62,270 nucleotides of DNA, from assembly GCA_039698055.1 (NCBI GenBank), contig JBDKTL010000031.1, positions 1-62,270 of the forward strand, in the 5' to 3' direction. Shown piece by piece: positions 1 to 62,270 of this stretch. Made by a program: the position numbers and the translations under genes. Numbering within the stretch: position 1 is the stretch's first letter; every line of letters starts with the position of its first letter. The notes beneath the pieces were generated by a model. The model was not told where the DNA came from and searched no databases. It was given only the letters and a program-made list of their open reading frames with translations. The stretch is from Methanoregula sp. (GTDB lineage Archaea > Halobacteriota > Methanomicrobia > Methanomicrobiales > Methanospirillaceae).

Positions 1-1
1 C

Positions 2-91
2 ATCAATAACGTCACGATCTACAATGCAAAATGGGAGATTGTAAAAGCTGCCATCGCGGACTATCTGGCTCATCCAAAATACACGCTCTAA
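2..91 (+). CDS. 3' end of a gene entering from the left edge (unknown product)
   Basis: Open frame INNVTIYNAKWEIVKAAIADYLAHPKYTL* ending TAA at 89-91, followed immediately by a T-tract (archaeal terminator-like). Confidence 0.6.
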   Translation: MNNVTIYNAKWEIVKAAIADYLAHPKYTL

Positions 92-227
92 TTTTTTTCT
101 AGATCTTGTGCGTAAGTCCTATGAAATATTGAATCAGGTTGACCAAAAGCTCTCCTGAGTATATGGGCGCACAAGTGATATGCAGGTACCGTTCCTCTCT
201 GTATATTCTGAAGAACACATCCCCGGT

Positions 228-1202
228 CTATGGCGGATCTTTTGGCATTTTCGTGGTGATATACCATGCGTGAATGGCAAGCAGGAGATAGATCGGGAAC
301 AGCAGGGTATAAGAATTTGTATCCCCCTCCATCCTGAAGATCCAGACGGTTGCCATCACATCGATCTGGAAGATCATCGTACCCCACCATTTGCCAAGGT
401 ACCCATATCCCAGCCCCGGGAGGAGAAAGTTGAGGAATCCTGCTACCAGCGGGTTTTTTGTTGTCTGGGGCCGTTTTGAGAGTCCTCGCGGGAGATAGGT
501 AAGGGAGACCCCGCATTTAGGCGATGCAAGAACAGTATTCCACCGGACCTCCCGGTTTTCATCGCCTAGTGATTTCATGAGGGCCGGGATAGCTGACGGA
601 TCGTGGATTGCCCCCATCAGTTCAACTGCTTTTATCCTGACCTTGCTGTCACGATCCCGAAGAAGTCCGGTCAGAGCCGGGATGGCAGGTTTTCCGATCT
701 CCTTTGTTGCATTCCATTCCTGCATCCCGGCAAAATAATATGCCCTTTCTGCTGGATCCAAAGGTTTCCAGCCGAGTTTTGCAAGAGAAAATGCCGCCCC
801 GTATCGCACGTATTTATCCGGGTCCCTGAGTGCATGCTGCAAGGGCCCGATCGCTTCCTGGTCGTTAATCTCACCAAGGGCAATGGCTGCCTGCCAGCGG
901 ACCTCGCTGTTCTCATCGGTAAGTGCTCGTTTTAGAGGCGCAATGGACCGGGGGCTGCCAATCTCGGACAGTGCACCGATGATACCCAGTTTCACGGTTT
1001 TATTGCGTGTCCCGAGTGCAGTTTCCAGTTTGTCAAGGGCATCCGGGCCAAGGGTAACAAGAGCCTTTGCGGCGCCGACCTGTACCTCTGTATCCCGGGA
1101 TCGCAGCGCCCTTATGAGGCCTGCGGTATCTTTTCTCGCTTTTAACGTTTCGATATCCGGTTTTTTCAGGGTAAACCACGAAGAAAAGGGCACGCTCTTC
1201 AC
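228..1202 (-). CDS. HEAT (PBS-lyase-type) repeat protein with C-terminal membrane domain
   Basis: Repeats such as ALTDENSEVRWQAAIALGEI and ALRDPDKYVRYGAAFSLAKL; C-terminal hydrophobic LNFLLPGLGYGYLGKW followed by 2 TM segments. Confidence 0.85.
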   Translation of the reverse strand: MKSVPFSSWFTLKKPDIETLKARKDTAGLIRALRSRDTEVQVGAAKALVTLGPDALDKLETALGTRNKTVKLGIIGALSEIGSPRSIAPLKRALTDENSEVRWQAAIALGEINDQEAIGPLQHALRDPDKYVRYGAAFSLAKLGWKPLDPAERAYYFAGMQEWNATKEIGKPAIPALTGLLRDRDSKVRIKAVELMGAIHDPSAIPALMKSLGDENREVRWNTVLASPKCGVSLTYLPRGLSKRPQTTKNPLVAGFLNFLLPGLGYGYLGKWWGTMIFQIDVMATVWIFRMEGDTNSYTLLFPIYLLLAIHAWYITTKMPKDPP

Positions 1203-1203
1203 C

Positions 1204-2136
1204 TCACATATCCGGGATTTTCTTTACTGTGTAATAGGTCATTACTGCAGATACCGCTGTAAACGGAAACACGCAGAGATAGGGGAGCAGCAGTCCCCAC
1301 TGAAGCTGTACCAGAACCAGAAGGGTCATGTAACTCATGAAGACCGGGAAACCCCACCATTTCCCGATGTAATTGTAACCGAGGCCAAAGAAGAAGAAGT
1401 TCAGGATTGCAGCCCCAAAAGGATTGGGAGTTGTTCTGGGCCGGTCAGAGAGAATGATCGGAATGAGGGTGGAATCGACACCACATTTCCTGCAAGCCAG
1501 CACCGCGCTCCATCTCACTTCAGGGTCCCTGTCCATGAGTGCCGATTCGCATGCTTTTTTCGCATCAGGGCCACCAATTTCACCGAGCAGCTCCACACAG
1601 TGTACTCGGGTTGCAGGATTGATATCCCGGCAGGTTTGAACCAGTGGCTCCACGGCGGCATGTCCCATCTTATGGATATCCTGCCATTCCTGTGCTGCGA
1701 TGAGGGAGTACGTCTTTATAATCTCATTCTCCGGTTTCCAGTTGAGTTGTTCAAGGGATTTTATCGCACCGTACCGCACGTAGCGATCCCCGTCCATGAG
1801 TGCTTCACAAAGAGCCGGTACAGCATGGGAATCCCCAATCTGCCCGAGGACGAGGGCAGCAACAAAGCGAACTTCGTTGTCAGGATCGGTTTTAAGGTTG
1901 TGTATCAGGGGATCGATTGACCGGGGACATTTAATCTCACCCAGCGCTTCAATAGCCCCAAGGCGGACGTGCACCTTGGGAAAAGAAAGAATCCTGATAA
2001 GAGGATCGCATGCCTGCTCGCCCAAAGTACCAAGAGCATCAGCTGCCTGCCACTGGATATCCGAATTCCCGTGGTCGAGCATCCGGACGAGCCCGCGAAT
2101 GTCCCGTGATTGTCGCAATCCCTCGATTGGTGTCAT
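1204..2136 (-). CDS. HEAT-repeat protein with C-terminal membrane domain (paralogue of 228-1202)
   Basis: Same repeat pattern (ALMDGDRYVRYGA, ALMDRDPEVRWSAV) and the tail LNFFFFGLGYNYIGKWWG. Start moved to ATG 2136 (MTPIEGL) because the longer ORF overlaps the upstream gene. Confidence 0.85.
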   Translation of the reverse strand: MTPIEGLRQSRDIRGLVRMLDHGNSDIQWQAADALGTLGEQACDPLIRILSFPKVHVRLGAIEALGEIKCPRSIDPLIHNLKTDPDNEVRFVAALVLGQIGDSHAVPALCEALMDGDRYVRYGAIKSLEQLNWKPENEIIKTYSLIAAQEWQDIHKMGHAAVEPLVQTCRDINPATRVHCVELLGEIGGPDAKKACESALMDRDPEVRWSAVLACRKCGVDSTLIPIILSDRPRTTPNPFGAAILNFFFFGLGYNYIGKWWGFPVFMSYMTLLVLVQLQWGLLLPYLCVFPFTAVSAVMTYYTVKKIPDM

Positions 2137-2161
2137 ACCAGTACACCTGACAATGAAAATG

Positions 2162-4906
2162 TCACAACCGTCTCCTCCACCACCCGAAATACACAAGGAT
2201 GGCAATGACCGCTATTACCGCAACGAGCAGCACCGGGTTAGCCTGGATAACGTCTAACAGCCATCCGAACATCCCGACATTTGTGATCATGGCCGGCTTC
2301 GATGCCGGGATGTAGGTTGCATCCGGGTGCTCCTTTTGCTCCAGTGCGGTTGCCTGTGCAGTGATCAGGCCAAAGAGTGAGGTGCCGTTGGAGGAGTCTC
2401 CCCGGAAGATCATGTTGTCCGAGGGATCGATGCCGATATACGATGTGCTGATCAGTTCGGTCTGGCCGGTCGCTTCGCTGATCCGGGTAATGTGAACCGC
2501 ATTTATTCCACCGTGAAGGTTCACCCATGAGGCAGGGATGGTGAAGGTGACATTTGCCGCACCGGTAGTAAGGTTGGCCTTTTTCACATCAAGCGTATAC
2601 GCGATGTCCTGTAACGTGAGGGCGTTACGGCTGGTGATCCTGCTGAACTGATCACGAGTATCGTAACTTACCGATTCCGAGATGGTGTTGTTGATCAGTG
2701 TCCGCTGCGTGAGGATAGGAAGCGTGGCGTGGACTGACCCGGAGACATTTCCAAAACCAAGCGTTGCGTTCAGTGGATCGGTCGTGAATTCGGCATGAGA
2801 TACTTTTCCGGTGATCTGGTTGCTTGTGACCGTGAAATTATTGCCCCAGTACGTGATTGTCAACCCCGGGGAGTGGTGCTGGTATACTTCTACCCGGTCG
2901 AAGAACATAGTGACGGTCGCCCCTGCTGCCCGTGCATCATCCTGATTGATGTCGAGGGTGCCCTGGCCGTCAGCATTATAGCTCATCCCGTCAAATCCCA
3001 CCGGGTAACTTTCAGATGCAGCCGGAGCGGCGGCACTTACGGGATTATTCGCTGGGGGCGCTTCGGGCGGCTGGACTTCTGGTGGCTGAACTGCCGGTGG
3101 GGCTGCCCCGGCTGGTGCAGCTGGCGAACTGCTGTCACCGCTCCCACCGTCCCCATTAGTTGAGGATGAAGAGGATTTCAGGGTCACGGTGTATGCCGGC
3201 GAAACGGTCTTTCCGACATAATCTGCACCGGCATTCTTGTAATTGTCCTTCATTCCGTTTAGGTTACATTCTGCATGGACGATATAGACGCCGTCAGGGT
3301 ACAGGCCATTTGCAGTATTCCAGATAGCACCGGTATGGTAGGGTTGTGAAGAGACAAGGACGCTACCCAGTGAAGTGGTGGTCCCCACCTTGTTCGTGAG
3401 CGACGAGTAAGTACTTCCACCGGGTGCCAGAACGTGAATTGAGATGGGAGTCCCCGGCGCACCTGTAAAAAGGTTGCTGTTAATCAGAAATCCCAGCTCG
3501 TCACCATGCAGGATAGCGCCATTTGTAATATCGGTACCCCGGGTTACATCTTCAATTCCGAGATCGAGTTGGGGGTCTTTTACGATAAATGCCAGGGATC
3601 CGGGAGGGAGTACGCCCGTGTAAACATACCAGTTGCCGGTATACACAACAAAATCTGTCGGGTCAACGTAAAAGTTCGAACGGTCTGGAGGAAGAATGGT
3701 AATTGTCGGGGACGTGACATTGATATCTACGGCAGGGGGCCACCACGCGATGGAGCTGCCTGCGGGGACAGCAGCGGTAATATCCAGTCCGCTCTCACCG
3801 ATAAATACGGTTCCGCCCGCGCTGATAACAGCACTTGGATCGGTGGACAGATTCGTCAGAGGCAGGTTATCTGCATTTCCTGTTGCCAGTGAATATGCAG
3901 AATCTGAAAACCCGTCCGCGTTCAGGTCAGGAGTGATTTGGGAAAAACCGGTCCCCCCTGGAGACGCCCAGTAATTTCCCCCGATACGTGCGCCTCCGAT
4001 AATGTTAGGTCCGGTGCCGGGGGTAGTGTTCCAGATATTGCTCAGGGTTGTCCCCGTAAACAGCACATTTGCAGCATTATAAAAATAGTTATTGTAAATG
4101 GTGTTTGAGCCTGAGGTATCAAGGGAAATTCCTGAGCCACTGTTGCCGCTGATGGTATTTCCGGCCAGAATATTCGTATCAGATCCGGATTCCACACTTA
4201 TGCCCACGCCATTATTATCAAAAGAACTGTTGACGAGGGTATTGCTCGTTGACGTGTAAAACCTGAATCCGTTGTTGTTGTTATTTCCTGTCAGGTTAGA
4301 GAAATAGTTTGAATGCGCATCATTTGTGGCAAACCCAACGTTATTGTTGTTGGCAACGATATTCTCAATGGAATTTGAATTGCTGCCAACCCAGATCCCA
4401 ACCGCGTTTCCTCCATCGTTTGTCGCCGTGCAGTCCTGCACAATATTATCTCCTGAAGAGATCAGGAAAATGCTGTTCATCCACTGGTTTGTCGCGGTAA
4501 TATTCTGGATACGACCCAGATATACACTGTTATAATAGATTCCCTGGTACGATGCATTTACGGTCACATTTTTCACGGTGATATTGGACAATGAAGGACT
4601 GGAATATGCATACACTCCGTGAACATCGGTATACCCTGAGCCGCCAATACCATCGATCCCGTCGATGGTATGCCCCATCCCATCAAACCAGACATCGGAT
4701 GAGTTGATAAATATCCCGTTCCACGGGTGGGTGAAAGGGCTGTTCGTCACATCGTTCTGGAGTTCATATTCTCCCGGTGCTGATATTGTGGCAGGGCCGG
4801 TGATGGGAATCCCGGCACATGCTGGCTGGAGCAGAAAGAGTACAAAGAGTAAAGGGAAAATGGAGGTTAATAAAAGATGACGAATTGTCTGGTTCAGGAC
4901 TTTCAT
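2162..4906 (-). CDS. Large cell-surface protein: signal peptide, NosD/CASH-like parallel beta-helix, DUF3821-like domain, Pro/Ser linker, C-terminal domain and TM anchor
   Basis: Signal peptide ending PACA; Asn-rich repeats (GISLDTSGSNTIYNNYF, GGNYWASPGGTGFS); VFIGESGLDIT...FYVDP...NGMKDNY typical of Methanomicrobiales S-layer-related domains; TM followed by WWRRRL. Confidence 0.8.
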   Translation of the reverse strand: MKVLNQTIRHLLLTSIFPLLFVLFLLQPACAGIPITGPATISAPGEYELQNDVTNSPFTHPWNGIFINSSDVWFDGMGHTIDGIDGIGGSGYTDVHGVYAYSSPSLSNITVKNVTVNASYQGIYYNSVYLGRIQNITATNQWMNSIFLISSGDNIVQDCTATNDGGNAVGIWVGSNSNSIENIVANNNNVGFATNDAHSNYFSNLTGNNNNNGFRFYTSTSNTLVNSSFDNNGVGISVESGSDTNILAGNTISGNSGSGISLDTSGSNTIYNNYFYNAANVLFTGTTLSNIWNTTPGTGPNIIGGARIGGNYWASPGGTGFSQITPDLNADGFSDSAYSLATGNADNLPLTNLSTDPSAVISAGGTVFIGESGLDITAAVPAGSSIAWWPPAVDINVTSPTITILPPDRSNFYVDPTDFVVYTGNWYVYTGVLPPGSLAFIVKDPQLDLGIEDVTRGTDITNGAILHGDELGFLINSNLFTGAPGTPISIHVLAPGGSTYSSLTNKVGTTTSLGSVLVSSQPYHTGAIWNTANGLYPDGVYIVHAECNLNGMKDNYKNAGADYVGKTVSPAYTVTLKSSSSSTNGDGGSGDSSSPAAPAGAAPPAVQPPEVQPPEAPPANNPVSAAAPAASESYPVGFDGMSYNADGQGTLDINQDDARAAGATVTMFFDRVEVYQHHSPGLTITYWGNNFTVTSNQITGKVSHAEFTTDPLNATLGFGNVSGSVHATLPILTQRTLINNTISESVSYDTRDQFSRITSRNALTLQDIAYTLDVKKANLTTGAANVTFTIPASWVNLHGGINAVHITRISEATGQTELISTSYIGIDPSDNMIFRGDSSNGTSLFGLITAQATALEQKEHPDATYIPASKPAMITNVGMFGWLLDVIQANPVLLVAVIAVIAILVYFGWWRRRL

Positions 4907-5386
4907 GGGATCCTCTCGGAATTTTTTTATCTTGCAATTATTTTTTTTAAATTGGGTAATTTCTCCTGCGAAATATATTCACATTCCGTTATCCGGCACG
5001 GGTTCAGAGTTTACGAATAAACCCTCCTCTTGCTGGAAGATGTGGTCTCCCGTTTTTCTTTTCTCCCATCTGCAAGTAATTATGACACGGCATTGAAAGA
5101 CCATGCAGTGCTCCTGACTTCATAATTATCTCATCCACTATGCCTCTTTGCAGATTTTGGAATGTGATCATTGACGGGTGTCCGGGTCGTAAAACCCGGC
5201 ATAATGGGAAATCATATCGCTCCCATTCATCAGCATTACCTTAAAATCATATCCAACATCACAACGTCGCACGGATGTATTTATAGAAATATGCACAGCT
5301 GCTTTGCCATGCAAAGTTGCGGATGCAAATAAGAAGCCTTAAGAAAAACCCGGAACTATAATTTCTCAGCATATATGTGACCCGAT

Positions 5387-6559
5387 ATGAATGTTCTCGA
5401 TCCGGAAAAAATCAGAAAAATTGAGCGCCTTCTTCGACACCAACCCCGGGGCATGACGATATCGGCACTCTCTGCCCGGCTGGACATGAACCGGAACCTT
5501 GTGGCAAAGTACCTTGACGTCCTTCATTATGCAGGTCATGTTGAGATGCAGGTCACCGGAACGGCGAAGGTATATTTCAACTCCCACCGGGTCCCGATAT
5601 CGGCAATGCTTGAATTTTCATCGGATTACATTCTCGTGCTGGATACGGAACTGAAGATCCTGCAGACAAATGAACGAATCCTTGACCTCCTGCATGCAGG
5701 ACGGGACGACCTCATCGGGCGCAGAATTGATGAGATCGATCACCCGTTCTTACAAGGAGTATCCCGTCAGATCCTCTCATCAGGACAGGAGAATAACAAG
5801 GAAAAACCGGTCGAGATTTCCCTGGTGATTGACAACCTGCCAACTTTTTTCAGCATGAAGCAGGTGCCCACCGTTTTTGAAGACGGGTGCAGCGGTTTGA
5901 CCCTTATCCTTGAAGATATCACCGAGCGCCGGAAAACCGAAGAAAAGATCCGGACATCCATGCTCTACCGGGATTTTTTCTCCCGGAAACTTGAGGAATT
6001 TACCGAGCTCCCCCCAAATGCCGATATTTACGCGGCGATCGGTGCGGGTCTTGATGCGCTCATCCCGGATGCGATCATCGATGTCAATGCGTATGATCCC
6101 ATAACAAAAACGCTGAACAAAAAAGCGATCTTCGGGTACCGGGCAGAAGAGTTCGTTGCCCGGACACGCGATAACAACTGCAACTGGGATTTATCACCTG
6201 CCTATGGGACGGTTCCGGATATACTGGGGACCGGAAAATTGTTCCGGCTACCTGGAAAACTCCATTACGCCAGTTTCGAGCAGATCCCTCAGAAATCAAG
6301 CGAGGAGATAGAGAGAGAATTCGACCTTGGGGATTTCTACTCCATAGGTCTTGTCTGGCGGGGAAACCTTCTTGGAAATATCCTGTTTATCCTCCACAGT
6401 GGGGGTACGATCGCCAATGACGCGTTTATCGAGATCTATGCACGGGCTGCCTCGATTGCCCTGCAGCGCCAGATTGCCGAAGCTGCTTACAATGAGAGCA
6501 AGGGAAAACAGACGAGTGAGCTTCTGCCTGATTGCAGAAAAATTTCCCTTGTCACATGA
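5387..6559 (+). CDS. Winged-HTH + PAS (+ GAF-like) transcriptional regulator
   Basis: N-terminal RGMTISALSARLDMNRNLVAKYL...GTAKVY (wHTH), PAS ending LILEDITERRK, and a C-terminal GAF-like segment. No histidine-kinase H-box seen. Confidence 0.75.
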   Translation: MNVLDPEKIRKIERLLRHQPRGMTISALSARLDMNRNLVAKYLDVLHYAGHVEMQVTGTAKVYFNSHRVPISAMLEFSSDYILVLDTELKILQTNERILDLLHAGRDDLIGRRIDEIDHPFLQGVSRQILSSGQENNKEKPVEISLVIDNLPTFFSMKQVPTVFEDGCSGLTLILEDITERRKTEEKIRTSMLYRDFFSRKLEEFTELPPNADIYAAIGAGLDALIPDAIIDVNAYDPITKTLNKKAIFGYRAEEFVARTRDNNCNWDLSPAYGTVPDILGTGKLFRLPGKLHYASFEQIPQKSSEEIEREFDLGDFYSIGLVWRGNLLGNILFILHSGGTIANDAFIEIYARAASIALQRQIAEAAYNESKGKQTSELLPDCRKISLVT

Positions 6560-6982
6560 TAGTTGAGGGGAATCTGAATATTCAGGGTATATCCGTATCA
6601 CTCCTCCCCGGCATTGAGGGGTGATCCGCCTCTCAAATGAGGTTGCCTGAATCTGTCCCCCTCGCAAATAGTAACGGTAGATCTTCCTGAAGTCATAGAG
6701 TTTTTTTCGGATTATGTGAACCAGCGATCATGTTTTCCTCTGCCATGCAAAGTAACGGTGCATATTTTTTAAACTATTCTCAACCAACAACCATTATCGT
6801 CAGGACATCTGTAAGTTGTCATCAGGAGGGAGTGCCGTCTGCGAACCACGCAGACGGTCAGGGACGTTACGATTTGCACAGGAGGATCCAAAAAAACGGC
6901 CCTGCGGCTTTTAGTCTGCTTTGCTCCATGCCAAAATAGGGTGGGATCTTATCTGATATCATGTGGGGGGGATGGATGTATC

Positions 6983-7588
6983 ATGGCAAAGTTTGAGTGC
7001 AACTGGTGCGGGAAATGTTGTGCCAGTTTCGGGGAATTTATCAAAATTGAACGGCAGGTAACCGGGCGGGATTACTTCTGTCGTTATGGGATCACGAACG
7101 AGATATTCCCGGTTCATGTGCATCCGGAGTTTGCCGATGAGATCGAGGAAGCCTTTACGGAATCGGACCCGAAAAATTCCGGCCCTGCCAGTAAAGGATG
7201 TATCTTCATGCGAAAGAATCCCCAGGGGAAGGGATTTGCCTGCGCCATCTACGAAACCCGGCCCAGCATCTGCCGGGAATTCAAGTGCTACCGGATGCTG
7301 ATCCACCACCCCCCAACTGGGGAAGTGCGGGGTAAGGTAATCGGCATTAACGAGCTCAGGAGTCACGATGAAACCCTGGAATTGATCTGGAACGAAAAGA
7401 TCTCCCCCCTGCCCCACCCGTTCAACAGCCGGCAATCCCCTGCGTCCGGGGCTCCGTCAGTCCATGGTCACGAAAGCCATGTCGATGCGCACATAAACGA
7501 TCTCGGTCATGGCGATGATACCGAATGGGTCACGACCGTGATCACGGTCCTTGCAGCGCACGGGTACCATGGCGAACCCGTGGAATAA
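6983..7588 (+). CDS. YkgJ family Zn/Fe-chelating cysteine-cluster protein
   Basis: FECNWCGKCC, CIF...CAIYETRPSICREFKC motifs; His-rich C-terminal part; start ATG 6983. Confidence 0.8.
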   Translation: MAKFECNWCGKCCASFGEFIKIERQVTGRDYFCRYGITNEIFPVHVHPEFADEIEEAFTESDPKNSGPASKGCIFMRKNPQGKGFACAIYETRPSICREFKCYRMLIHHPPTGEVRGKVIGINELRSHDETLELIWNEKISPLPHPFNSRQSPASGAPSVHGHESHVDAHINDLGHGDDTEWVTTVITVLAAHGYHGEPVE

Positions 7589-7858
7589 TGTCGGACATTG
7601 TCATGATTGCGTTTGTTTAAAATTGCGATCCCATTACCCCACGCGGGTGAATTATTGATGGAGGGTAATGGCGGACAGTATACCGATCCTTTGTACTCCC
7701 TGCCATTTTCCCGTCCGGTGGATTTATCAAAAAGGTTGAGGATGAGTGGGTTATTCTCCCCTCACCGAACGGGTACCGGATCGGTGGATGTATGTTGCGG
7801 GAAAATTACGGGAACTGCCCGTTCCCAAAAAAACCCCGGCACCCGAACCAGAAAAAAA

Positions 7859-10657
7859 TTATTCAATAATAATTGACGGCTTGAACGGCAGTGCCATCGA
7901 TGCTTTTGCTTGGCCGCTTGATTCAGCATCGGCGATATGGACCGGCACCCCGAACTCCTTTTCAAGGAACGTTTTTGCCGATTCAAAAACTACCCGTTCA
8001 TCGACCGGGGCTTTGCTGAGCGGTTCAACTACCTGCGGGGGAAGCCGGTGGATAAGTGTCGTGCACTGTTTTGCTGCGTCAGTGGCTTCCCTGCCACGCT
8101 GTTTCATCGCATCGTTTTTCATGATCTCCTTGATCACCGTGTTCCGGTCGGTCGATTGTGCGATGATGGCAAAGATCTCCTGTTTCCATGCCGGGGCAAG
8201 GGCAATGGTGATCGATTTTGGCGTGATCTGGATCAGTTTCATGATGGACTCGATATCTTCCACCGTCCGGGAAAGCAGTTCTTCTGCAAGTTCGATCTGC
8301 GGTTTGATGAGTTTTTCATCGGCAACCGGCCACGGGGCAAACGATACGAGATCCTTGTTACCCATCTCTTTCCAGAGATGTTCGCAGGTGAACGGGATGA
8401 ACGGGGCAAGCAGCCGCGTCCATACAGAGCAGAGCGTGACAAGATCGGTGCTGCCTGCACAGCCTTCCGGCACCCTGCGGCGGTACCACCGGAGATCGGT
8501 TTCAATACCGAAATACGCTTCCTGAAGCGCCTGCCGGGTCTGGAAATTTTCAAGAGCGGCAGTCATCCGCCCGATGTGCGCCTGGAGCCGGCTCATCAGC
8601 CAGTGGTCGATATCCTGTGGTTCGCCACTGGCCTTTTTTATCTCAGATATGGTCGTGTAGAACCGTTCGATCTGTTTTTTTGTCGAGATAACGAGTTCGT
8701 TTCTCCAGTCAAAGTCCTGCCAGGGTTCGGCGCTGCCCATCAAAAACATCCTGACCGTATCGGCGCCAAACTCGGCAACCGCATCTTCCAGCAGGAACAC
8801 GTTTCCTTTCGATGAGGACATCTTGGCGCCGTTTAACAACCCCATGCCAAAGACGACCATACCCTTTGGGAGTTTGTCTTTTGGGAAGATCGTCACATGG
8901 TGGAAGAGCTGGAACGTGAGGTGGTTTGAGATCAAATCCTTGGCCGAGAACCGGAAGTTATACGGGTACCAGTACTCGAACTCTTCCCGCATTGCGTCCA
9001 GTTTCTTCTTTTCCGGAAGGTCCGGGGATTTTTTGCCAAGGAAAATATAATCAAAGACTTCGGGAGTGAGCAGTTTTGAGTCGATCTCGCGGATTTTGTG
9101 GGCGATCGTGTAATACGACATATATACGGTCGAATCAGAGAGCGGCTCGATCAACTGGGTGGTGTCCCACGGGAACCGGGTTCCAAGGCCGACACGGCGG
9201 GTGCATGCCCAGTCCTTGAGCCAGTCCACGGTCCGGTCGAATTCGGCACGGACTTCCGGTGGAACGAGCGTCATGTCTTTTAAGTGATCGGCAACCTGCG
9301 CCTTCCATGCCGGGTCGCTGTACTTCAGGAACCACTGGTCGTGCAGGATCTTGACCATCACCTTGTTGCCGCACCGGCAGATGACCGGCCGGGAATCGAA
9401 CTCGTACATGATTGCCGAGTCATATTTGTCGATCATTTCCTGTGCAACATCTTCACGGGCAATCTTGACCGGTTTGCCGCCGAACTGCGCGAAGAGTTTT
9501 CCCTTCGAGAACTCGGCAGAGTAGATCTCCTGCGTGAGTGCGTCCATCCGGCTGTCCATCTGGTGGGCAATACCGGCTTTTTCGACAGCGAACTGTGCCG
9601 GGATCTCGCCGTATCCTTCAACCTTGATCAGCGGGATCGGTTTGATCTGCGTATATTTTCCCTGCTGCTGGAGGTCGCGGAGGGCGATGTAGTCAAAGGG
9701 TGCATGGGCGGGAACGCTCATGACCATGCCGCTTGCCATGTCGGCATCGACAAAGTCTGCGGGAAGAACCGGGACTTCTCCGCAGAGCGGGTGGCTGACT
9801 GTTTTGTCAATCAGGTCTTTACCGGCAATCTCTTCTTTGACCTCGACCGTGTGGTCCTGCAGGGCGAGTTTTTCTGCTGCTTCCTTTGAGATGATCCATG
9901 CCCTGCCATCAACAAGAGCCTTCACGTACGTGACATTCGGGTTGACCCAGAGGTTGGTCACTCCGTGGATCGTTTCGGGGCGAAGGGTGGCTGTGGGGAT
10001 GAACGCATCCCCGTACCGGAACATGACCAGCGTGAACTTGATCACTTCTGCCTTATCGCCTTCGAGAAGATCGTGGTCGCCGACCGGGTTGTCGTCCACC
10101 GTGCAGTACCTTACAGGGTGAACTCCTTTGATCACGTGCCCGGCTTCATACAGGTGTTTCCACTGCCATTCCACGAATTTGCTGTACGTGGGATCGACAG
10201 TGATGAACCGACGGCGCCAGTCAATGGAGAGCCCGCATGCCGTCATCACCCGCTGGTATTCGGCGGCAAAGTGCCGGACGATGGTCAGCGGGTCGGTGAA
10301 TTCCTTTAACACATCCTGCGGGACTTTGTAGAGGTCCCGGTACAGGTGAATCGTTTTTGGATCGTTTCGTGCGATCCGTTTGGAGATCCCGACGACCGGT
10401 GCACCCGTGACATGGAAAGCCATCGGGTAGAGCACCTGTTTGCCCCGCATCCGCCAGAACCGTGCGATGACATCGGGAACAATATATGTCCTGCCGTGGC
10501 CGACATGCATGGCGCCGCTCGGGTACGGGAATGCGACGTTCAGGTAATATTTTTCGAGGTTTGAGGGATTGGACTCAAATGCATGTAACCATCGTTCCTG
10601 TGCTTCTTCTTCAAATCTGCCCAGATCAAATTCGCTCAAAACTAATTCACCTTCCAC
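7859..10657 (-). CDS. leuS: Leucine--tRNA ligase (archaeal type)
   Basis: [12 protein letters not shown] (HIGH) and KMSSSKGN (KMSKS) motifs, editing-domain ATLRPET and [15 protein letters not shown]-terminal [11 protein letters not shown]. Confidence 0.97.
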
Positions 10658-10693
10658 AATTTTTTTTAAAAAACAATAGTGTTGTAGTTTGTC

Positions 10694-12661
10694 CTATACC
10701 GGCCGCAGCTTGATGATCTCGTTGTTCTGGTAACGTCTCATCATTTCCTGCGCAATGCTGGAATTTCTTGCGAGGTTGATCTCGCCCTGTTCGTTGACCG
10801 TTGCGGTAAAGAGATATTCCTTGCCGGCAAAGACGTCCACGATTTTACCGCTCTGGTCAGGGGCAACAATCGTGAGTTGTTTTTTGTCGGTCGTGATTTT
10901 TATCCCGCCGCCGGTATCGAAATCCCCCTCGCTTTTTGGCTGCTGCTGCTGGCGTTCGAAATCGGAACTTGGCTTGATATCGATCCCGACACCGATTTTA
11001 TTGACGATGGCTGAGATGTTTTTGCCCCCTTTTCCGATGGCGGCAGGGACATCCTTGTCGTCAATATAGACGACGGCTTTTGTGTCGCTGATCATCTGGA
11101 CTTCCACTGCACCGTCAGTATACCGCCCGATCTCGCGCTGGATCTCTTTTTCCATGAGTTTCCAGCCGGGACGGTCTTCGTTCTCCGGTTTCGGGGTTGC
11201 GTCCTGTATCGCTGACAGGGAGCTGTGGGTGTTATCAAGCGAGGCTACCGGGTGACCGAAGTGCTGGGCCGGTGGAGCCTGCGGGGTTTTTACCGGGGCA
11301 GGAGCCGCCGGTACCGATACCATCGGCATGACAATGGTCTGGCCGTCGTAGCGGAAGATATCGAGCGTGAGTTTTCCGGTCTCGTAATCGGTGACGGTAG
11401 TGACCGGCCGGATGTGCATCTCATTTGCCATGCCTTCGGGGACCTTGATGGTGAACCCGACATCGTAGATCTTTGTCACGACGCCCTGCTCGAGGAAGAC
11501 AATCGTGTTGACAACCTGCGAGAGCACGGAGAAGTCGACACGGTCTGAGAAGCGCTGGATGGCGTCCTGCACGCTGTTTGCGTGGATAACGCCGACCATG
11601 CCGAGACCGGCAAGCCGCATGTCGGAAAAGACACCGAAGTCTTCGCTCTTGCGGAGTTCGTCAAAGATGACAAAGTCCGGGCGGACGAGCAGGAGGATGT
11701 CTGCGGTGGTGGTCATGCTGCCGTCAAGCGTCGTGTACTGGGTAATCTGGTCCGGCACCTGCAATTCCCGGGGTGCCTCCATGGTCTTGACGACAAACCC
11801 GGCATCGGAAAGGAACGTCGCGACGCTCTGGGCGAGCGTGGTCTTTCCCGAGCCGGGGGAACCGGCAATGATGAGCCCCCGTTTTTCAGAGACAATCCTT
11901 TTTTTGATGATGTCGGATTTTGCATAGTTTTCAAGCGTTACGTCCACGATCGGGCGGACGGCGGTGATCTCCATGCCGTCCGAGAATGGCCGGCGTGCGA
12001 TAGCGATACGCATCGAACCGATCTGCACCACCGTGATACCGCGTTTTTCGACTTCGATAAACCCGTCGGGATCGCGTTTTGCCCGTTCAAGAATTTCCTG
12101 CGCAAGGTTGCGAAGCTCGTATTCGCTGACCGGCTGGTCGCGAATTTTGACGAGCTTCATGTCGTTGATCGTGCCTTTCTTTGCCGAGGGGCTGCACCGC
12201 TCTTTTAAGTAGACCGCGATCGTGTGTTCATCAAAGAACTGGTCGATCCCAAGGGGGACAAAGTCGCTGATCTGCGGCTTTAGGTAGATAACGTCCAGTC
12301 CTTTTGCCCGTGCCACTTCTGCCTGCACGTTATCGCTGGTGATAAACCGTGCAGAGTTCTCGATGGCGATGTTTCGGATCATCGCATCGATCTCGCCGCC
12401 GCTTGCCAGTTTTACCTGTTCAAGCGTTGGCCGGATCCCGGAGAATTTGAGTTCTATGGTTTTTTCTTCCGCCATTTTGCAGAGGGACTGCAGCTCGTTC
12501 AAGCCCGAGAAACCAATTTCTCGTCCATTGTTTGCCTGGGCTTCAAGTTCTGCAATGACTGCTTCGGGGACGATTATTGTTGCGCCTTTGTATTCACCGG
12601 CTTTTATCATCGAGGTTATGCGCCCGTCAATAAGGACGCTTGTATCAGGTACCAGTATCAT
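10694..12661 (-). CDS. PIN-domain ATPase with C-terminal KH domain (PINA / PINc-VapC ATPase family)
   Basis: N-terminal PIN (VPDTSVLIDG, ELE, EID, TSD), Walker A GSPGSGKT, Walker B IFDELR, KH motif AIGKGGKNI. Confidence 0.92.
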   Translation of the reverse strand: MILVPDTSVLIDGRITSMIKAGEYKGATIIVPEAVIAELEAQANNGREIGFSGLNELQSLCKMAEEKTIELKFSGIRPTLEQVKLASGGEIDAMIRNIAIENSARFITSDNVQAEVARAKGLDVIYLKPQISDFVPLGIDQFFDEHTIAVYLKERCSPSAKKGTINDMKLVKIRDQPVSEYELRNLAQEILERAKRDPDGFIEVEKRGITVVQIGSMRIAIARRPFSDGMEITAVRPIVDVTLENYAKSDIIKKRIVSEKRGLIIAGSPGSGKTTLAQSVATFLSDAGFVVKTMEAPRELQVPDQITQYTTLDGSMTTTADILLLVRPDFVIFDELRKSEDFGVFSDMRLAGLGMVGVIHANSVQDAIQRFSDRVDFSVLSQVVNTIVFLEQGVVTKIYDVGFTIKVPEGMANEMHIRPVTTVTDYETGKLTLDIFRYDGQTIVMPMVSVPAAPAPVKTPQAPPAQHFGHPVASLDNTHSSLSAIQDATPKPENEDRPGWKLMEKEIQREIGRYTDGAVEVQMISDTKAVVYIDDKDVPAAIGKGGKNISAIVNKIGVGIDIKPSSDFERQQQQPKSEGDFDTGGGIKITTDKKQLTIVAPDQSGKIVDVFAGKEYLFTATVNEQGEINLARNSSIAQEMMRRYQNNEIIKLRPV

Positions 12662-12933
12662 AAAATATTATTCCTCCCTATCGTGTTCTATGGTATAATG
12701 TTGTATACTATTCCTGAATTGCGGGAAACTTTTGCGAGCGTTCGCACGTTTCCCGTTTCACCGGCACTCCGGTAATGCATGCCGTATATACCGGTATTGT
12801 CCAACGACCATAAAGATCGTTGATACGGTAGATATTACCCCGCGGGGTTTATAAGGAGTTCGGGGGGTGGGATGATATTTTGCGAGCTTATTACGACCCC
12901 CCTTTATTCCAATTCAATAAAAAAAATAAGGAA

Positions 12934-14292
12934 TCAGACCGGATTTACTTCAATCCGCTTAATCAAACGACGGACAAAAATATACCCAATAACGGGATCG
13001 CAAATGAATACTATCACGAACTGGATCATCACATTCTCAAAAGTAGCCGCAATGAATCCCATCTTTACCAGAATTACGAACGGGATGATAAGCAGGAAAT
13101 TCGCAATACACCCCAGATAAAAGATATACCTCGTCTGTCCCGTTCCAAAGAATATACTCCGGATAATAGTGCTGACTCCAAAGAGACCGTAGGGAATCAT
13201 CAGCCACCAGAAAGTCATGGATGAAAATCCTACCATCTCGGGATTCTGGTTGAAAAACTCTGAGAGCGGGGTCCACAGGAAAACTCCAAGGATTGAAATA
13301 ACTGCCATAAATCCTATAATGAGAATAAACGACGTCAGGACAACACTTTTCATTTCCTTGATCTTCTTTTCCCCGAAATAGTTCCCGACAACAACACTCG
13401 TTCCTTCTCCCAATGCGAGCACCGGAATTATGAGCGTCCACATCACGGTCATTGCAAGGTTATAACCGCCGTACTGGGCGGTTCCCATTGCATTGAGAAC
13501 CATCAGCGTTCCGACGTATCCGGTATTTCTCACAAGGGAGTCAAGACCGGTCCAGCCCCCAATGGAAAAGAGAGGTTTTACATAATTCCGCCACGGGAGA
13601 AAAAGGTAGGATCTCCAGTTGATCTCAAGAAGGCTGGTGATGAAAACCAGTGAGATTATCATAAGGACAATCTTTGATATCACGTACCCGATTGCGACGC
13701 CGTGAAGCCCGAGATGCAATGAGAAACTAAAATTTGAAATAAGGAGAATATCGAGGAACATATTTACAATTACAGAAATGAGGACAATGTACAACGCCTC
13801 TTTTCCTTTTTGCATCGATTTTATCCCGATGAGCAGGAGGAGGGCTACGGATTCGAATGGTAGTGCAACTGATTTCAGGACAAGGAATGTTGTTGTCTCG
13901 TTCACGATAGAGGCAGGTGTGCCAATTGTTGAAACAAACCATGGCGTAAACCCGATCACAATCGCCATTACAAAAAGAGAAAATGCCACTTGAATGATCA
14001 GACCGGCTTTAAGAATTTCCAGGATTTTTTCGCGGTTTTTGTAATTTTGTGCAACGAGCGCCAGAATCCCAAAGGGGATCATCTCGTTCACAATCTCAAT
14101 AGTTACACCAATGAACTCGTATTGTTCAGAGATTGCCAGAGAATTTAAACTCATTTTTCCGATCCAGAAAACATTAGAAAGATCGTAAAATTTTGGAATG
14201 AGCATCGCTGCAATGATAAAACCAATAAAATGCCATGGATAGACTCGCGCGAGTTCATTCCATTTTTCTTGTGCTTGAGAAATTACGGTCAA
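12934..14292 (-). CDS. MATE family efflux transporter
   Basis: 452 aa with ~12 hydrophobic segments; motifs VNMFLDILLI, LGLHGVAIG, VVGNYFGEK, IFFGTGQT. Visibly more AT-rich than the housekeeping genes. Confidence 0.85.
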   Translation of the reverse strand: MTVISQAQEKWNELARVYPWHFIGFIIAAMLIPKFYDLSNVFWIGKMSLNSLAISEQYEFIGVTIEIVNEMIPFGILALVAQNYKNREKILEILKAGLIIQVAFSLFVMAIVIGFTPWFVSTIGTPASIVNETTTFLVLKSVALPFESVALLLLIGIKSMQKGKEALYIVLISVIVNMFLDILLISNFSFSLHLGLHGVAIGYVISKIVLMIISLVFITSLLEINWRSYLFLPWRNYVKPLFSIGGWTGLDSLVRNTGYVGTLMVLNAMGTAQYGGYNLAMTVMWTLIIPVLALGEGTSVVVGNYFGEKKIKEMKSVVLTSFILIIGFMAVISILGVFLWTPLSEFFNQNPEMVGFSSMTFWWLMIPYGLFGVSTIIRSIFFGTGQTRYIFYLGCIANFLLIIPFVILVKMGFIAATFENVMIQFVIVFICDPVIGYIFVRRLIKRIEVNPV

Positions 14293-14388
14293 TCGCTCAC
14301 CAGCAGTTGTATGTCAACGATTAACTGGGATTAATATTTCAATTTGATTTTGCTTGCATTGTTTGTCGCAGGTACAGGTAGAGAGTAT

Positions 14389-14628
14389 CAAATGTACCCG
14401 CCCGACCCCCTCCCCCCTTCGCTCACAAAATATCCTCATGACACCGGCAATCTGTGACGACAAATTTGTCACAATGAGCAGCCGCTAACGCTGGCAAAAA
14501 AATAAATGTACCTGTGCGACCCCCTCCATCATCGATCATATTTCCATGAAAAATAACGCATTCTTACGATGGCAATTTGTGTGTACACAGGGCCGGAGTT
14601 GTTGGAGGGGGTCGGGCGGGTACATTTG
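14389..14628. mobile_element. MITE-like non-autonomous element (240 bp)
   Basis: Perfect 25-bp inverted ends CAAATGTACCCGCCCGACCCCCTCC (14389-14413) and GGAGGGGGTCGGGCGGGTACATTTG (14604-14628), flanked by TAT on both sides, with a degenerate third copy at 14504-14527. No credible ORF. Confidence 0.6.
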
Positions 14629-14821
14629 TATGTCCAGCCCGTGATATGCCGTCACCCTCTCCTGCCTTCCTGACCCGTGCGGGAATCCACAATCCCGCTG
14701 TTGGCCGATGTCCGGCACCGGTAGGTGAAGGAACAACGCAGGCAGTCTGACGTCGTGCAATAAATGTAGGCTTTTTTGCACCACCAAGAACCTTTTAAAT
14801 GTTTTTTACCAACCAGTATAG

Positions 14822-15214
14822 ATGCCAATGCGATCTGCTGTCACAAAAACCGGATCATGCGTTATTATCTTCATCCTGATCGCGTTCAGCATACTTGCGG
14901 GATGCACATCGCAGCCTTCAGATTCCCCGCCGCCGAAATCGGCGTCGTACCCGGCTGCCACAACGATTGTTATCCAGAACGGGATCATGAATCCCCCGGT
15001 CCTGATGGCAATCCGTGGAACGACAGTAACCTGGATCAATGAGGATGTGCCTTACTGCACCATCAAGTCCGATCCCGGGGTACCTGACTCGTTTACTTCA
15101 CCTATCCTCGTTCCGGTGCATGTCTACCAGTTTACGTTTACATTACCGGGAGAGTATCCCTACCATTGTATGGAGCAGGCAGGAATCCGGGGCACGATTA
15201 TTGTGCACGCCTGA
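14822..15214 (+). CDS. Cupredoxin/plastocyanin-fold lipoprotein with degenerate copper site
   Basis: Lipobox-like LAGC; GTTVTWIN and YQFTFTLPGEYPYHC...GTIIV are plastocyanin-fold signatures. Confidence 0.75.
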   Translation: MPMRSAVTKTGSCVIIFILIAFSILAGCTSQPSDSPPPKSASYPAATTIVIQNGIMNPPVLMAIRGTTVTWINEDVPYCTIKSDPGVPDSFTSPILVPVHVYQFTFTLPGEYPYHCMEQAGIRGTIIVHA

Positions 15215-15426
15215 TCCAGGTTAAATTCCATCAATGAACCCCGGGACTCCGCGAAGAATGCATCGGTAATCGTAACGGCTTCCGGTGCCCCTGCCATTTA
15301 AAAAAAAGAGTGGGAAACCCGATCCTGGTACAACGGCCGATGTGATCCGTGCGTATCCCCGGATGGATTACCGATGAGACAAACGGGTTTTTGTTGATGC
15401 ACTACGCCGTGCCCGACAGGTGCCTG

Positions 15427-15639
15427 TCACTTTTTTTTCAGGGCTGCAAGACCTGAAACAATCACGATCGCCAGCGCCGCAAGGCCGATCCATACCAGGT
15501 TTTCCGCAAGGACGGTCATCGGGAATACCAGGAGGATCAGGAATGCAATGCCGGCCGGGAGCAGGATGCCGATCACGATATGCCGGAAAAACGTGTGCTT
15601 TTTTATTGAACCTTCGTCCTGCTTCATGGAGGTATCCAT
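15427..15639 (-). CDS. Small two-TM membrane protein
   Basis: 70 aa with two hydrophobic helices and a basic C-terminus. Confidence 0.55.
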   Translation of the reverse strand: MDTSMKQDEGSIKKHTFFRHIVIGILLPAGIAFLILLVFPMTVLAENLVWIGLAALAIVIVSGLAALKKK

Positions 15640-15840
15640 AGGTCAGTCCAGTCCTGCCCGTATATCATTCACTGTACATGTGCGCATATGCGCCGGTCAA
15701 ATATATTCTTTCCCGATTTAAAATATAGTCAACTCCGAAAATATATAGGTGTCCGTACCGGTGTCATGGTACACTCCATTTAATCTGATTTTGGATTATA
15801 TGCGGTTAAAAAAGGTGAATGATACGAGATTACTGCCCGG

Positions 15841-16860
15841 CTATTTCCGTCCTGTTTGTTCTGTCTGGACAAGATAATTGATGACATTCTCGGAAATATC
15901 TGCAGCATATTCGCCCGTCCTGCGGACGCTCTCGGCAATATAACTAACCGAGATTGCCACCATCGTCTCCTGCCGAAATGCCATATTGCTGATCTCCTCG
16001 CAGATGCTTTCCAGTGACGAAAGGGATTCGATATTTTTATTGGCTTGTTTTATTTCGCCGTTGAAAAACGAAGCCAGGCTCCGGTCAACGATCTCAAGCG
16101 ACATCGTGCTGGCTTTCCTGAGCGATGCGAGGATATTTTTATCGATCTCCATATCCATGACCGGCTGTGCATTCTCTGCAATCCTGACGGCATGGTCCCC
16201 AATCCGTTCGATAATTCGGCCGATAAGGTGGTAAAAAAGGGCCGTATCCGGTGAAATACCCATCTTGCGGGAGAGGCCGGTATTCTGCATGATCATGTTG
16301 GTCTGTCGTGCGATCAGCCAGTTGAGACGGTCTGAATCCATATCCCGGGTGATAACATCGGCTGCAAGCGTCCGGTTGCGGGTTTCAAGTGAGGTGATGG
16401 CATCTGCATGCATGTTTTTCACAATAACGAGCATACGCCTGAGCGTATTGTCAAACGGCATTTCTGACGGGTTGAGCAGGTCCTTGACCGTAATGAGGAG
16501 GTCAGTCTCTTCTACGACTTCCTGCCCGATCGTCATCTGGGTAAAGTCCCTCACGACCGTGCGGACAAACGGGGGGAAACGGGTCTTTGATGTGATCCTT
16601 ATTACTGTAAAGCCGGTGATATATGCACCAATCAGTATGCGGAACAGGAATGCCGGGTCGGTGATGTGCCCGATATCGATCTCTTTGACCCGCTGGAGCG
16701 GCTCTTCGGTGATCTGTTTTGTTACGATCAGCGTGCCGTCCGGCTGGGCGATAAGGCCCACGGGATCATTTTTCTTGATCCGCATATCCGTGATCCAGTC
16801 TTTTGGGAGCGTCACCACAAAGGACGATCCCCCGGTCAGTTGTACCCTTCGTATTTCCAT
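15841..16860 (-). CDS. Archaeal phosphate uptake regulator (AbrB-like N-terminus + PhoU domains)
   Basis: RRVQLTGGSSFVVTLPKDW (AbrB-type), ERIGDHAVRIAE (PhoU); divergent from pstS. Confidence 0.9.
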   Translation of the reverse strand: MEIRRVQLTGGSSFVVTLPKDWITDMRIKKNDPVGLIAQPDGTLIVTKQITEEPLQRVKEIDIGHITDPAFLFRILIGAYITGFTVIRITSKTRFPPFVRTVVRDFTQMTIGQEVVEETDLLITVKDLLNPSEMPFDNTLRRMLVIVKNMHADAITSLETRNRTLAADVITRDMDSDRLNWLIARQTNMIMQNTGLSRKMGISPDTALFYHLIGRIIERIGDHAVRIAENAQPVMDMEIDKNILASLRKASTMSLEIVDRSLASFFNGEIKQANKNIESLSSLESICEEISNMAFRQETMVAISVSYIAESVRRTGEYAADISENVINYLVQTEQTGRK

Positions 16861-16989
16861 ACCGATTCGCCCTCACCGTATCTCTTAATTTACTATACAA
16901 CTCTAGTTGTCTCTAACAAGTATATATATTGGTATAGTTTATGTCGAAAAAGTGTATATTAACCGGGGGTAATTTTATGTCCGAACATT
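16861..16989. promoter_or_regulatory. Divergent promoter region between the phosphate regulator and pstS
   Basis: AT-rich spacer containing TATATATA (~16921) and the inverted repeat ACAACT-ct-AGTTGT (~16897-16910). Confidence 0.5.
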
Positions 16990-17964
16990 ATGAGCAAACG
17001 AACAACAACTCTCTTCATTACCGCGAGCCTCGCGATGGTGCTCATCATCACGCTGTTCGCGGCTGGTTGTACTGACACATCAAAGAACACTGCAACAACT
17101 CCTGTGCCGACTGCCACGGCCGTCACTACACAGAAAGTAGTGGCCACCAGTACATCTGTACCCGTTGTCGTGACAACACCTGCAGCACCTGCGCAGAAAC
17201 AGAGCATAACCATCAGCGGTTCAACAACGGTTCTCCCCATTGTCCAGAAAGCAGCCGACCAGTATATGGCCTCACACCCGGAAGCTGACATCCAGGTTGC
17301 CGGTGGAGGATCAGGTGTCGGTATCCAGGCAATCGGTGCAAAAACCGTTGACATCGGGATGTCCTCCCGTGAGGTAACCGAGGCTGAGATGGCCAAGTAT
17401 CCCAGCTTTGTAGTCACCACTGTTGCACAGGATGCCATTGCACTTGTCGTCAACCCGTCAAACACGATTCCGTACATCACCCTTGACCAGGCAAAGAATA
17501 TCTACCTTGGCAAGATCACCAAGTGGAACCAGATCACCGGAGCTGATGTTCCCAACACCAACAACCAGATTGTCGTCATCGGACGTGACAGTGCATCAGG
17601 AACCCGCAGTTACTTTGATGAAACCGTCCTGTTAAAAGCAACGCCCACCAACAAGATGCTGGAAAAGAACTCCAACGGTGCTGTTGCCCAGACTGTTGCC
17701 CAGACACCCGGCGCGATTGGTTACGTATCCATCGGGTTTGTTACTCCCGATATCAAGCCACTGCCCATCTGGTATAATTACCAGAAGATCATTACCCCCA
17801 GTATCGCCACGGTAAAAGACAAGACCTACCCGGTATCCCGTTCATTGTATGTCATAACCAATGGCCAGCCAACCGGCCTTACCAAGGGCTTTATCGATTA
17901 TATCCTCAGTCCTGCCGGACAAAAGATTGTTGAAGACGAAGGATACGTCAAAATCACCAGTTAA
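16990..17964 (+). CDS. pstS: Phosphate ABC transporter substrate-binding lipoprotein
   Basis: FAAGC lipobox, Thr-rich linker, SGSTTVLP, GGGSGVG, RDSASGTR, YPVSRSLY. Confidence 0.95.
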   Translation: MSKRTTTLFITASLAMVLIITLFAAGCTDTSKNTATTPVPTATAVTTQKVVATSTSVPVVVTTPAAPAQKQSITISGSTTVLPIVQKAADQYMASHPEADIQVAGGGSGVGIQAIGAKTVDIGMSSREVTEAEMAKYPSFVVTTVAQDAIALVVNPSNTIPYITLDQAKNIYLGKITKWNQITGADVPNTNNQIVVIGRDSASGTRSYFDETVLLKATPTNKMLEKNSNGAVAQTVAQTPGAIGYVSIGFVTPDIKPLPIWYNYQKIITPSIATVKDKTYPVSRSLYVITNGQPTGLTKGFIDYILSPAGQKIVEDEGYVKITS

Positions 17965-18037
17965 TGGGTTTGTAACATAACCTTCCGGGCACATCCCCTT
18001 AATTTTTTTTGTTTTCACGAAAACCGAGGCAACGGGA

Positions 18038-19987
18038 ATGAAATTCTTACCCACAATTACGACAGGTAGATCCACTGGCACTGCCCGTTCTTCATTGCTT
18101 AAAGAGCGATCGATCAAAACGGTCTTCTTCTGCACAGCCTTCTTTGCAGTTATTGTCATCTCGTTTATCCTTCTCTTCCTGCTCCGGGACGGCTACCCGA
18201 TCTTTGAAAAAGTCGGCATATTCGACTTTCTCACCGGATCATCATGGACACCAACAGCGGTTGAACCATCGTATGGCATCTTCCCGCTGATTGTTGGCAC
18301 GCTTGTTGTCACCATCGGTGCAATGTGCTTTGCCGTCCCGCTTTCCATCGGTTGTGCAATCTACATATCTGAACTCGCATCACCCCGGATAAAAAGTATC
18401 CTTAAACCGGCTACCGAATTGCTCGCCGGCATTCCTTCAGTCGTCTATGGTTTCTTTGGGCTTATTGTACTCACGGAATTTATCCGGACAACGTTTTCGA
18501 TTCCTACGGGTGAAACATGGCTTGCCGGCTCGATCCTGCTTGGGATCATGGCGCTTCCTACCATCATCAGCGTGTCTGAGGATGCAATCAGTTCCGTGCC
18601 CTGCGAGTACCGCGAAGGTTCTCTTGCGATTGGAGCTACCCGGTGGCAGACTATCAGTAAAGTGATCGTTCCTGCCGCACTCTCCGGCATTGCAGCGGCG
18701 ACCATTCTTGGAATCGGCCGTGCAATCGGTGAGACCATGGCCGTGCTGATGGTTACCGGTAATGCAGCAATCATTCCCGATCCGATCTGGAACGTACTCT
18801 CACCGATCAGGACCCTCACCGGGACACTGGGCATCGAGATGGGGGAGGTGTCGGTGGGAAGCGATCACTATCATGCCCTTTTTGGTGTTGCTGTCGTGCT
18901 GCTTGTCATCACACTTATCGTGAACATGAGTGCCGTTTGGATCCTGTCAAAACTTCGGGAAGGAAAAACGTCTACTCCGGGAAAAAAACCGTTCATTACT
19001 GCGGCAACTAAAAAATCCCTGTTTACCGGGGGGGTGGTTTTCGTCCTCCTCTGTCTTGCAGTTCTGCTCTTTATTGCCCTGCCCTGGTGGGCTGCAGTAC
19101 TGGTGCTGGCTTTGGGAGCAGCATGGTATTTCGGCAAAGACCGGCTTTCCCCAAGGCAGATCGAAAAGACTGCCTTTGTCCTTGTCGGTGCTGCGGCAGT
19201 AATTGTGATTGTGATTCTCGCTATCATCCTTGAGGACATCATCGTTCACGGCCTGCCTGCAATCACGTGGGAATTCCTGACCCAGCCGCCAAGCGATCTC
19301 GGCAGGGCCGGCGGGATTTTCCCGGCTATCATGGGAACGCTGTACCTTGTCGCCGGTGCAATTGCCATTGCCCTTCCGCTTGGTGTGGGTGCGGCAGTTT
19401 ACCTTGTCGAATACACGCGGGAAAGCAGGATCACCCAGCTGATACGGACGGGCGTCGATCTCCTGAACGGCACACCTTCCATTGTCTTTGGTCTTTTTGC
19501 GTTCTCGTTTATTGTGATATACTTAAACATTGGTGTCTCACTCATTGCCGGGCAGATTACGCTTGCGCTGATGGTGCTGCCAACAGTTATCCGGACAACC
19601 GAGGAATCCTTAAAAAGCATATCCTTTTCCCTGCGGGAAGGAAGCCTTGCACTCGGCGCCACGAAATGGCAGACCATCCGCAACGTTGTCCTGCCTCCGG
19701 CAATCCCGGGAATTTTGACCGGCGCAATCCTTTCCATCGGCCGGGCTGCCGGTGAAACTGCACCGATTATGTTTACCGCAGTGGTTTTTTCATCCCGGTT
19801 CTTACCGACCTCGCTCTTCCAGCCGGTCATGGCGCTGCCGTACCACCTGTATATCCTCGCGACCAACATCCCGGGATCATCGGTGAACAAGTACGGCACG
19901 GCGCTTGTCCTTCTCATCATGGTCGTCGGGTTTTACTCTGTTGCGATCCTGTTACGAAATCATTTCCAGAACAAGGCAAGGGGATAA
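18038..19987 (+). CDS. pstC/pstA: Fused phosphate ABC permease PstC-PstA
   Basis: Two permease units in one frame: [12 protein letters not shown]...RAIGETMAV (PstC) and TPSIVFGLF...RAAGETAP (PstA). Confidence 0.93.
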
Positions 19988-19988
19988 C

Positions 19989-20750
19989 ATGTCTGAAAAT
20001 ACGATCATTTCAACAAACAACCTGAATCTCTGGTACCAGGAAAAACATGCACTCCAGTCAGTGTCGATAAAGATCCCGAAAAAGCACGTGACTGCTCTTA
20101 TCGGTCCGTCCGGATGCGGCAAATCGACGCTCCTGCGATGTTTCAACCGTATGAACGACCTGGTCGATCATGTCAAGATCACCGGCGAGATACTATTCGA
20201 TGATGAAGATATCCACGCGCCCGGCACCGATGTGGTCAATCTCCGCAAAAAGATCGGGATGGTTTTCCAGAAGCCAAATCCCTTTCCCAAATCCATTTAC
20301 GAGAATGTTGCCTACGGACCCCGGGTGCATGGCATCAGTAATGCGGCTGAACTGGACAAAATCGTCGAACGAAGCCTGCATCACGCAGCTATCTGGGACG
20401 AGGTTAAAGACCGGCTGAACGATTCCGCGCTCGGGCTCTCGGGCGGACAACAGCAGCGGCTCTGCATCGCACGGACGCTTGCTGTCGAACCCGAAGTAAT
20501 CCTGATGGACGAACCCTGCTCCGCCCTCGATCCAATCGCAACCTCAAAAATCGAGAACCTTATCGAGCTGCTCAAGAAAGACTATACGGTTATTATCGTC
20601 ACCCATAATATGCAGCAGGCTGCACGGGTGAGCGACTACACCGGGTTCATGTACCTTGGCAAACTCATCGAGTGCGGGAAAACAGTACAGATCTTCGAAC
20701 ATCCAACAGAAGAACTGACGGAGAATTACATCACCGGCCGGTTCGGATAG
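19989..20750 (+). CDS. pstB: Phosphate ABC transporter ATP-binding protein
   Basis: [47 protein letters not shown]; start ATG 19989. Confidence 0.97.
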
Positions 20751-20758
20751 GTGAGGAA

Positions 20759-21409
20759 ATGGTAGAAAAATTCCATACCGAATTAATTAACCTGAAAAAG
20801 GATACGATCGGGATTGCGAATCTTGGGCGTGAAATGCTCCGGACCGCTGTTGACGCTCTTATCCGGCAGGACCGGGAACTGGCTGCGTCGGTCATCGACC
20901 GCAAGGAAGAACTCCGGGTCCTGAATATCCAGATTGAAGAACACTGTTACCAGATGATTGCACTCAACCAGCCCATGGCAAAAGACATGCGGACTATTGC
21001 CTGCACCTTAAAGGTGATCGAGGCTTCCATGCGTATAGGGCGTTACGGAAAATCCATTGCAAATATCGTTAAGGAAATTTCCGACAAACCCCATATCGCA
21101 AACATGATGAGCATACCCCACATGGCCGATCTCGTGATCGATATGGTGGATGATTCCATCGAAGCGTATGCGTCGGAAAATATAAGCTCGGTTGCGGAAT
21201 TTTCAGCACGTGACGATACGATCGATTCATTGCGGCATTCGATCTTCCGGGAAGGGATCACCTACATGATGGAAGATCCAAAGACCATCTCGCGCTGCAC
21301 ACATTACATCATGGTCGCACGGTACCTCGAACGCTGTGCGGATCATGCCTGCAAGATTGCCGAGAACGTTCACTATATGCAGACCGGCGAACGGCTTGAA
21401 ATTCACTAG
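20759..21409 (+). CDS. phoU: Phosphate signalling protein PhoU
   Basis: QPMAKDMR and RYLERCADHACKIAE; GGTGAGG RBS before ATG 20759. Confidence 0.93.
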   Translation: MVEKFHTELINLKKDTIGIANLGREMLRTAVDALIRQDRELAASVIDRKEELRVLNIQIEEHCYQMIALNQPMAKDMRTIACTLKVIEASMRIGRYGKSIANIVKEISDKPHIANMMSIPHMADLVIDMVDDSIEAYASENISSVAEFSARDDTIDSLRHSIFREGITYMMEDPKTISRCTHYIMVARYLERCADHACKIAENVHYMQTGERLEIH

Positions 21410-21538
21410 AAACCCATGGACAGGAAAATCCCGATCGAACTGGAGACCGGAAGGATTGCCTGCCATGATCCTGTTTTTCGGCCGGTAATGACCCTGCCCG
21501 GTGACAACGCTCATATTCAGGAACGGCGTCCATTGTGT

Positions 21539-22033
21539 GTGGATCTGTTCATTTTACGACATGGTAAGGCGCAACCGGCAGATTGTACCACACATGATGC
21601 CGATCGGGCGCTTACCGGCAAGGGAAGGGACGAAATTACTTCAGTGGCGCAGTGGATGGTATCGCGGGGGTATGACTTTGATGTTATTGCGACAAGCCCC
21701 CTGAAACGGGCCCGGCAGACGGCGGAGATCATCGCATCGTTCCAGGGAGCAAAACACCGGGTCGTCGTGTGGGAATCGCTTGCCGTTGCTGGGGATCTTG
21801 ACGCGATCTGCCGGAATCTGGGGGAATATGAAAAAAGCGGAAAAGTTCTCATTGTCGGTCATGAACCCACGCTTTCCATGCTCATCAGCAGGATCATCAC
21901 CGGTACCGACACTGCGGCTATTGTGATGGCAAAGGGCGGACTTGCCAAAATCCGGAATTATTCGTCCCAGTACCGGCCCTTCGGAGAGCTCCAGTGGCTC
22001 CTTTCCCCCCGGCAGATGATAATTTCGGAATAA
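21539..22033 (+). CDS. sixA: Phosphohistidine phosphatase SixA
   Basis: ILRHGKA, DRALT, TSPLKRARQTA and LIVGHEP histidine-phosphatase motifs; probable GTG start at 21539. Confidence 0.85.
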   Translation: MDLFILRHGKAQPADCTTHDADRALTGKGRDEITSVAQWMVSRGYDFDVIATSPLKRARQTAEIIASFQGAKHRVVVWESLAVAGDLDAICRNLGEYEKSGKVLIVGHEPTLSMLISRIITGTDTAAIVMAKGGLAKIRNYSSQYRPFGELQWLLSPRQMIISE

Positions 22034-22068
22034 GAAAAAAAAATAATTTAGTAACCGGGTAGTACCGG

Positions 22069-23025
22069 TTATTTCTTTTGTTTCTCGTAATACGTGCAGA
22101 ACGAACCACAGCGGGTGCAGCCCTCTTTGCAGGGCTCAATATGGATCGTGATATGTGCGCGGGGGAACTCGATCAGAAGATCCGATTCGAGGTGATCGGC
22201 TAAATCATGGGACTGGTTCACCGATATCGTCCCTGATACAACCAAGTGGAATTCGATAAAGATATCCGGGCCGGACCGTCGTGTCCGAAGGCCGTGGAAC
22301 CCTGCATAATCGCCTGAATGCTCGCAGATGACCTGTTTTATCCGGTTGACCTGTTCAGGGGGAATACTATGGTCGATAAGATCGGCAAGAGATCGCCTTG
22401 TGAGGTCATACGCGGCTTTCATGATGACAATGGCGACACCTATTGCAAAAAGGGAATCAAGGCTGGCGATACCGGTGATCCGGATCAAGATCAGGCCGGC
22501 AAAAACACCCAGCGAAGTATAGACATCAGTCCGCAGGTGCCATGCATCGCTTTCAAGCGCGATGGACTCGGTTTCCTTTGCCACTTTCATCAGCCGCGAA
22601 GAGACATACCAGTTGGCAAGCGCCGATATCCCCATCACCACGATACCGGCAAAAAGCAGCGTTGGTGAGAATGGTTCCGAAGCTTCACCGAGCAGTTTTT
22701 TTGTCGCTTCCGTGATAATCAGGATTGCTGCAACAAAGATCAGGATCGCTTCGATGAATCCAGAGAAATCCTCAAATTTACCGTGCCCGAACGAATGGCC
22801 GGCATCGGGTGGTTCTGCGGATTTTCTCACCGAAAAAAATGCGATGATGGCAGCGAGGAGATCCATGGACGAGTGGATCGCTTCGGAAATGATACTCACC
22901 GATCCGATGGCAAACCCGACGACGAATTTCATTCCGACAAGCCCGGTATTGGAAATAATAGACAGGCGTGCGGTTTTTTGTTTTAAAATATCAAGGGATT
23001 GTTTATCCCGTGGGCCGGTATCCAT
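22069..23025 (-). CDS. Cation diffusion facilitator (FieF-like) transporter
   Basis: EAIHSSMD, HSFGHGKFE, SDAWHLRTD, HIEP; Cys-rich tail CKEGCTRCGSFC. Confidence 0.92.
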   Translation of the reverse strand: MDTGPRDKQSLDILKQKTARLSIISNTGLVGMKFVVGFAIGSVSIISEAIHSSMDLLAAIIAFFSVRKSAEPPDAGHSFGHGKFEDFSGFIEAILIFVAAILIITEATKKLLGEASEPFSPTLLFAGIVVMGISALANWYVSSRLMKVAKETESIALESDAWHLRTDVYTSLGVFAGLILIRITGIASLDSLFAIGVAIVIMKAAYDLTRRSLADLIDHSIPPEQVNRIKQVICEHSGDYAGFHGLRTRRSGPDIFIEFHLVVSGTISVNQSHDLADHLESDLLIEFPRAHITIHIEPCKEGCTRCGSFCTYYEKQKK

Positions 23026-23085
23026 GGTGTCCTGTGTATACGTGGATGGCGGGGAACTTCAAGATATTGTCAAAAAAAATGGGTA

Positions 23086-23454
23086 TTAATGGTCTTTTTT
23101 CCCGTACACGGTTTCCGGATCAAAAATCTTCTCATCGATCACGTCCCCGTCCAGTGTCCGGTAAAAACAGGTACGGTATCCCATGTGACATGCAGCACCC
23201 AGCTGTTCGACTTCATAGATAAGACAGTCTTCATCGCAATCGGCAAGGACCCGGATCACCTTCTGGAAATGACCGCTCTCTTCACCTTTCTTCCAGAGTT
23301 TTTTCCGGCTCCGGCTGTAATAGTGGGCATATCCGGTCTCCTGTGTCAGCCTGACTGCCTCTTCGTTTGCATATGCCATCATCAGCACCAGCCGGTTTTT
23401 TTCATCCTGCACAATTACCGGGATCAACCCGTCAGCAAATTTCAGGTTCAGCAT
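23086..23454 (-). CDS. hisI: Phosphoribosyl-AMP cyclohydrolase
   Basis: [32 protein letters not shown]. Confidence 0.96.
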
Positions 23455-23464
23455 CGGTTACACC

Positions 23465-24610
23465 TCACACAATCGCATTCATGATCGCAAGCAAAAAATC
23501 CCCAAAGATAATCGACGTGACAAGCCCGGCAGTAATGGGGATGATAAACGGCACCGCATACGAGATCCACACAGTTCCTGCTTTTTTATACATTGCAAGT
23601 TCCCGGGGGAATTCTTCCGGGTGTTCTCGCAAGTCCTTTGTATACATCCGGCCCTCCCCGGAATACATTCTCCGCAGGGAATCGAAAAATCCGATGAACT
23701 TTCGGCTGACGGTGCCGTTTTTCTCGACAAAGTCCTCCATGACAAAACCCCATGAATCCTGTATTTTTTCGCCTCGTACCGGGAACCCAAAGAACATGTA
23801 GGGCAGCGGCGCACGGTTGCCTTTGACGATATTGGTAACAAAAATACCCACAGGGGCGACAAGGTTGAGGATCAGGGCGTTGATCAGTGCCGAGAACGAC
23901 AAAAAGCCCAGCGGGGGGTTGTTCAGGATTGGCGTAAAGGGAAATGTCGGGATACAGAACGCAATAAAGATGAGCGCCCACGCGTCAGCGCCACCAAAGA
24001 GGTGCATCCGCCCGAACAGGTAAAACACGCCACAGAATACTGCCGCCAGTGGGATGTAGATGCCCTGCAATCCCCAGCCGCCTTCAAACATCATGTAGAA
24101 TGATGCGATGGCAAAGATGACCACAATGAGCATAAAGTACCATCGGCTCAGCGTGTCGCTGATATTTGCCTGCTGTGCCTTTTTTTTCTGCTTCGTTGTC
24201 TGCACACGCGACTTTTTGTATTCCTCATAGGTGATGTAGGCAAGAACCCCGGCAAACATGCCGTACCAGGGCACAAGCGAGATACTGACCGTCTTAGCAA
24301 GGACAAACCAGGAAAGTGCCGGCAGAACCAGTACGGCAGCAAGATAGTGGAATTTGATCGGATCGGTGTCTTCGCGGGAATCAAGGTAGTTGGCGTAGAA
24401 GAACGCCGCAACCAGGGCAAGGTAACCCACAACAAGGCTGAGGTTGGTGGTGGTATCGTACAACAACCATATCGTTGAGGGTATGCCAATAATGAGCATT
24501 GGTATCCACGTCCGGAACGGTACACGCCGGTCTCTGATATCAAGATATGATGCATAGACCAAGGTGACAAGGACAGCCACCGCGGAAATGATCATCGGGT
24601 AAAGAATCAT
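23465..24610 (-). CDS. flaK: Preflagellin/prepilin peptidase (A24, FlaK/PibD-type)
   Basis: Catalytic YASYLDIRDR and FGGADA motifs; C-terminal VWISYAVPFIIPITAG. Confidence 0.88.
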   Translation of the reverse strand: MILYPMIISAVAVLVTLVYASYLDIRDRRVPFRTWIPMLIIGIPSTIWLLYDTTTNLSLVVGYLALVAAFFYANYLDSREDTDPIKFHYLAAVLVLPALSWFVLAKTVSISLVPWYGMFAGVLAYITYEEYKKSRVQTTKQKKKAQQANISDTLSRWYFMLIVVIFAIASFYMMFEGGWGLQGIYIPLAAVFCGVFYLFGRMHLFGGADAWALIFIAFCIPTFPFTPILNNPPLGFLSFSALINALILNLVAPVGIFVTNIVKGNRAPLPYMFFGFPVRGEKIQDSWGFVMEDFVEKNGTVSRKFIGFFDSLRRMYSGEGRMYTKDLREHPEEFPRELAMYKKAGTVWISYAVPFIIPITAGLVTSIIFGDFLLAIMNAIV

Positions 24611-24873
24611 ACTCCCTATACCCTTTTTTCTGATAGGTCTTATGTATGGCGATAGACCCGGATGCTGGTGATGTGCGGATTACTACCTGATTACACCGGT
24701 AAACAAGCCGGAATCTGTAAATATCTGCATGTATAAATATCCGGAATTGTTACACGCTATTTCAGTAATATATAATATCTTCCCTACAAATACTTCATTT
24801 GACAACCGGTGCCCATCCCAACAGGAATAGTAACCGCACAAAAAATATCTGCGCAAATCGAGGTGATTTTTTT

Positions 24874-25485
24874 ATGAACATATCGGAGCTGCTGGAAACA
24901 ATCCTGAAAGGATCAAAATATCTTGGCACCTTTCCGCTTGCCGAGCTGCTCCAGTTTGCTGCCAGCCGGAGTATCAACGGGTTAGCGGTTGCAAAAGATC
25001 CCCCCCGGGAGAGGTACCTTGCATTTATCAACGGTGAACCCGAAGGCGCAATTTATATCGATTCCAGCGGGACACTCTATGGTGACAAGGCGATCATGCT
25101 GATCGGGGGGGCTGAACAGTTCGTTCTCTGCGATGTGAAACCCGACATTATCGATGCGCTTGTCATGAGCTGCCGGGTCTTCGAAAAATCGCATCTCAGG
25201 CAGAGCACGACCTATATTGTCCCCGAGATTGGCGTACAACGTGCGGGAATCGGGGTGCTGACGATTTCCCTCCGTCGTGAGAATTCCCCGCTGAATGGTG
25301 TCCGGGTATCTATCAGGAAAAACGGCCAGATCGTCGGAAGCGATAGTACCACGGGTACAGGGTCGGTAAGTTTCCGTGTATTACACGGAATGTACACCTG
25401 CATGGTGCAGGATCGATCCCAGACGGTGACTAATTTCCAGATCACGTTTGACGAAATGCACCCTCAGATCACCCTTGACCTTTGA
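24874..25485 (+). CDS. DUF2226/PATAN-like N-terminal domain + beta-sandwich (carboxypeptidase-regulatory-like) C-terminal domain
   Basis: GAGGTGA RBS before ATG 24874; pattern LLQFAASRSINGL...AFINGEPEGAIY...YGDKA; C-terminal PLNGVRVSI...TTGTGSVSF...GMYTC. Confidence 0.6.
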   Translation: MNISELLETILKGSKYLGTFPLAELLQFAASRSINGLAVAKDPPRERYLAFINGEPEGAIYIDSSGTLYGDKAIMLIGGAEQFVLCDVKPDIIDALVMSCRVFEKSHLRQSTTYIVPEIGVQRAGIGVLTISLRRENSPLNGVRVSIRKNGQIVGSDSTTGTGSVSFRVLHGMYTCMVQDRSQTVTNFQITFDEMHPQITLDL

Positions 25486-25590
25486 CAGTAAAAAAGTCCG
25501 GGCTGCTCAATCGTTATCCCCGAATTCCTGGTCATCCCGATAAAAACAAAGACGAAATCCTTTAATTAGATCGGAGCAGATTTATCGCTT

Positions 25591-26700
25591 ATGAAGATCG
25601 GACGTGAGGATTTTGAAGCGCTGATCAAGGGTGAAAAGACTATCACACCCTATCTGGAACTTGATCCGGTTTTGGGATCATATTCCGTCTTTGGGGTAAA
25701 AACCGCAAGCAACCCGAACTATATGATCAAGGCTGTGTACGAAATGTACGAAGCCAACCTGAACCGGAAGCTTTCGGTAAAGGCAATGCGCAAACTGTAC
25801 CGCTCGGTTGGTTTAGGCTCCCTTGGCCTGTATAACCTGCTCAAAAAATTCGGGATGGACTTAAAACCTGCTGAATTTCTCATGCTCGTTTTCAAACTCC
25901 AGCACCAGCAGGGTTGGGGGGCACCGTTTGAACTTGTCGAAGCAGGCGAAAAGAAAATTATCCTCCGTACCGCCCACACTTTTGAGTCCGAGGTAATGAA
26001 GGACTGGAAAATGTCGGTCTGCGGTATTCATATGGGCTGGATAGAGGGGGTGCTCATGGCGGTTACCGGAAAGTCATGGTACTGTCTTGAAACCAAATGT
26101 TTTGCAAACGGTGATGACTGCTGCGAATTTGTTGCCGATCAGGTTGAACCGAGCTGGAAATATAAAGCTCAGGCGATCGTGAACGGGGATTCCGCTATCA
26201 CCGAGTTTATTGAGCACAAACCGCTTGACGGGACCATCAAGCTCATCGACGACCCTGTTGTCATCATGCCCAGGTTTGTTTTTTCCTCCATGATGAACTC
26301 GTTGAAAAAGACGATGGGGGAACTGCCCGCCGGAGGAGTGAACTACCGTGCCTATATGGATCTTGGGAAGGAAAATGTCGAACATTACAAAAAAATGGGG
26401 ATAACCAACCCCAATACGCTGGCAAATATGGCGTTTACGTTCTACTCCCAGATGGGCTGGTTCAAGATTATCAAGATGGAGTGGGACGAAGCCACAAAGA
26501 CAAAAACCCTGACCCTTGAACACACGGTTGAATCCGACGCCTTTGGCAGTACGGGGAAAAATGTCTGTTACTGCACGGCAGGGCTCCTTGCCGGAATTGT
26601 CGAAGGTGCGTTTGGGATAAAAGTTCAGGGCCGCGAGATTGCGTGCAGATCGAAAGGAAACGAGTTCTGTGTCTTTACCATCACGAATAAAAAAGAATAA
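25591..26700 (+). CDS. Tandem V4R (4-vinyl reductase) domain protein
   Basis: Two V4R motifs: CGIHMGWIEG...ETKCFANGDDCCEF and CYCTAGLLAG...EIACRSKGNEFCVF. Confidence 0.85.
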   Translation: MKIGREDFEALIKGEKTITPYLELDPVLGSYSVFGVKTASNPNYMIKAVYEMYEANLNRKLSVKAMRKLYRSVGLGSLGLYNLLKKFGMDLKPAEFLMLVFKLQHQQGWGAPFELVEAGEKKIILRTAHTFESEVMKDWKMSVCGIHMGWIEGVLMAVTGKSWYCLETKCFANGDDCCEFVADQVEPSWKYKAQAIVNGDSAITEFIEHKPLDGTIKLIDDPVVIMPRFVFSSMMNSLKKTMGELPAGGVNYRAYMDLGKENVEHYKKMGITNPNTLANMAFTFYSQMGWFKIIKMEWDEATKTKTLTLEHTVESDAFGSTGKNVCYCTAGLLAGIVEGAFGIKVQGREIACRSKGNEFCVFTITNKKE

Positions 26701-26787
26701 ACAAAAATCTGGGCGTAAATTCATAACCTCTATATTAAATAGCATTACCTCTATATCTTTACCAGAAATATCGCCGAGTGTTTAGCA

Positions 26788-27578
26788 TGGCTCCCGCAGT
26801 TCAGGTCCTGATTGTTGAAGACGATGAAATTATTTCAGGTTTGATAGCTGTCATGCTGGAAAAAAAAGGCTACCATGTGGCAGGGAAAGTGATTACCGGC
26901 GAAGATGCCATCATGAGGGCAGCTGAAACAGTCCCGGATATTGTCCTCATGGATATCAATCTCGCAGGTACTCTTGACGGAATTGCTGCTGCCCGGTATA
27001 TTTTCTCATTCTTCCGTATCCCTATCATTTTCCTTACCGGCCAGTGTGACGACGATGTTCTCAACCGGGCAAAAATTGCTGAACCCTATGGATTCATTCT
27101 CAAACCCTTTACGGCAAACGATCTCACCTCCAATATCGAGATCGCGCTGTATAACCACAATATCCGGAAAAAATATTTCGATAAGTTTGCCACGCTGGAT
27201 CTCAAAAAGATCATGCCGGCGCTTGAAGCTGTTATGGTTGCCGATATTAAAGGCCGGGTCATTTTTTTCAATCCCTATACGCTGCGGCTTCTTGATGTGA
27301 ACGAACCGGATGTGCTGATGAAATTCCTCCGGCACGTCCTGATTCTTGTAAATAAATTGACCGGCGAACGGATTCCTGACCCGGCACTCGACGTGATCAG
27401 GGAGATGATCGTGATCAATTACGAGTTAAATACCGTTCTTGTGACGAAAACCAATAAAAAGCGGTATGTCGGTGTCACTGCGCGCCCGATGAAGAACGAG
27501 AATAATGAGCTGCTGGGTATCTACGTGCATGTGCGGGAAAAAACCCTTAACGAGATAAAAATGGCCTCACGGACCTGA
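26788..27578 (+). CDS. Response regulator (REC + PAS)
   Basis: LIVEDD, DIVLMDI (phospho-Asp), FLTG, ILKPF, followed by a PAS-like domain. Alternative GTG start at 26778 in the ORF track. Confidence 0.88.
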
Positions 27579-27637
27579 TGGGAATAATATTTCAGATACG
27601 GGGAAAAGGAAAATAAAAAATATCGGCAATACCTGAA

Positions 27638-28432
27638 TTATCTTTCTGATTTCTTCTTGAACAGGGCTTTTGTAAACCGGTCGATAAATCCTTCTTTTGC
27701 CTGAACGGTCTGCTCTTCTTTATAGGAAACACCGATAAGATCGGATGCAATATGGCGGATTGCCTTTGATGCCGGGGAATCCGGATACTTGATGACAATC
27801 GGGGTTTTTGCTGACGCCGCTCTCCGGACGTTTGTATCTTCGGGGATGATTCCTATTACTTTTACCCCAAGAACCTTTTCCATCTTTTTGGTGATGATGT
27901 CGGTTTTATCCTGATCGACACGGTTGATGATCGAGCCCAGCACATGCCCGCCCACAACTTCGGTGAGGATTTTTGTTTTCAGGGCATCGACGATGGATGA
28001 AAGTTCCGGGTTGACCACTAAGATCACTTCATCGGCAACGGCAAGAGGAACAACCCCGTCTTTGCTGATTCCTGCAGGAGCATCGATGAGTAAAAATTCA
28101 CACCGTTTGATAATCTCGGACATTACATCGCGGATCTTATCCGGATCTGCCTGCTGGAATCCCTGCAGCGAGATCCCGCTGGGTATGACTTTGAGTCCTG
28201 CCGGGCCTTCGTAGATCGCATCGTTTATGTTGCCTTTTCCCGCGAGAATTTCATGCAGGGTGACCGGGGCATCCTGCAATCCAAGGATCAAACCGACATT
28301 TGCCATGCCGATATCGGCGTCCATGAGATAGGTTTCCTTTCCCAATTGGGCAAGCATCGTCCCGAGATTGACAGAAACGGTGGTTTTACCCGTACCTCCT
28401 TTGCCCGAAGCGATTGTATAAACCTTAACCAT
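27638..28432 (-). CDS. minD: MinD family ATPase
   Basis: Deviant Walker A SGKGGTGKTT, DADIGMAN, IDAPAG, IINRV, IPED; C-terminal amphipathic GFIDRFTKALFKK. Confidence 0.93.
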   Translation of the reverse strand: MVKVYTIASGKGGTGKTTVSVNLGTMLAQLGKETYLMDADIGMANVGLILGLQDAPVTLHEILAGKGNINDAIYEGPAGLKVIPSGISLQGFQQADPDKIRDVMSEIIKRCEFLLIDAPAGISKDGVVPLAVADEVILVVNPELSSIVDALKTKILTEVVGGHVLGSIINRVDQDKTDIITKKMEKVLGVKVIGIIPEDTNVRRAASAKTPIVIKYPDSPASKAIRHIASDLIGVSYKEEQTVQAKEGFIDRFTKALFKKKSER

Positions 28433-28518
28433 CGAACACCCGTGGTGAATGTATCATTCCTGATTTAATATAAGGCTAATGAATTTTTTTTATAATGTGG
28501 TTCGTTCTTATATTCGTG

Positions 28519-29079
28519 TTATATCCACCAGTTTAAAATATCTTTTGTATCGTCTTTTATCTGCCGCTCCATTTCGCTGCCAATGACCGTTTTAATCCTG
28601 ACGCTGCCAACAATCGTGGATCCCTTATGGTCGATGCGAAAGATAAAGACACCTGGAATCTTCGTCCGCGGGTCAGTAGTGACTATCTGGGAGAACGTGG
28701 CCGCATCACTGGAGGCACCCGCATCGCGGGAGGAGGCAAGCAGGAGTCCATCCGTGGTTGCCAGGGTTATCTGATCGACATGATATTTTTTTGCAAGGGT
28801 ATCCAGGCTCTGGGAGATCGTGGTTTTACCTGTCAGGAAATCGATATTGGCGGGTTCCGGCATAATGGGGGTTATGCGCACCGGTATGTGAGAGAATGCA
28901 GGTTCGCTTCCGTTCGGGATCGTTGTTTTGTGATAATGATCCAGCCGCTGTTTCATCTGTTCGGCAAGCGTAATCGTCTGCATGATCCGGGTTTTATTGG
29001 CATGATACCGTTTGACGACCAGCCATGCGGCAATTCCGGCAATGATAATTGCGAGGGCAACTGCCGGCAGCAGGATCAT
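28519..29079 (-). CDS. Membrane-anchored protein with degenerate Roadblock/LC7-like C-terminal domain
   Basis: N-terminal TM helix; SLDTLAKKYHVDQITLATTDGLLLASS resembles the roadblock helix-strand-DG motif. Confidence 0.55.
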   Translation of the reverse strand: MILLPAVALAIIIAGIAAWLVVKRYHANKTRIMQTITLAEQMKQRLDHYHKTTIPNGSEPAFSHIPVRITPIMPEPANIDFLTGKTTISQSLDTLAKKYHVDQITLATTDGLLLASSRDAGASSDAATFSQIVTTDPRTKIPGVFIFRIDHKGSTIVGSVRIKTVIGSEMERQIKDDTKDILNWWI

Positions 29080-29132
29080 ATCAGTATCTACAAAAGCAAA
29101 ACCAATGATTATTCCTCCCGTATTATCCGTGA

Positions 29133-29879
29133 TTATTTTCGTTCCATCAGGTGATCGAGATGGAGTTGTTTGACCATGGTCCTGCAGTCATTACGGATCT
29201 TATCGGTAACACTGCTGATATCCATCGTATCGAACGTGTCAATATCCTTTTCAAAACTGCTCGTTTCCGGTTTTACCTTGTCCTCCTCTTCTTCCGGAAT
29301 GGCTTTTGGGGGCTCTTTGGGATGCACGGTCACCGTTTCGGACGCAAAGCCTGCCTGGTGCCTGGCCGGTTTCAGATCGCCGGGTCGTATTGCTGACGGT
29401 GTCGGATCAGGGACAGACTGGTTAACGACCGGGCGGGAATGTTCTCCTGGCGTCGCATGTACCGGGGCAACACGGGCTGTATGAACAGGTGCAGGCACCT
29501 TCTCTACCGTCTGGTGAACGATATGCGGCGCAGGTTCAGCAGGTTTCTGGTGTACCGGGGCGGCCTTACCGGTTTTAATAATCCGTGCAGCCTTGTTGAA
29601 TTCAAGGGCGAGCTGGAGCTGTGCTTCGTCAAGTGTTGAGAGTGCCGCATCAACATCCTGGTCTGGCATTTGTCCCAGTTCATCGTATGCCGCATCGCCC
29701 GCGAAATGTGCATATTTTGCAAGAATGCATTTTCCCGACTTCATCACGAGTGTTGAGATAGATTCATCGAATGATATGCTGCAGATGCCGGAGAATCTGC
29801 TGCGCCCGAGCTCTTCAAGAAGGTCACCGAGTTTCTGGCCTTTTTTGATTTCGCGGAATGTTCCACGCGGGAGTTGCAT
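29133..29879 (-). CDS. DUF2226-like protein with Pro-rich disordered linker and conserved C-terminal helix
   Basis: MQLPRG start; FSGICSI...MKSGKCILA...GDAAYDEL; QLQLALEFN; acidic/Pro linker; tail MVKQLHLDHL. Confidence 0.7.
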   Translation of the reverse strand: MQLPRGTFREIKKGQKLGDLLEELGRSRFSGICSISFDESISTLVMKSGKCILAKYAHFAGDAAYDELGQMPDQDVDAALSTLDEAQLQLALEFNKAARIIKTGKAAPVHQKPAEPAPHIVHQTVEKVPAPVHTARVAPVHATPGEHSRPVVNQSVPDPTPSAIRPGDLKPARHQAGFASETVTVHPKEPPKAIPEEEEDKVKPETSSFEKDIDTFDTMDISSVTDKIRNDCRTMVKQLHLDHLMERK

Positions 29880-30122
29880 TATATGTTTAGTGATGTGTTT
29901 TCACCTATATAGTTTCTTTTTAACGATGCGGGTGAAAAGGTGCTGCCGGGGCCTTTATCCGGGAAATTTCTTTTTTGCCCGTTTTATTGTGAAAATAAAT
30001 TGCACTGATATTGAAGCGTCTTTTTTCATCAAGGCCATTATTCATGCAGGAAACCGCATAACAAAGCCCAACCTTTTAATATAGAAAGAAACAGAGAGAT
30101 ACATTTATTAAGTGGTGTCAAA

Positions 30123-30470
30123 ATGCTGAAGCCGTTATTGGAAGAATTCCTGAAAGTGGAAGGGGTATCAGCTGCAGTTGTTGTCGGAAGAGATGGATTT
30201 GTGATTGAGAGTGCCGTAGCGGGGAAAGTGGATATCGAGGCACTGGGTGCAATGGCTTCGACGGGTCTTGGAACTTCAGAAGCAATGGGATCCACTCTGG
30301 GCAAAGGAGAACTTGCACAGATGCTTGTTGAACTGGAAAAAGGATCTATTATTCTTGCGCCGCTTTCGGCTGACGAGTTGATCGCTCTTGTTGCAGATTC
30401 GACTGCTAACGTCGGAAGAATACGTTATGAATTAAAAAAGAATAAAGAACGTATCATAGCGGCTCTTTAA
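30123..30470 (+). CDS. Roadblock/LC7 (MglB-like) protein
   Basis: VEGVSAAVVVGRDGFVIES, EALGAM, LVELEKG, ANVGRIRYE. Confidence 0.92.
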   Translation: MLKPLLEEFLKVEGVSAAVVVGRDGFVIESAVAGKVDIEALGAMASTGLGTSEAMGSTLGKGELAQMLVELEKGSIILAPLSADELIALVADSTANVGRIRYELKKNKERIIAAL

Positions 30471-30487
30471 TTCAAACAAGTTTTTTT

Positions 30488-31213
30488 ATGAAATTGCCGG
30501 CAGGAACTGATGGCGGCGTCATCACAAACCTTCAGGATGAAGGTTTGATCCGTTACCTGATGACGCTCCGTGGGGCGATAGAGATCGATACCGCAGATGG
30601 CCATGGGTTTCTTCTCACTGACCGGGGGAATCTTGCCGCGGCGTTTTTTGCCGACCCCCGTGCAACCTACCGGGGAAAGATGGCTCTTGAGTATCTCATG
30701 GGCGATGCAAATAAAACCGGCATGCCCCGGCAGACGTTCTGCCTGAAAAATTATACTGAGGCGGAATTTGAAGAGGCACTGGCACAGTGCACGCAGGGGC
30801 ATCTTCTGCTCACCCTTCAGGAGCCAGGAGACAATGAGCAGGCCGGGCAATCGCCTGCGCACACGGTTCACGCCCCCGTATCGTTCGATGAAGCAATCCT
30901 GCAAAAAATACTCTCACAGCCCGGTATCATTGCCGCGTCTGCATTTTTTGAAGGATTCCCGGTCCTGTCGCGAGGGGATGCGGATTTTGAGCATATCGCT
31001 GCGCTGGCAGAAGATCTTATGCGGGCAGGGACACGGATCGCAAAAGAAATGAGCTTCGGAGATCCCAACCAGCTGATCCTTGAAACAGAAAACAACAAGA
31101 TCATTATCGCTCCCTGCGGGGACCTGTTCCTTTGTATTGTGGCAACAGCCGATGCACAGCTTGGACTCATCCGTGTCCTCTTAAAGAGCATCCAGATGGA
31201 GATGGGCACATGA
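30488..31213 (+). CDS. DUF2226-like domain fused to Roadblock/LC7 domain
   Basis: N-terminal MKLPAG...LRGAIEI...GFLLTDRGNLAAAF...RGKMAL; C-terminal ILSQPGIIAASAFFEG...LILETENNKIII...AQLGLIR. Confidence 0.75.
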   Translation: MKLPAGTDGGVITNLQDEGLIRYLMTLRGAIEIDTADGHGFLLTDRGNLAAAFFADPRATYRGKMALEYLMGDANKTGMPRQTFCLKNYTEAEFEEALAQCTQGHLLLTLQEPGDNEQAGQSPAHTVHAPVSFDEAILQKILSQPGIIAASAFFEGFPVLSRGDADFEHIAALAEDLMRAGTRIAKEMSFGDPNQLILETENNKIIIAPCGDLFLCIVATADAQLGLIRVLLKSIQMEMGT

Positions 31214-31358
31214 ATTTTATTGCAGCAGGTGAGCGTTTTTTCCGGTCATTGTCGCCCAGGCAGGGATTCACAAGAGAGAATAGATATAGTCGAATACAAA
31301 AGGATATTTCATGTGATCACGGGGAACCGGGTTTCCCCGTAAAAGGGTGGTGTAAGGG

Positions 31359-33773
31359 TTGAACGAAAAAGGAGAAGAACCGGATAATGAATTGAGTGAC
31401 CTCCTCAAAAGAATCGGCGGGCAAAAAAAGGACGAGCCTGATCCTGAAAAAGAGAATTCTGACAAGGAAAAAATGCCCGTCAGCCCGGGCGAGTCGGGAA
31501 GTGCCGGTAGTTTTTCTGCACTCATGAAACGGCTGGGGATGGAAAAAACAGAAGGGACGCCCCGGGAAACCACCGCTCCTGCACCATCCCCGGAATCTGC
31601 GACACCTCCCGCGGATGCAGCCCAGCCAGTCCCGGATTTTGACGATCTCCTCGAAGATACCACTCCAGAACCACTCTTGGAAAAAGGGACGGATCTTTCA
31701 GGCCGGGATGTCCGGCTGGCACTTGAAAAGATCCTTGAGAAACCCGGATCATCACCCGCTCCTGATTCGCAACCGGCCGTTGCAGAAAAAATACCCACCT
31801 CCCCGGTAGAACCTTTGCAGGAACCGGAACCTGTTGTTGAAATTATCGATGAAGACCCGCGAAAACGACGTGGGTTCTTTTCAGCAAAACCGGCAAAGCC
31901 AATACAGGATTCCGGAACCACCCTTAACACAGCCACCGATGAGCGGATCATCAGTGTCGACCAGTTGTCCGGTTTGTCCGGGCTCATTCTCCCCAAAGGC
32001 GCCACCTTCAGAATTGATGAACTGAAACTGCACGGGCGCGTCAGTGCTTTCGAGAGTACGGGAGCCGGCACCCTGCCCCCGGAGATGGCAGAGATCTGGA
32101 AACGCGAATTTTCCAGCATCGGTTTTAAAGATCTCGATATCGATTCTGAGTTCGGGCTCGATCAGGAAAAAACAAAGATTGCGCCGGTCAAAAAATTCGG
32201 GCTTGCGGCCCTTTTCAAGGCAATACGTTCCGAAGTGGAGCAGTACAATCCAAAAGTGCATGGCCCGCTTGTCGATCTTTCCTTTGAAGCCCATCCCGGC
32301 ATCGAAGAAATGGAGATGTACCCGGTCAACGATCCTTATGCCTACATACGGGTTATTTATGACCACTCCACCCATGAATACACGTATCAGGTTATCGAAC
32401 CGGTTCTCACCGAACCGGAAAAGGAGTTGTTAAAAGAGCTTAAAGAGCGTCTTTTTGAAACGCTTGACATCAATACAAAAGACATCTCAAAAGAGGAAGC
32501 CAGCCGGCAGCTGCGGGTCGCTACGAATGACATTTTAGCCGATTATGGATTGAAACTCAGCCCGGTCCAGACAGAGAAGATCCTGTACAACATGCACAAG
32601 GAATTTCTTGGCGACGGTTTGATCGATGCGATCATGCACGATAAATATATCGAGGATATTTCCTGCGATGGTGTGAACAGCCCCATCTTTGCATTCCACG
32701 CGAGCTATGAATCGATGAAAACCACGCTGATGTACCATAATGCTGAAGAGCTGGACTCTTTTGTCACAAAACTTGCCCAGCGTTCGGGCAAATACATCTC
32801 GATTGCTGAGCCGATCCTCGATGCAACCATGAGCGACGGGTCCCGTATCCAGATGACACTTGGGCAGGAAGTCACGGCTCACGGGTCAACATTTACTATC
32901 CGTAAATTCAAGGATGAACCGATCACTCCCACGGATCTTATCGAATGGCACACGTTTGCCCCGCTGTCTATTGCCTACATCTGGCTTGCCGTGGAAAACG
33001 GGAAGTCTGCTATTTTTGCCGGGGGGACTGCGTCCGGTAAGACGACCGCACTGAATGCAATTTCATTGTTCATTCCCCCGATGTCGAAGATTGTCAGTCT
33101 TGAAGATACCCGTGAAGTGAAGCTTCCGCACCCCAACTGGATCCCCAGTGTCACCCGTGACTCGTTTGATACTGCCGGCAGAGGAGAGATCAACATGTAC
33201 GAGCTCCTCCGTGCCGCAATGCGACAGCGTCCTGAGTATATTATCGTGGGTGAAGTCCGTGGCAAGGAATGCCAGACCCTGTTCCAGGCAATGAGTACCG
33301 GCCATATTACCTATTCAACGATCCACGCAGATTCGGTATCCAGCGTCGTGCACCGTATTGAAAACCCGCCGATGGATGTCCCGCGGAACATGTTATCCGC
33401 CCTGGATTTTGTCTGTATCCAGGTGCAGGCGCGTGTGGGGGGAAAACGGATCCGCAGGAACAAACAGATTATCGAGATTCTCGATATAGATCCCCGGACA
33501 AACGAGTTAATCACGAACGAAGTCTTCAAATGGCGTTCGGCTACCGACGAGATCACCTATTCCGGGAAATCATATCTCCTTGAAGAGATTATGGAAGCCC
33601 GCGGGTGGAGCGAGAACCGTATGCGCGAGGAGCTCAAGCGCCGGCAGGAAGTCCTTGAATGGATGCGGATCAAGAAGATCCGGCACTACAAGGATGTTGC
33701 AAAGATCCTCATCTCCTATTACCGGGAACCTGAAGTGGTTGTAGAACGCGTAAGGAAAGATCTCTATGAATAG
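31359..33773 (+). CDS. Type II/IV secretion (type IV pilus) assembly ATPase with long N-terminal extension
   Basis: IEDISCDG, GSRIQ, GSTFTIRKF, Walker A GGTASGKTT, EDTRE, RQRPEYIIVGEVRG, His-box STGH...STIHA. Confidence 0.95.
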   Translation: MNEKGEEPDNELSDLLKRIGGQKKDEPDPEKENSDKEKMPVSPGESGSAGSFSALMKRLGMEKTEGTPRETTAPAPSPESATPPADAAQPVPDFDDLLEDTTPEPLLEKGTDLSGRDVRLALEKILEKPGSSPAPDSQPAVAEKIPTSPVEPLQEPEPVVEIIDEDPRKRRGFFSAKPAKPIQDSGTTLNTATDERIISVDQLSGLSGLILPKGATFRIDELKLHGRVSAFESTGAGTLPPEMAEIWKREFSSIGFKDLDIDSEFGLDQEKTKIAPVKKFGLAALFKAIRSEVEQYNPKVHGPLVDLSFEAHPGIEEMEMYPVNDPYAYIRVIYDHSTHEYTYQVIEPVLTEPEKELLKELKERLFETLDINTKDISKEEASRQLRVATNDILADYGLKLSPVQTEKILYNMHKEFLGDGLIDAIMHDKYIEDISCDGVNSPIFAFHASYESMKTTLMYHNAEELDSFVTKLAQRSGKYISIAEPILDATMSDGSRIQMTLGQEVTAHGSTFTIRKFKDEPITPTDLIEWHTFAPLSIAYIWLAVENGKSAIFAGGTASGKTTALNAISLFIPPMSKIVSLEDTREVKLPHPNWIPSVTRDSFDTAGRGEINMYELLRAAMRQRPEYIIVGEVRGKECQTLFQAMSTGHITYSTIHADSVSSVVHRIENPPMDVPRNMLSALDFVCIQVQARVGGKRIRRNKQIIEILDIDPRTNELITNEVFKWRSATDEITYSGKSYLLEEIMEARGWSENRMREELKRRQEVLEWMRIKKIRHYKDVAKILISYYREPEVVVERVRKDLYE

Positions 33774-34689
33774 TTACGAACGGTTCTGTTTCAACCTTCT
33801 GGGTATGCGCATGAAGGGAAAGCGGGAACAGTATGCCCAGCTGAGAAATGATCTGATTTCGGCACGGTTGAAGACACCGTTTGAAGTCTATATCTCCACC
33901 GCATTTGTCAGCTCCATTCTTGTCGGGCTGGTTTCAGCGGTGTTCCTTGGTTTTATTACCTGGATACTCAAACTTCCCGCGTTGATCAAATACAGGGGCG
34001 AAGTCCCGGAAGCGTTCCTGGTTCTTGCGCAGAACAGCCTTCTCCTTGGCACGATCTTTGTCGTTCTTTTTTCACTTCTTGTGTTTGGAGGGATCACGTA
34101 CGCAATTTTTATTGTCTACCCGAGTGTCGTTGCCGGCAACCGGCGCCGCAATATCGATGCGACCCTTCCCTATGCAATTAACTATATCACGGCAATGTCA
34201 ACGTCAGGAATCACTCCGGCAGAAGTGTTCCGCCAGTTAGGGGACAGCCCGATCTATGGTGAGAGCTCTGTGGAAGCCCGGTACATCTCCCGGGAGATTG
34301 ATATTTTCGGCAGGGATCTTATCGATGCGCTCAGGATCGTGTCTGCGAGCACACCCAGCCTCCGGCTCAAGGAATTTTTACAGGGGTCGATGGCGAGCAT
34401 TTCAAGTGGGGGGAACCTGACCGATTATTTCCGCACAAAAGCTGACCAGTATGCCCTCGAGAACCGGCAGACGCAGAAGATGTTCCTTGACACATTAGCG
34501 CTGATTGCGGAATCCTATGTCACGGCAATGGTAGCAGGCACCCTGTTCATGATCATCCTGCAATCCATTATGTCCGTCCTTGGCGGGGATTCAAAGCCGA
34601 TGTTCCTGTACCTGATCATCTACCTGATGATTCCGTTTGGCACGATGATGTTTGTGATCATGATCAGTTCCATGACACCGGAGTCCTAA
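33766..34689 (+). CDS. Type II secretion system F family membrane platform protein (TadB/TadC-like)
   Basis: RRRNIDATLPYAINY, IFGRDLIDAL, TPSLRLKEFL, LALIAESYV; overlaps the ATPase stop codon. Confidence 0.9.
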   Translation: MNSYERFCFNLLGMRMKGKREQYAQLRNDLISARLKTPFEVYISTAFVSSILVGLVSAVFLGFITWILKLPALIKYRGEVPEAFLVLAQNSLLLGTIFVVLFSLLVFGGITYAIFIVYPSVVAGNRRRNIDATLPYAINYITAMSTSGITPAEVFRQLGDSPIYGESSVEARYISREIDIFGRDLIDALRIVSASTPSLRLKEFLQGSMASISSGGNLTDYFRTKADQYALENRQTQKMFLDTLALIAESYVTAMVAGTLFMIILQSIMSVLGGDSKPMFLYLIIYLMIPFGTMMFVIMISSMTPES

Positions 34690-34691
34690 CT

Positions 34692-35729
34692 ATGGCAATA
34701 AAGGATAAAATCACGGGCCTGCTTGGACACAAAACAGCGCCGCTCCCCCCGCTTACCCGTGGGGAGATAGAAACGGTTGAAGAAGAACTTAACGAGATTA
34801 CCGTTAAACTGGAGCGTGAGCGCAAGAGCCGCGAGGGCCTCGGGAAGTTTTTCAAGCACCCGTTCCAGGTGCTTACCGAGAAACCAGAGCATATTCTGAT
34901 TGTCTGCCTCCCGCTATCGCTCATTATCTTCATCGGCGGTTTTATTTCGATGGTCCAATCGTATGGTATCCAGGTGCTTTTCAATTCTACGGTGATAGAT
35001 GATTTTGCCGTTTTGGCCGTGCTGGTTTCGATTATTCCTCTTGCCCTGCTAGATTTTAAGGAGCAGAACCGTGTCCACAACCTTGAAGATGCACTCCCAA
35101 ACTTTTTCCGCGACCTTGCCGGTATGAATGATTCCGGCATGACGCTCCCCAATGCCGTTCACCTTGTTGCCGGCGCGGAGTACGGGACACTCACGCCCCA
35201 TATCCGGAAGCTTGACAACGAGATGTCATGGGGTGTCGGGTTTGTCGAGGCGATGTACCGGTTCGGGAAAAACCTTGGCACGCCGATGGCTGACCGGAGT
35301 GTCGACCTGATCGCAAAAGCAAGTAAAGCCGGTGGCGACGTGAGTGAGGTGCTACGGGCAGCAGCGCGGGATACCTTTGAAGTGGTGAACCTTGCCCAGG
35401 AGCGCCGGAATAACATGTTCATTTACGTGATCATTGTTATCGTCTCGTTTGGCGTGTTCCTGTTTGTGATTGCCATCCTTGTGAGCACGTTTTTGACGAC
35501 CATGGCAACGGCAGGTATTGCAGCTTCGGCATCCGGTGCCGGGAGCCAGTTCATGGGGAGGATCGATCTCCCGGCGTATAAACGGTTGTTTGCGCATGCA
35601 GCAATGATCCAGGGATTCTTTTCCGGATTATGCGCCGGCCAGATGGGTGAAGGAAGAGTTGTTGCCGGCCTGAAATATTCGGCGATGATGCTCATCATAT
35701 CGTGGGTCACGTTCCGGTTCTTCATCTGA
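34692..35729 (+). CDS. Type II secretion system F family membrane platform protein (TadC-like)
   Basis: LEDALPNFFRDLA, SGMTL, YGTLT, AGGDVSEVL, GQMGEG...GLKY. Confidence 0.9.
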   Translation: MAIKDKITGLLGHKTAPLPPLTRGEIETVEEELNEITVKLERERKSREGLGKFFKHPFQVLTEKPEHILIVCLPLSLIIFIGGFISMVQSYGIQVLFNSTVIDDFAVLAVLVSIIPLALLDFKEQNRVHNLEDALPNFFRDLAGMNDSGMTLPNAVHLVAGAEYGTLTPHIRKLDNEMSWGVGFVEAMYRFGKNLGTPMADRSVDLIAKASKAGGDVSEVLRAAARDTFEVVNLAQERRNNMFIYVIIVIVSFGVFLFVIAILVSTFLTTMATAGIAASASGAGSQFMGRIDLPAYKRLFAHAAMIQGFFSGLCAGQMGEGRVVAGLKYSAMMLIISWVTFRFFI

Positions 35730-35730
35730 A

Positions 35731-35752
35731 CTTTTTTCCCGGATTTTTTTTT
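35731..35752 (+). terminator. T-tract terminator of the pilus operon
   Basis: CTTTTTTCCCGGATTTTTTTTT directly after the TGA at 35729. Confidence 0.5.
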
Positions 35753-35953
35753 GACTACATCCACTCAAATTAACGGTACTTAACTACAATTTTGCCGTCA
35801 ATCCTGTTTTGAATATCCCCGCGTTAAACGAAAAAAAATGCGGGGCAGAGGGACGCACGTATCCAATACGCTATGCTGCACGAAAAATCCCCCGCCTTCG
35901 GGAACCAAAAAAAGATAAAAAATTAACCCAAAATGAAGAGGTTACATCATATA

Positions 35954-36259
35954 TCAGGAAATATTCTCGGTATTGTAACCTTTCATAGAGAGCAGGGCTT
36001 TCACCCGATCACGGTGATTCCCCTGCAGCTCAATTGAGGTGCCTTTTACCGTCCCGCCACAGGCAAGTTTCCCTTTCAGGAATTTGGAAAGGTCTTCAAG
36101 ATCAATATCTGTTGGATCAAGGCCTTCAATAACCGTTACTTCTTTCCCGTACCGGCGTTTGTTGACTTTGACATTGATCCTCTGCTGTTCCTTTGCTACT
36201 TCCTCACAGATACATAGTTCGTTAGGAAGTCCACACGTCGGGCAAATGCCACCAATCAT
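35954..36259 (-). CDS. sui1: Translation initiation factor aIF-1 (SUI1)
   Basis: [41 protein letters not shown]. Confidence 0.95.
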
Positions 36260-36391
36260 TACACCTATTTTTTTATATCCCCGTTATTTATTACTTGGCA
36301 TTGCTTTGGCCATTTTGAGGTTTTCTCTCAAATTAATCACTAAAATAAATAGAGTATTTGTTTTAAAGTCCCGTGTTCATGATCTAGTGAT

Positions 36392-37834
36392 ATGTCCCTT
36401 TTTGTGATGGGAACATCCTCGCATGCCGGAAAAAGTGTGACGGTCGCGGCAATATGCCGATGCCTCGTACGCCGTGGGATCACGATATCGCCTTTCAAGT
36501 CCCAGAACATGAGCCTGAACTCGTTTGTGACGCAGGACGGCGGGGAGATTGGCATGGCCCAGGCGATGCAGGCATGTGCTGCCCGGCTTTTACCTGTCCC
36601 TGACATGAACCCCATTCTTCTCAAACCAAAAGGGGACGGCGTTTCACAGGTCGTCCTGTACGGGCACCCGTACAAGGATGTCCCGATCACTGAATATTAC
36701 CAGGAAACCCCCCATCTTCTTAAAAAAGCACTTGCATCATTCAGCCGCCTCGAAACAACCTTTGGCCATGTGGTCATCGAAGGTGCAGGTGGCGCCGCGG
36801 AAGTCAACCTGTACGACCGGGATATCGCAAATGTTCAGCTGGCGCTGGTGCTCCGCCTGCCAATCATCCTTGTGGCCGATATCGAGCGGGGCGGTGTGTT
36901 TGCACAGATTTATGGCACCTTCCAGCTCCTGCCCGAAGAACTGCGCCCGCTCGTGAAAGGCATTATCATCAACAAGTTCCGTGGCGACCCTGAAATCTTT
37001 GCGTCCGGCGTGAAAATTATCGAGAATCTTGTCCCGGTTCCTGTTCTGGGCATTGTGCCGTACTTTTCAATCCCGCTTCCCAGCGAGGATTCCCTTTCTA
37101 TTGGCGATAAGAAATGCATGGATTCTCCCATCCGGATTGCGGTCATCCGTCTTCTCCATATCTCAAATTTTACGGATTTCGAATTGCTGGAACAGTATGC
37201 CGCTATCGATTATGTACCCCCTGGTACGCCGCTTGACTCCTACGACTGTATCATTATCCCCGGCACAAAGAATACCATCGACGATCTCGCCGCGCTCAAA
37301 TCGACCGGCACCGATCGCGAACTCCAAAAAGCACGTACCTTCAAGATTCCGATCATCGGCATCTGTGGCGGGTACCAGATGCTGGGACGGCAACTGGTAG
37401 ATGCGGGTTTTGAATCCAGTGCTGGTACCTATGAAGGACTGGGGTTGCTGGATAGTACTACCCAATTCATGTCATATGCGAAGAATACAACGCAGGTCAA
37501 GCGGAAGGCAAACCCAATTTCCCCGATCCTTTCCGGTATGGGAGAGGTCACCGGTTACGAGATTCACATGGGTACAACAACTGCTGGTCGTGACCGGGAA
37601 GCATTCGCTGGCGATGGATGTGCGAGTGCTGATGGACTGGTTTTTGGATCGTACATGCACGGGCTCTTTACCAACCCTTCAGCGGCAAACGCGCTGCTTT
37701 CATACCTGTACCAGAAAAAAGGACTGGCGTTTGTGCCAATTCCCGAGGCCACCGGCGATCCTTATGACGCACTTGCCGATGTTTTTGAAGAACATGTGGA
37801 TATGGATGCAATTGTCGCCCTGCTGGATGCATGA
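36392..37834 (+). CDS. cbiP: Cobyric acid synthase
   Basis: GTSSHAGKS, PFKSQNMSLNS, NPILLKP, EGAG, INKFRGD, ISNFTDF, GICGGYQMLG, GSYMHGLF. Confidence 0.96.
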   Translation: MSLFVMGTSSHAGKSVTVAAICRCLVRRGITISPFKSQNMSLNSFVTQDGGEIGMAQAMQACAARLLPVPDMNPILLKPKGDGVSQVVLYGHPYKDVPITEYYQETPHLLKKALASFSRLETTFGHVVIEGAGGAAEVNLYDRDIANVQLALVLRLPIILVADIERGGVFAQIYGTFQLLPEELRPLVKGIIINKFRGDPEIFASGVKIIENLVPVPVLGIVPYFSIPLPSEDSLSIGDKKCMDSPIRIAVIRLLHISNFTDFELLEQYAAIDYVPPGTPLDSYDCIIIPGTKNTIDDLAALKSTGTDRELQKARTFKIPIIGICGGYQMLGRQLVDAGFESSAGTYEGLGLLDSTTQFMSYAKNTTQVKRKANPISPILSGMGEVTGYEIHMGTTTAGRDREAFAGDGCASADGLVFGSYMHGLFTNPSAANALLSYLYQKKGLAFVPIPEATGDPYDALADVFEEHVDMDAIVALLDA

Positions 37835-37858
37835 GTCTTGCCCGGCATTCCGGATTTT

Positions 37859-38125
37859 TTACCCGATAAGGCTGGTGATGCTGTGAAATCCTTCCTGTTG
37901 GTGATCGGCGCAGGTTACCGCTTCGACACGTGAAAGATCCACATTTTCCGTTACCCGGCATTTCACACAATAGGCAAGTGAGGGTGATTTTACCCATGCG
38001 CCGCCGACTTTGAATTCACGGCAGTGGATACAGAACCGGCAATGATCCACCGGCTCCTGTTTTTCCGGCAGGCACTGGACTTTTCCTTTCGTGGCGGTCA
38101 GTTCACGGTTCGTATCGGCACCCAT
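37859..38125 (-). CDS. Small Cys-rich (putative metal-binding) protein
   Basis: 88 aa from ATG 38125 (GAGGGA RBS); C...CRFCIHC...CVKC...C. The longer ORF overlaps the divergent gene. Confidence 0.6.
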   Translation of the reverse strand: MGADTNRELTATKGKVQCLPEKQEPVDHCRFCIHCREFKVGGAWVKSPSLAYCVKCRVTENVDLSRVEAVTCADHQQEGFHSITSLIG

Positions 38126-38200
38126 GTATCTTCCCTCAAATCTCCTCATGACATGTTTACCGACACTATACTTAAAGCAATTCAGCGCTAAAATTGTTTT

Positions 38201-39379
38201 ATGAAGGTGTGTATCATGTGCGGGGGGGAAGGGACACGGCTTCGCCCCCTCACGTTCGAACGTCCAAAACCCTGCATCCCGATTGTCAACCGCCCATCCA
38301 TCCAGCACCTTGTCTCACACCTCTCCAACATGGGCTTTCGGGAAGTCGTGATGACATTAGGATACAAGGGGACCGATATCGAGGAGGCTCTTGGCGATGG
38401 ATCGCTCTTTGGCGTTGAAATTACCTATGTCCACGAAAAGACCAAACTCGGCACTGCCGGCAGCGTGAAGAACGCCCAGCAGTATCTCGACGGCCAGGAT
38501 TTTCTCGTTGTTGGCGGGGACCATGTCACCGATCTCAATGTTTTGGAGTTTTACCGTGCTCACCAGAAGGAAAAAGCCGTTGCAACTATCGGGCTGATCT
38601 CGATTGATGACCCGGGTGAATATGGTATCGCGGAGATCGATGTCAGCTACGCAATAAGGAGGTTCAAGGAAAAGCCTTCTCCCGGTGAGATCTTCTCAAA
38701 CCTTGCAAGCACGGGGATGTACGTCTGCAGCCCGGAAGTCTTTGACCATATACCGTCCGGTGAGAAATCTGATTTTGCCCGGGATCTTTTCCCCTGCCTG
38801 ATGGACAAGGGTCTGGTGCTCAAGGGCTGGCTTGCACGCGGCAACTGGACCGATGTCGGGAGCCCGCATTCCCTGCGGCAGGCAGAACGCTGGAAACTGC
38901 AGGATATTTCCATCACCGATATCATCGGGGATCTTTCGATGCACGGCGCTCATGTGCAGGGCCCGGTGCAACTGGGAGATTCCATCACGCTTGGCAAGAA
39001 TACAAAAGTTATCGGTCCGGTTGCCATCGGGTCCGGAACAACAATCGGCAACAATGTCCTGATTGGCCCTTACACGAGTATCGGTGACCGGTGCATCATC
39101 CGCAACAATGCAAAAATATTCTCATCATCGCTGTACAACCGGGTTATCATCGGCGCCAATACCACGATCTCGGGAAGCATTATCGACAATGACACCCATA
39201 TCGGCGAGGCGTGCTCCATCGAAAATGACACGGTGATCGGGCCGCGTGTCGTGCTCCGCAACCATGTAGTCGTTCATTCCAAAACCCGGCTTTGGCCGGA
39301 AGTGGTGGTCAGTGAAGGGTCAATCGTAAAAGAGCATGTATTGAATGATAAGTTTGATCTCCGCTGTGAAGGATCCTAA
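38201..39379 (+). CDS. NDP-sugar synthase (nucleotidyltransferase + left-handed beta-helix)
   Basis: GGEGTRLRPLT...PKP, LGTAGSV, WTDVG, and hexapeptide repeats in the C-terminal part. Confidence 0.92.
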   Translation: MKVCIMCGGEGTRLRPLTFERPKPCIPIVNRPSIQHLVSHLSNMGFREVVMTLGYKGTDIEEALGDGSLFGVEITYVHEKTKLGTAGSVKNAQQYLDGQDFLVVGGDHVTDLNVLEFYRAHQKEKAVATIGLISIDDPGEYGIAEIDVSYAIRRFKEKPSPGEIFSNLASTGMYVCSPEVFDHIPSGEKSDFARDLFPCLMDKGLVLKGWLARGNWTDVGSPHSLRQAERWKLQDISITDIIGDLSMHGAHVQGPVQLGDSITLGKNTKVIGPVAIGSGTTIGNNVLIGPYTSIGDRCIIRNNAKIFSSSLYNRVIIGANTTISGSIIDNDTHIGEACSIENDTVIGPRVVLRNHVVVHSKTRLWPEVVVSEGSIVKEHVLNDKFDLRCEGS

Positions 39380-40170
39380 CCTCTTTTTACCAGCCGGTGC
39401 GTGATGGCAACGAGCGGGTGGCGGGCGTAATCCAGCACCTGTACATCGTCAAGTGTTGTTAAGTTCATTGCGGCTGCCGTCCGCTCCATCCCCAGCTCGA
39501 CATTCTCATTGATCTCGATGATGTAGGCGTCAAGTGCGGTAATGCCCAGCCGTTTTGCTGCGATTGCCCGGTGGTGCCCGTCAACAAGGATGGTTTTTCC
39601 CGGTCGTTTTACCACAATGATTGGTTCAGCCAGCCCTTTTTTGATCTCATAGATGCGTCCTTCCAATTCATCCTCGTAGACTTTGGACTGGGTGGGCAGC
39701 AGTTCGTTCACCGGCACGATGCCCCGGTTGAGCGTCGGATCGACACCATATAATTTTTTGAGGGTCGTCATGAAATTGAACACTTTTTCCGGTGAAACGT
39801 GTTCGATCTGCGAGCGGATCACATCGGAGTTGGAGATGATCCCAAGGAGGTGGTTCTTCTCATCCACCACGGGAAGTTTCTGGATGCCGGAGCGGAAGAT
39901 CACCCGTGCCGCGTCCGTGATATCCATATCCGGGTCAGCGACGATCAAATGACCGGACATGACCTGTTCGATGGTCTCGGTGGGTTTGACAAAAAGCAGG
40001 TCCCGGGCTGCGATGTATCCTACCACGACATCGCCATCGACTACCGGAAAACCATCATGGTTGGTCTTCTGGATTTTCTCAATGACGTCCTGTGCGGTTC
40101 CATGGAGATCCGCGCTGACGACATCATAGGTCATGTAATCCCTGACCTTTTTCTTGTCCATCACTACCAC
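39376..40170 (-). CDS. CBS-pair + ParB/Sulfiredoxin-like domain protein
   Basis: Two CBS repeats (VRDYMT, GFPVVD, LPVVD) followed by PTQ...PIIV...LVDGHHRA. Start may be 40161 (MDKKK). Confidence 0.88.
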   Translation of the reverse strand: MVVMDKKKVRDYMTYDVVSADLHGTAQDVIEKIQKTNHDGFPVVDGDVVVGYIAARDLLFVKPTETIEQVMSGHLIVADPDMDITDAARVIFRSGIQKLPVVDEKNHLLGIISNSDVIRSQIEHVSPEKVFNFMTTLKKLYGVDPTLNRGIVPVNELLPTQSKVYEDELEGRIYEIKKGLAEPIIVVKRPGKTILVDGHHRAIAAKRLGITALDAYIIEINENVELGMERTAAAMNLTTLDDVQVLDYARHPLVAITHRLVKRG

Positions 40171-40225
40171 ATTTCAGCGCAGATAACTAAAAGGGATCGG
40201 TAAAAAAAGGAGGAGTGGTATTTTT

Positions 40226-40699
40226 TCATTCGATCTCGATGCGTGATTTTGGATCAATCTTTGTCTTTTTCAGGTGAACTTCAAGGACACCATTTTTAAA
40301 ACTTGCTGCGGAGTCTGCTTCGCTTACATCAGCGGGCACCATGACCCTCCTTGCCATAAATCCAGACACCCGCTCCCGCATGTAGTAGCCTTCAGATTTT
40401 TCTTCTTTTTCTCCTTTCCGTTCGCAGGATATCTCCAGTGTCCTGGGATTGAGTAACCGCAGCGATATATTTTCCTTATCAATGCCAGGGAGATCTGCGA
40501 CAATGATTACTTCATCGTCATGCTCCCGGACATCCACCCTGAATTCTCCCCGGATTGCCGGAAGCATCCGGTCAGACACTCCTCCGGCAGGGAGAAGCCT
40601 TCCGCCAGTCTGTACCTGGTGGAAAATGTTCTCCATCTCCGCCCGCATCTCTTCTATCTCCTGCCATACCGATTCAAACGGATATCTTCTCCATGCCAT
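40226..40699 (-). CDS. Small heat-shock protein (Hsp20)
   Basis: VDVRE, ADLPGIDKENI, YYMRER, ASFKNGVLEV, C-terminal IEI motif. Confidence 0.95.
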   Translation of the reverse strand: MAWRRYPFESVWQEIEEMRAEMENIFHQVQTGGRLLPAGGVSDRMLPAIRGEFRVDVREHDDEVIIVADLPGIDKENISLRLLNPRTLEISCERKGEKEEKSEGYYMRERVSGFMARRVMVPADVSEADSAASFKNGVLEVHLKKTKIDPKSRIEIE

Positions 40700-40850
40700 T
40701 CATTTACCTCCATTACCTGTATGCCCACGCTTCTCCCAATGGGCTAACCTTAAGTTAGTATCAATATAATATAAACATTAATGTTGGGGGCGGATATGTG
40801 CGGAATAGTTTATGACGGTTGGATAATGACTTAATAAGGAGGATGCAATA

Positions 40851-41537
40851 ATGGGCGAAAAGAAACAGGCAGAAAAATCAAGAAAAAGATGGACCAAGGT
40901 GCTTGCGATCATCGCGGGAGTGCTTTTTGTAGTTCTGATGGTCGTATCATCGATGGGATCGAGCTGGATGACCTCGCTTGCATCGGTAAAACCCGGTGAT
41001 GTCGTTGTGCTTGATTATACGATCCGCGATTCACATGGCTATCCTCTCGTCACATCTGACCAGGCAATCTATACACAAGCCATCGCTTCAGGAGATCAGG
41101 CGCTCTACTCAAAACAGCTGACCATAACGGCAAACCAGTCGCTCACCCAGCCGATATATCCTGTTCAGGTATATACATCTCAGTCCGGGTGGGGGCAGAA
41201 GTACGCGATTTTCGCCAGTGAATACGATGAACTCAGTACCGGCATTCTTGGGTTGAAAACAAATGAAAAGAAAACGATCAACACAGAATCCAGCAAGCCC
41301 ATGACCCAGAACTGGACCGATGACCAGCTGATGAAAAACAATCTCAATTTGTCAGATATGCGTGTCGGCCAGGTGCTTTCACTGGGTGTATCGGATGATC
41401 CTGAGGCAGCAATCACGAACACATCTGTCTATTATATCCGGATGGGGGAGATTGCAAACGTAACCGGTGATGGTATAATCCTTGACTTTTCTCACCCGAA
41501 TATGGACATCAGCGTTGTTTCGATCAACAAGGGATAA
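40851..41537 (+). CDS. Membrane-anchored FKBP/SlyD-like protein (degenerate)
   Basis: N-terminal TM; VKPGDVVVLDYTIRD...VTS, GILGLKTNEKKTI and ILDFSHP echo SlyD motifs. Confidence 0.55.
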   Translation: MGEKKQAEKSRKRWTKVLAIIAGVLFVVLMVVSSMGSSWMTSLASVKPGDVVVLDYTIRDSHGYPLVTSDQAIYTQAIASGDQALYSKQLTITANQSLTQPIYPVQVYTSQSGWGQKYAIFASEYDELSTGILGLKTNEKKTINTESSKPMTQNWTDDQLMKNNLNLSDMRVGQVLSLGVSDDPEAAITNTSVYYIRMGEIANVTGDGIILDFSHPNMDISVVSINKG

Positions 41538-41581
41538 CCCCCGGCCATACTCTTTTTAACCGTTTATATCCATGTCTGTGC

Positions 41582-41842
41582 ATGGCAGTACGGGTAATCT
41601 GTTTTTACCAGTTCGGGTGCATGGGCTGTAGGGAGCAGTCACCGATTAACAAAGAGGTAAGTGCACTCCTCTCCATCCCGATCGAGGAAATCGATGCGGT
41701 CAGCAATCCGGAATATCTACGGGAATACCAGCTGAAAGTGACCCCGACGATCATCGTGATCCAGGATGGGACAGTAAAAGAGCGGATGGAAGGTGTTGTC
41801 CATCGCGAACAACTGGAAACGGCGCTGAAAAAATATCTATGA
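41582..41842 (+). CDS. Thioredoxin-family protein
   Basis: CMGC active-site CxxC; YQLKVTPTII cis-Pro motif. Confidence 0.85.
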   Translation: MAVRVICFYQFGCMGCREQSPINKEVSALLSIPIEEIDAVSNPEYLREYQLKVTPTIIVIQDGTVKERMEGVVHREQLETALKKYL

Positions 41843-42412
41843 CCGGATCCCGTATACCCGTTTAATACGGTGTGCGATTGTCTTCCAGCCTTCTTTTCTC
41901 ATCAGCGGACCATCCCGCAGTTTCAGGTGGGAAATCTTGAACCGCTTTGCATCAACCACGTATTTCTCACCGACAACAAATTCGGTCTCCCCGTTGCATT
42001 CCATGTAGAGCGGGATCGTCTTGCGCCCGTCATGCATGGATATTTTCACAACGACCTGGTCTATCGTGCGTGTCCAGAGGGTGGTGACATCTTTTGCCTT
42101 TGCCCGCTGGGGACGTTTTGCGCCGCATTCGATCGCCGAAATTTCAACACCGTATGCTTCGTCTCCCACTTCGGCGACAAGATGGTCGTCAACAAACACT
42201 TCATCATCCTGTGCAAATTCAATACTCCCGACCAGTGACTCTCCTTCGCGTGAAACGATTGTTTTAACGACGAGGGGTTGCTGCTCTTTCTCTTTTGGAA
42301 TATGGTGGTGGTGCCCGCAGGCGGTGCACCGTACAAGGATATCCCGGGATTCGGCGACAACCTCGTGTTCAGTTTCGTCCTTGCATTCCGGGCAGGTAAC
42401 GGTGATAAACAT
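41837..42412 (-). CDS. Archaeal zinc-finger protein (HVO_0476-like)
   Basis: CPEC...HEV...CTACGHHH; start ATG 42412. Confidence 0.75.
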   Translation of the reverse strand: MFITVTCPECKDETEHEVVAESRDILVRCTACGHHHHIPKEKEQQPLVVKTIVSREGESLVGSIEFAQDDEVFVDDHLVAEVGDEAYGVEISAIECGAKRPQRAKAKDVTTLWTRTIDQVVVKISMHDGRKTIPLYMECNGETEFVVGEKYVVDAKRFKISHLKLRDGPLMRKEGWKTIAHRIKRVYGIRS

Positions 42413-42446
42413 TAAAATATGAATGGCAACCCTCACATGATAAAGC

Positions 42447-42875
42447 ATGAAGGCGCAGGAAACCATACGGTGCCGGGGTCATCCGCTCGTCCTTGGCACC
42501 CACCCGACCACATTTGAAGTGACTACCGAAGGGTACCTGACTTCCAATGGGAACTGCATTATCGGCATTGGCGCGGACAAAGGATGTGCAGGGCTTTCTG
42601 CGGCGTTCAAAGCCGTGCTGGCGCATGACAGCGCGGTACTCGTAACGCATCTTTCCTGTGCCGGGATTGAAGCTGAAGTACGATCGCAAGGGTCGTCACA
42701 GTTCACGCTCAATCATCCGACCGACCTTGTCTGGCGGAGAAGCACGTTTGTCTGCACACGGACGGTAGGGATTCTTTCAGATAACGTTGCAGGAACGCTG
42801 CCGGGAGAACTGATCGCCGCGCTGAAAACCGGGGCAGAGATGGTGGTCACCCTGACCGTTACGTGTCCCGGCTGA
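42447..42875 (+). CDS. DUF371 family protein
   Basis: GHPLVLGTHPTTFEVT...GNCIIG...VWRRSTF. Confidence 0.85.
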   Translation: MKAQETIRCRGHPLVLGTHPTTFEVTTEGYLTSNGNCIIGIGADKGCAGLSAAFKAVLAHDSAVLVTHLSCAGIEAEVRSQGSSQFTLNHPTDLVWRRSTFVCTRTVGILSDNVAGTLPGELIAALKTGAEMVVTLTVTCPG

Positions 42876-43044
42876 GCGTGGAAATTTTTACTTCCGCATC
42901 GGCAAGCAGCGTCTCGCACTGCCTGACCAGTATCGCGCCCTGCTCGTAGAGGCGCATGCTCTCGTCAAGACTGGTGTTCCCATCCTCAATTTTTGCAATA
43001 ATCTGCTTCAACTGCTCAATCTTCTGCTCATATGTTTCTGTCAT
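42859..43044 (-). CDS. xseB: Exodeoxyribonuclease VII small subunit
   Basis: YEQKIEQLKQII...SLDESMRLYEQG...CETLLADAE; directly downstream of xseA. Confidence 0.92.
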   Translation of the reverse strand: MTETYEQKIEQLKQIIAKIEDGNTSLDESMRLYEQGAILVRQCETLLADAEVKISTLSRDT

Positions 43045-44284
43045 GATCCACCTGCTCTACGGCAACAATGCTTTTTCCATCGGAGAACCGGATCTTCATC
43101 CGGTCGCCCGCCCTGATCTCGGTCACTGAATTCACGACCCGCCCCTCTTTTTCCGCCACGCAGTAACCCCGGGAAAGTACCGCTGACGGATTTACCCCCC
43201 CAAGTGCGGTCTGTAACCGGAAAAGGATCAGGCGCTCGCGCTCAGTTCTTGTCTGGAATGCCCGCCCGAACCGTTCTGCCAGATCAGCGAGATTCTGTTG
43301 TCGTTCTTCCAGTTTTCCCAAAAAACGCCGGGGCCTGATCCGGTCCCGGAGATCGGCACACTCTTCGCGTGCCCGTTCCACCCGGGAAAGCAGCGAGGAA
43401 CTCATCTGGTTTTTAAGATCCTTCAGCCGCTCCCGCAGTTCTTTCTGGTCCGGCACGACAAGTTCTGCTGCTGCTGACGGGGTTGGCGCCCGCATATCTG
43501 CTGCGAGGTCGGCAAGCGTCACGTCCACTTCGTGCCCTATCGCCGAAACTACCGGCACCGGGCTGGCGACAATCGCCCTCACGACCTCCGGCTGGTTGAA
43601 CGGGAAGAGATCCTCGAAACTCCCTCCGCCCCGGGCAATGATGATCACGTCCACCAGCCCGGCAAGCCGGCGTATCGCGTGCGCAATCTGGCCATGGGCA
43701 TCCTCACCCTGCACTGCGGTTGGCGAGATAACAATCTCGACCGGGTACCTCCGCTCAATCACGATCCTGATATCGTGGATGACTGCGCCGGTTTCAGAGG
43801 TAACCACGCCGACCCTCCTGGGGTACTGTGGGAGCAGTCGTTTCCGTTCTGCCGCAAAACAGCCTTCCTGTGCAAGTTCCTTTTTCCACCTTTCGACAAG
43901 CAGGTACTTCTCGCCGAGCCCCGCCTTTTCCATCGCTTTTACCTGCAGCTGGTATGTCCCGTGCGGGGCATATGACCTGACCGAACCGGCAATGATTACG
44001 TCCATGCCGTCCTGCGGGTCAAACGTGAGCCGGTCTGCATCCGAACGCCACATCACACATTTGATGACCGCAGCAGTGCTCCCGTTCTCCCCACGTTTCT
44101 CTGACAGGGAAAAGTAACGGTGCCCCCGTGCATGGTGGGTATAGTTCGTGATCTCTCCCTGTACCCTGATATCCTGCAGACGTTTGTCTTCAAGAAGACT
44201 CCCGATGATATGGGATACTTCGCTGACCGATAGCGGAGCAATAATCCCGACTTCCGATTTTTCAGGAGTGTAAAACCAGTCCAT
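43028..44284 (-). CDS. xseA: Exodeoxyribonuclease VII large subunit
   Basis: VQGEITN...GHRYFSL, VVTSETGAVIHD, ARGGGSFEDL, SAIGHEVD, RAPTPSAAAE, VLSRGY. Confidence 0.96.
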   Translation of the reverse strand: MDWFYTPEKSEVGIIAPLSVSEVSHIIGSLLEDKRLQDIRVQGEITNYTHHARGHRYFSLSEKRGENGSTAAVIKCVMWRSDADRLTFDPQDGMDVIIAGSVRSYAPHGTYQLQVKAMEKAGLGEKYLLVERWKKELAQEGCFAAERKRLLPQYPRRVGVVTSETGAVIHDIRIVIERRYPVEIVISPTAVQGEDAHGQIAHAIRRLAGLVDVIIIARGGGSFEDLFPFNQPEVVRAIVASPVPVVSAIGHEVDVTLADLAADMRAPTPSAAAELVVPDQKELRERLKDLKNQMSSSLLSRVERAREECADLRDRIRPRRFLGKLEERQQNLADLAERFGRAFQTRTERERLILFRLQTALGGVNPSAVLSRGYCVAEKEGRVVNSVTEIRAGDRMKIRFSDGKSIVAVEQVDHDRNI

Positions 44285-44323
44285 TAACAAGTATTATGCA
44301 TAAAGCGCTTATCAAATAGTATT

Positions 44324-45145
44324 ATGGTATCTTTTGGTGTCTCAAGCATGTTTTTTCACGAGTACACCATCAGTGAAATTTTCTCGTTTGTAAGCCGGGC
44401 CGGGCTTGACGGGATGGAATTCTGGCTGGAGACCCCCGATTTCTGGCTCCGGAATCTCCCGGTGCCCGAAGTCATCGCGAGCCGGAACCTGCACCCGTGC
44501 ATTACCTCACTGAACGTCCATACTCCTATCCTCGACCTGAATCCCTGTTCAATCAACCCGGAAGTTGCGGCAGTGTCGGTCTCATCAGCTGTCAGGTCTG
44601 TATCAGTAGCCGAATCGCTGGGAGCCCGCACCCTTACCGTCCACCCGGGCAGGCGTACCGCAAAACGACCTCCCGGTGAAGCGGATGAAGACCGGTTCCG
44701 GACCTATATTTCCGCACTTCACCGGGCAACGGTGGGAAATCATATCCGTATTGCGATGGAGAACATGGAAGTGAAGGTAAATTCACTTCTCTGTACGCCG
44801 GACCGGATGCGGGAAGTTCTTGACCATGAACCGTGGTTGTTCTTTACCCTCGATACAGCACATGCTCTCGCACAATCGGAAAAAGAAGCACTCCGGTATA
44901 TCGATCTCTGTTCAGACCGGCTGGTCAATGTACATATCAGCCGGGTGGATGGACACCGGCTGCACCTGCCGCTCGATCAGGACCCCGGTATCGCACGGAT
45001 ACTTGCGTCACTCAAAGACCATCATTTTTCCGGCAGCCTGGTACTGGAGATTGACGATCTCAATTTCTCCCGGACACTGTCTGCCGATGAAAAGATTGCA
45101 ATTCTTCGCCGTGATTCTGCATTCATGCACGAATGCCTGAATTAA
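44324..45145 (+). CDS. Xylose-isomerase/AP-endonuclease-2 TIM-barrel protein
   Basis: VHTP..DLNP, VHPG, AMEN, TLDTAH, NVHIS and VLE metal-ligand pattern. Confidence 0.85.
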   Translation: MVSFGVSSMFFHEYTISEIFSFVSRAGLDGMEFWLETPDFWLRNLPVPEVIASRNLHPCITSLNVHTPILDLNPCSINPEVAAVSVSSAVRSVSVAESLGARTLTVHPGRRTAKRPPGEADEDRFRTYISALHRATVGNHIRIAMENMEVKVNSLLCTPDRMREVLDHEPWLFFTLDTAHALAQSEKEALRYIDLCSDRLVNVHISRVDGHRLHLPLDQDPGIARILASLKDHHFSGSLVLEIDDLNFSRTLSADEKIAILRRDSAFMHECLN

Positions 45146-45239
45146 TCGCTGGGTTTATGTAATCTCCCCCCGAATATAGTGGTGTATCAGCATCTATGAA
45201 CCATACCGTACAATGTGCCTTCAACCGGCGTGAATTGAG

Positions 45240-46520
45240 ATGATAGAGGATATTGGTGGAATCCTGCTCTTCATCCTGTCTATCATCCTGTCTGCATTTT
45301 TTTCAAGCTCGGAAGTTGCCCTGATCTCGATCACCCGGGCAAAAGCACGGACACTTATTAACGAGGGCAGACCTGGCGCAAAGGCTCTTGGCGCCCTGAA
45401 AGAATCACCGGAACATCTCCTGACGACAATCCTTATCGGTAATACGGTTGTCAATATCGCCGCTGCTGCTATCGCTACAGCCATTTCCCTCCGAATATTT
45501 GGCGATATTGGTATCGGCATCGCCACGGGATTTGTGACTATCGTGCTTCTGGTTTTCGGTGAGATCGGCCCGAAGATCTATGCCTCGAGGGCATCTGATT
45601 CCTATGCGCTCACTATTGCGCCGGTTATCCTGTTCCTGTCAAAGATTTTTATGCCGTTTATCTGGGTTGTCGAACGAGTGAGCCCGTCGTTTGGGATCGG
45701 CAAGGAAACTTCGGAACCGGCAGTGACTGAAGAGGAGATCAAGGAATGGATCGATGTGGGAAAGGAAGACGGTTCCATAGAACAGGGCGAACAGGACATG
45801 CTCTATTCCGTGCTTGAGTTTGGCGATACTACTGCACGGGAGATCATGACGCCCCGCGTCGATGTCGTGATCATGGAAGACACCACAACCATCGATGAGG
45901 CAATCCGGATCTTCAGCGAAACCGGCTTCTCGCGAATTCCGGTGTACCACGAGCAGATTGACAACATCACCGGTGTCCTGAATGTCAAGGATGTCTTTGC
46001 TGCGACGGTTTCCAAACGACCGGATCTCTCGATTAAAGAGATCATGTATGACCCCACTTTTGTTCCTGAGACGAAAAAAATTGACGACATGTTAAAGGAA
46101 TTGCAGGTGCACCGGGTCCAGATCGCAATTGTCATCGACGAGTACAGCAGTTTTGTCGGCATCGTTACGGTCGAGGACATCCTTGAAGAACTTGTCGGGG
46201 ATATCATGGATGAATTCGACAAGGAGGAACCCGATGTCCAGAAGATCTCCGACGGGGTTTATGTGCTCGATGCCCAGATGTGGGTCGATGACATCAACGA
46301 GCGCCTGGAACTTGACCTGCCCATCGATGAATCCTATGAAACGGTCGGCGGACTCCTTATCGACCGGCTCGGCCATATTCCCCAGCACCCGGGTGAAAAA
46401 GTGGAGATAGAATCAGGACGGGTGACCCTTGTGGTGATCCAGATGCATGGCCGGCGGATTGTAAAGGTAAAATGTATTGTCCATCCTGGCAAGGATCAGC
46501 AGGATGCCGGCGCCAGGTAA
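45240..46520 (+). CDS. CNNM/CorB (hemolysin-family) membrane protein with CBS pair and CorC_HlyC domain
   Basis: SAFFSSSEVAL, ILIGNTVVN, FGEIGPK, IMTPRVD, FSRIPVY, VIDEY...VTVEDILEELVGDI. Confidence 0.92.
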   Translation: MIEDIGGILLFILSIILSAFFSSSEVALISITRAKARTLINEGRPGAKALGALKESPEHLLTTILIGNTVVNIAAAAIATAISLRIFGDIGIGIATGFVTIVLLVFGEIGPKIYASRASDSYALTIAPVILFLSKIFMPFIWVVERVSPSFGIGKETSEPAVTEEEIKEWIDVGKEDGSIEQGEQDMLYSVLEFGDTTAREIMTPRVDVVIMEDTTTIDEAIRIFSETGFSRIPVYHEQIDNITGVLNVKDVFAATVSKRPDLSIKEIMYDPTFVPETKKIDDMLKELQVHRVQIAIVIDEYSSFVGIVTVEDILEELVGDIMDEFDKEEPDVQKISDGVYVLDAQMWVDDINERLELDLPIDESYETVGGLLIDRLGHIPQHPGEKVEIESGRVTLVVIQMHGRRIVKVKCIVHPGKDQQDAGAR

Positions 46521-46541
46521 GCAGAATAAACGAGACAGCTT

Positions 46542-47147
46542 ATGACAAAACGTATCGCGGTGATCGCATCCGGCAGGGGATCGAATTTCCAGGCAGTTAT
46601 CGATGCGATTGCGTCCGGGAAGATCCCTGCCACCTGTGCGGCCCTCATTACGGACAACCCGGAGGCCTATGCAATTGAGCGGGCAGAAAAAGCTCATGTC
46701 CCTGTCACGGTTATCGATTACCATTCGTTTCCGTCGCGCGAAGTCTATGAGAGGGCCCTGTTTTCTGCGATGCAGCGTGTTGACCCGGACCTGTTTGTGC
46801 TTGCCGGCTATATGCGCATTGTCGGGCACGATATTGTCGAGGCATTCTCCGGCAGGATAATCAACATTCACCCGGCACTTCTTCCCAGTTTTACCGGGCT
46901 GCATGCCCAGCGGCAGGCAATCGCGCATGGCGTTAAAGTTGCCGGGTGCACCGTGCATTTTGTGGATGAAAGTCTTGATGGTGGTCCGATCATTCTCCAG
47001 CACTGCGTACCGGTCCTGGACCGCGACGATGAGGACACCCTTGCCGAGCGTATCCTCCACTACGAACATATCTGCCTGCCGGAAGCGATCCGGCTGTTCT
47101 GCGAAGAACGGCTGGTGATTGATGGCAGAAAAGTGCTTGTACGGTAA
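46542..47147 (+). CDS. purN: Phosphoribosylglycinamide formyltransferase
   Basis: ASGRGSNFQA, LAGYMRI, INIHPALLPSF, GCTVHFV..LDGGPII. Confidence 0.95.
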   Translation: MTKRIAVIASGRGSNFQAVIDAIASGKIPATCAALITDNPEAYAIERAEKAHVPVTVIDYHSFPSREVYERALFSAMQRVDPDLFVLAGYMRIVGHDIVEAFSGRIINIHPALLPSFTGLHAQRQAIAHGVKVAGCTVHFVDESLDGGPIILQHCVPVLDRDDEDTLAERILHYEHICLPEAIRLFCEERLVIDGRKVLVR

Positions 47148-47236
47148 CGGAGTTTTCATGTACTGGCTGCCGGCACACCGTTCCTTTTTTATCTGGCACG
47201 ATAATACTACTGGCAACCGGATGCCGGAGGCTGGCA

Positions 47237-47563
47237 TTGAAGGACCGATCGAAAAATCCCTCGACAAAAAAGATCGCGCTTGAACGGATTGCGATCCTGT
47301 TTGAGCAGGCCAAAGTGGCTTTCCACGAATCCCCCGCACAAAGCAACCGCTACGTGGAACTTGCCCGGAGGATTGCCATGCGGCAGCGGGTGCGGATTGA
47401 CCGGGAGTTCCGCAGGCAGTACTGCCATCATTGTTATGCCTTCCTTGTCCCCGGAAAAAATATGCGGGTGCGGGTGCACCGGGGTCATGTTTCCGTCACC
47501 TGCGGTGCCTGCAGAAAAACAACACGTTACCGGGTGGAAAAACAACATGCCAAAGAAAACTGA
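47237..47563 (+). CDS. rnp4: Ribonuclease P protein component 4 (Rpp21)
   Basis: IALERIAIL, RYVELARRIA, CHHC..LVPG...RVR...TCGAC; TTG start. Confidence 0.92.
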   Translation: MKDRSKNPSTKKIALERIAILFEQAKVAFHESPAQSNRYVELARRIAMRQRVRIDREFRRQYCHHCYAFLVPGKNMRVRVHRGHVSVTCGACRKTTRYRVEKQHAKEN

Positions 47564-47798
47564 CCAATCGATGCAGGATTTGAAACCGACTGTCTGGATC
47601 GGCAAACAGGGAAACAGCCCTACCATGATCGAAGAGATTGTCGCGCAGCTGAAAACACGAAAAACGATCAAAGTAAAATGGCTCCAGAACACGGAAGTCG
47701 ATCCGGAAGCGATTGCACGGGAAGCCAACGCGGTGCTCATTGAAGTCCGCGGGCGCACGATGGTGCTTTCCGAGCGCAGGAAACTTTCAAAAAATTAA
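47547..47798 (+). CDS. YhbY/CRM RNA-binding protein
   Basis: LKPTVWIGKQG, IKVK, VRGRTMVL; start ATG 47547. Confidence 0.88.
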   Translation: MPKKTDQSMQDLKPTVWIGKQGNSPTMIEEIVAQLKTRKTIKVKWLQNTEVDPEAIAREANAVLIEVRGRTMVLSERRKLSKN

Positions 47799-47835
47799 AG
47801 TGTTTTTTCTCCGGTATGACGGCAACCGGATTCTA

Positions 47836-47848
47836 GAAATATATAAAA
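47836..47848 (+). promoter_or_regulatory. Putative BRE/TATA box upstream of rps19e
   Basis: GAAATATATAAAA about 60 bp upstream of the rps19e ATG. Confidence 0.45.
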
Positions 47849-47905
47849 ACCTTATCCGCTAATATGTATAGACTGTTAATTGATATTCAACAGTGAGGAT
47901 TTTAG

Positions 47906-48499
47906 ATGACAACGGTATATGATGTCCCGGCTGACCACCTCATCCGGCAGGTTGCCGAGGAGTTAAAAAAACACAAAGAAGTTACTCCTCCGGTATGGGC
48001 TGCCTTTGCGAAGACCGGGACCCATAAAGAGATGCCGCCCGAAGACCCCGACTGGTGGTTTATCCGGGCAGCTGCAGTATTGAGGCGCGTCTATGTCGAC
48101 GGCCCGCTGGGTGTCGAACGAATGCGGAGTTTTTACGGCGGAAAAAAGAACCGTGGTTCAAAGCCCAATGCATTCAGGAAAGGCAGTGGATCGATCCTTC
48201 GCAAATCCCTCCAGCAGCTGGAGGCGCTTGGTTTCATTCTCCATGACAAGACCGGGCGCAAAGTGTCCCCCGCCGGTATGGCGTTTCTGGACAGCGTTGC
48301 AAGGGAAGTATCGATTCATCCGCCGGCACCCGTGCCCAAGCGAGTGAAAGCAGTTGTTGAAGAACCCAAGAAAGCTGAGGCCAAGAAGTCCGAAGGCAAG
48401 AAGGGTAAAGCCGTAGAAAAGACTGACGATGTAAAAGGCGATAAAAAGCCTGCTGCAAAGAAGTCTGAAGGCAAAAAAGCAGAAAAGTCTGACGCGTGA
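47906..48499 (+). CDS. rps19e: 30S ribosomal protein S19e with Lys-rich C-terminal extension
   Basis: MTTVYDVP, KTGTHKEMPP..DWW..RAA, KGSGSILRKSLQQLE. Confidence 0.96.
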   Translation: MTTVYDVPADHLIRQVAEELKKHKEVTPPVWAAFAKTGTHKEMPPEDPDWWFIRAAAVLRRVYVDGPLGVERMRSFYGGKKNRGSKPNAFRKGSGSILRKSLQQLEALGFILHDKTGRKVSPAGMAFLDSVAREVSIHPPAPVPKRVKAVVEEPKKAEAKKSEGKKGKAVEKTDDVKGDKKPAAKKSEGKKAEKSDA

Positions 48500-48560
48500 G
48501 ATTCACGTGGAAATCAGATAAAAAAATTTGTGCATACCGGTAAAAAAGTGAGGTGTATCC

Positions 48561-48899
48561 ATGGGAGATGACGAGCTCAGTGAAATCCGACAGAGAAGGA
48601 TGGCCCAACTGCAGCAGCAGGCGCAAAACCAGCAGTCGATGCAGGCAGAGCTTGAGCAGCAGGAGCGTGTCAAGTCTCAGATCCAGATGGTGCTTATGCA
48701 GGCTCTCGAACCAAATGCGCGGGAACGCCTCAATACCATCAAACTGACCAAGCCGGAATTTGCCGGTGCCGTGGAACAGCAACTTGTGCAGCTCGCCCAG
48801 AGCGGGCGTCTCAAGCAGAAAATTACGGATGCACAGCTCAAAGAACTGCTCCGGCAGATTGCGCCGGCCAAGCGGGATTACTCAATCACACGCAAGTGA
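48561..48899 (+). CDS. PDCD5-like DNA-binding protein
   Basis: DDELSEIRQRRMAQLQ, ARERLNTIKL.KPE, ITDAQLKELL. Confidence 0.92.
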   Translation: MGDDELSEIRQRRMAQLQQQAQNQQSMQAELEQQERVKSQIQMVLMQALEPNARERLNTIKLTKPEFAGAVEQQLVQLAQSGRLKQKITDAQLKELLRQIAPAKRDYSITRK

Positions 48900-49489
48900 T
48901 GAAAGCAGGAGTGCTTTACAGCGGCGGGAAGGACAGTTCCCTTGCAGCAATAATGCTGGGTACGTATTATGAGGTTGAACTCAACACGTTTGTGTTTGAC
49001 CCGGCCCGCTTAATCCCCACAATAGAATTGGCGGCAGAATCCCTGGGGTTTCCTTTGAAAAAACGAGTGTTCAGCGAAGAGTTGAAGAACGAAATGACAG
49101 ATCTGGTGGTTGCCTGCGGATATCCGAATGATGCGATAAACCGTGTACACCGGATTGCTGTTGAAACTCTCTGCAACGAGTATACTGTTGTCGGCGATGG
49201 CACGCGGTTTAATGACCGGGTACCGATGCTGACACGGGCAGAGGTGCAGAGTCTTGGCAACCGGACAGGGAGTTCGTATGTACGGCCCCTGCTTGGTTAT
49301 GTCAAGCCGGAAGTCGACCGGCTCGTGGAACGGTTCCTTGTCGTGAAGTATGGGGAAACCGGGACGATTGCAAATGGCGACTACGAATCCGAACTCAGGG
49401 ACGCGATCCGTGCACGCGGGATCGATCCCGCGTCCCTGTTTCCGGCGCACCACGATCAGTCACTGGTTGTGGGGAGAAAAGTAAACTGA
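48896..49489 (+). CDS. PP-loop (adenine nucleotide alpha hydrolase) protein
   Basis: LYSGGKDSSLAA, DGTR.NDRVP, DYESELR; conserved position between PDCD5 and rpl39e. Confidence 0.85.
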   Translation: MMKAGVLYSGGKDSSLAAIMLGTYYEVELNTFVFDPARLIPTIELAAESLGFPLKKRVFSEELKNEMTDLVVACGYPNDAINRVHRIAVETLCNEYTVVGDGTRFNDRVPMLTRAEVQSLGNRTGSSYVRPLLGYVKPEVDRLVERFLVVKYGETGTIANGDYESELRDAIRARGIDPASLFPAHHDQSLVVGRKVN

Positions 49490-49504
49490 TATCAGGAGAA
49501 AATC

Positions 49505-49657
49505 ATGAGTAAGTTAAGCAAAGGCAGAAAAATCCGGCTGGCAAAAGCATGCGACCAGAACCGGCGTGTGCCCCAGTGGGTGACCATCAGGACCAAGCGC
49601 AACGTCGTTTCGCACCCGAGAAGGCGGAACTGGCGGAGAAGCACGCTGAAGGTGTAA
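49505..49657 (+). CDS. rpl39e: 50S ribosomal protein L39e (not in the ORF track)
   Basis: Manual translation [50 protein letters not shown], with AGGAG RBS. Confidence 0.95.
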
Positions 49658-49660
49658 ATC

Positions 49661-49927
49661 ATGGCAGAACAGATGCAGGAGCACATCTATATTATTCCCC
49701 TTCGGGAAGCACGCAGGATGCCCCGGTGGAAGCGGGCGAACGGTGCAATTAAGGATATCCGGAAATATCTCGCAAAACACATGAAGAGTGAAGATGTGAA
49801 GCTTGACCAGGGTATCAATGAAAAGGTATGGAGCCGGGGTAGCCAGAAGCCGCCATCAAAAATCCGGATCCGTGCCATGAGGATGGAGGACGGGCAGGTT
49901 CAGGCGGAACTTGCACCGGAATCGTAA
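49661..49927 (+). CDS. rpl31e: 50S ribosomal protein L31e
   Basis: YIIPLR...[28 protein letters not shown]. Confidence 0.95.
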
Positions 49928-49931
49928 CAAT

Positions 49932-50594
49932 ATGGAACGTACGATCACGTTTGGCGGAGATCCGAATATCGGGGTTTTTTCCCGGGTCATTGGCGATATT
50001 GCCATCATTCCCCCGGAATCTCCCGCGGATTTCCAGGATGCGATAAAATCTGCACTTGATGTCGAACTGGTAATTACAACTATCCAGGGCAGTGCGATTA
50101 TCGGTTCGCTTGTCGCCGGTAACAGTCGGGGGATTATTGTCTCCGGGCTTGTCACTGATGAGGAGCTTGCGGTATTGTCCGAACACCGCGAGGTAATGCG
50201 TCTTACTGAGTCGATGAATGCGGCAGGGAATGTGATCATGGCAAACGACCGTTTTGCCGCTGTCCACCCGGATATGCCCGCAGATCTTGCAAAAGAGATC
50301 GGGGACTTCCTTGGCGTTGACGTGATTTTCCTGACCCTTGGCGGGGTAAAAACGGTCGGTATGGCCGGGGTTGCCACCAACAAGGGCGTAATCGTGCACC
50401 CGCGGGCGCATGTATCGGAGATTTCCCGTCTTGAAGCGGTTGCACAGGTTCCTGTCGGTACCGGCACGATCAACATGGGCAGCGGACTTATCGGCACCGG
50501 CCTTTTAGTGAACGAACGGGGATATATTGCCGGCAATGCAACAAGCGGATTTGAGCTTGGCAGAATTGAAGATATATTTGGATTTCTGGAGTGA
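49932..50594 (+). CDS. eif6: Translation initiation factor aIF-6
   Basis: [41 protein letters not shown]; start ATG 49932. Confidence 0.95.
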
Positions 50595-50605
50595 GAAGAA
50601 TGGTA

Positions 50606-50791
50606 ATGCAGAAGTTTGAGGTAAAAGGAACTTTCCTGATGGGTGAAGACTGGATGCCGTACACAAAAGTGATCGCGGCACCCAACGAGAAGCAGGCGCA
50701 GGAGCGCACGTACACGGTTCTTGGCAGCAAGCACCGGTTAGAACGCCGCTATATCAAAATTACCGGTGTGTCCCCTTTAAAGGGTGAATAA
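50606..50791 (+). CDS. rpl18a: 50S ribosomal protein L18Ae/LX
   Basis: FEVKG...YTKVI.A.NE..A.E..Y..LGSKH...R..I.I; start 50600 or 50606. Confidence 0.9.
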   Translation: MQKFEVKGTFLMGEDWMPYTKVIAAPNEKQAQERTYTVLGSKHRLERRYIKITGVSPLKGE

Positions 50792-50803
50792 CACTTTTTT
50801 TGA

Positions 50804-50827
50804 TATCCCGGTGGGTTCACCGGGATA
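50804..50827 (+). terminator. T-tract plus 10-bp hairpin after rpl18a
   Basis: TTTTTTT at 50795-50801, then TATCCCGGTG-ggtt-CACCGGGATA. Confidence 0.5.
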
Positions 50828-51253
50828 CGGGATTTGGTCTTTTTTAAATTTATTTCAGTATCGTTTTCTTGTGTGATTTCCGATTGAGGATCCGGGATTT
50901 TTTTGTATAACTTCCGGTAACACATGTGTTTTACCTCAAACATCCGGGCGGTGCTTCACCAATTTCCCGGACCGTTTCCGGGAACTCTCCGGCAGCCTTA
51001 TTGACAAAAACATAAATTCAGCAGGCCCTGTCTGCACAAGTCATTCCCCTTCCCCGGTAACTGATCAAATTGTACATACTAGCTCCAGACTACCCGGAAC
51101 CTGGCACACGTCAGGGGCAAACCCGATTATGACTTGTGGGAACCCGATCCTTACCGTTTTTTTATTCCCACAAAGATGTATTTATGCTGATAAAGGTCAT
51201 ACATATCAGGAGTAAGAAAAGATCTGCAATAATAAAAAAAGCGGTGGGGAATC

Positions 51254-51718
51254 TTGGCAAATACTAACGAACCAATGGATCAGCGCGAACTTGAGACGCT
51301 CCAGTATTACCTGAAAGAATACGGGCAGCAGGCAGAGATCTTTGCCAGCCAGCTCGAACTCATGGAAAATGGCCGGATGGAAGCCCTTGCCGCGATTGAG
51401 GCACTTGAATCCCTGGCAGTCTCCGGGGATGGAACCGTTCTCCTCCAGATTGGCGGTGGGGCAAGCCTCAGGGCAAAAGTGCTTGAGCCGGAAAAAGTCC
51501 TGTTGAATATCGGCTCCGATGTGATTGTCGAGAAGACGAACAAGGACGCCGTTGAATATCTCAAGGACCGGCTCACGGAGATGGAAGCCTCCCAGAAAAA
51601 AGTGGCCGAAGCACTCAACCGGCTGCGTGGCCAGATGAACGAGATCGCAAAACGGATCGAGAGCGGTTACCAGCAGGTGATGTCCGCTGGCCAGCCCCAA
51701 AACGCAGAACAGGATTAA
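51254..51718 (+). CDS. pfdA: Prefoldin subunit alpha
   Basis: Coiled coils flanking VLLQIGGG...KVLLNIGSDVIVEK; position before ftsY. Confidence 0.93.
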   Translation: MANTNEPMDQRELETLQYYLKEYGQQAEIFASQLELMENGRMEALAAIEALESLAVSGDGTVLLQIGGGASLRAKVLEPEKVLLNIGSDVIVEKTNKDAVEYLKDRLTEMEASQKKVAEALNRLRGQMNEIAKRIESGYQQVMSAGQPQNAEQD

Positions 51719-51736
51719 ACCGGAGCACATTTTTTC

Positions 51737-52795
51737 ATGTTCGGGGGCCTTAAGGAACGGTTAAAAGAAGTCCGGAACCGGCTGGGGAGCACTATCCAGG
51801 GTGCCGAAACGCCCGCCGCTCCCGGAGCGACGGGATCCCCCCCCGTTTCAGCAACGGCAACCGCAGCAGAGGCCACCGTCAAAAAAACATCTTCTGCTGC
51901 GCCCCCCTCGTTTGTTGATAAGGTAAAAATTCTTGTTCGTGACCGGGAACTGGTCGTCTCGGAAAAAGATCTTTTGGATGCGCTGTCAGAACTTGAGATG
52001 ACGCTTCTGGAGAGCGATGTCGCACTCCCGGTAACTGATGCAATCATCTCCCATGTGAGAGAGGATTTGGTTGGCAAACACCGGAAGATTGGCGAATCTG
52101 TCGACGGGCTTGTTGTAGATGCCCTGAAGTCTGCACTGCTTGGCGTGCTCGGGAACGGATTTGACCTGCTGGAATTTATCAAAACCCATCCCCGCCCGGT
52201 CAGGATCCTCTTTACGGGTGTGAACGGGACCGGTAAAACGACCACAGTTGCAAAGATCGGTGCATACCTGAAAAAACAGGGGTTCACGGTCGTTATCGGT
52301 GCCGGCGACACCTTCCGCGCCGGTGCCATCGAACAGATCGATGTGCATGCCCAGCGCCTTGGCATCAAGATCATCCAGCACCAGGCCGGAGCCGATCCCT
52401 CTGCGGTGCTTTTTGACACTGTCCAATATGCCATCTCGCACAAGATCGATGTGGTGCTTGCCGATACCGCGGGCAGGTTCCACACCAAGGCAAACCTGAT
52501 GAGCCAGCTCGACAAGATCAAACGTGTCATGAAACCGGATCTCGTGATCTATGTCGATGAAGCCGTGGCAGGCAACGACGCGGTGATACGGGCGGCAGAG
52601 TTTGACCGGACGGTTGGTGCCGATGCAGTGGTGCTCACGAAAGCCGACATGGACTCGCGGGGCGGTGCCGCGATCTCGATTGCGCACACAATTGGAAAAC
52701 CGCTTATGTTTCTTGGCGTCGGGCAGGGGTACGACGATATTATCCCCTTCTCGCCAAAAGATGTCGTTGAGGAACTGCTGGGAAGTGATCTCTGA
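51737..52795 (+). CDS. ftsY: SRP receptor FtsY
   Basis: [40 protein letters not shown]. Confidence 0.97.
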
Positions 52796-54120
52796 TGCTT
52801 GACAACCTTTCATCCTCCTTAAAAGATGCACTCAAAAAACTTGCCGGGAAAGCGGTCGTTGACCGTGCGGCGGTAGATGAACTGGTCAAGGATCTCCAGC
52901 GGGCGCTCATTGCATCAGATGTCAACGTCAAACTCGTCATGGATCTCTCAAAGGCGATCCGCACCCGGTCCCTTGACGAAGAACTGCCAAAAAATACTAA
53001 CGTCCGCGAGCACGTGCTCCGCATCGTTTACCAGGAACTCGTCCGGCTTATCTGGGCCTCTTCAGATGTAAAACTTGAACCGCAGACAATTCTCATGGCG
53101 GGATTGCAGGGCAGCGGCAAGACCACGACCTGCGGAAAGCTCGCCCGTTACTTCCAGAAAAAAGGAATGAAAGTCGGGGTTATCTGCGCAGATACGTTCC
53201 GCCCAGGTGCGTACGATCAGATCTCCACGCTCTGCCAGAAAATCAACATTCCCTGTTTTGGCGATCCAAAGGCCACTGATGCACGCAAAATTGTCACGGA
53301 AGGGCTTGTCGCGTACAAAGACCTCGAAGTAATTATTGTTGATACGCAGGGGCGTCACGCACTTGAATCCGACCTGATACAGGAAATCATCGACCTGAAC
53401 ACGATCACAAAAGCGACCCACCGCTGGCTGGTCATCGATGCAGCGCTCGGCCAGCAGGCAAGCGAGCAGGCGCGCAGGTTCCACGAAGCCATCGGCGTCG
53501 ATGGTGTCATCATCACCAAGATGGACGGGACGGCAAAGGGTGGCGGTGCGCTGTCAGCTGTTGCAGAAACCAGGAGCGGGATTGTATTCATCGGCGCCGG
53601 GGAGACAATCGAAGATCTTGAGCGGTTCGACTCAGACGGGTTTATCTCCCGGCTTCTCGGGATGGGCGATCTCCGGGCGCTGATGGAAAAAGCCGGGGAA
53701 TCCTTGAAAGCCGATGATATGGACATCAACGCGATGATGAAGGGCAAGTTTACCCTCCGCGACATGTACCAACAGCTTGAAGCGCTCAACAAGATGGGTC
53801 CGTTAAAGCAGATCATGAGCATGCTGCCGCTTGGCAACATGGAACTTCCTGAAGGTGTCTATGATGTGACCAGCACCAAAATGGTACGGTACCGGATCAT
53901 CATGGACTCGATGACTTCTTCAGAACTCGACGACCCGGGACTCATCAGCAGTTCGCGGATGCAGCGGATCGCCCGGGGAGCCGGTGCGACACCCGATGAA
54001 GTGCGGGAACTTTTAAAATATTATAAGATGATGCAGCGCACCCTCAAAGGCCTGCGGGGAAGTACCGGTGGAAAATTCAACATGCAGCGCATGATGAAGC
54101 GTTTCTCCGGAATGCAATAA
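52795..54120 (+). CDS. srp54: Signal recognition particle protein SRP54
   Basis: [40 protein letters not shown], Met-rich M domain. Confidence 0.97.
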
Positions 54121-54121
54121 T

Positions 54122-54685
54122 ATGACCTCGTTTGCCATTGTCGGGCACCTTGCCCGTACGGACGGGGGATTTTCCTTAAACGATCTTCCTGGCGCCGGGC
54201 GTATGGATGTGCTGTGCCGGTGCGTGAACGCATCGATGTTTCTCTCGCACGATCTCCGCAAAGATGTGGACTGCGATCTGGTCCTTTGCGGGGAACCAAA
54301 AGGGCATAAGACCATAAAATTCTGCGGTGCGGAGATCCGGTCGCTTTCCCCGGATGAACGGAGTGCAGGGGCGCTCATCAAAAAAGCGCTCGATACCATT
54401 TGTGGCAGCGAGTTCCGTGAGGCTTCACCGGGGGTGTCTGTCCGTAACGGCGGGCTTGCCCGGCTCCTCTCGGAACATACGTTTGCCGTGCTTGATGAGA
54501 CGGGCATCGATGTCCGCACTGCACCAGCGCTTCCCGGTGCCTTCCTCCTGTCCGATCATCTGAATTTTACACCGGAGGAAGAAGCGCTTATCGCAGGCTG
54601 CCCCCGGTATTCTGTCGGGCCAAAGTGCCTGCACGCGGATCATGCAATAACCGTGCTCCAGAACGAACTTGACCGGAGGATATGA
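54122..54685 (+). CDS. trmY: tRNA (pseudouridine54-N1)-methyltransferase
   Basis: FSLNDLPG.GRMDVLCRC, LSHDLR, PDERS, LSDH, SVGP..LHADH. Confidence 0.92.
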   Translation: MTSFAIVGHLARTDGGFSLNDLPGAGRMDVLCRCVNASMFLSHDLRKDVDCDLVLCGEPKGHKTIKFCGAEIRSLSPDERSAGALIKKALDTICGSEFREASPGVSVRNGGLARLLSEHTFAVLDETGIDVRTAPALPGAFLLSDHLNFTPEEEALIAGCPRYSVGPKCLHADHAITVLQNELDRRI

Positions 54686-55920
54686 ACATGGACATACACG
54701 AACAGGTAACAAAGATCATTTCCTACGGGGATTGCTGCGATCACTGCCTCGGGCGGTTCTTTGGCAAGCGTTCACATGGGCTTACGAACGATGAACGGGG
54801 GCAGGGGCTCCGGATAGCCCGGGCACTTGCGGAAAACCAGCCTTACACAAAATTTACCGGCACCTGCTGGGTGTGCGGGAACTTCTTTGACAGCGTGCCC
54901 GCATGGGCAGAAAAAGTCGTTGCTGCGTTTGAGGGTATCGAATATTCCTCATTCCTCGTTGGCTGCCGCGTACCGCCACTCATCGCGGAAAATGAAGAGA
55001 TGATCTGGAGCGATCTTGCGCTTGCCGAACCCGAACCGTTTAAGTCTGAGGTAAACCGGGAAGTGGGAAAAGCGGTCTCGTTGATCACGGGAAAAACTGT
55101 TGATTTCAAAAAGCCGGACCTTGTCGCGATCCTTGACGTAGCCGGGGACATCGTGGAAGTACAGATCAACTCGGTCTTCTTTTATGGCCGGTACTGTAAA
55201 TTTGAGCGCGGCATCCCCCAGACGCACTGGAACTGCCGGACCTGCAAAGGTGCCGGGTGTGAGAAGTGCAACTTTACAGGTAAGCAGTACCTGGATTCGG
55301 TTGAGGAGCTGATCGGACGTCCGGTTATCGAGGCGTTTGCCGCGGAAAATGCTGTTCTCCACGGCGCCGGGAGAGAGGATATCGATGCACGGATGATCGG
55401 TACCGGCAGGCCATTTATCCTGGAAGTTGTCGCGCCGAAAAAGCGGGGAATGGATCTTTCTGCACTGGAAGAAGCGATCAACCGGGGTGCGGATGGACGG
55501 ATTTCCGTGTCTATCATGCGCTGGAGCGAACGGACGGAAGTGGAAACCCTTAAATCCAGTAAAGCGCATAAAAAATACAGGATCCTGGTCGAGGTTGAAG
55601 GTGCATTATCTGCGGAAGAGCTCGCAAATGCCCTCAAAGCCTTGAAAGGCGTCACAATACAGCAGCGCACGCCCGAACGAGTCGCCCACCGGAGAGCAGA
55701 CAAGATCCGTGAGCGAACAGTCCTTGATATCGAGTTCATTGAAGAACAGGACGGCAGATTTGTTGTTGAAGTTCTCGGCGAAGCCGGCCTCTACATCAAA
55801 GAACTTATATCAGGCGATCAGGGAAGGACACACCCAAGTCTTGCCGAGATCCTGAATCGATCGGCGCACGTCACCAGTCTTGATGTCGTGGAAGTCGAAG
55901 GTACAAAGGAGGGAGAATAA
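54682..55920 (+). CDS. pus10: tRNA pseudouridine(54/55) synthase Pus10
   Basis: CDHCLGR, GRY.K..RGIPQT, HGAGREDIDARM.G.GRPF, QRTP.RV.HRRAD, GLYIKEL.SGD.GRT.PS. Confidence 0.96.
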   Translation: MNMDIHEQVTKIISYGDCCDHCLGRFFGKRSHGLTNDERGQGLRIARALAENQPYTKFTGTCWVCGNFFDSVPAWAEKVVAAFEGIEYSSFLVGCRVPPLIAENEEMIWSDLALAEPEPFKSEVNREVGKAVSLITGKTVDFKKPDLVAILDVAGDIVEVQINSVFFYGRYCKFERGIPQTHWNCRTCKGAGCEKCNFTGKQYLDSVEELIGRPVIEAFAAENAVLHGAGREDIDARMIGTGRPFILEVVAPKKRGMDLSALEEAINRGADGRISVSIMRWSERTEVETLKSSKAHKKYRILVEVEGALSAEELANALKALKGVTIQQRTPERVAHRRADKIRERTVLDIEFIEEQDGRFVVEVLGEAGLYIKELISGDQGRTHPSLAEILNRSAHVTSLDVVEVEGTKEGE

Positions 55921-55922
55921 CT

Positions 55923-56213
55923 ATGGCACATCACAATGGACCAAGAAAAAAGACCCGATATAAGTTCAAGAAAGAATTACGACAGCGTGGATTGCCACCG
56001 GTCACCTCCGTCATCCAGAAGTTCGAGCCCGGTGACAAGGTTCACATTGTCGTGAACCCCAGTATCCAGAAAGGGATGCCGCACCGCCGTTTCCACGGAT
56101 TGACCGGAACCGTTATCGGCCAGCGCGGCCGTGCATGGATGCTTACCATTCAGGACGGCAACGCAGAAAAGACCGTCATTGCGCGACCACAACATCTAAA
56201 AGCGCAAAAGTAA
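55923..56213 (+). CDS. rpl21e: 50S ribosomal protein L21e
   Basis: GDKVHI...PS..KGMPHRRFHG.TG.V..QRG, RPQHL. Confidence 0.96.
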   Translation: MAHHNGPRKKTRYKFKKELRQRGLPPVTSVIQKFEPGDKVHIVVNPSIQKGMPHRRFHGLTGTVIGQRGRAWMLTIQDGNAEKTVIARPQHLKAQK

Positions 56214-56234
56214 ACTCATTGTCAGGTGATTGGC

Positions 56235-56585
56235 ATGAAAGTAAAGGGTATACTTAGCGAAGAAAGGGTAACACTGCCAGAACTGCGCACTGTCCTTTTA
56301 GGTGTGGAATCCGAACGGATTTCCGCTGAAAAGGAGTTGTCGTATGAGTTCCGGCGCAGTATGGAGCATGTCAATCAGCTTGCAAAGACCACACCAGAAA
56401 AATCTCAGGATCTCGTCGCTCAACTCGTCAAACTCGAGAAGATGAAGCCTGAGATCGCCTACCGGATCGCAAATATCATGCCAAAGAGCCGGGATGAAGT
56501 ACGGGCGATCTTTGCAAAAGAGCGGTATACGCTTGTTCCTGAAGAGATCGACGCAATCATCGAACTTGTGACCACACACTTCTGA
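56235..56585 (+). CDS. rpo4: RNA polymerase subunit Rpo4 (RpoF)
   Basis: ELSYE....EH, IANIMP..RDEVRAIFAKE; position after rpl21e. Confidence 0.92.
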   Translation: MKVKGILSEERVTLPELRTVLLGVESERISAEKELSYEFRRSMEHVNQLAKTTPEKSQDLVAQLVKLEKMKPEIAYRIANIMPKSRDEVRAIFAKERYTLVPEEIDAIIELVTTHF

Positions 56586-56591
56586 GGTGTG

Positions 56592-57158
56592 ATGATGAAA
56601 GCGGAGAAAAAAGAGGTCAATGCGATCGTACTGGATGTGCTCATGAAGGGGCACCCGGATGATCCCCGTCCCCCTTTTAAACGAGAACCCCTTGTCCAGG
56701 CAATGGGGCTTGAACAGTTCAAGCTTTTAGAGCTGGTGCCAAAAGCTGCGGTGGTCATCAACCTCTACGACAAGGTATATATCGGTGACTCAGAGCGGGA
56801 TAAGATCGAGCGGGTGAAACGTCGGATAGGCTATGATGACCTGACACCGACAGCACGGGGAGAACTGCCGTTTGTGATCGAGCAGGTGATAAAAGAGCGT
56901 GAACCGGAATTTGTTGCGTTTTTTAACAAGTCAATCTCGATCACGCCCAAACTGCATATGCTCCATCTCCTGCCCGGGATCGGCAAGAAACTGATGTGGG
57001 AGATCCTTGAAACCCGGACGAAAAAACCGTTTGAGAGTTTTGCGGATATTTCTGCACGGATCAAGGCCATTCCTCACCCGGAAAAGATGATCCAGGCCCG
57101 TATTCTTGAAGAACTGCAGGATAAAACGGTTAAATATCACGTGTTTACCTCGTCATGA
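56592..57158 (+). CDS. DUF655 family putative RNA-binding protein
   Basis: VLD....GHP, QA.G...F.LLEL, FFN...SIT..LH.L.LLPGIGKK, PFESF.D. Confidence 0.9.
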   Translation: MMKAEKKEVNAIVLDVLMKGHPDDPRPPFKREPLVQAMGLEQFKLLELVPKAAVVINLYDKVYIGDSERDKIERVKRRIGYDDLTPTARGELPFVIEQVIKEREPEFVAFFNKSISITPKLHMLHLLPGIGKKLMWEILETRTKKPFESFADISARIKAIPHPEKMIQARILEELQDKTVKYHVFTSS

Positions 57159-57919
57159 AAGCGTACCACGACCAGCATTTTCTTGTGGACCAGAATGCTG
57201 TGCAGCGCATCGCCGCTCTTGCCGATGTGCAGGATAAACAGGTTCTGGAGATCGGGCCGGGCAACGGGGCACTGACCCGTGCACTTCTCGATCGCGGTGC
57301 GATTGTCCATGCGGTGGAACTGGACGGGACACTCTGCGAAGAACTCAACGATCGTTTTTCCGATGAGATCATAAAGGGCACACTGACTGTCCGGCAGGGT
57401 GATGCGACACGGTGCGATCTTCCCTCATTTGAGATGGTGGTGTCCAACCTCCCGTATTCAGTTTCGTCAAAGATTACGTTCCGTCTGCTCGATATCGGAT
57501 TTGAAGTTGGCGTGCTGATGTACCAGAGCGAGTTTGCCCGGCGGATGGTGGCGAAGGTGGGCACAAAAGACTGCGGGCGACTGTCGGTGATGGTGCAGAC
57601 GTACGCCGCGGTTCAGCAATGCTTTGAGCTTCCTCCCACCAGTTTTTCACCAAAACCTCATGTTCACTCGATGGTGCTCAAGATCTTCCCCCGCTCCCCT
57701 ATCTTTCCCATTGACGACAACAAGCGCTATGCCAATGTCGTGCGGGCGCTGTTCTCCCACCGGCGAAAGACCGTGAAAAACGGCCTGAAAGGATCGTTGG
57801 GGATGCTCGACCATGACTGGGTGGAACGGGTGCTTGCAAAACTCCCCGGGGAGATCCTGTCAAGTCGTCCTGAGGCTTTGTATCTTGAAGATTTTGCAAC
57901 GATCACAAATATTGTGTGA
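57155..57919 (+). CDS. rsmA: 16S rRNA adenine dimethyltransferase
   Basis: DQHFL, VLEIGPG.G.LT, VSNLPY, Q.EFARR, F.P.P.V.S, FSHRRKT. Confidence 0.95.
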   Translation: MKAYHDQHFLVDQNAVQRIAALADVQDKQVLEIGPGNGALTRALLDRGAIVHAVELDGTLCEELNDRFSDEIIKGTLTVRQGDATRCDLPSFEMVVSNLPYSVSSKITFRLLDIGFEVGVLMYQSEFARRMVAKVGTKDCGRLSVMVQTYAAVQQCFELPPTSFSPKPHVHSMVLKIFPRSPIFPIDDNKRYANVVRALFSHRRKTVKNGLKGSLGMLDHDWVERVLAKLPGEILSSRPEALYLEDFATITNIV

Positions 57920-58009
57920 TTTTTATCTCAACGGATGCCGTCAGGACCAGGTCTTGGGGTAAGTCATGCAATCTCTTTTCAGGCACACCGCCCCATCATT
58001 TCTCTGATT

Positions 58010-58576
58010 ATGCCGGGAAACCCCGATCAGGTATACCAGCCGGAAGCCGACACGTATCTCCTGCTGGAAGCCAGCCGTGCGGAAGTACAACCCGGTGACC
58101 GGGTGCTTGAGATTGGCACCGGTTCCGGGACTATAGCCGCCGCACTCATGCATACCTGCGATATTGTCGCAACAGACCTCAACCCCCATGCCGTGTTCTG
58201 CGCCCGCACGCAGGGTGTCGATGTCGTGCATGGCGATCTCATGAGCGGTATACGGGGAGCGTTTGACCTTGTAATCTTCAATCCCCCGTATCTCCCGACA
58301 CAACCCGAAGAGCGCCTTGACGACTGGCTAGAATATGCCCTTGACGGTGGACCCACCGGGCGCCTGGTGATCGAACGGTTTGCCCGCGATGTCAGGCGGG
58401 TGCTGGCACCGGGCGGACGGATCCTGCTTCTTGTATCCTCTTTAACCGGGCTTGCCGAAGTCCGTGAATTGTTTGCCCGGTACGGGTTAGAAATGACCAT
58501 CGCAGCGCAGCAGAAGGTTGAGGATGAGGAACTGTACGTGCTTCGGTTTATATCATCCGGTGGCCAGCGCCCTTAA
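58010..58576 (+). CDS. HemK2/PrmC-type release-factor glutamine methyltransferase
   Basis: VYQPEADTYLL, VLEIGTGSG, FNPPYLP, LDGG..G; start ATG 58010. Confidence 0.9.
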   Translation: MPGNPDQVYQPEADTYLLLEASRAEVQPGDRVLEIGTGSGTIAAALMHTCDIVATDLNPHAVFCARTQGVDVVHGDLMSGIRGAFDLVIFNPPYLPTQPEERLDDWLEYALDGGPTGRLVIERFARDVRRVLAPGGRILLLVSSLTGLAEVRELFARYGLEMTIAAQQKVEDEELYVLRFISSGGQRP

Positions 58577-58719
58577 CCAGACCCGTCCATTTTAAAAATA
58601 CATGGTATCCTACACGGTACTGTTGTAATTATTTAAAGGAAAAACGGCAATCATATACCACATTTTATCGTCGTTAACGAATGCATTCCGGATCACCCGT
58701 TTGATAGACAGGAACACCC

Positions 58720-59304
58720 ATGAACGAACTCTCCATTGACATAATCAAACACCGGTTACAGAGATATGAACGCAGCGTGCAGGAAACTTCTGAACATTCA
58801 TCAGAACTGACCCCCTTTGGACGCTATCGTGCCGTTGCACCCTACGAAGAAAAATACGGTTTATCACTCCTTATTGAATCTTTGAAACCCGATGACCCGC
58901 ACGTACAACTTCTGCAAAATGAATTTGACAGGATTACCCTGGCATTTGCTTCCTTTGAACAGGAGAAAGGTTGGCAGTACCGTGATAACCTCTGGTATTC
59001 CCTCGTGCAGTATACCGATGCCAGGTACACGGCGCTCTGCTGGTACCAGATCGGTCTCTCTGACATCGATATTGATCGCGATCTTTTCATGCAGCACCAG
59101 ACTGAAGTTTTACTAAAAGAGTTGCGCCACGATTACCAGCTGGCAGAAATTGAACAAAAAATTGCCGTGATTGATGAGGCGTACCGGGGTCTGAGCGAAA
59201 TGGTGGGAAAAACGATTCCAGAACAATCTCCAGCATGTGCAAAGATGGGCTATCCTCAAGGAAACGGGTGGAAATATCCCAAAAAAATAATGGAAAATGA
59301 ATAA
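58720..59304 (+). CDS. Hypothetical protein
   Basis: 194-aa ORF with AGGA RBS and upstream TTTAAAG; helical composition; no family recognised. Confidence 0.6.
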   Translation: MNELSIDIIKHRLQRYERSVQETSEHSSELTPFGRYRAVAPYEEKYGLSLLIESLKPDDPHVQLLQNEFDRITLAFASFEQEKGWQYRDNLWYSLVQYTDARYTALCWYQIGLSDIDIDRDLFMQHQTEVLLKELRHDYQLAEIEQKIAVIDEAYRGLSEMVGKTIPEQSPACAKMGYPQGNGWKYPKKIMENE

Positions 59305-59491
59305 ACATTTTTTCGCATGAGGTGGCCCTCTCTGCGTTTTACCCCCACGATGTTTCCATCGTTTTAAAATTCGCACCAATGTAAAAAAGAAATCCCCTCA
59401 GCAAATCGTATCTGCCCCTCTTTTCATCAGCATGTAAGAGAAAAAGTTCGGGGATCTTAAAAATGACCTCTGTTCTGTGGGTTGTTTTATC

Positions 59492-60277
59492 TCATGCAAT
59501 CAGCCGGCGCCGCATCAAGTTGATCGATATGACACAGAAGAGTGCAGTAACTACGGCAATCCATGCAAGGTGAAGGATAATCGTCCACGATAGTGTCGCG
59601 AGCGTGAACATACGGGCGACAATAACAAGGTGGGTCAGCGGGAGCACCGCGAGCGCTCCGTACTGGATGACTGTCGGGAGGAGCGTGAGCGGGAAGAATG
59701 TCCCCGAGAAGAGCATCATCGGTGTGATGAACAGGAACGAGGGGTAGTTGAGCGTATCGATGCTCGGTGTGATCGCGGTAAAGCACATCGCAATACCCGC
59801 AAACATCAGGCCCCCGAGAAATGCCACCGGGATGACCAGCAGGGACGCCGGCAGGGAGATCACCCCAAATGCGGCAAACACGGGGATCATCATCGCCACC
59901 GAGATAACGCTTCTTGTCGCACCCCAGAGCAGTTCTCCGGCGATTACATCCTCAATCGTGAGCGGAGTTGCGATGATCGCGTCAAAGCTCTTCTGGTAAT
60001 ACATCCGGACATAGGAGCCGTACGTGCATTCAAAGAATGCGGAGTTCATGATCGATATCGCAAGAATCGCCGGTGCGATAAACTCCACGTACGGGACCCC
60101 GTCAATTGCCCCAACGTACGTCCCGATACCAAGTCCGATGGCAAAAAGGTACAGGAGCGCCTCGATAAACGGCGGGAAGAAGTTCACCTTCCACGTCTTG
60201 ACAAACACTTCGAGGTTTCTCTGCCAGACTTTCCATGCCCGGCGGCTGATGCGGGGAACTGACCAGATGTGCGGCAT
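59492..60277 (-). CDS. ABC-2 type permease (NodJ-like)
   Basis: YVEFIAPAILA, RMYYQKSFDAIIATPL, GELLWGA, FSGTFFP, LPLTH. Confidence 0.92.
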   Translation of the reverse strand: MPHIWSVPRISRRAWKVWQRNLEVFVKTWKVNFFPPFIEALLYLFAIGLGIGTYVGAIDGVPYVEFIAPAILAISIMNSAFFECTYGSYVRMYYQKSFDAIIATPLTIEDVIAGELLWGATRSVISVAMMIPVFAAFGVISLPASLLVIPVAFLGGLMFAGIAMCFTAITPSIDTLNYPSFLFITPMMLFSGTFFPLTLLPTVIQYGALAVLPLTHLVIVARMFTLATLSWTIILHLAWIAVVTALFCVISINLMRRRLIA

Positions 60278-60283
60278 GGTTTG

Positions 60284-61192
60284 TTACTCCCGCAGGGTCC
60301 TCCCGGTCAGTTTTAAAAATACATCCTCAAGCGTCGCCGGACGGGTGATTACCTTTCCGGGTTGGCAGGTATCGAGCAGGTTCCGGGCGACATCGCGGGC
60401 GGATTCGGTAGCGATCTGCACCATGTCACCTGCGATCTCATAGGTAACCTGCATACGGTCGAGGCATGCGAGCACCCCGTCGCTTTTTTCCACTTCCACG
60501 ATCTCGCTGCCTGCGTACTGCTTCACCAGATCTGCCGGTGTGCCCTCGACAAGGATTTTCCCGTTATCCATGATCACCAGCCGATCGCAGAGCCGGGCGG
60601 CTTCATCAAGGTAGTGCGTCGTGAGCACAATGGTGTTGCCCTGTGCCTGCAAGATTTTCAGCCGCTCCCAGATGAGGTGGCGTGCCTGCGGATCAAGCCC
60701 GATCGTCGGCTCGTCCAGTACGAGCAGCGATGGGTTGTTGACGAGCGCCCGGGCAAGGATGAGCCGGCGCTTCATGCCGCCGGAGAGTTTATCGATGAGT
60801 ACATCGCGCTTTTCTTCAAGCTGGACAAATGCCAGCAGGTCTGCAACCCGTTTTTTTGCTTCGGCCGGTGGGATATCGAAGTACCGGGCATAGGTGACAA
60901 GGTTGCCAAAACAGGTAAAATCCGGATCGAGATTGGTCTCCTGCGGGACGACGCCGATCTGCTGTTTAATCTCTGAGGGTGCCGTATCCGGATCCCGGCC
61001 AAAGACCAGAAGCGTGCCCGATGTACGGGGGGACACGCACTCGATCATCCTCATCGTTGTGGTTTTTCCTGCGCCGTTGGGGCCAAGGAACCCGAACACC
61101 TCCCCCTTCTGCACCGAAAACTGTATGCCGTCCACAGCATGTGTGGATTCAAATGTTTTTCGCAATTCGCGGGCTTCGATAACAGGGGCCAT
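60284..61192 (-). CDS. ABC transporter ATP-binding protein (NodI/DrrA-like)
   Basis: GPNGAGKTT, LSGGMKRRL, LDEPT.GLDP, TTHY, TLEDVFLKLTG; start ATG 61192. Confidence 0.93.
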   Translation of the reverse strand: MAPVIEARELRKTFESTHAVDGIQFSVQKGEVFGFLGPNGAGKTTTMRMIECVSPRTSGTLLVFGRDPDTAPSEIKQQIGVVPQETNLDPDFTCFGNLVTYARYFDIPPAEAKKRVADLLAFVQLEEKRDVLIDKLSGGMKRRLILARALVNNPSLLVLDEPTIGLDPQARHLIWERLKILQAQGNTIVLTTHYLDEAARLCDRLVIMDNGKILVEGTPADLVKQYAGSEIVEVEKSDGVLACLDRMQVTYEIAGDMVQIATESARDVARNLLDTCQPGKVITRPATLEDVFLKLTGRTLRE

Positions 61193-61298
61193 AGCACTCA
61201 CTTCGTGATCCGTGATTTGGCGGGTTTGCATAAAAAGACTCATACTCCTGTGTGGCATCTGCATCCCGCTACGGTGTTCCTGCTCACAGAATAACTCA

Positions 61299-61667
61299 TT
61301 ACGATGTCGTCACTTCACTTTTAACAAGCACAACACCGGCAATCAGCACCGCAAGCAGGGCAACGGTTGCAAACATCTGGAGCGCATCCGTGGTTTCGAC
61401 ATTATAGACAAGGATATGCCGAACCATGCCGGTGATGCCGGCAATAAGCAGTGCCCGGACTTCCACGTGTTTTGTCTTGAAATAGACCGTGACCGTTTCA
61501 AAGAGCACGATGATCGTGATGGTGAGGAGCAGTGCATAGATCACGTTCACGAGACCGTTTGCAAAATCGCGGGTGACGATCATGGTGACAATGAGCTGCC
61601 CTGCATCGTAGATGGAGAACACAGCAATGATCGTGAGCATGACCGCGACGATCATGTACAGTGCCAT
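61299..61667 (-). CDS. Phosphate-starvation-inducible PsiE family membrane protein (possibly 5'-truncated)
   Basis: [15 protein letters not shown].....V..LLIAGIT..VRHIL. The hydrophobic frame continues upstream ([11 protein letters not shown]) up to the IS junction. Confidence 0.7.
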
Positions 61668-61700
61668 TGGAATCAGGGCAAAAAATGCAGTAATATAACC

Positions 61701-62270
61701 TCTGATGATACAATCCCGATAACCGCAATCGATTCATCCGGATTTACCAGTGGGTACTGCAGCCATTATTTTTCAGAACGAACAGGCAAGATCCGAAAAC
61801 ATTTCCTGAAAATCTCGATCTCAGTTGATACCGGTCAACAGGTGATTACCGGATTTGTTGCCTCGAACAGCAGAGTCCACGATACCCGACATGCCGTGAA
61901 ATTACTCCGACAATGTCATAAAATCCGAAAGTCTGATTGTTACGTCATGGACAAGGGATATGACTCTGAAGCGATTCATCGGCTGATCCGGGAAGACCTT
62001 CATGCCAATTCTGTTATCCCTATCCGATCCTGGAATAACGAAATTATAGGGGGTACTTATCGTCAAGAAATGGCTCAACAGTTTAATAACACCATTTATC
62101 CAAGACGACAACTTGTGGAAAATAAATTCTCTGTCCTGAAAAGAAAGTTCAGTGGCGATCTCAAAGCTCGAAGATTCCTGATGCAGATGAAAGAAATCGC
62201 TAACAAAATGATTGTCTGTAACATTCACAGGTTCTTACTATTTCTCGCCATTGAGGTTTTCTACAGAGCA
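61701..62270 (+). mobile_element. IS5-family insertion sequence remnant: 5'-truncated DDE transposase plus probable right end
   Basis: Frame from 61701 (absent from the track, no stop in window): ...TAIDSSGFT...FLKISISVD...HDT...MDKGYDSE...[17 protein letters not shown]...EVFYRA. GAGGTTTTCTACAGAGC at 62253-62269 is the likely terminal IR. Confidence 0.85.

Follow-up and report, generated by a model that had tools for sequence, protein, structure and literature searches.

A PilB3-like type IV pilus assembly locus of Methanoregula with MinD, Roadblock-fold and PATAN-like genes

Introduction

The gene for TadZ/CpaE lies within a Tad pilus locus, and its product positions the machine; TadZ carries an N-terminal receiver-like domain. 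Haloferax MinD4 positions the motility machinery, as described in a bioRxiv preprint (10.1101/2020.04.03.021790). The euryarchaeal “clade 2” type IV pilus (T4P) systems delineated by Makarova, Koonin and Albers (2016, PMC4858521) include the PilB3/PilC3 adhesion-pilus system of Haloferax volcanii, and many of their loci carry two tadC-like genes. According to the same paper, clade 2 systems should be served by a FleN/MinD ATPase, and Roadblock arCOG02603 occurs in archaeal T4P loci, so that archaeal pilus loci had already been connected with genes for MinD and Roadblock proteins. The words PATAN, DUF2226 and V4R are absent from its main text. In Myxococcus, T4P polarity is among the outputs of MglA/MglB, and PATAN-like proteins are encoded beside bacterial MglB homologues (PMC4316618, the latter citing Makarova 2006); in that paper, Wuichet and Sogaard-Andersen also describe a “group 4 MglA” that is nearly restricted to methanogens and lacks conserved neighbours. 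In Synechocystis, PATAN-domain regulators bind the T4P motor (bioRxiv 10.1101/2021.06.11.447907).

The locus described here resembles the PilB3/PilC3 system, as outlined in the main text of PMC4858521, in its FlaI/VirB11-family ATPase with PilB3-type terminal domains, its TadC-like genes (two of them, as in clade 2) and its lack of a pilin gene, pilins being encoded in trans. Unlike that system, it encodes MinD, three Roadblock-fold domains, three DUF2226/PATAN-like domains, a V4R protein and a REC-PAS protein, and its ATPase is extended at the N-terminus by about 190 variable, low-complexity residues. With the MglA/MglB switch of Myxococcus and Thermus it shares Roadblock-fold proteins, here structurally near MglB, and PATAN-like neighbours, but it has no MglA gene, and the MglA-like GTPase of the genome is unlinked. 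As with the cyanobacterial PATAN-REC proteins (PixG, PixE, PatA type), a PATAN-fold protein goes with a T4P assembly ATPase: here the two genes are constantly adjacent, and for the cyanobacterial proteins the preprint reports measured binding to PilB1 (10.1101/2021.06.11.447907). The archaeal domains differ in being sub-threshold for PatA_N/DUF4388 in Pfam, in fitting DUF2226 better by structure, and in being joined, in place of REC, to a β-sandwich, a Roadblock domain or a disordered tail. [quoted passage not shown]

We propose, with moderate confidence in the explanation as a whole, that the locus encodes a pilin-less euryarchaeal T4P assembly motor of the PilB3 kind, and that two cassettes inserted into this locus in Methanoregulaceae would steer pilus assembly. 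It is probable that the Roadblock, PATAN-like and MinD proteins have a part in determining the site or the timing of pilus assembly.

Results and discussion

Layout of the locus

All 12 genes named in a preliminary description of the window (the whole stretch of 62,270 nucleotides that was analyzed, from a Methanoregula-like genome) were found where it had placed them, between positions 23465 and 35729 (Table 1), and in the divergent operons that it had reported. A comparison across the order Methanomicrobiales (151 genomes) divides the locus into three units. M1 comprises the peptidase gene and, divergent from it, PATAN_A–ATPase–TadC1–TadC2; M2 is Rbl–PATAN_Rbl; and M3 is PATAN_B–(TMRbl)–MinD, where TMRbl denotes a predicted membrane Roadblock-fold protein. 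MinD and the pilus ATPase are the sole NTPases encoded in the locus. MinD, PATAN_B, Rbl, PATAN_Rbl, the ATPase and both TadC genes occur in all 51 full-length Methanoregulaceae loci. Metatranscriptome contigs of at least 99% identity, from one study in which DNA carry-over is possible, span most of the locus and bridge MinD–TMRbl–PATAN_B, Rbl–PATAN_Rbl and PATAN_Rbl–ATPase. M2 is probably cotranscribed with the ATPase gene in Methanoregulaceae.

Table 1. Genes of the locus, with positions in the window and the matches or models on which each assignment is based
Gene product	Position	Strand	Matches or models
Prepilin (class III signal) peptidase, archaeal	23465..24610	-	Arc_PepC_II, Peptidase_A24
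PATAN_A	24874..25485	+	DUF2226/PATAN-like N-domain + CarboxypepD_reg-like beta-sandwich
Double V4R protein	25591..26700	+	V4R
REC-PAS response regulator	26778..27578	+	Response_reg + PAS_9
Archaeal MinD	27638..28432	-	TIGR01969
TMRbl, predicted membrane-anchored Roadblock-fold protein	28519..29079	-	AF2 model, Foldseek
PATAN_B	29133..29879	-	DUF2226/PATAN-like N-domain; profile + structure matches
Rbl, stand-alone Roadblock/LC7 protein	30123..30470	+	Robl_LC7
PATAN_Rbl, DUF2226/PATAN-like N-domain fused to Roadblock domain	30488..31213	+	Robl_LC7 (C-terminus)
PilB3-like T4P assembly ATPase	31359..33773	+	T2SSE, PilB3_C
TadC/FlaJ-like platform protein 1 (TadC1)	33766..34689	+	T2SSF
TadC/FlaJ-like platform protein 2 (TadC2)	34692..35729	+	T2SSF

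The pilus motor

Profile matches bear out a prepilin peptidase, a secretion ATPase and two platform genes, as had been described. The peptidase scored 83 bits against Arc_PepC_II and 26.2 bits against Peptidase_A24, slightly below the cut-off of 26.5; hisI lies 10 bp downstream of its gene, which also adjoins hisI and pilus genes in relatives' loci. The ATPase matches T2SSE (107 bits) and PilB3_C (30.4 bits; cut-off 27). Its TTG start is uncertain, its orthologues range from 751 to 1124 aa, and conservation begins at about residue 195. The machine had been described as a pilus other than the archaellum, in agreement with an ATPase score against the FlaI model of 412 bits, below the cut-off of 550, and with an archaellum locus on a different contig of the genome. 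TadC1 (T2SSF, 50.6 bits) has partial ArlJ and UpsF matches, and the first 8 bp of its gene are shared with the end of the ATPase gene; TadC2 scored 65 bits against T2SSF.

M1 is intact in 27/27 relatives' loci with an ATPase orthologue. PATAN_A accompanies the ATPase in every one of these. In 16 of them it immediately precedes the ATPase gene in the same orientation, and in one (L018) its stop overlaps the start of that gene by a few bases; the association also occurs in two genomes outside the order. Judged by gene content and order, PATAN_A is a constant partner gene of the ATPase. It is a single-copy gene present in 119 of the 151 genomes, and it occurs without PATAN_Rbl in several of them (G076, G119, G053, G111, G131, G019, G039 and G057, and 8/8 genomes of g14); therefore, the motor does not need M2.

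The DUF2226/PATAN-like N-domains

The N-terminal pattern that the genes starting at 24874, 29879 (minus strand) and 30488 had been said to share is real but weak. Pairwise identity among the three N-domains is 16 to 22%, and the profile–profile probabilities for the three families are 94% (PATAN_B against PATAN_Rbl in hhalign, E = 1.2e-7), 68% (PATAN_A against PATAN_Rbl, E = 4.9e-5) and 50%. Among 84 family members, 19 matched DUF4388 with E ≤ 1, the best at 7.6e-4; PATAN_A itself gave E = 0.024 for DUF4388 and 0.075 for CarboxypepD_reg. Residues 1–102 of PATAN_B (Atlas model) superimpose on DUF2226 models with TM scores of 0.94, 0.79 and 0.77 and on PatA_N models with 0.68 to 0.72. In the family alignment, these residues are followed by a proline-rich variable linker and then a conserved C-terminal helix (L-x-L-D-H-L). 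From their fold and weak profile matches, all three N-domains can tentatively be assigned to PATAN.

The Roadblock proteins

Of three Roadblock-like domains proposed, two were recovered by Pfam (30123 and the C-terminus of 30488) and the third (28519) by fold only. Rbl matches Robl_LC7 with 59.6 bits and is very strongly conserved, with 69 to 94% identity across the order and a mean column identity of 82% (loci aligned, Methanoregulaceae included); it lies immediately upstream of PATAN_Rbl in 33 loci. The C-terminus of PATAN_Rbl, a protein present in 106/151 genomes, matches the same profile with 36.7 bits, and in the AF2 model (pLDDT 87.8) this domain resembles solved structures of Asgard Roadblock proteins, LAMTOR and MglB (E of about 1e-7). 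TMRbl has no Pfam match and no profile match to Rbl or PATAN_Rbl. Its AF2 model (pLDDT 86.7) shows a transmembrane helix (residues 3–46) and then a domain at residues 88–185 with the topology α-β-β-α-β-β-α; the model's best PDB matches are MglB 6hjm (Foldseek E = 7.6e-4) and other Roadblock proteins. The modelled fold hints that TMRbl may be a Roadblock protein. Its gene adjoins MinD in 19 loci.

MinD and the MglA-like GTPase

MinD, a plain single-domain protein of 264 aa, scored 325 bits against TIGR01969 (cut-off 201.75). Of six matches in the genome, it alone exceeds the cut-off, and it is the sole archaeal-type MinD; against the CpaE model it reached 38.6 bits (E = 6.6e-10), far below cut-off. 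Both the deviant Walker A motif GKGGTGKT and a C-terminal amphipathic tail, F-[IV]-[DE]-R-...-LF, are kept in 26/26 orthologues. The genome also carries archaellins and CheW (archaellum locus, chemotaxis genes), and with only one archaeal-type MinD available, other cargoes of this protein are therefore possible.

The preliminary description had noted, correctly, that the window contains no small GTPase, and had suggested that MinD takes the place of MglA. A search of the genome found a 170-aa small GTPase elsewhere (G000 C24:91426-91935, minus strand). Among solved structures, MglA proteins match it best (3t12, E = 4.6e-6), and a T-P-G-Q motif takes the position that D-x-x-G has in other GTPases. 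Since this protein could be a Roadblock partner, the Roadblock proteins might instead be classical MglB-type partners (GAP or GEF-like) of the unlinked GTPase, with MinD an unrelated neighbour. The occurrence of the GTPase in most M2-bearing genomes of the order, and the largely methanogen-restricted group 4 MglA of PMC4316618 with its lack of conserved neighbours, fit this alternative. We nevertheless regard it as improbable: ten genomes with PATAN_Rbl (G003, G009, G015, G021, G033, G089, G051, G079, G104 and G121) have no GTPase match at E ≤ 1e-10, three Methanoregulaceae genomes that hold the cluster (G081, G139 and G127) have only weak matches, to ORFs of 437–610 aa, and the GTPase gene was found in none of 40 loci (L004–L043; local BLAST set). 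The idea of MinD in place of MglA is weakened by the GTPase and favoured by the ten module-bearing genomes that had no match to it. This idea and that of a module dedicated to the pilus are only partly supported, because an unlinked GTPase, an archaellum locus and chemotaxis genes are present.

Linkage across families

In 60 of the 103 genomes with both markers (PATAN_A and PATAN_Rbl; counts collated by hand), no more than 8 kb separate M2 from M1. For three families and some of a fourth, the pilus locus includes the Roadblock, PATAN and MinD genes, with two gene orders: the operons are divergent in Methanoregulaceae (f1), and all genes are co-oriented in f2 and f3, running into the ATPase gene, with the cassette genes between Rbl and PATAN_A–ATPase. 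That linkage is kept in two different orders argues for selection on it. In f5, M2 adjoins M1 in none of 28 genomes with both markers, and the two are not adjacent in 10 of 24 f4 genomes; where these share a contig (nine genomes), they are 0.9 to 1.6 Mb apart. The module is therefore not co-located with the ATPase and platform genes in every genome. A dedicated pilus module is favoured by the constant company of PATAN_A and the ATPase and by linkage in three families and some of a fourth, and is weakened by the distant M2 and M3 elsewhere and the other cargoes that MinD may have.

M3, perhaps with M2, could alternatively be a general archaeal MinD partner cassette that organises the envelope or several machines (archaellum, chemoreceptor arrays, division or shape proteins), its place in the pilus locus of some families reflecting shared regulation or history. 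We consider this possible, if somewhat unlikely. The single archaeal-type MinD, the archaellin and CheW genes, and the joint position of M3 and M2 about 1 Mb from M1 in f5 and four f4 genera are in line with such a role, as is the action of Haloferax MinD4 on the archaellum and chemosensory arrays described in the preprint (10.1101/2020.04.03.021790). On the other hand, linkage to the pilus locus is retained in both arrangements, and the f2 and f3 cassettes run in one direction with the ATPase gene. Furthermore, PATAN_A, PATAN_Rbl, the MinD orthologue and the ATPase orthologue were all not found in the 21 genomes searched of the genus g20, so that motor and cassette markers are missing together, probably through a single loss event; the MglA-like GTPase was not found there either.

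Directly upstream of Rbl in f2 to f5 lie V4R-like, MvhG-like and MvhA-like genes, on the same strand and separated by no more than about 10 bp, and in f5 and four f4 genera M2 comes after this Mvh-type hydrogenase operon. The nickel-site motifs R-I-C-G-I-C and D-P-C-I-S-C are retained in the large subunit, which has MvhA among its best solved relatives and is encoded by the sole MvhA-type gene in 5/5 genomes checked. These observations would suit Rbl and PATAN_Rbl serving the hydrogenase or energy metabolism (e.g. in regulation, maturation or placement), with the Methanoregulaceae pair as a remnant. This is very unlikely in our estimation, as the 69 to 94% identity of Rbl in the aligned loci extends to Methanoregulaceae, which has no hydrogenase pair at that position, both genes persist in every full-length locus of that family, and pilus or MinD genes lie downstream of the pair in f1, f2, f3 and part of f4.

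A possible mechanism and the sensor genes

According to the explanation that we prefer, the conserved cytoplasmic cassettes M3 and M2, together with lineage-specific sensors, would have been inserted into the motor locus in Methanoregulaceae. ATP-bound MinD dimers would attach to the membrane via the amphipathic tail, and TMRbl and PATAN_B, as candidate MinD partners, may set or read its nucleotide state, by analogy with MinE acting on MinD and MglB on MglA. The Roadblock pair and PATAN_A would be adaptors through which this cue in space or time reaches the ATPase, perhaps by way of its long variable N-terminal region; pilus assembly would then occur at a particular site or moment.

Redox, small-molecule or phosphorylation signals could be supplied by the V4R and REC-PAS proteins, and in the other families, the V4R-like protein and the Mvh-type hydrogenase operon may occupy the same input position. 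Both sensors had been named in the preliminary description, and profile matches confirm them. The V4R protein matches V4R (80 bits) in two stretches and, partially, the V4R of MsvR (66 bits), making it a candidate small-molecule or redox sensor; it had no match in f2 to f5 loci and is present, in Methanoregulaceae only, in 48/51 full-length loci. The REC-PAS protein (Response_reg, 71 bits; PAS_9, 31.9 bits) is encoded by a variable accessory gene, found in 25 of the 51 Methanoregulaceae loci.

Gene content of the locus and its pilus motor

Open reading frame listing and family scans bore out the genes that the preliminary description had placed between 23,465 and 35,729, and the evidence for each is listed in the table below. 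The locus comprises three units: M1, the prepilin peptidase together with PATAN_A, the pilus ATPase, and the platform genes TadC1 and TadC2; M2, the stand-alone Roadblock gene Rbl and PATAN_Rbl, in which a PATAN-like domain is fused to a Roadblock domain; and M3, PATAN_B, the putative membrane-anchored Roadblock-fold protein TMRbl, and MinD. The peptidase gene (-) is divergent from the PATAN_A, V4R, and REC-PAS genes (+), with which PATAN_B-TMRbl-MinD (-) is convergent; PATAN_B (-) is in turn divergent from the run Rbl-PATAN_Rbl-ATPase-TadC1-TadC2 (+). Housekeeping genes (hisI, a cation-efflux gene, SUI1, and cobQ) flank the locus.

Genes of the pilus locus, their positions in the window, and the family evidence for each
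Feature	Coordinates	Strand	Evidence
Prepilin peptidase	23465-24610	-	Arc_PepC_II 83 bits (cut-off 29.9); Peptidase_A24, the catalytic part, 26.2 bits, marginally under its cut-off of 26.5
PATAN_A	24874-25485	+	Weak DUF4388 and CarboxypepD_reg matches
Double V4R protein	25591-26700	+	V4R 80 bits
REC-PAS protein	26778-27578	+	Family scan
MinD	27638-28432	-	TIGR01969 325.1 bits (cut-off 201.75)
TMRbl (186 aa)	28519-29079	-	No Pfam match; fold from AF2 model
PATAN_B	29133-29879	-	No Pfam match
Rbl	30123-30470	+	Robl_LC7 59.6 bits (cut-off 23)
PATAN_Rbl	30488-31213	+	C-terminal Robl_LC7 36.7 bits (cut-off 23)
PilB3-like ATPase	31359-33773	+	T2SSE 107.2 bits (cut-off 24.9); PilB3_C 30.4 bits (cut-off 27); PilB3_N 20.3 bits, under its cut-off of 27
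TadC1	33766-34689	+	T2SSF 50.6 bits (cut-off 25.2)
TadC2	34692-35729	+	T2SSF 65 bits (cut-off 25.2)

The possibility that the ATPase drives the archaellum was considered and rejected, because it scores 411.9 bits with the FlaI equivalog model (cut-off 550) and because, of the five T2SSE matches in the genome, another one shares a separate contig (C27) with the archaellin genes. The motor is thus of a non-archaellum pilus type, as had been proposed. Candidate pilin genes for this motor were found elsewhere in the genome: eight Pilin_N matches exceed the cut-off, on contigs C27, C48, and C49, and none lies within the window. Class_IIIsignal (PF04021) matches nothing in the genome. Loci of the PilB3 type that lack pilin genes and have two tadC genes have already been described (PMC4858521). 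The motor at this locus is an ordinary archaeal pilus motor, and the accessory gene set surrounding it is real and conserved, and experimentally untouched.

Two proteins of the locus vary in length among relatives. The ATPase has an N-terminal extension of ~190 residues (31359-31940) of low complexity, rich in proline, glutamate, and serine; its length varies, the orthologues measuring 751-1124 aa overall, and the TTG start is uncertain. The peptidase (-) is longer than that of most relatives outside the genus by ~100 residues (roughly 50-156), and its tblastn matches are split at this site in two genera of Methanoregulaceae (g2 and g6) and in families f3-f5 of the order.

Roadblock and PATAN-like domains

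Both Rbl and the C terminus of PATAN_Rbl score above the Roadblock/LC7 (PF03259) cut-off. In the AF2 model of PATAN_Rbl (pLDDT 87.8), a disordered linker (residues 111-130) separates the N-domain from a C-domain that resembles solved structures of Asgard Roadblock, LAMTOR, and MglB proteins (E about 1e-7); searched as a whole against the PDB, the model has Roadblock proteins only among the matches listed. The AF2 model of TMRbl (pLDDT 86.7) shows a long N-terminal helix followed by an α-β-β-α-β-β-α domain, and in the PDB it most resembles MglB and other Roadblock proteins (E 7.6e-4 to 1e-2). The TMRbl family has no profile similarity to the Rbl and PATAN_Rbl families (hhalign 0.2% and 1.6%) and TMRbl has no Pfam match, so its Roadblock reading derives from the model. 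Hence, two of the three Roadblock-like domains originally named are recognized at the level of sequence families, whereas the third is a candidate by predicted fold. Basic residues after the hydrophobic helix suggest that the TMRbl domain would lie on the cytoplasmic side.

Other Roadblock genes occur outside the cluster. A third Roadblock/LC7 gene of the genome lies on contig C14 (L044:5275-7042) and is followed by two REC-MetOD2 response regulators. Two genomes of family f5 (G090 and G046) encode a second, diverged PATAN-Roadblock fusion (L035 and L037, 29-30% identical) in another genomic context, with the other cluster genes absent within 20 kb.

The N-domains of PATAN_A, PATAN_B, and PATAN_Rbl share 16-22% pairwise identity. 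Profile-profile comparison of family alignments, built from orthologues in relatives, connected them: hhalign gave 94% (E 1.2e-7) for PATAN_B and PATAN_Rbl, 68% (E 4.9e-5) for PATAN_A and PATAN_Rbl, and 50% (E 1.7e-4) for PATAN_A and PATAN_B. Among 84 members of the three families, 19 matched DUF4388 at E ≤ 1 (best 7.6e-4) and one matched DUF2226 (E 0.032); the Pfam gathering cut-offs for PatA_N (PF14332, DUF4388) and DUF2226 (PF09987) were not reached, PATAN_A scoring 15.1 bits against 25. For the Atlas model of PATAN_B residues 1-102, superposition gave TM scores of 0.94, 0.79, and 0.77 with models aligned over DUF2226 and of 0.68-0.72 with PatA_N models; one matched Atlas cluster carries the automatic name "DUF2226/Roadblock/LC7 domain-containing protein." For PATAN_A residues 1-115, an Atlas feature search gave values of 0.82-0.84, which are leads only (<0.9). 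The N-terminal pattern first noticed in these three proteins is real but weak, and the label "DUF2226/PATAN-like" therefore holds at the level of predicted fold but not at Pfam threshold. The fold match is direct for PATAN_B, to which the PATAN_A and PATAN_Rbl N-domains are tied only through hhalign.

MinD

The MinD of the locus is a single-domain protein of 264 aa and the only one of six ParA/MinD-type matches in the genome to exceed the archaeal MinD cut-off. The deviant Walker A motif GKGGTGKT and a conserved C-terminal amphipathic tail are kept in 26/26 orthologues. TadZ is a ParA/MinD ATPase with an N-terminal receiver-like domain; in contrast to TadZ/CpaE of bacterial Tad pili, the MinD studied here lacks such a domain and scores 38.6 bits with CpaE_hom_Actino (cut-off 154.45). 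We know of no partner protein for any archaeal MinD. CheW domains are present in the genome.

Conservation and gene order across Methanomicrobiales

A search of 151 genomes of the order Methanomicrobiales recovered PATAN_Rbl in 106 (23/29 in Methanoregulaceae, f1; 17/20 in f2; 12/12 in f3; 24/30 in f4; 29/30 in f5; and 0/29 in f6), and PATAN_A, in single copy, in 119. All window proteins were mapped onto 35 loci of 20 kb around PATAN_Rbl, from 33 genomes, and onto five loci around the ATPase orthologue. M1 takes the form hisI-peptidase and PATAN_A-ATPase-TadC1-TadC2, often with SUI1 and cobQ after it. PATAN_A is present in every one of the 27 loci that contain the ATPase orthologue, and in 16 of these (f2-f5) it immediately precedes the ATPase in the same orientation. 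Rbl, which is 69-94% identical across the order, occurs in 33/35 PATAN_Rbl loci, always as the gene immediately before PATAN_Rbl; no Rbl was detected in the two loci with second PATAN_Rbl copies (L035 and L037). In f2 and f3 the mapping recovered no TMRbl, and a diverged PATAN_B-like ORF directly precedes MinD.

The arrangement of the three units differs between families. Methanoregulaceae have the arrangement of the window. The order in f2 and f3 is peptidase, V4R-like gene, hydrogenase small and large subunit genes, and Rbl-PATAN_Rbl-PATAN_B-MinD-PATAN_A-ATPase-TadC1-TadC2, with all genes from the V4R-like gene on pointing in one direction. Part of f4 has Rbl-PATAN_Rbl-PATAN_A-ATPase. M1 is separate in f5 and four f4 genera, where M3, the hydrogenase genes, and M2 stand together.

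For the 103 genomes with both markers, distances between PATAN_A and PATAN_Rbl were collated by hand. The two genes are less than 8 kb apart in 60 genomes (f1, 21/24; f2, 14/15; f3, 11/12; f4, 14/24; f5, 0/28), on one contig at 0.88-1.6 Mb in nine, and on different contigs in 34. Proximity of the two genes is thus kept in most genomes of f1-f3 and in part of f4, but it fails throughout f5 and in 10/24 genomes of f4. PATAN_Rbl without a PATAN_A match was seen in three fragmented genomes (G093 and G098, 62% complete; G122, 93% complete in 260 contigs), and PATAN_A without PATAN_Rbl in G076, G119, G053, G111, G131, G019, G039, G057, and all eight genomes of genus g14. None of the 21 genomes searched of genus g20 yielded PATAN_A, PATAN_Rbl, an MglA-like GTPase, or an orthologue of MinD or the ATPase; their best MinD matches are 27-33% identical, and their best ATPase matches 39-47% identical, compared with 53-76% for orthologues.

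A second set consisted of 51 full-length Methanoregulaceae loci, of 80 returned, all from close Methanoregula-like relatives. MinD, PATAN_B, Rbl, PATAN_Rbl, the ATPase, and both TadC proteins are each present in 51/51, the peptidase and PATAN_A in 50/51, the double V4R protein in 48/51, and the REC-PAS protein in 25/51. TMRbl, a fast-evolving protein, was detected in 36/51 (tblastn, 1e-5).

Outside the order, among 301 genomes of the phylum, two genomes, both of family f16, were the only ones in which the PATAN_A profile aligned along most of its length. Both encode a PATAN_A-like protein (441 or 528 aa) directly before an ATPase-TadC1-TadC2 run, and the neighbors scanned include no MinD or Roadblock gene. 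In these loci (L046:9378-10964(+) and L047:9370-10695(-)), the stop codon of the PATAN_A-like gene adjoins the start codon of the ATPase, which is shorter here (613-633 aa); it looks as if the variable ATPase extension belongs to the upstream PATAN_A-like protein.

Hydrogenase genes upstream of the Roadblock pair

In families f2-f5, a gene for a 187-aa V4R/ATC_hydrolase-like protein and genes for the small and large subunits of an Mvh-type NiFe hydrogenase lie immediately upstream of Rbl-PATAN_Rbl on the same strand (L016:10754-13643(-) and L025:10696-13551(-); same place in L013, L019, L020, and L022). The subunits belong to the Oxidored_q6 (small) and NiFeSe_Hases (large) families, and the closest solved relatives of the large subunit are a bifurcating NiFe hydrogenase and MvhA. 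The reading that this hydrogenase is a degenerate sensor was considered and rejected because the nickel-site motifs of the large subunit are intact and its gene is the only MvhA-type gene in all five genomes checked.

The 187-aa protein has a subthreshold match to ATC_hydrolase, a family related to V4R and HNOB domains (Galperin and co-authors, PMC5847659). The genome of the window has no orthologue, the best match being 33% identical, and descent of the double V4R protein from the 187-aa protein, or the reverse, is unsupported (BLASTP E 0.044). Among the literature matches listed for Roadblock proteins and hydrogenases in methanogens, none looked relevant by title or the start of the abstract. 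In other Methanomicrobiales the Roadblock pair is linked in an operon with an Mvh-type hydrogenase, a hint that surface behavior may be coupled to hydrogen supply; if true, this would be relevant to syntrophic methanogens.

An MglA-like GTPase elsewhere in the genome

No small GTPase was found in the window, as had been stated at the outset, but the genome does encode one. This 170-aa MglA-like protein adjoins EF-2 on contig C24 (91426-91935(-); L045:4424-4936), and among solved structures it is closest to MglA proteins (E 4.6e-6). It has T-P-G-Q instead of the D-x-x-G motif and is not linked to any Roadblock gene, and it is consistent with the "group 4 MglA" of methanogens, reported to be without conserved neighbors (PMC4316618). 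The locus therefore differs from the MglA/MglB polarity module, as the cognate GTPase gene is not encoded with the Roadblock protein.

Clear orthologues of the GTPase occur in most genomes with M2. Three cluster-bearing Methanoregulaceae genomes have weak matches only, and no match was found in 10 PATAN_Rbl-bearing genomes (genera g12, g16, g18, and g24) or in the g20 genomes searched. For the proposal that MinD takes the place of MglA, the 10 genomes speak in favor and the gene on C24 against, and the proposal is neither shown nor excluded.

Possible functions of the accessory genes

Gene identities, folds, and the patterns of conservation and linkage are matters of observation, and the functional links proposed from them are of unequal strength. 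Given their constant adjacency and the cyanobacterial precedent, we infer that PATAN_A works with the pilus ATPase; a complex prediction with ATPase residues 195-804 and PATAN_A (score 0.01, mark 0.32) speaks neither for nor against binding. Constant adjacency likewise makes TMRbl and PATAN_B candidate partners of MinD. The weakest step is that M2 and M3 would regulate this particular pilus, because in f5 and part of f4 they are no longer linked to M1, because this MinD is the sole archaeal-type MinD in the genome, and because archaellum and chemotaxis genes exist. The mechanism originally envisaged, a dedicated positioning or switching module, is supported in part.

To our knowledge, nothing has been established on the placement or switching of archaeal adhesion pili. 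It is conceivable, though in our judgment unlikely, that the locus forms a GTPase-free polarity or timing system, in which a MinD switch would be read by Roadblock-fold and PATAN-like proteins, with TMRbl and PATAN_B as MinD partners, PATAN_A and the Roadblock pair docking the cue on the ATPase, and a hydrogen or redox input. Such an input would enter through the Mvh-type hydrogenase and the V4R-like protein in most families and through the double V4R protein in Methanoregulaceae; if so, pilus assembly would track energy supply.

According to Makarova, Koonin, and Albers (2016, PMC4858521), no regulators are more abundant at archaeal type IV pilus loci than FleN/MinD ATPases (arCOG00589), and these loci often encode Roadblock proteins (arCOG02603) as well. 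The words PATAN, DUF2226, and V4R are absent from the main text of that article, and literature searched with the term "DUF2226" yielded no mention. The locus parallels the bacterial MglA/MglB and PATAN-PilB1 systems, and it supplies conserved candidates, namely two proteins always beside MinD and one PATAN-like protein always beside the pilus ATPase. Questions on MinD partners and pilus-ATPase binding thereby become open to ordinary biochemistry.

Expression and other genes of the window

Metatranscriptome contigs with at least 99% identity cover 25-28 of 30 bins of window positions 22000-37000; the four runs behind them represent two samples of a single study. Bins without cover in some runs include, for example, parts of 23002-24504. 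Single RNA contigs bridge MinD-TMRbl-PATAN_B, Rbl-PATAN_Rbl, PATAN_Rbl-ATPase, V4R-REC-PAS, and TadC1-TadC2; DNA carry-over is possible, and a bridging contig is not proof of a single transcript.

Two other window genes may be mentioned. A 655-aa protein that has both a PIN domain and a partial ATPase domain of the T2SSE type is encoded at 10694-12661(-), ~19 kb upstream of the pilus ATPase, and a 914-aa DUF3821 and NosD/β-helix protein, probably a surface protein, at 2162-4906(-).
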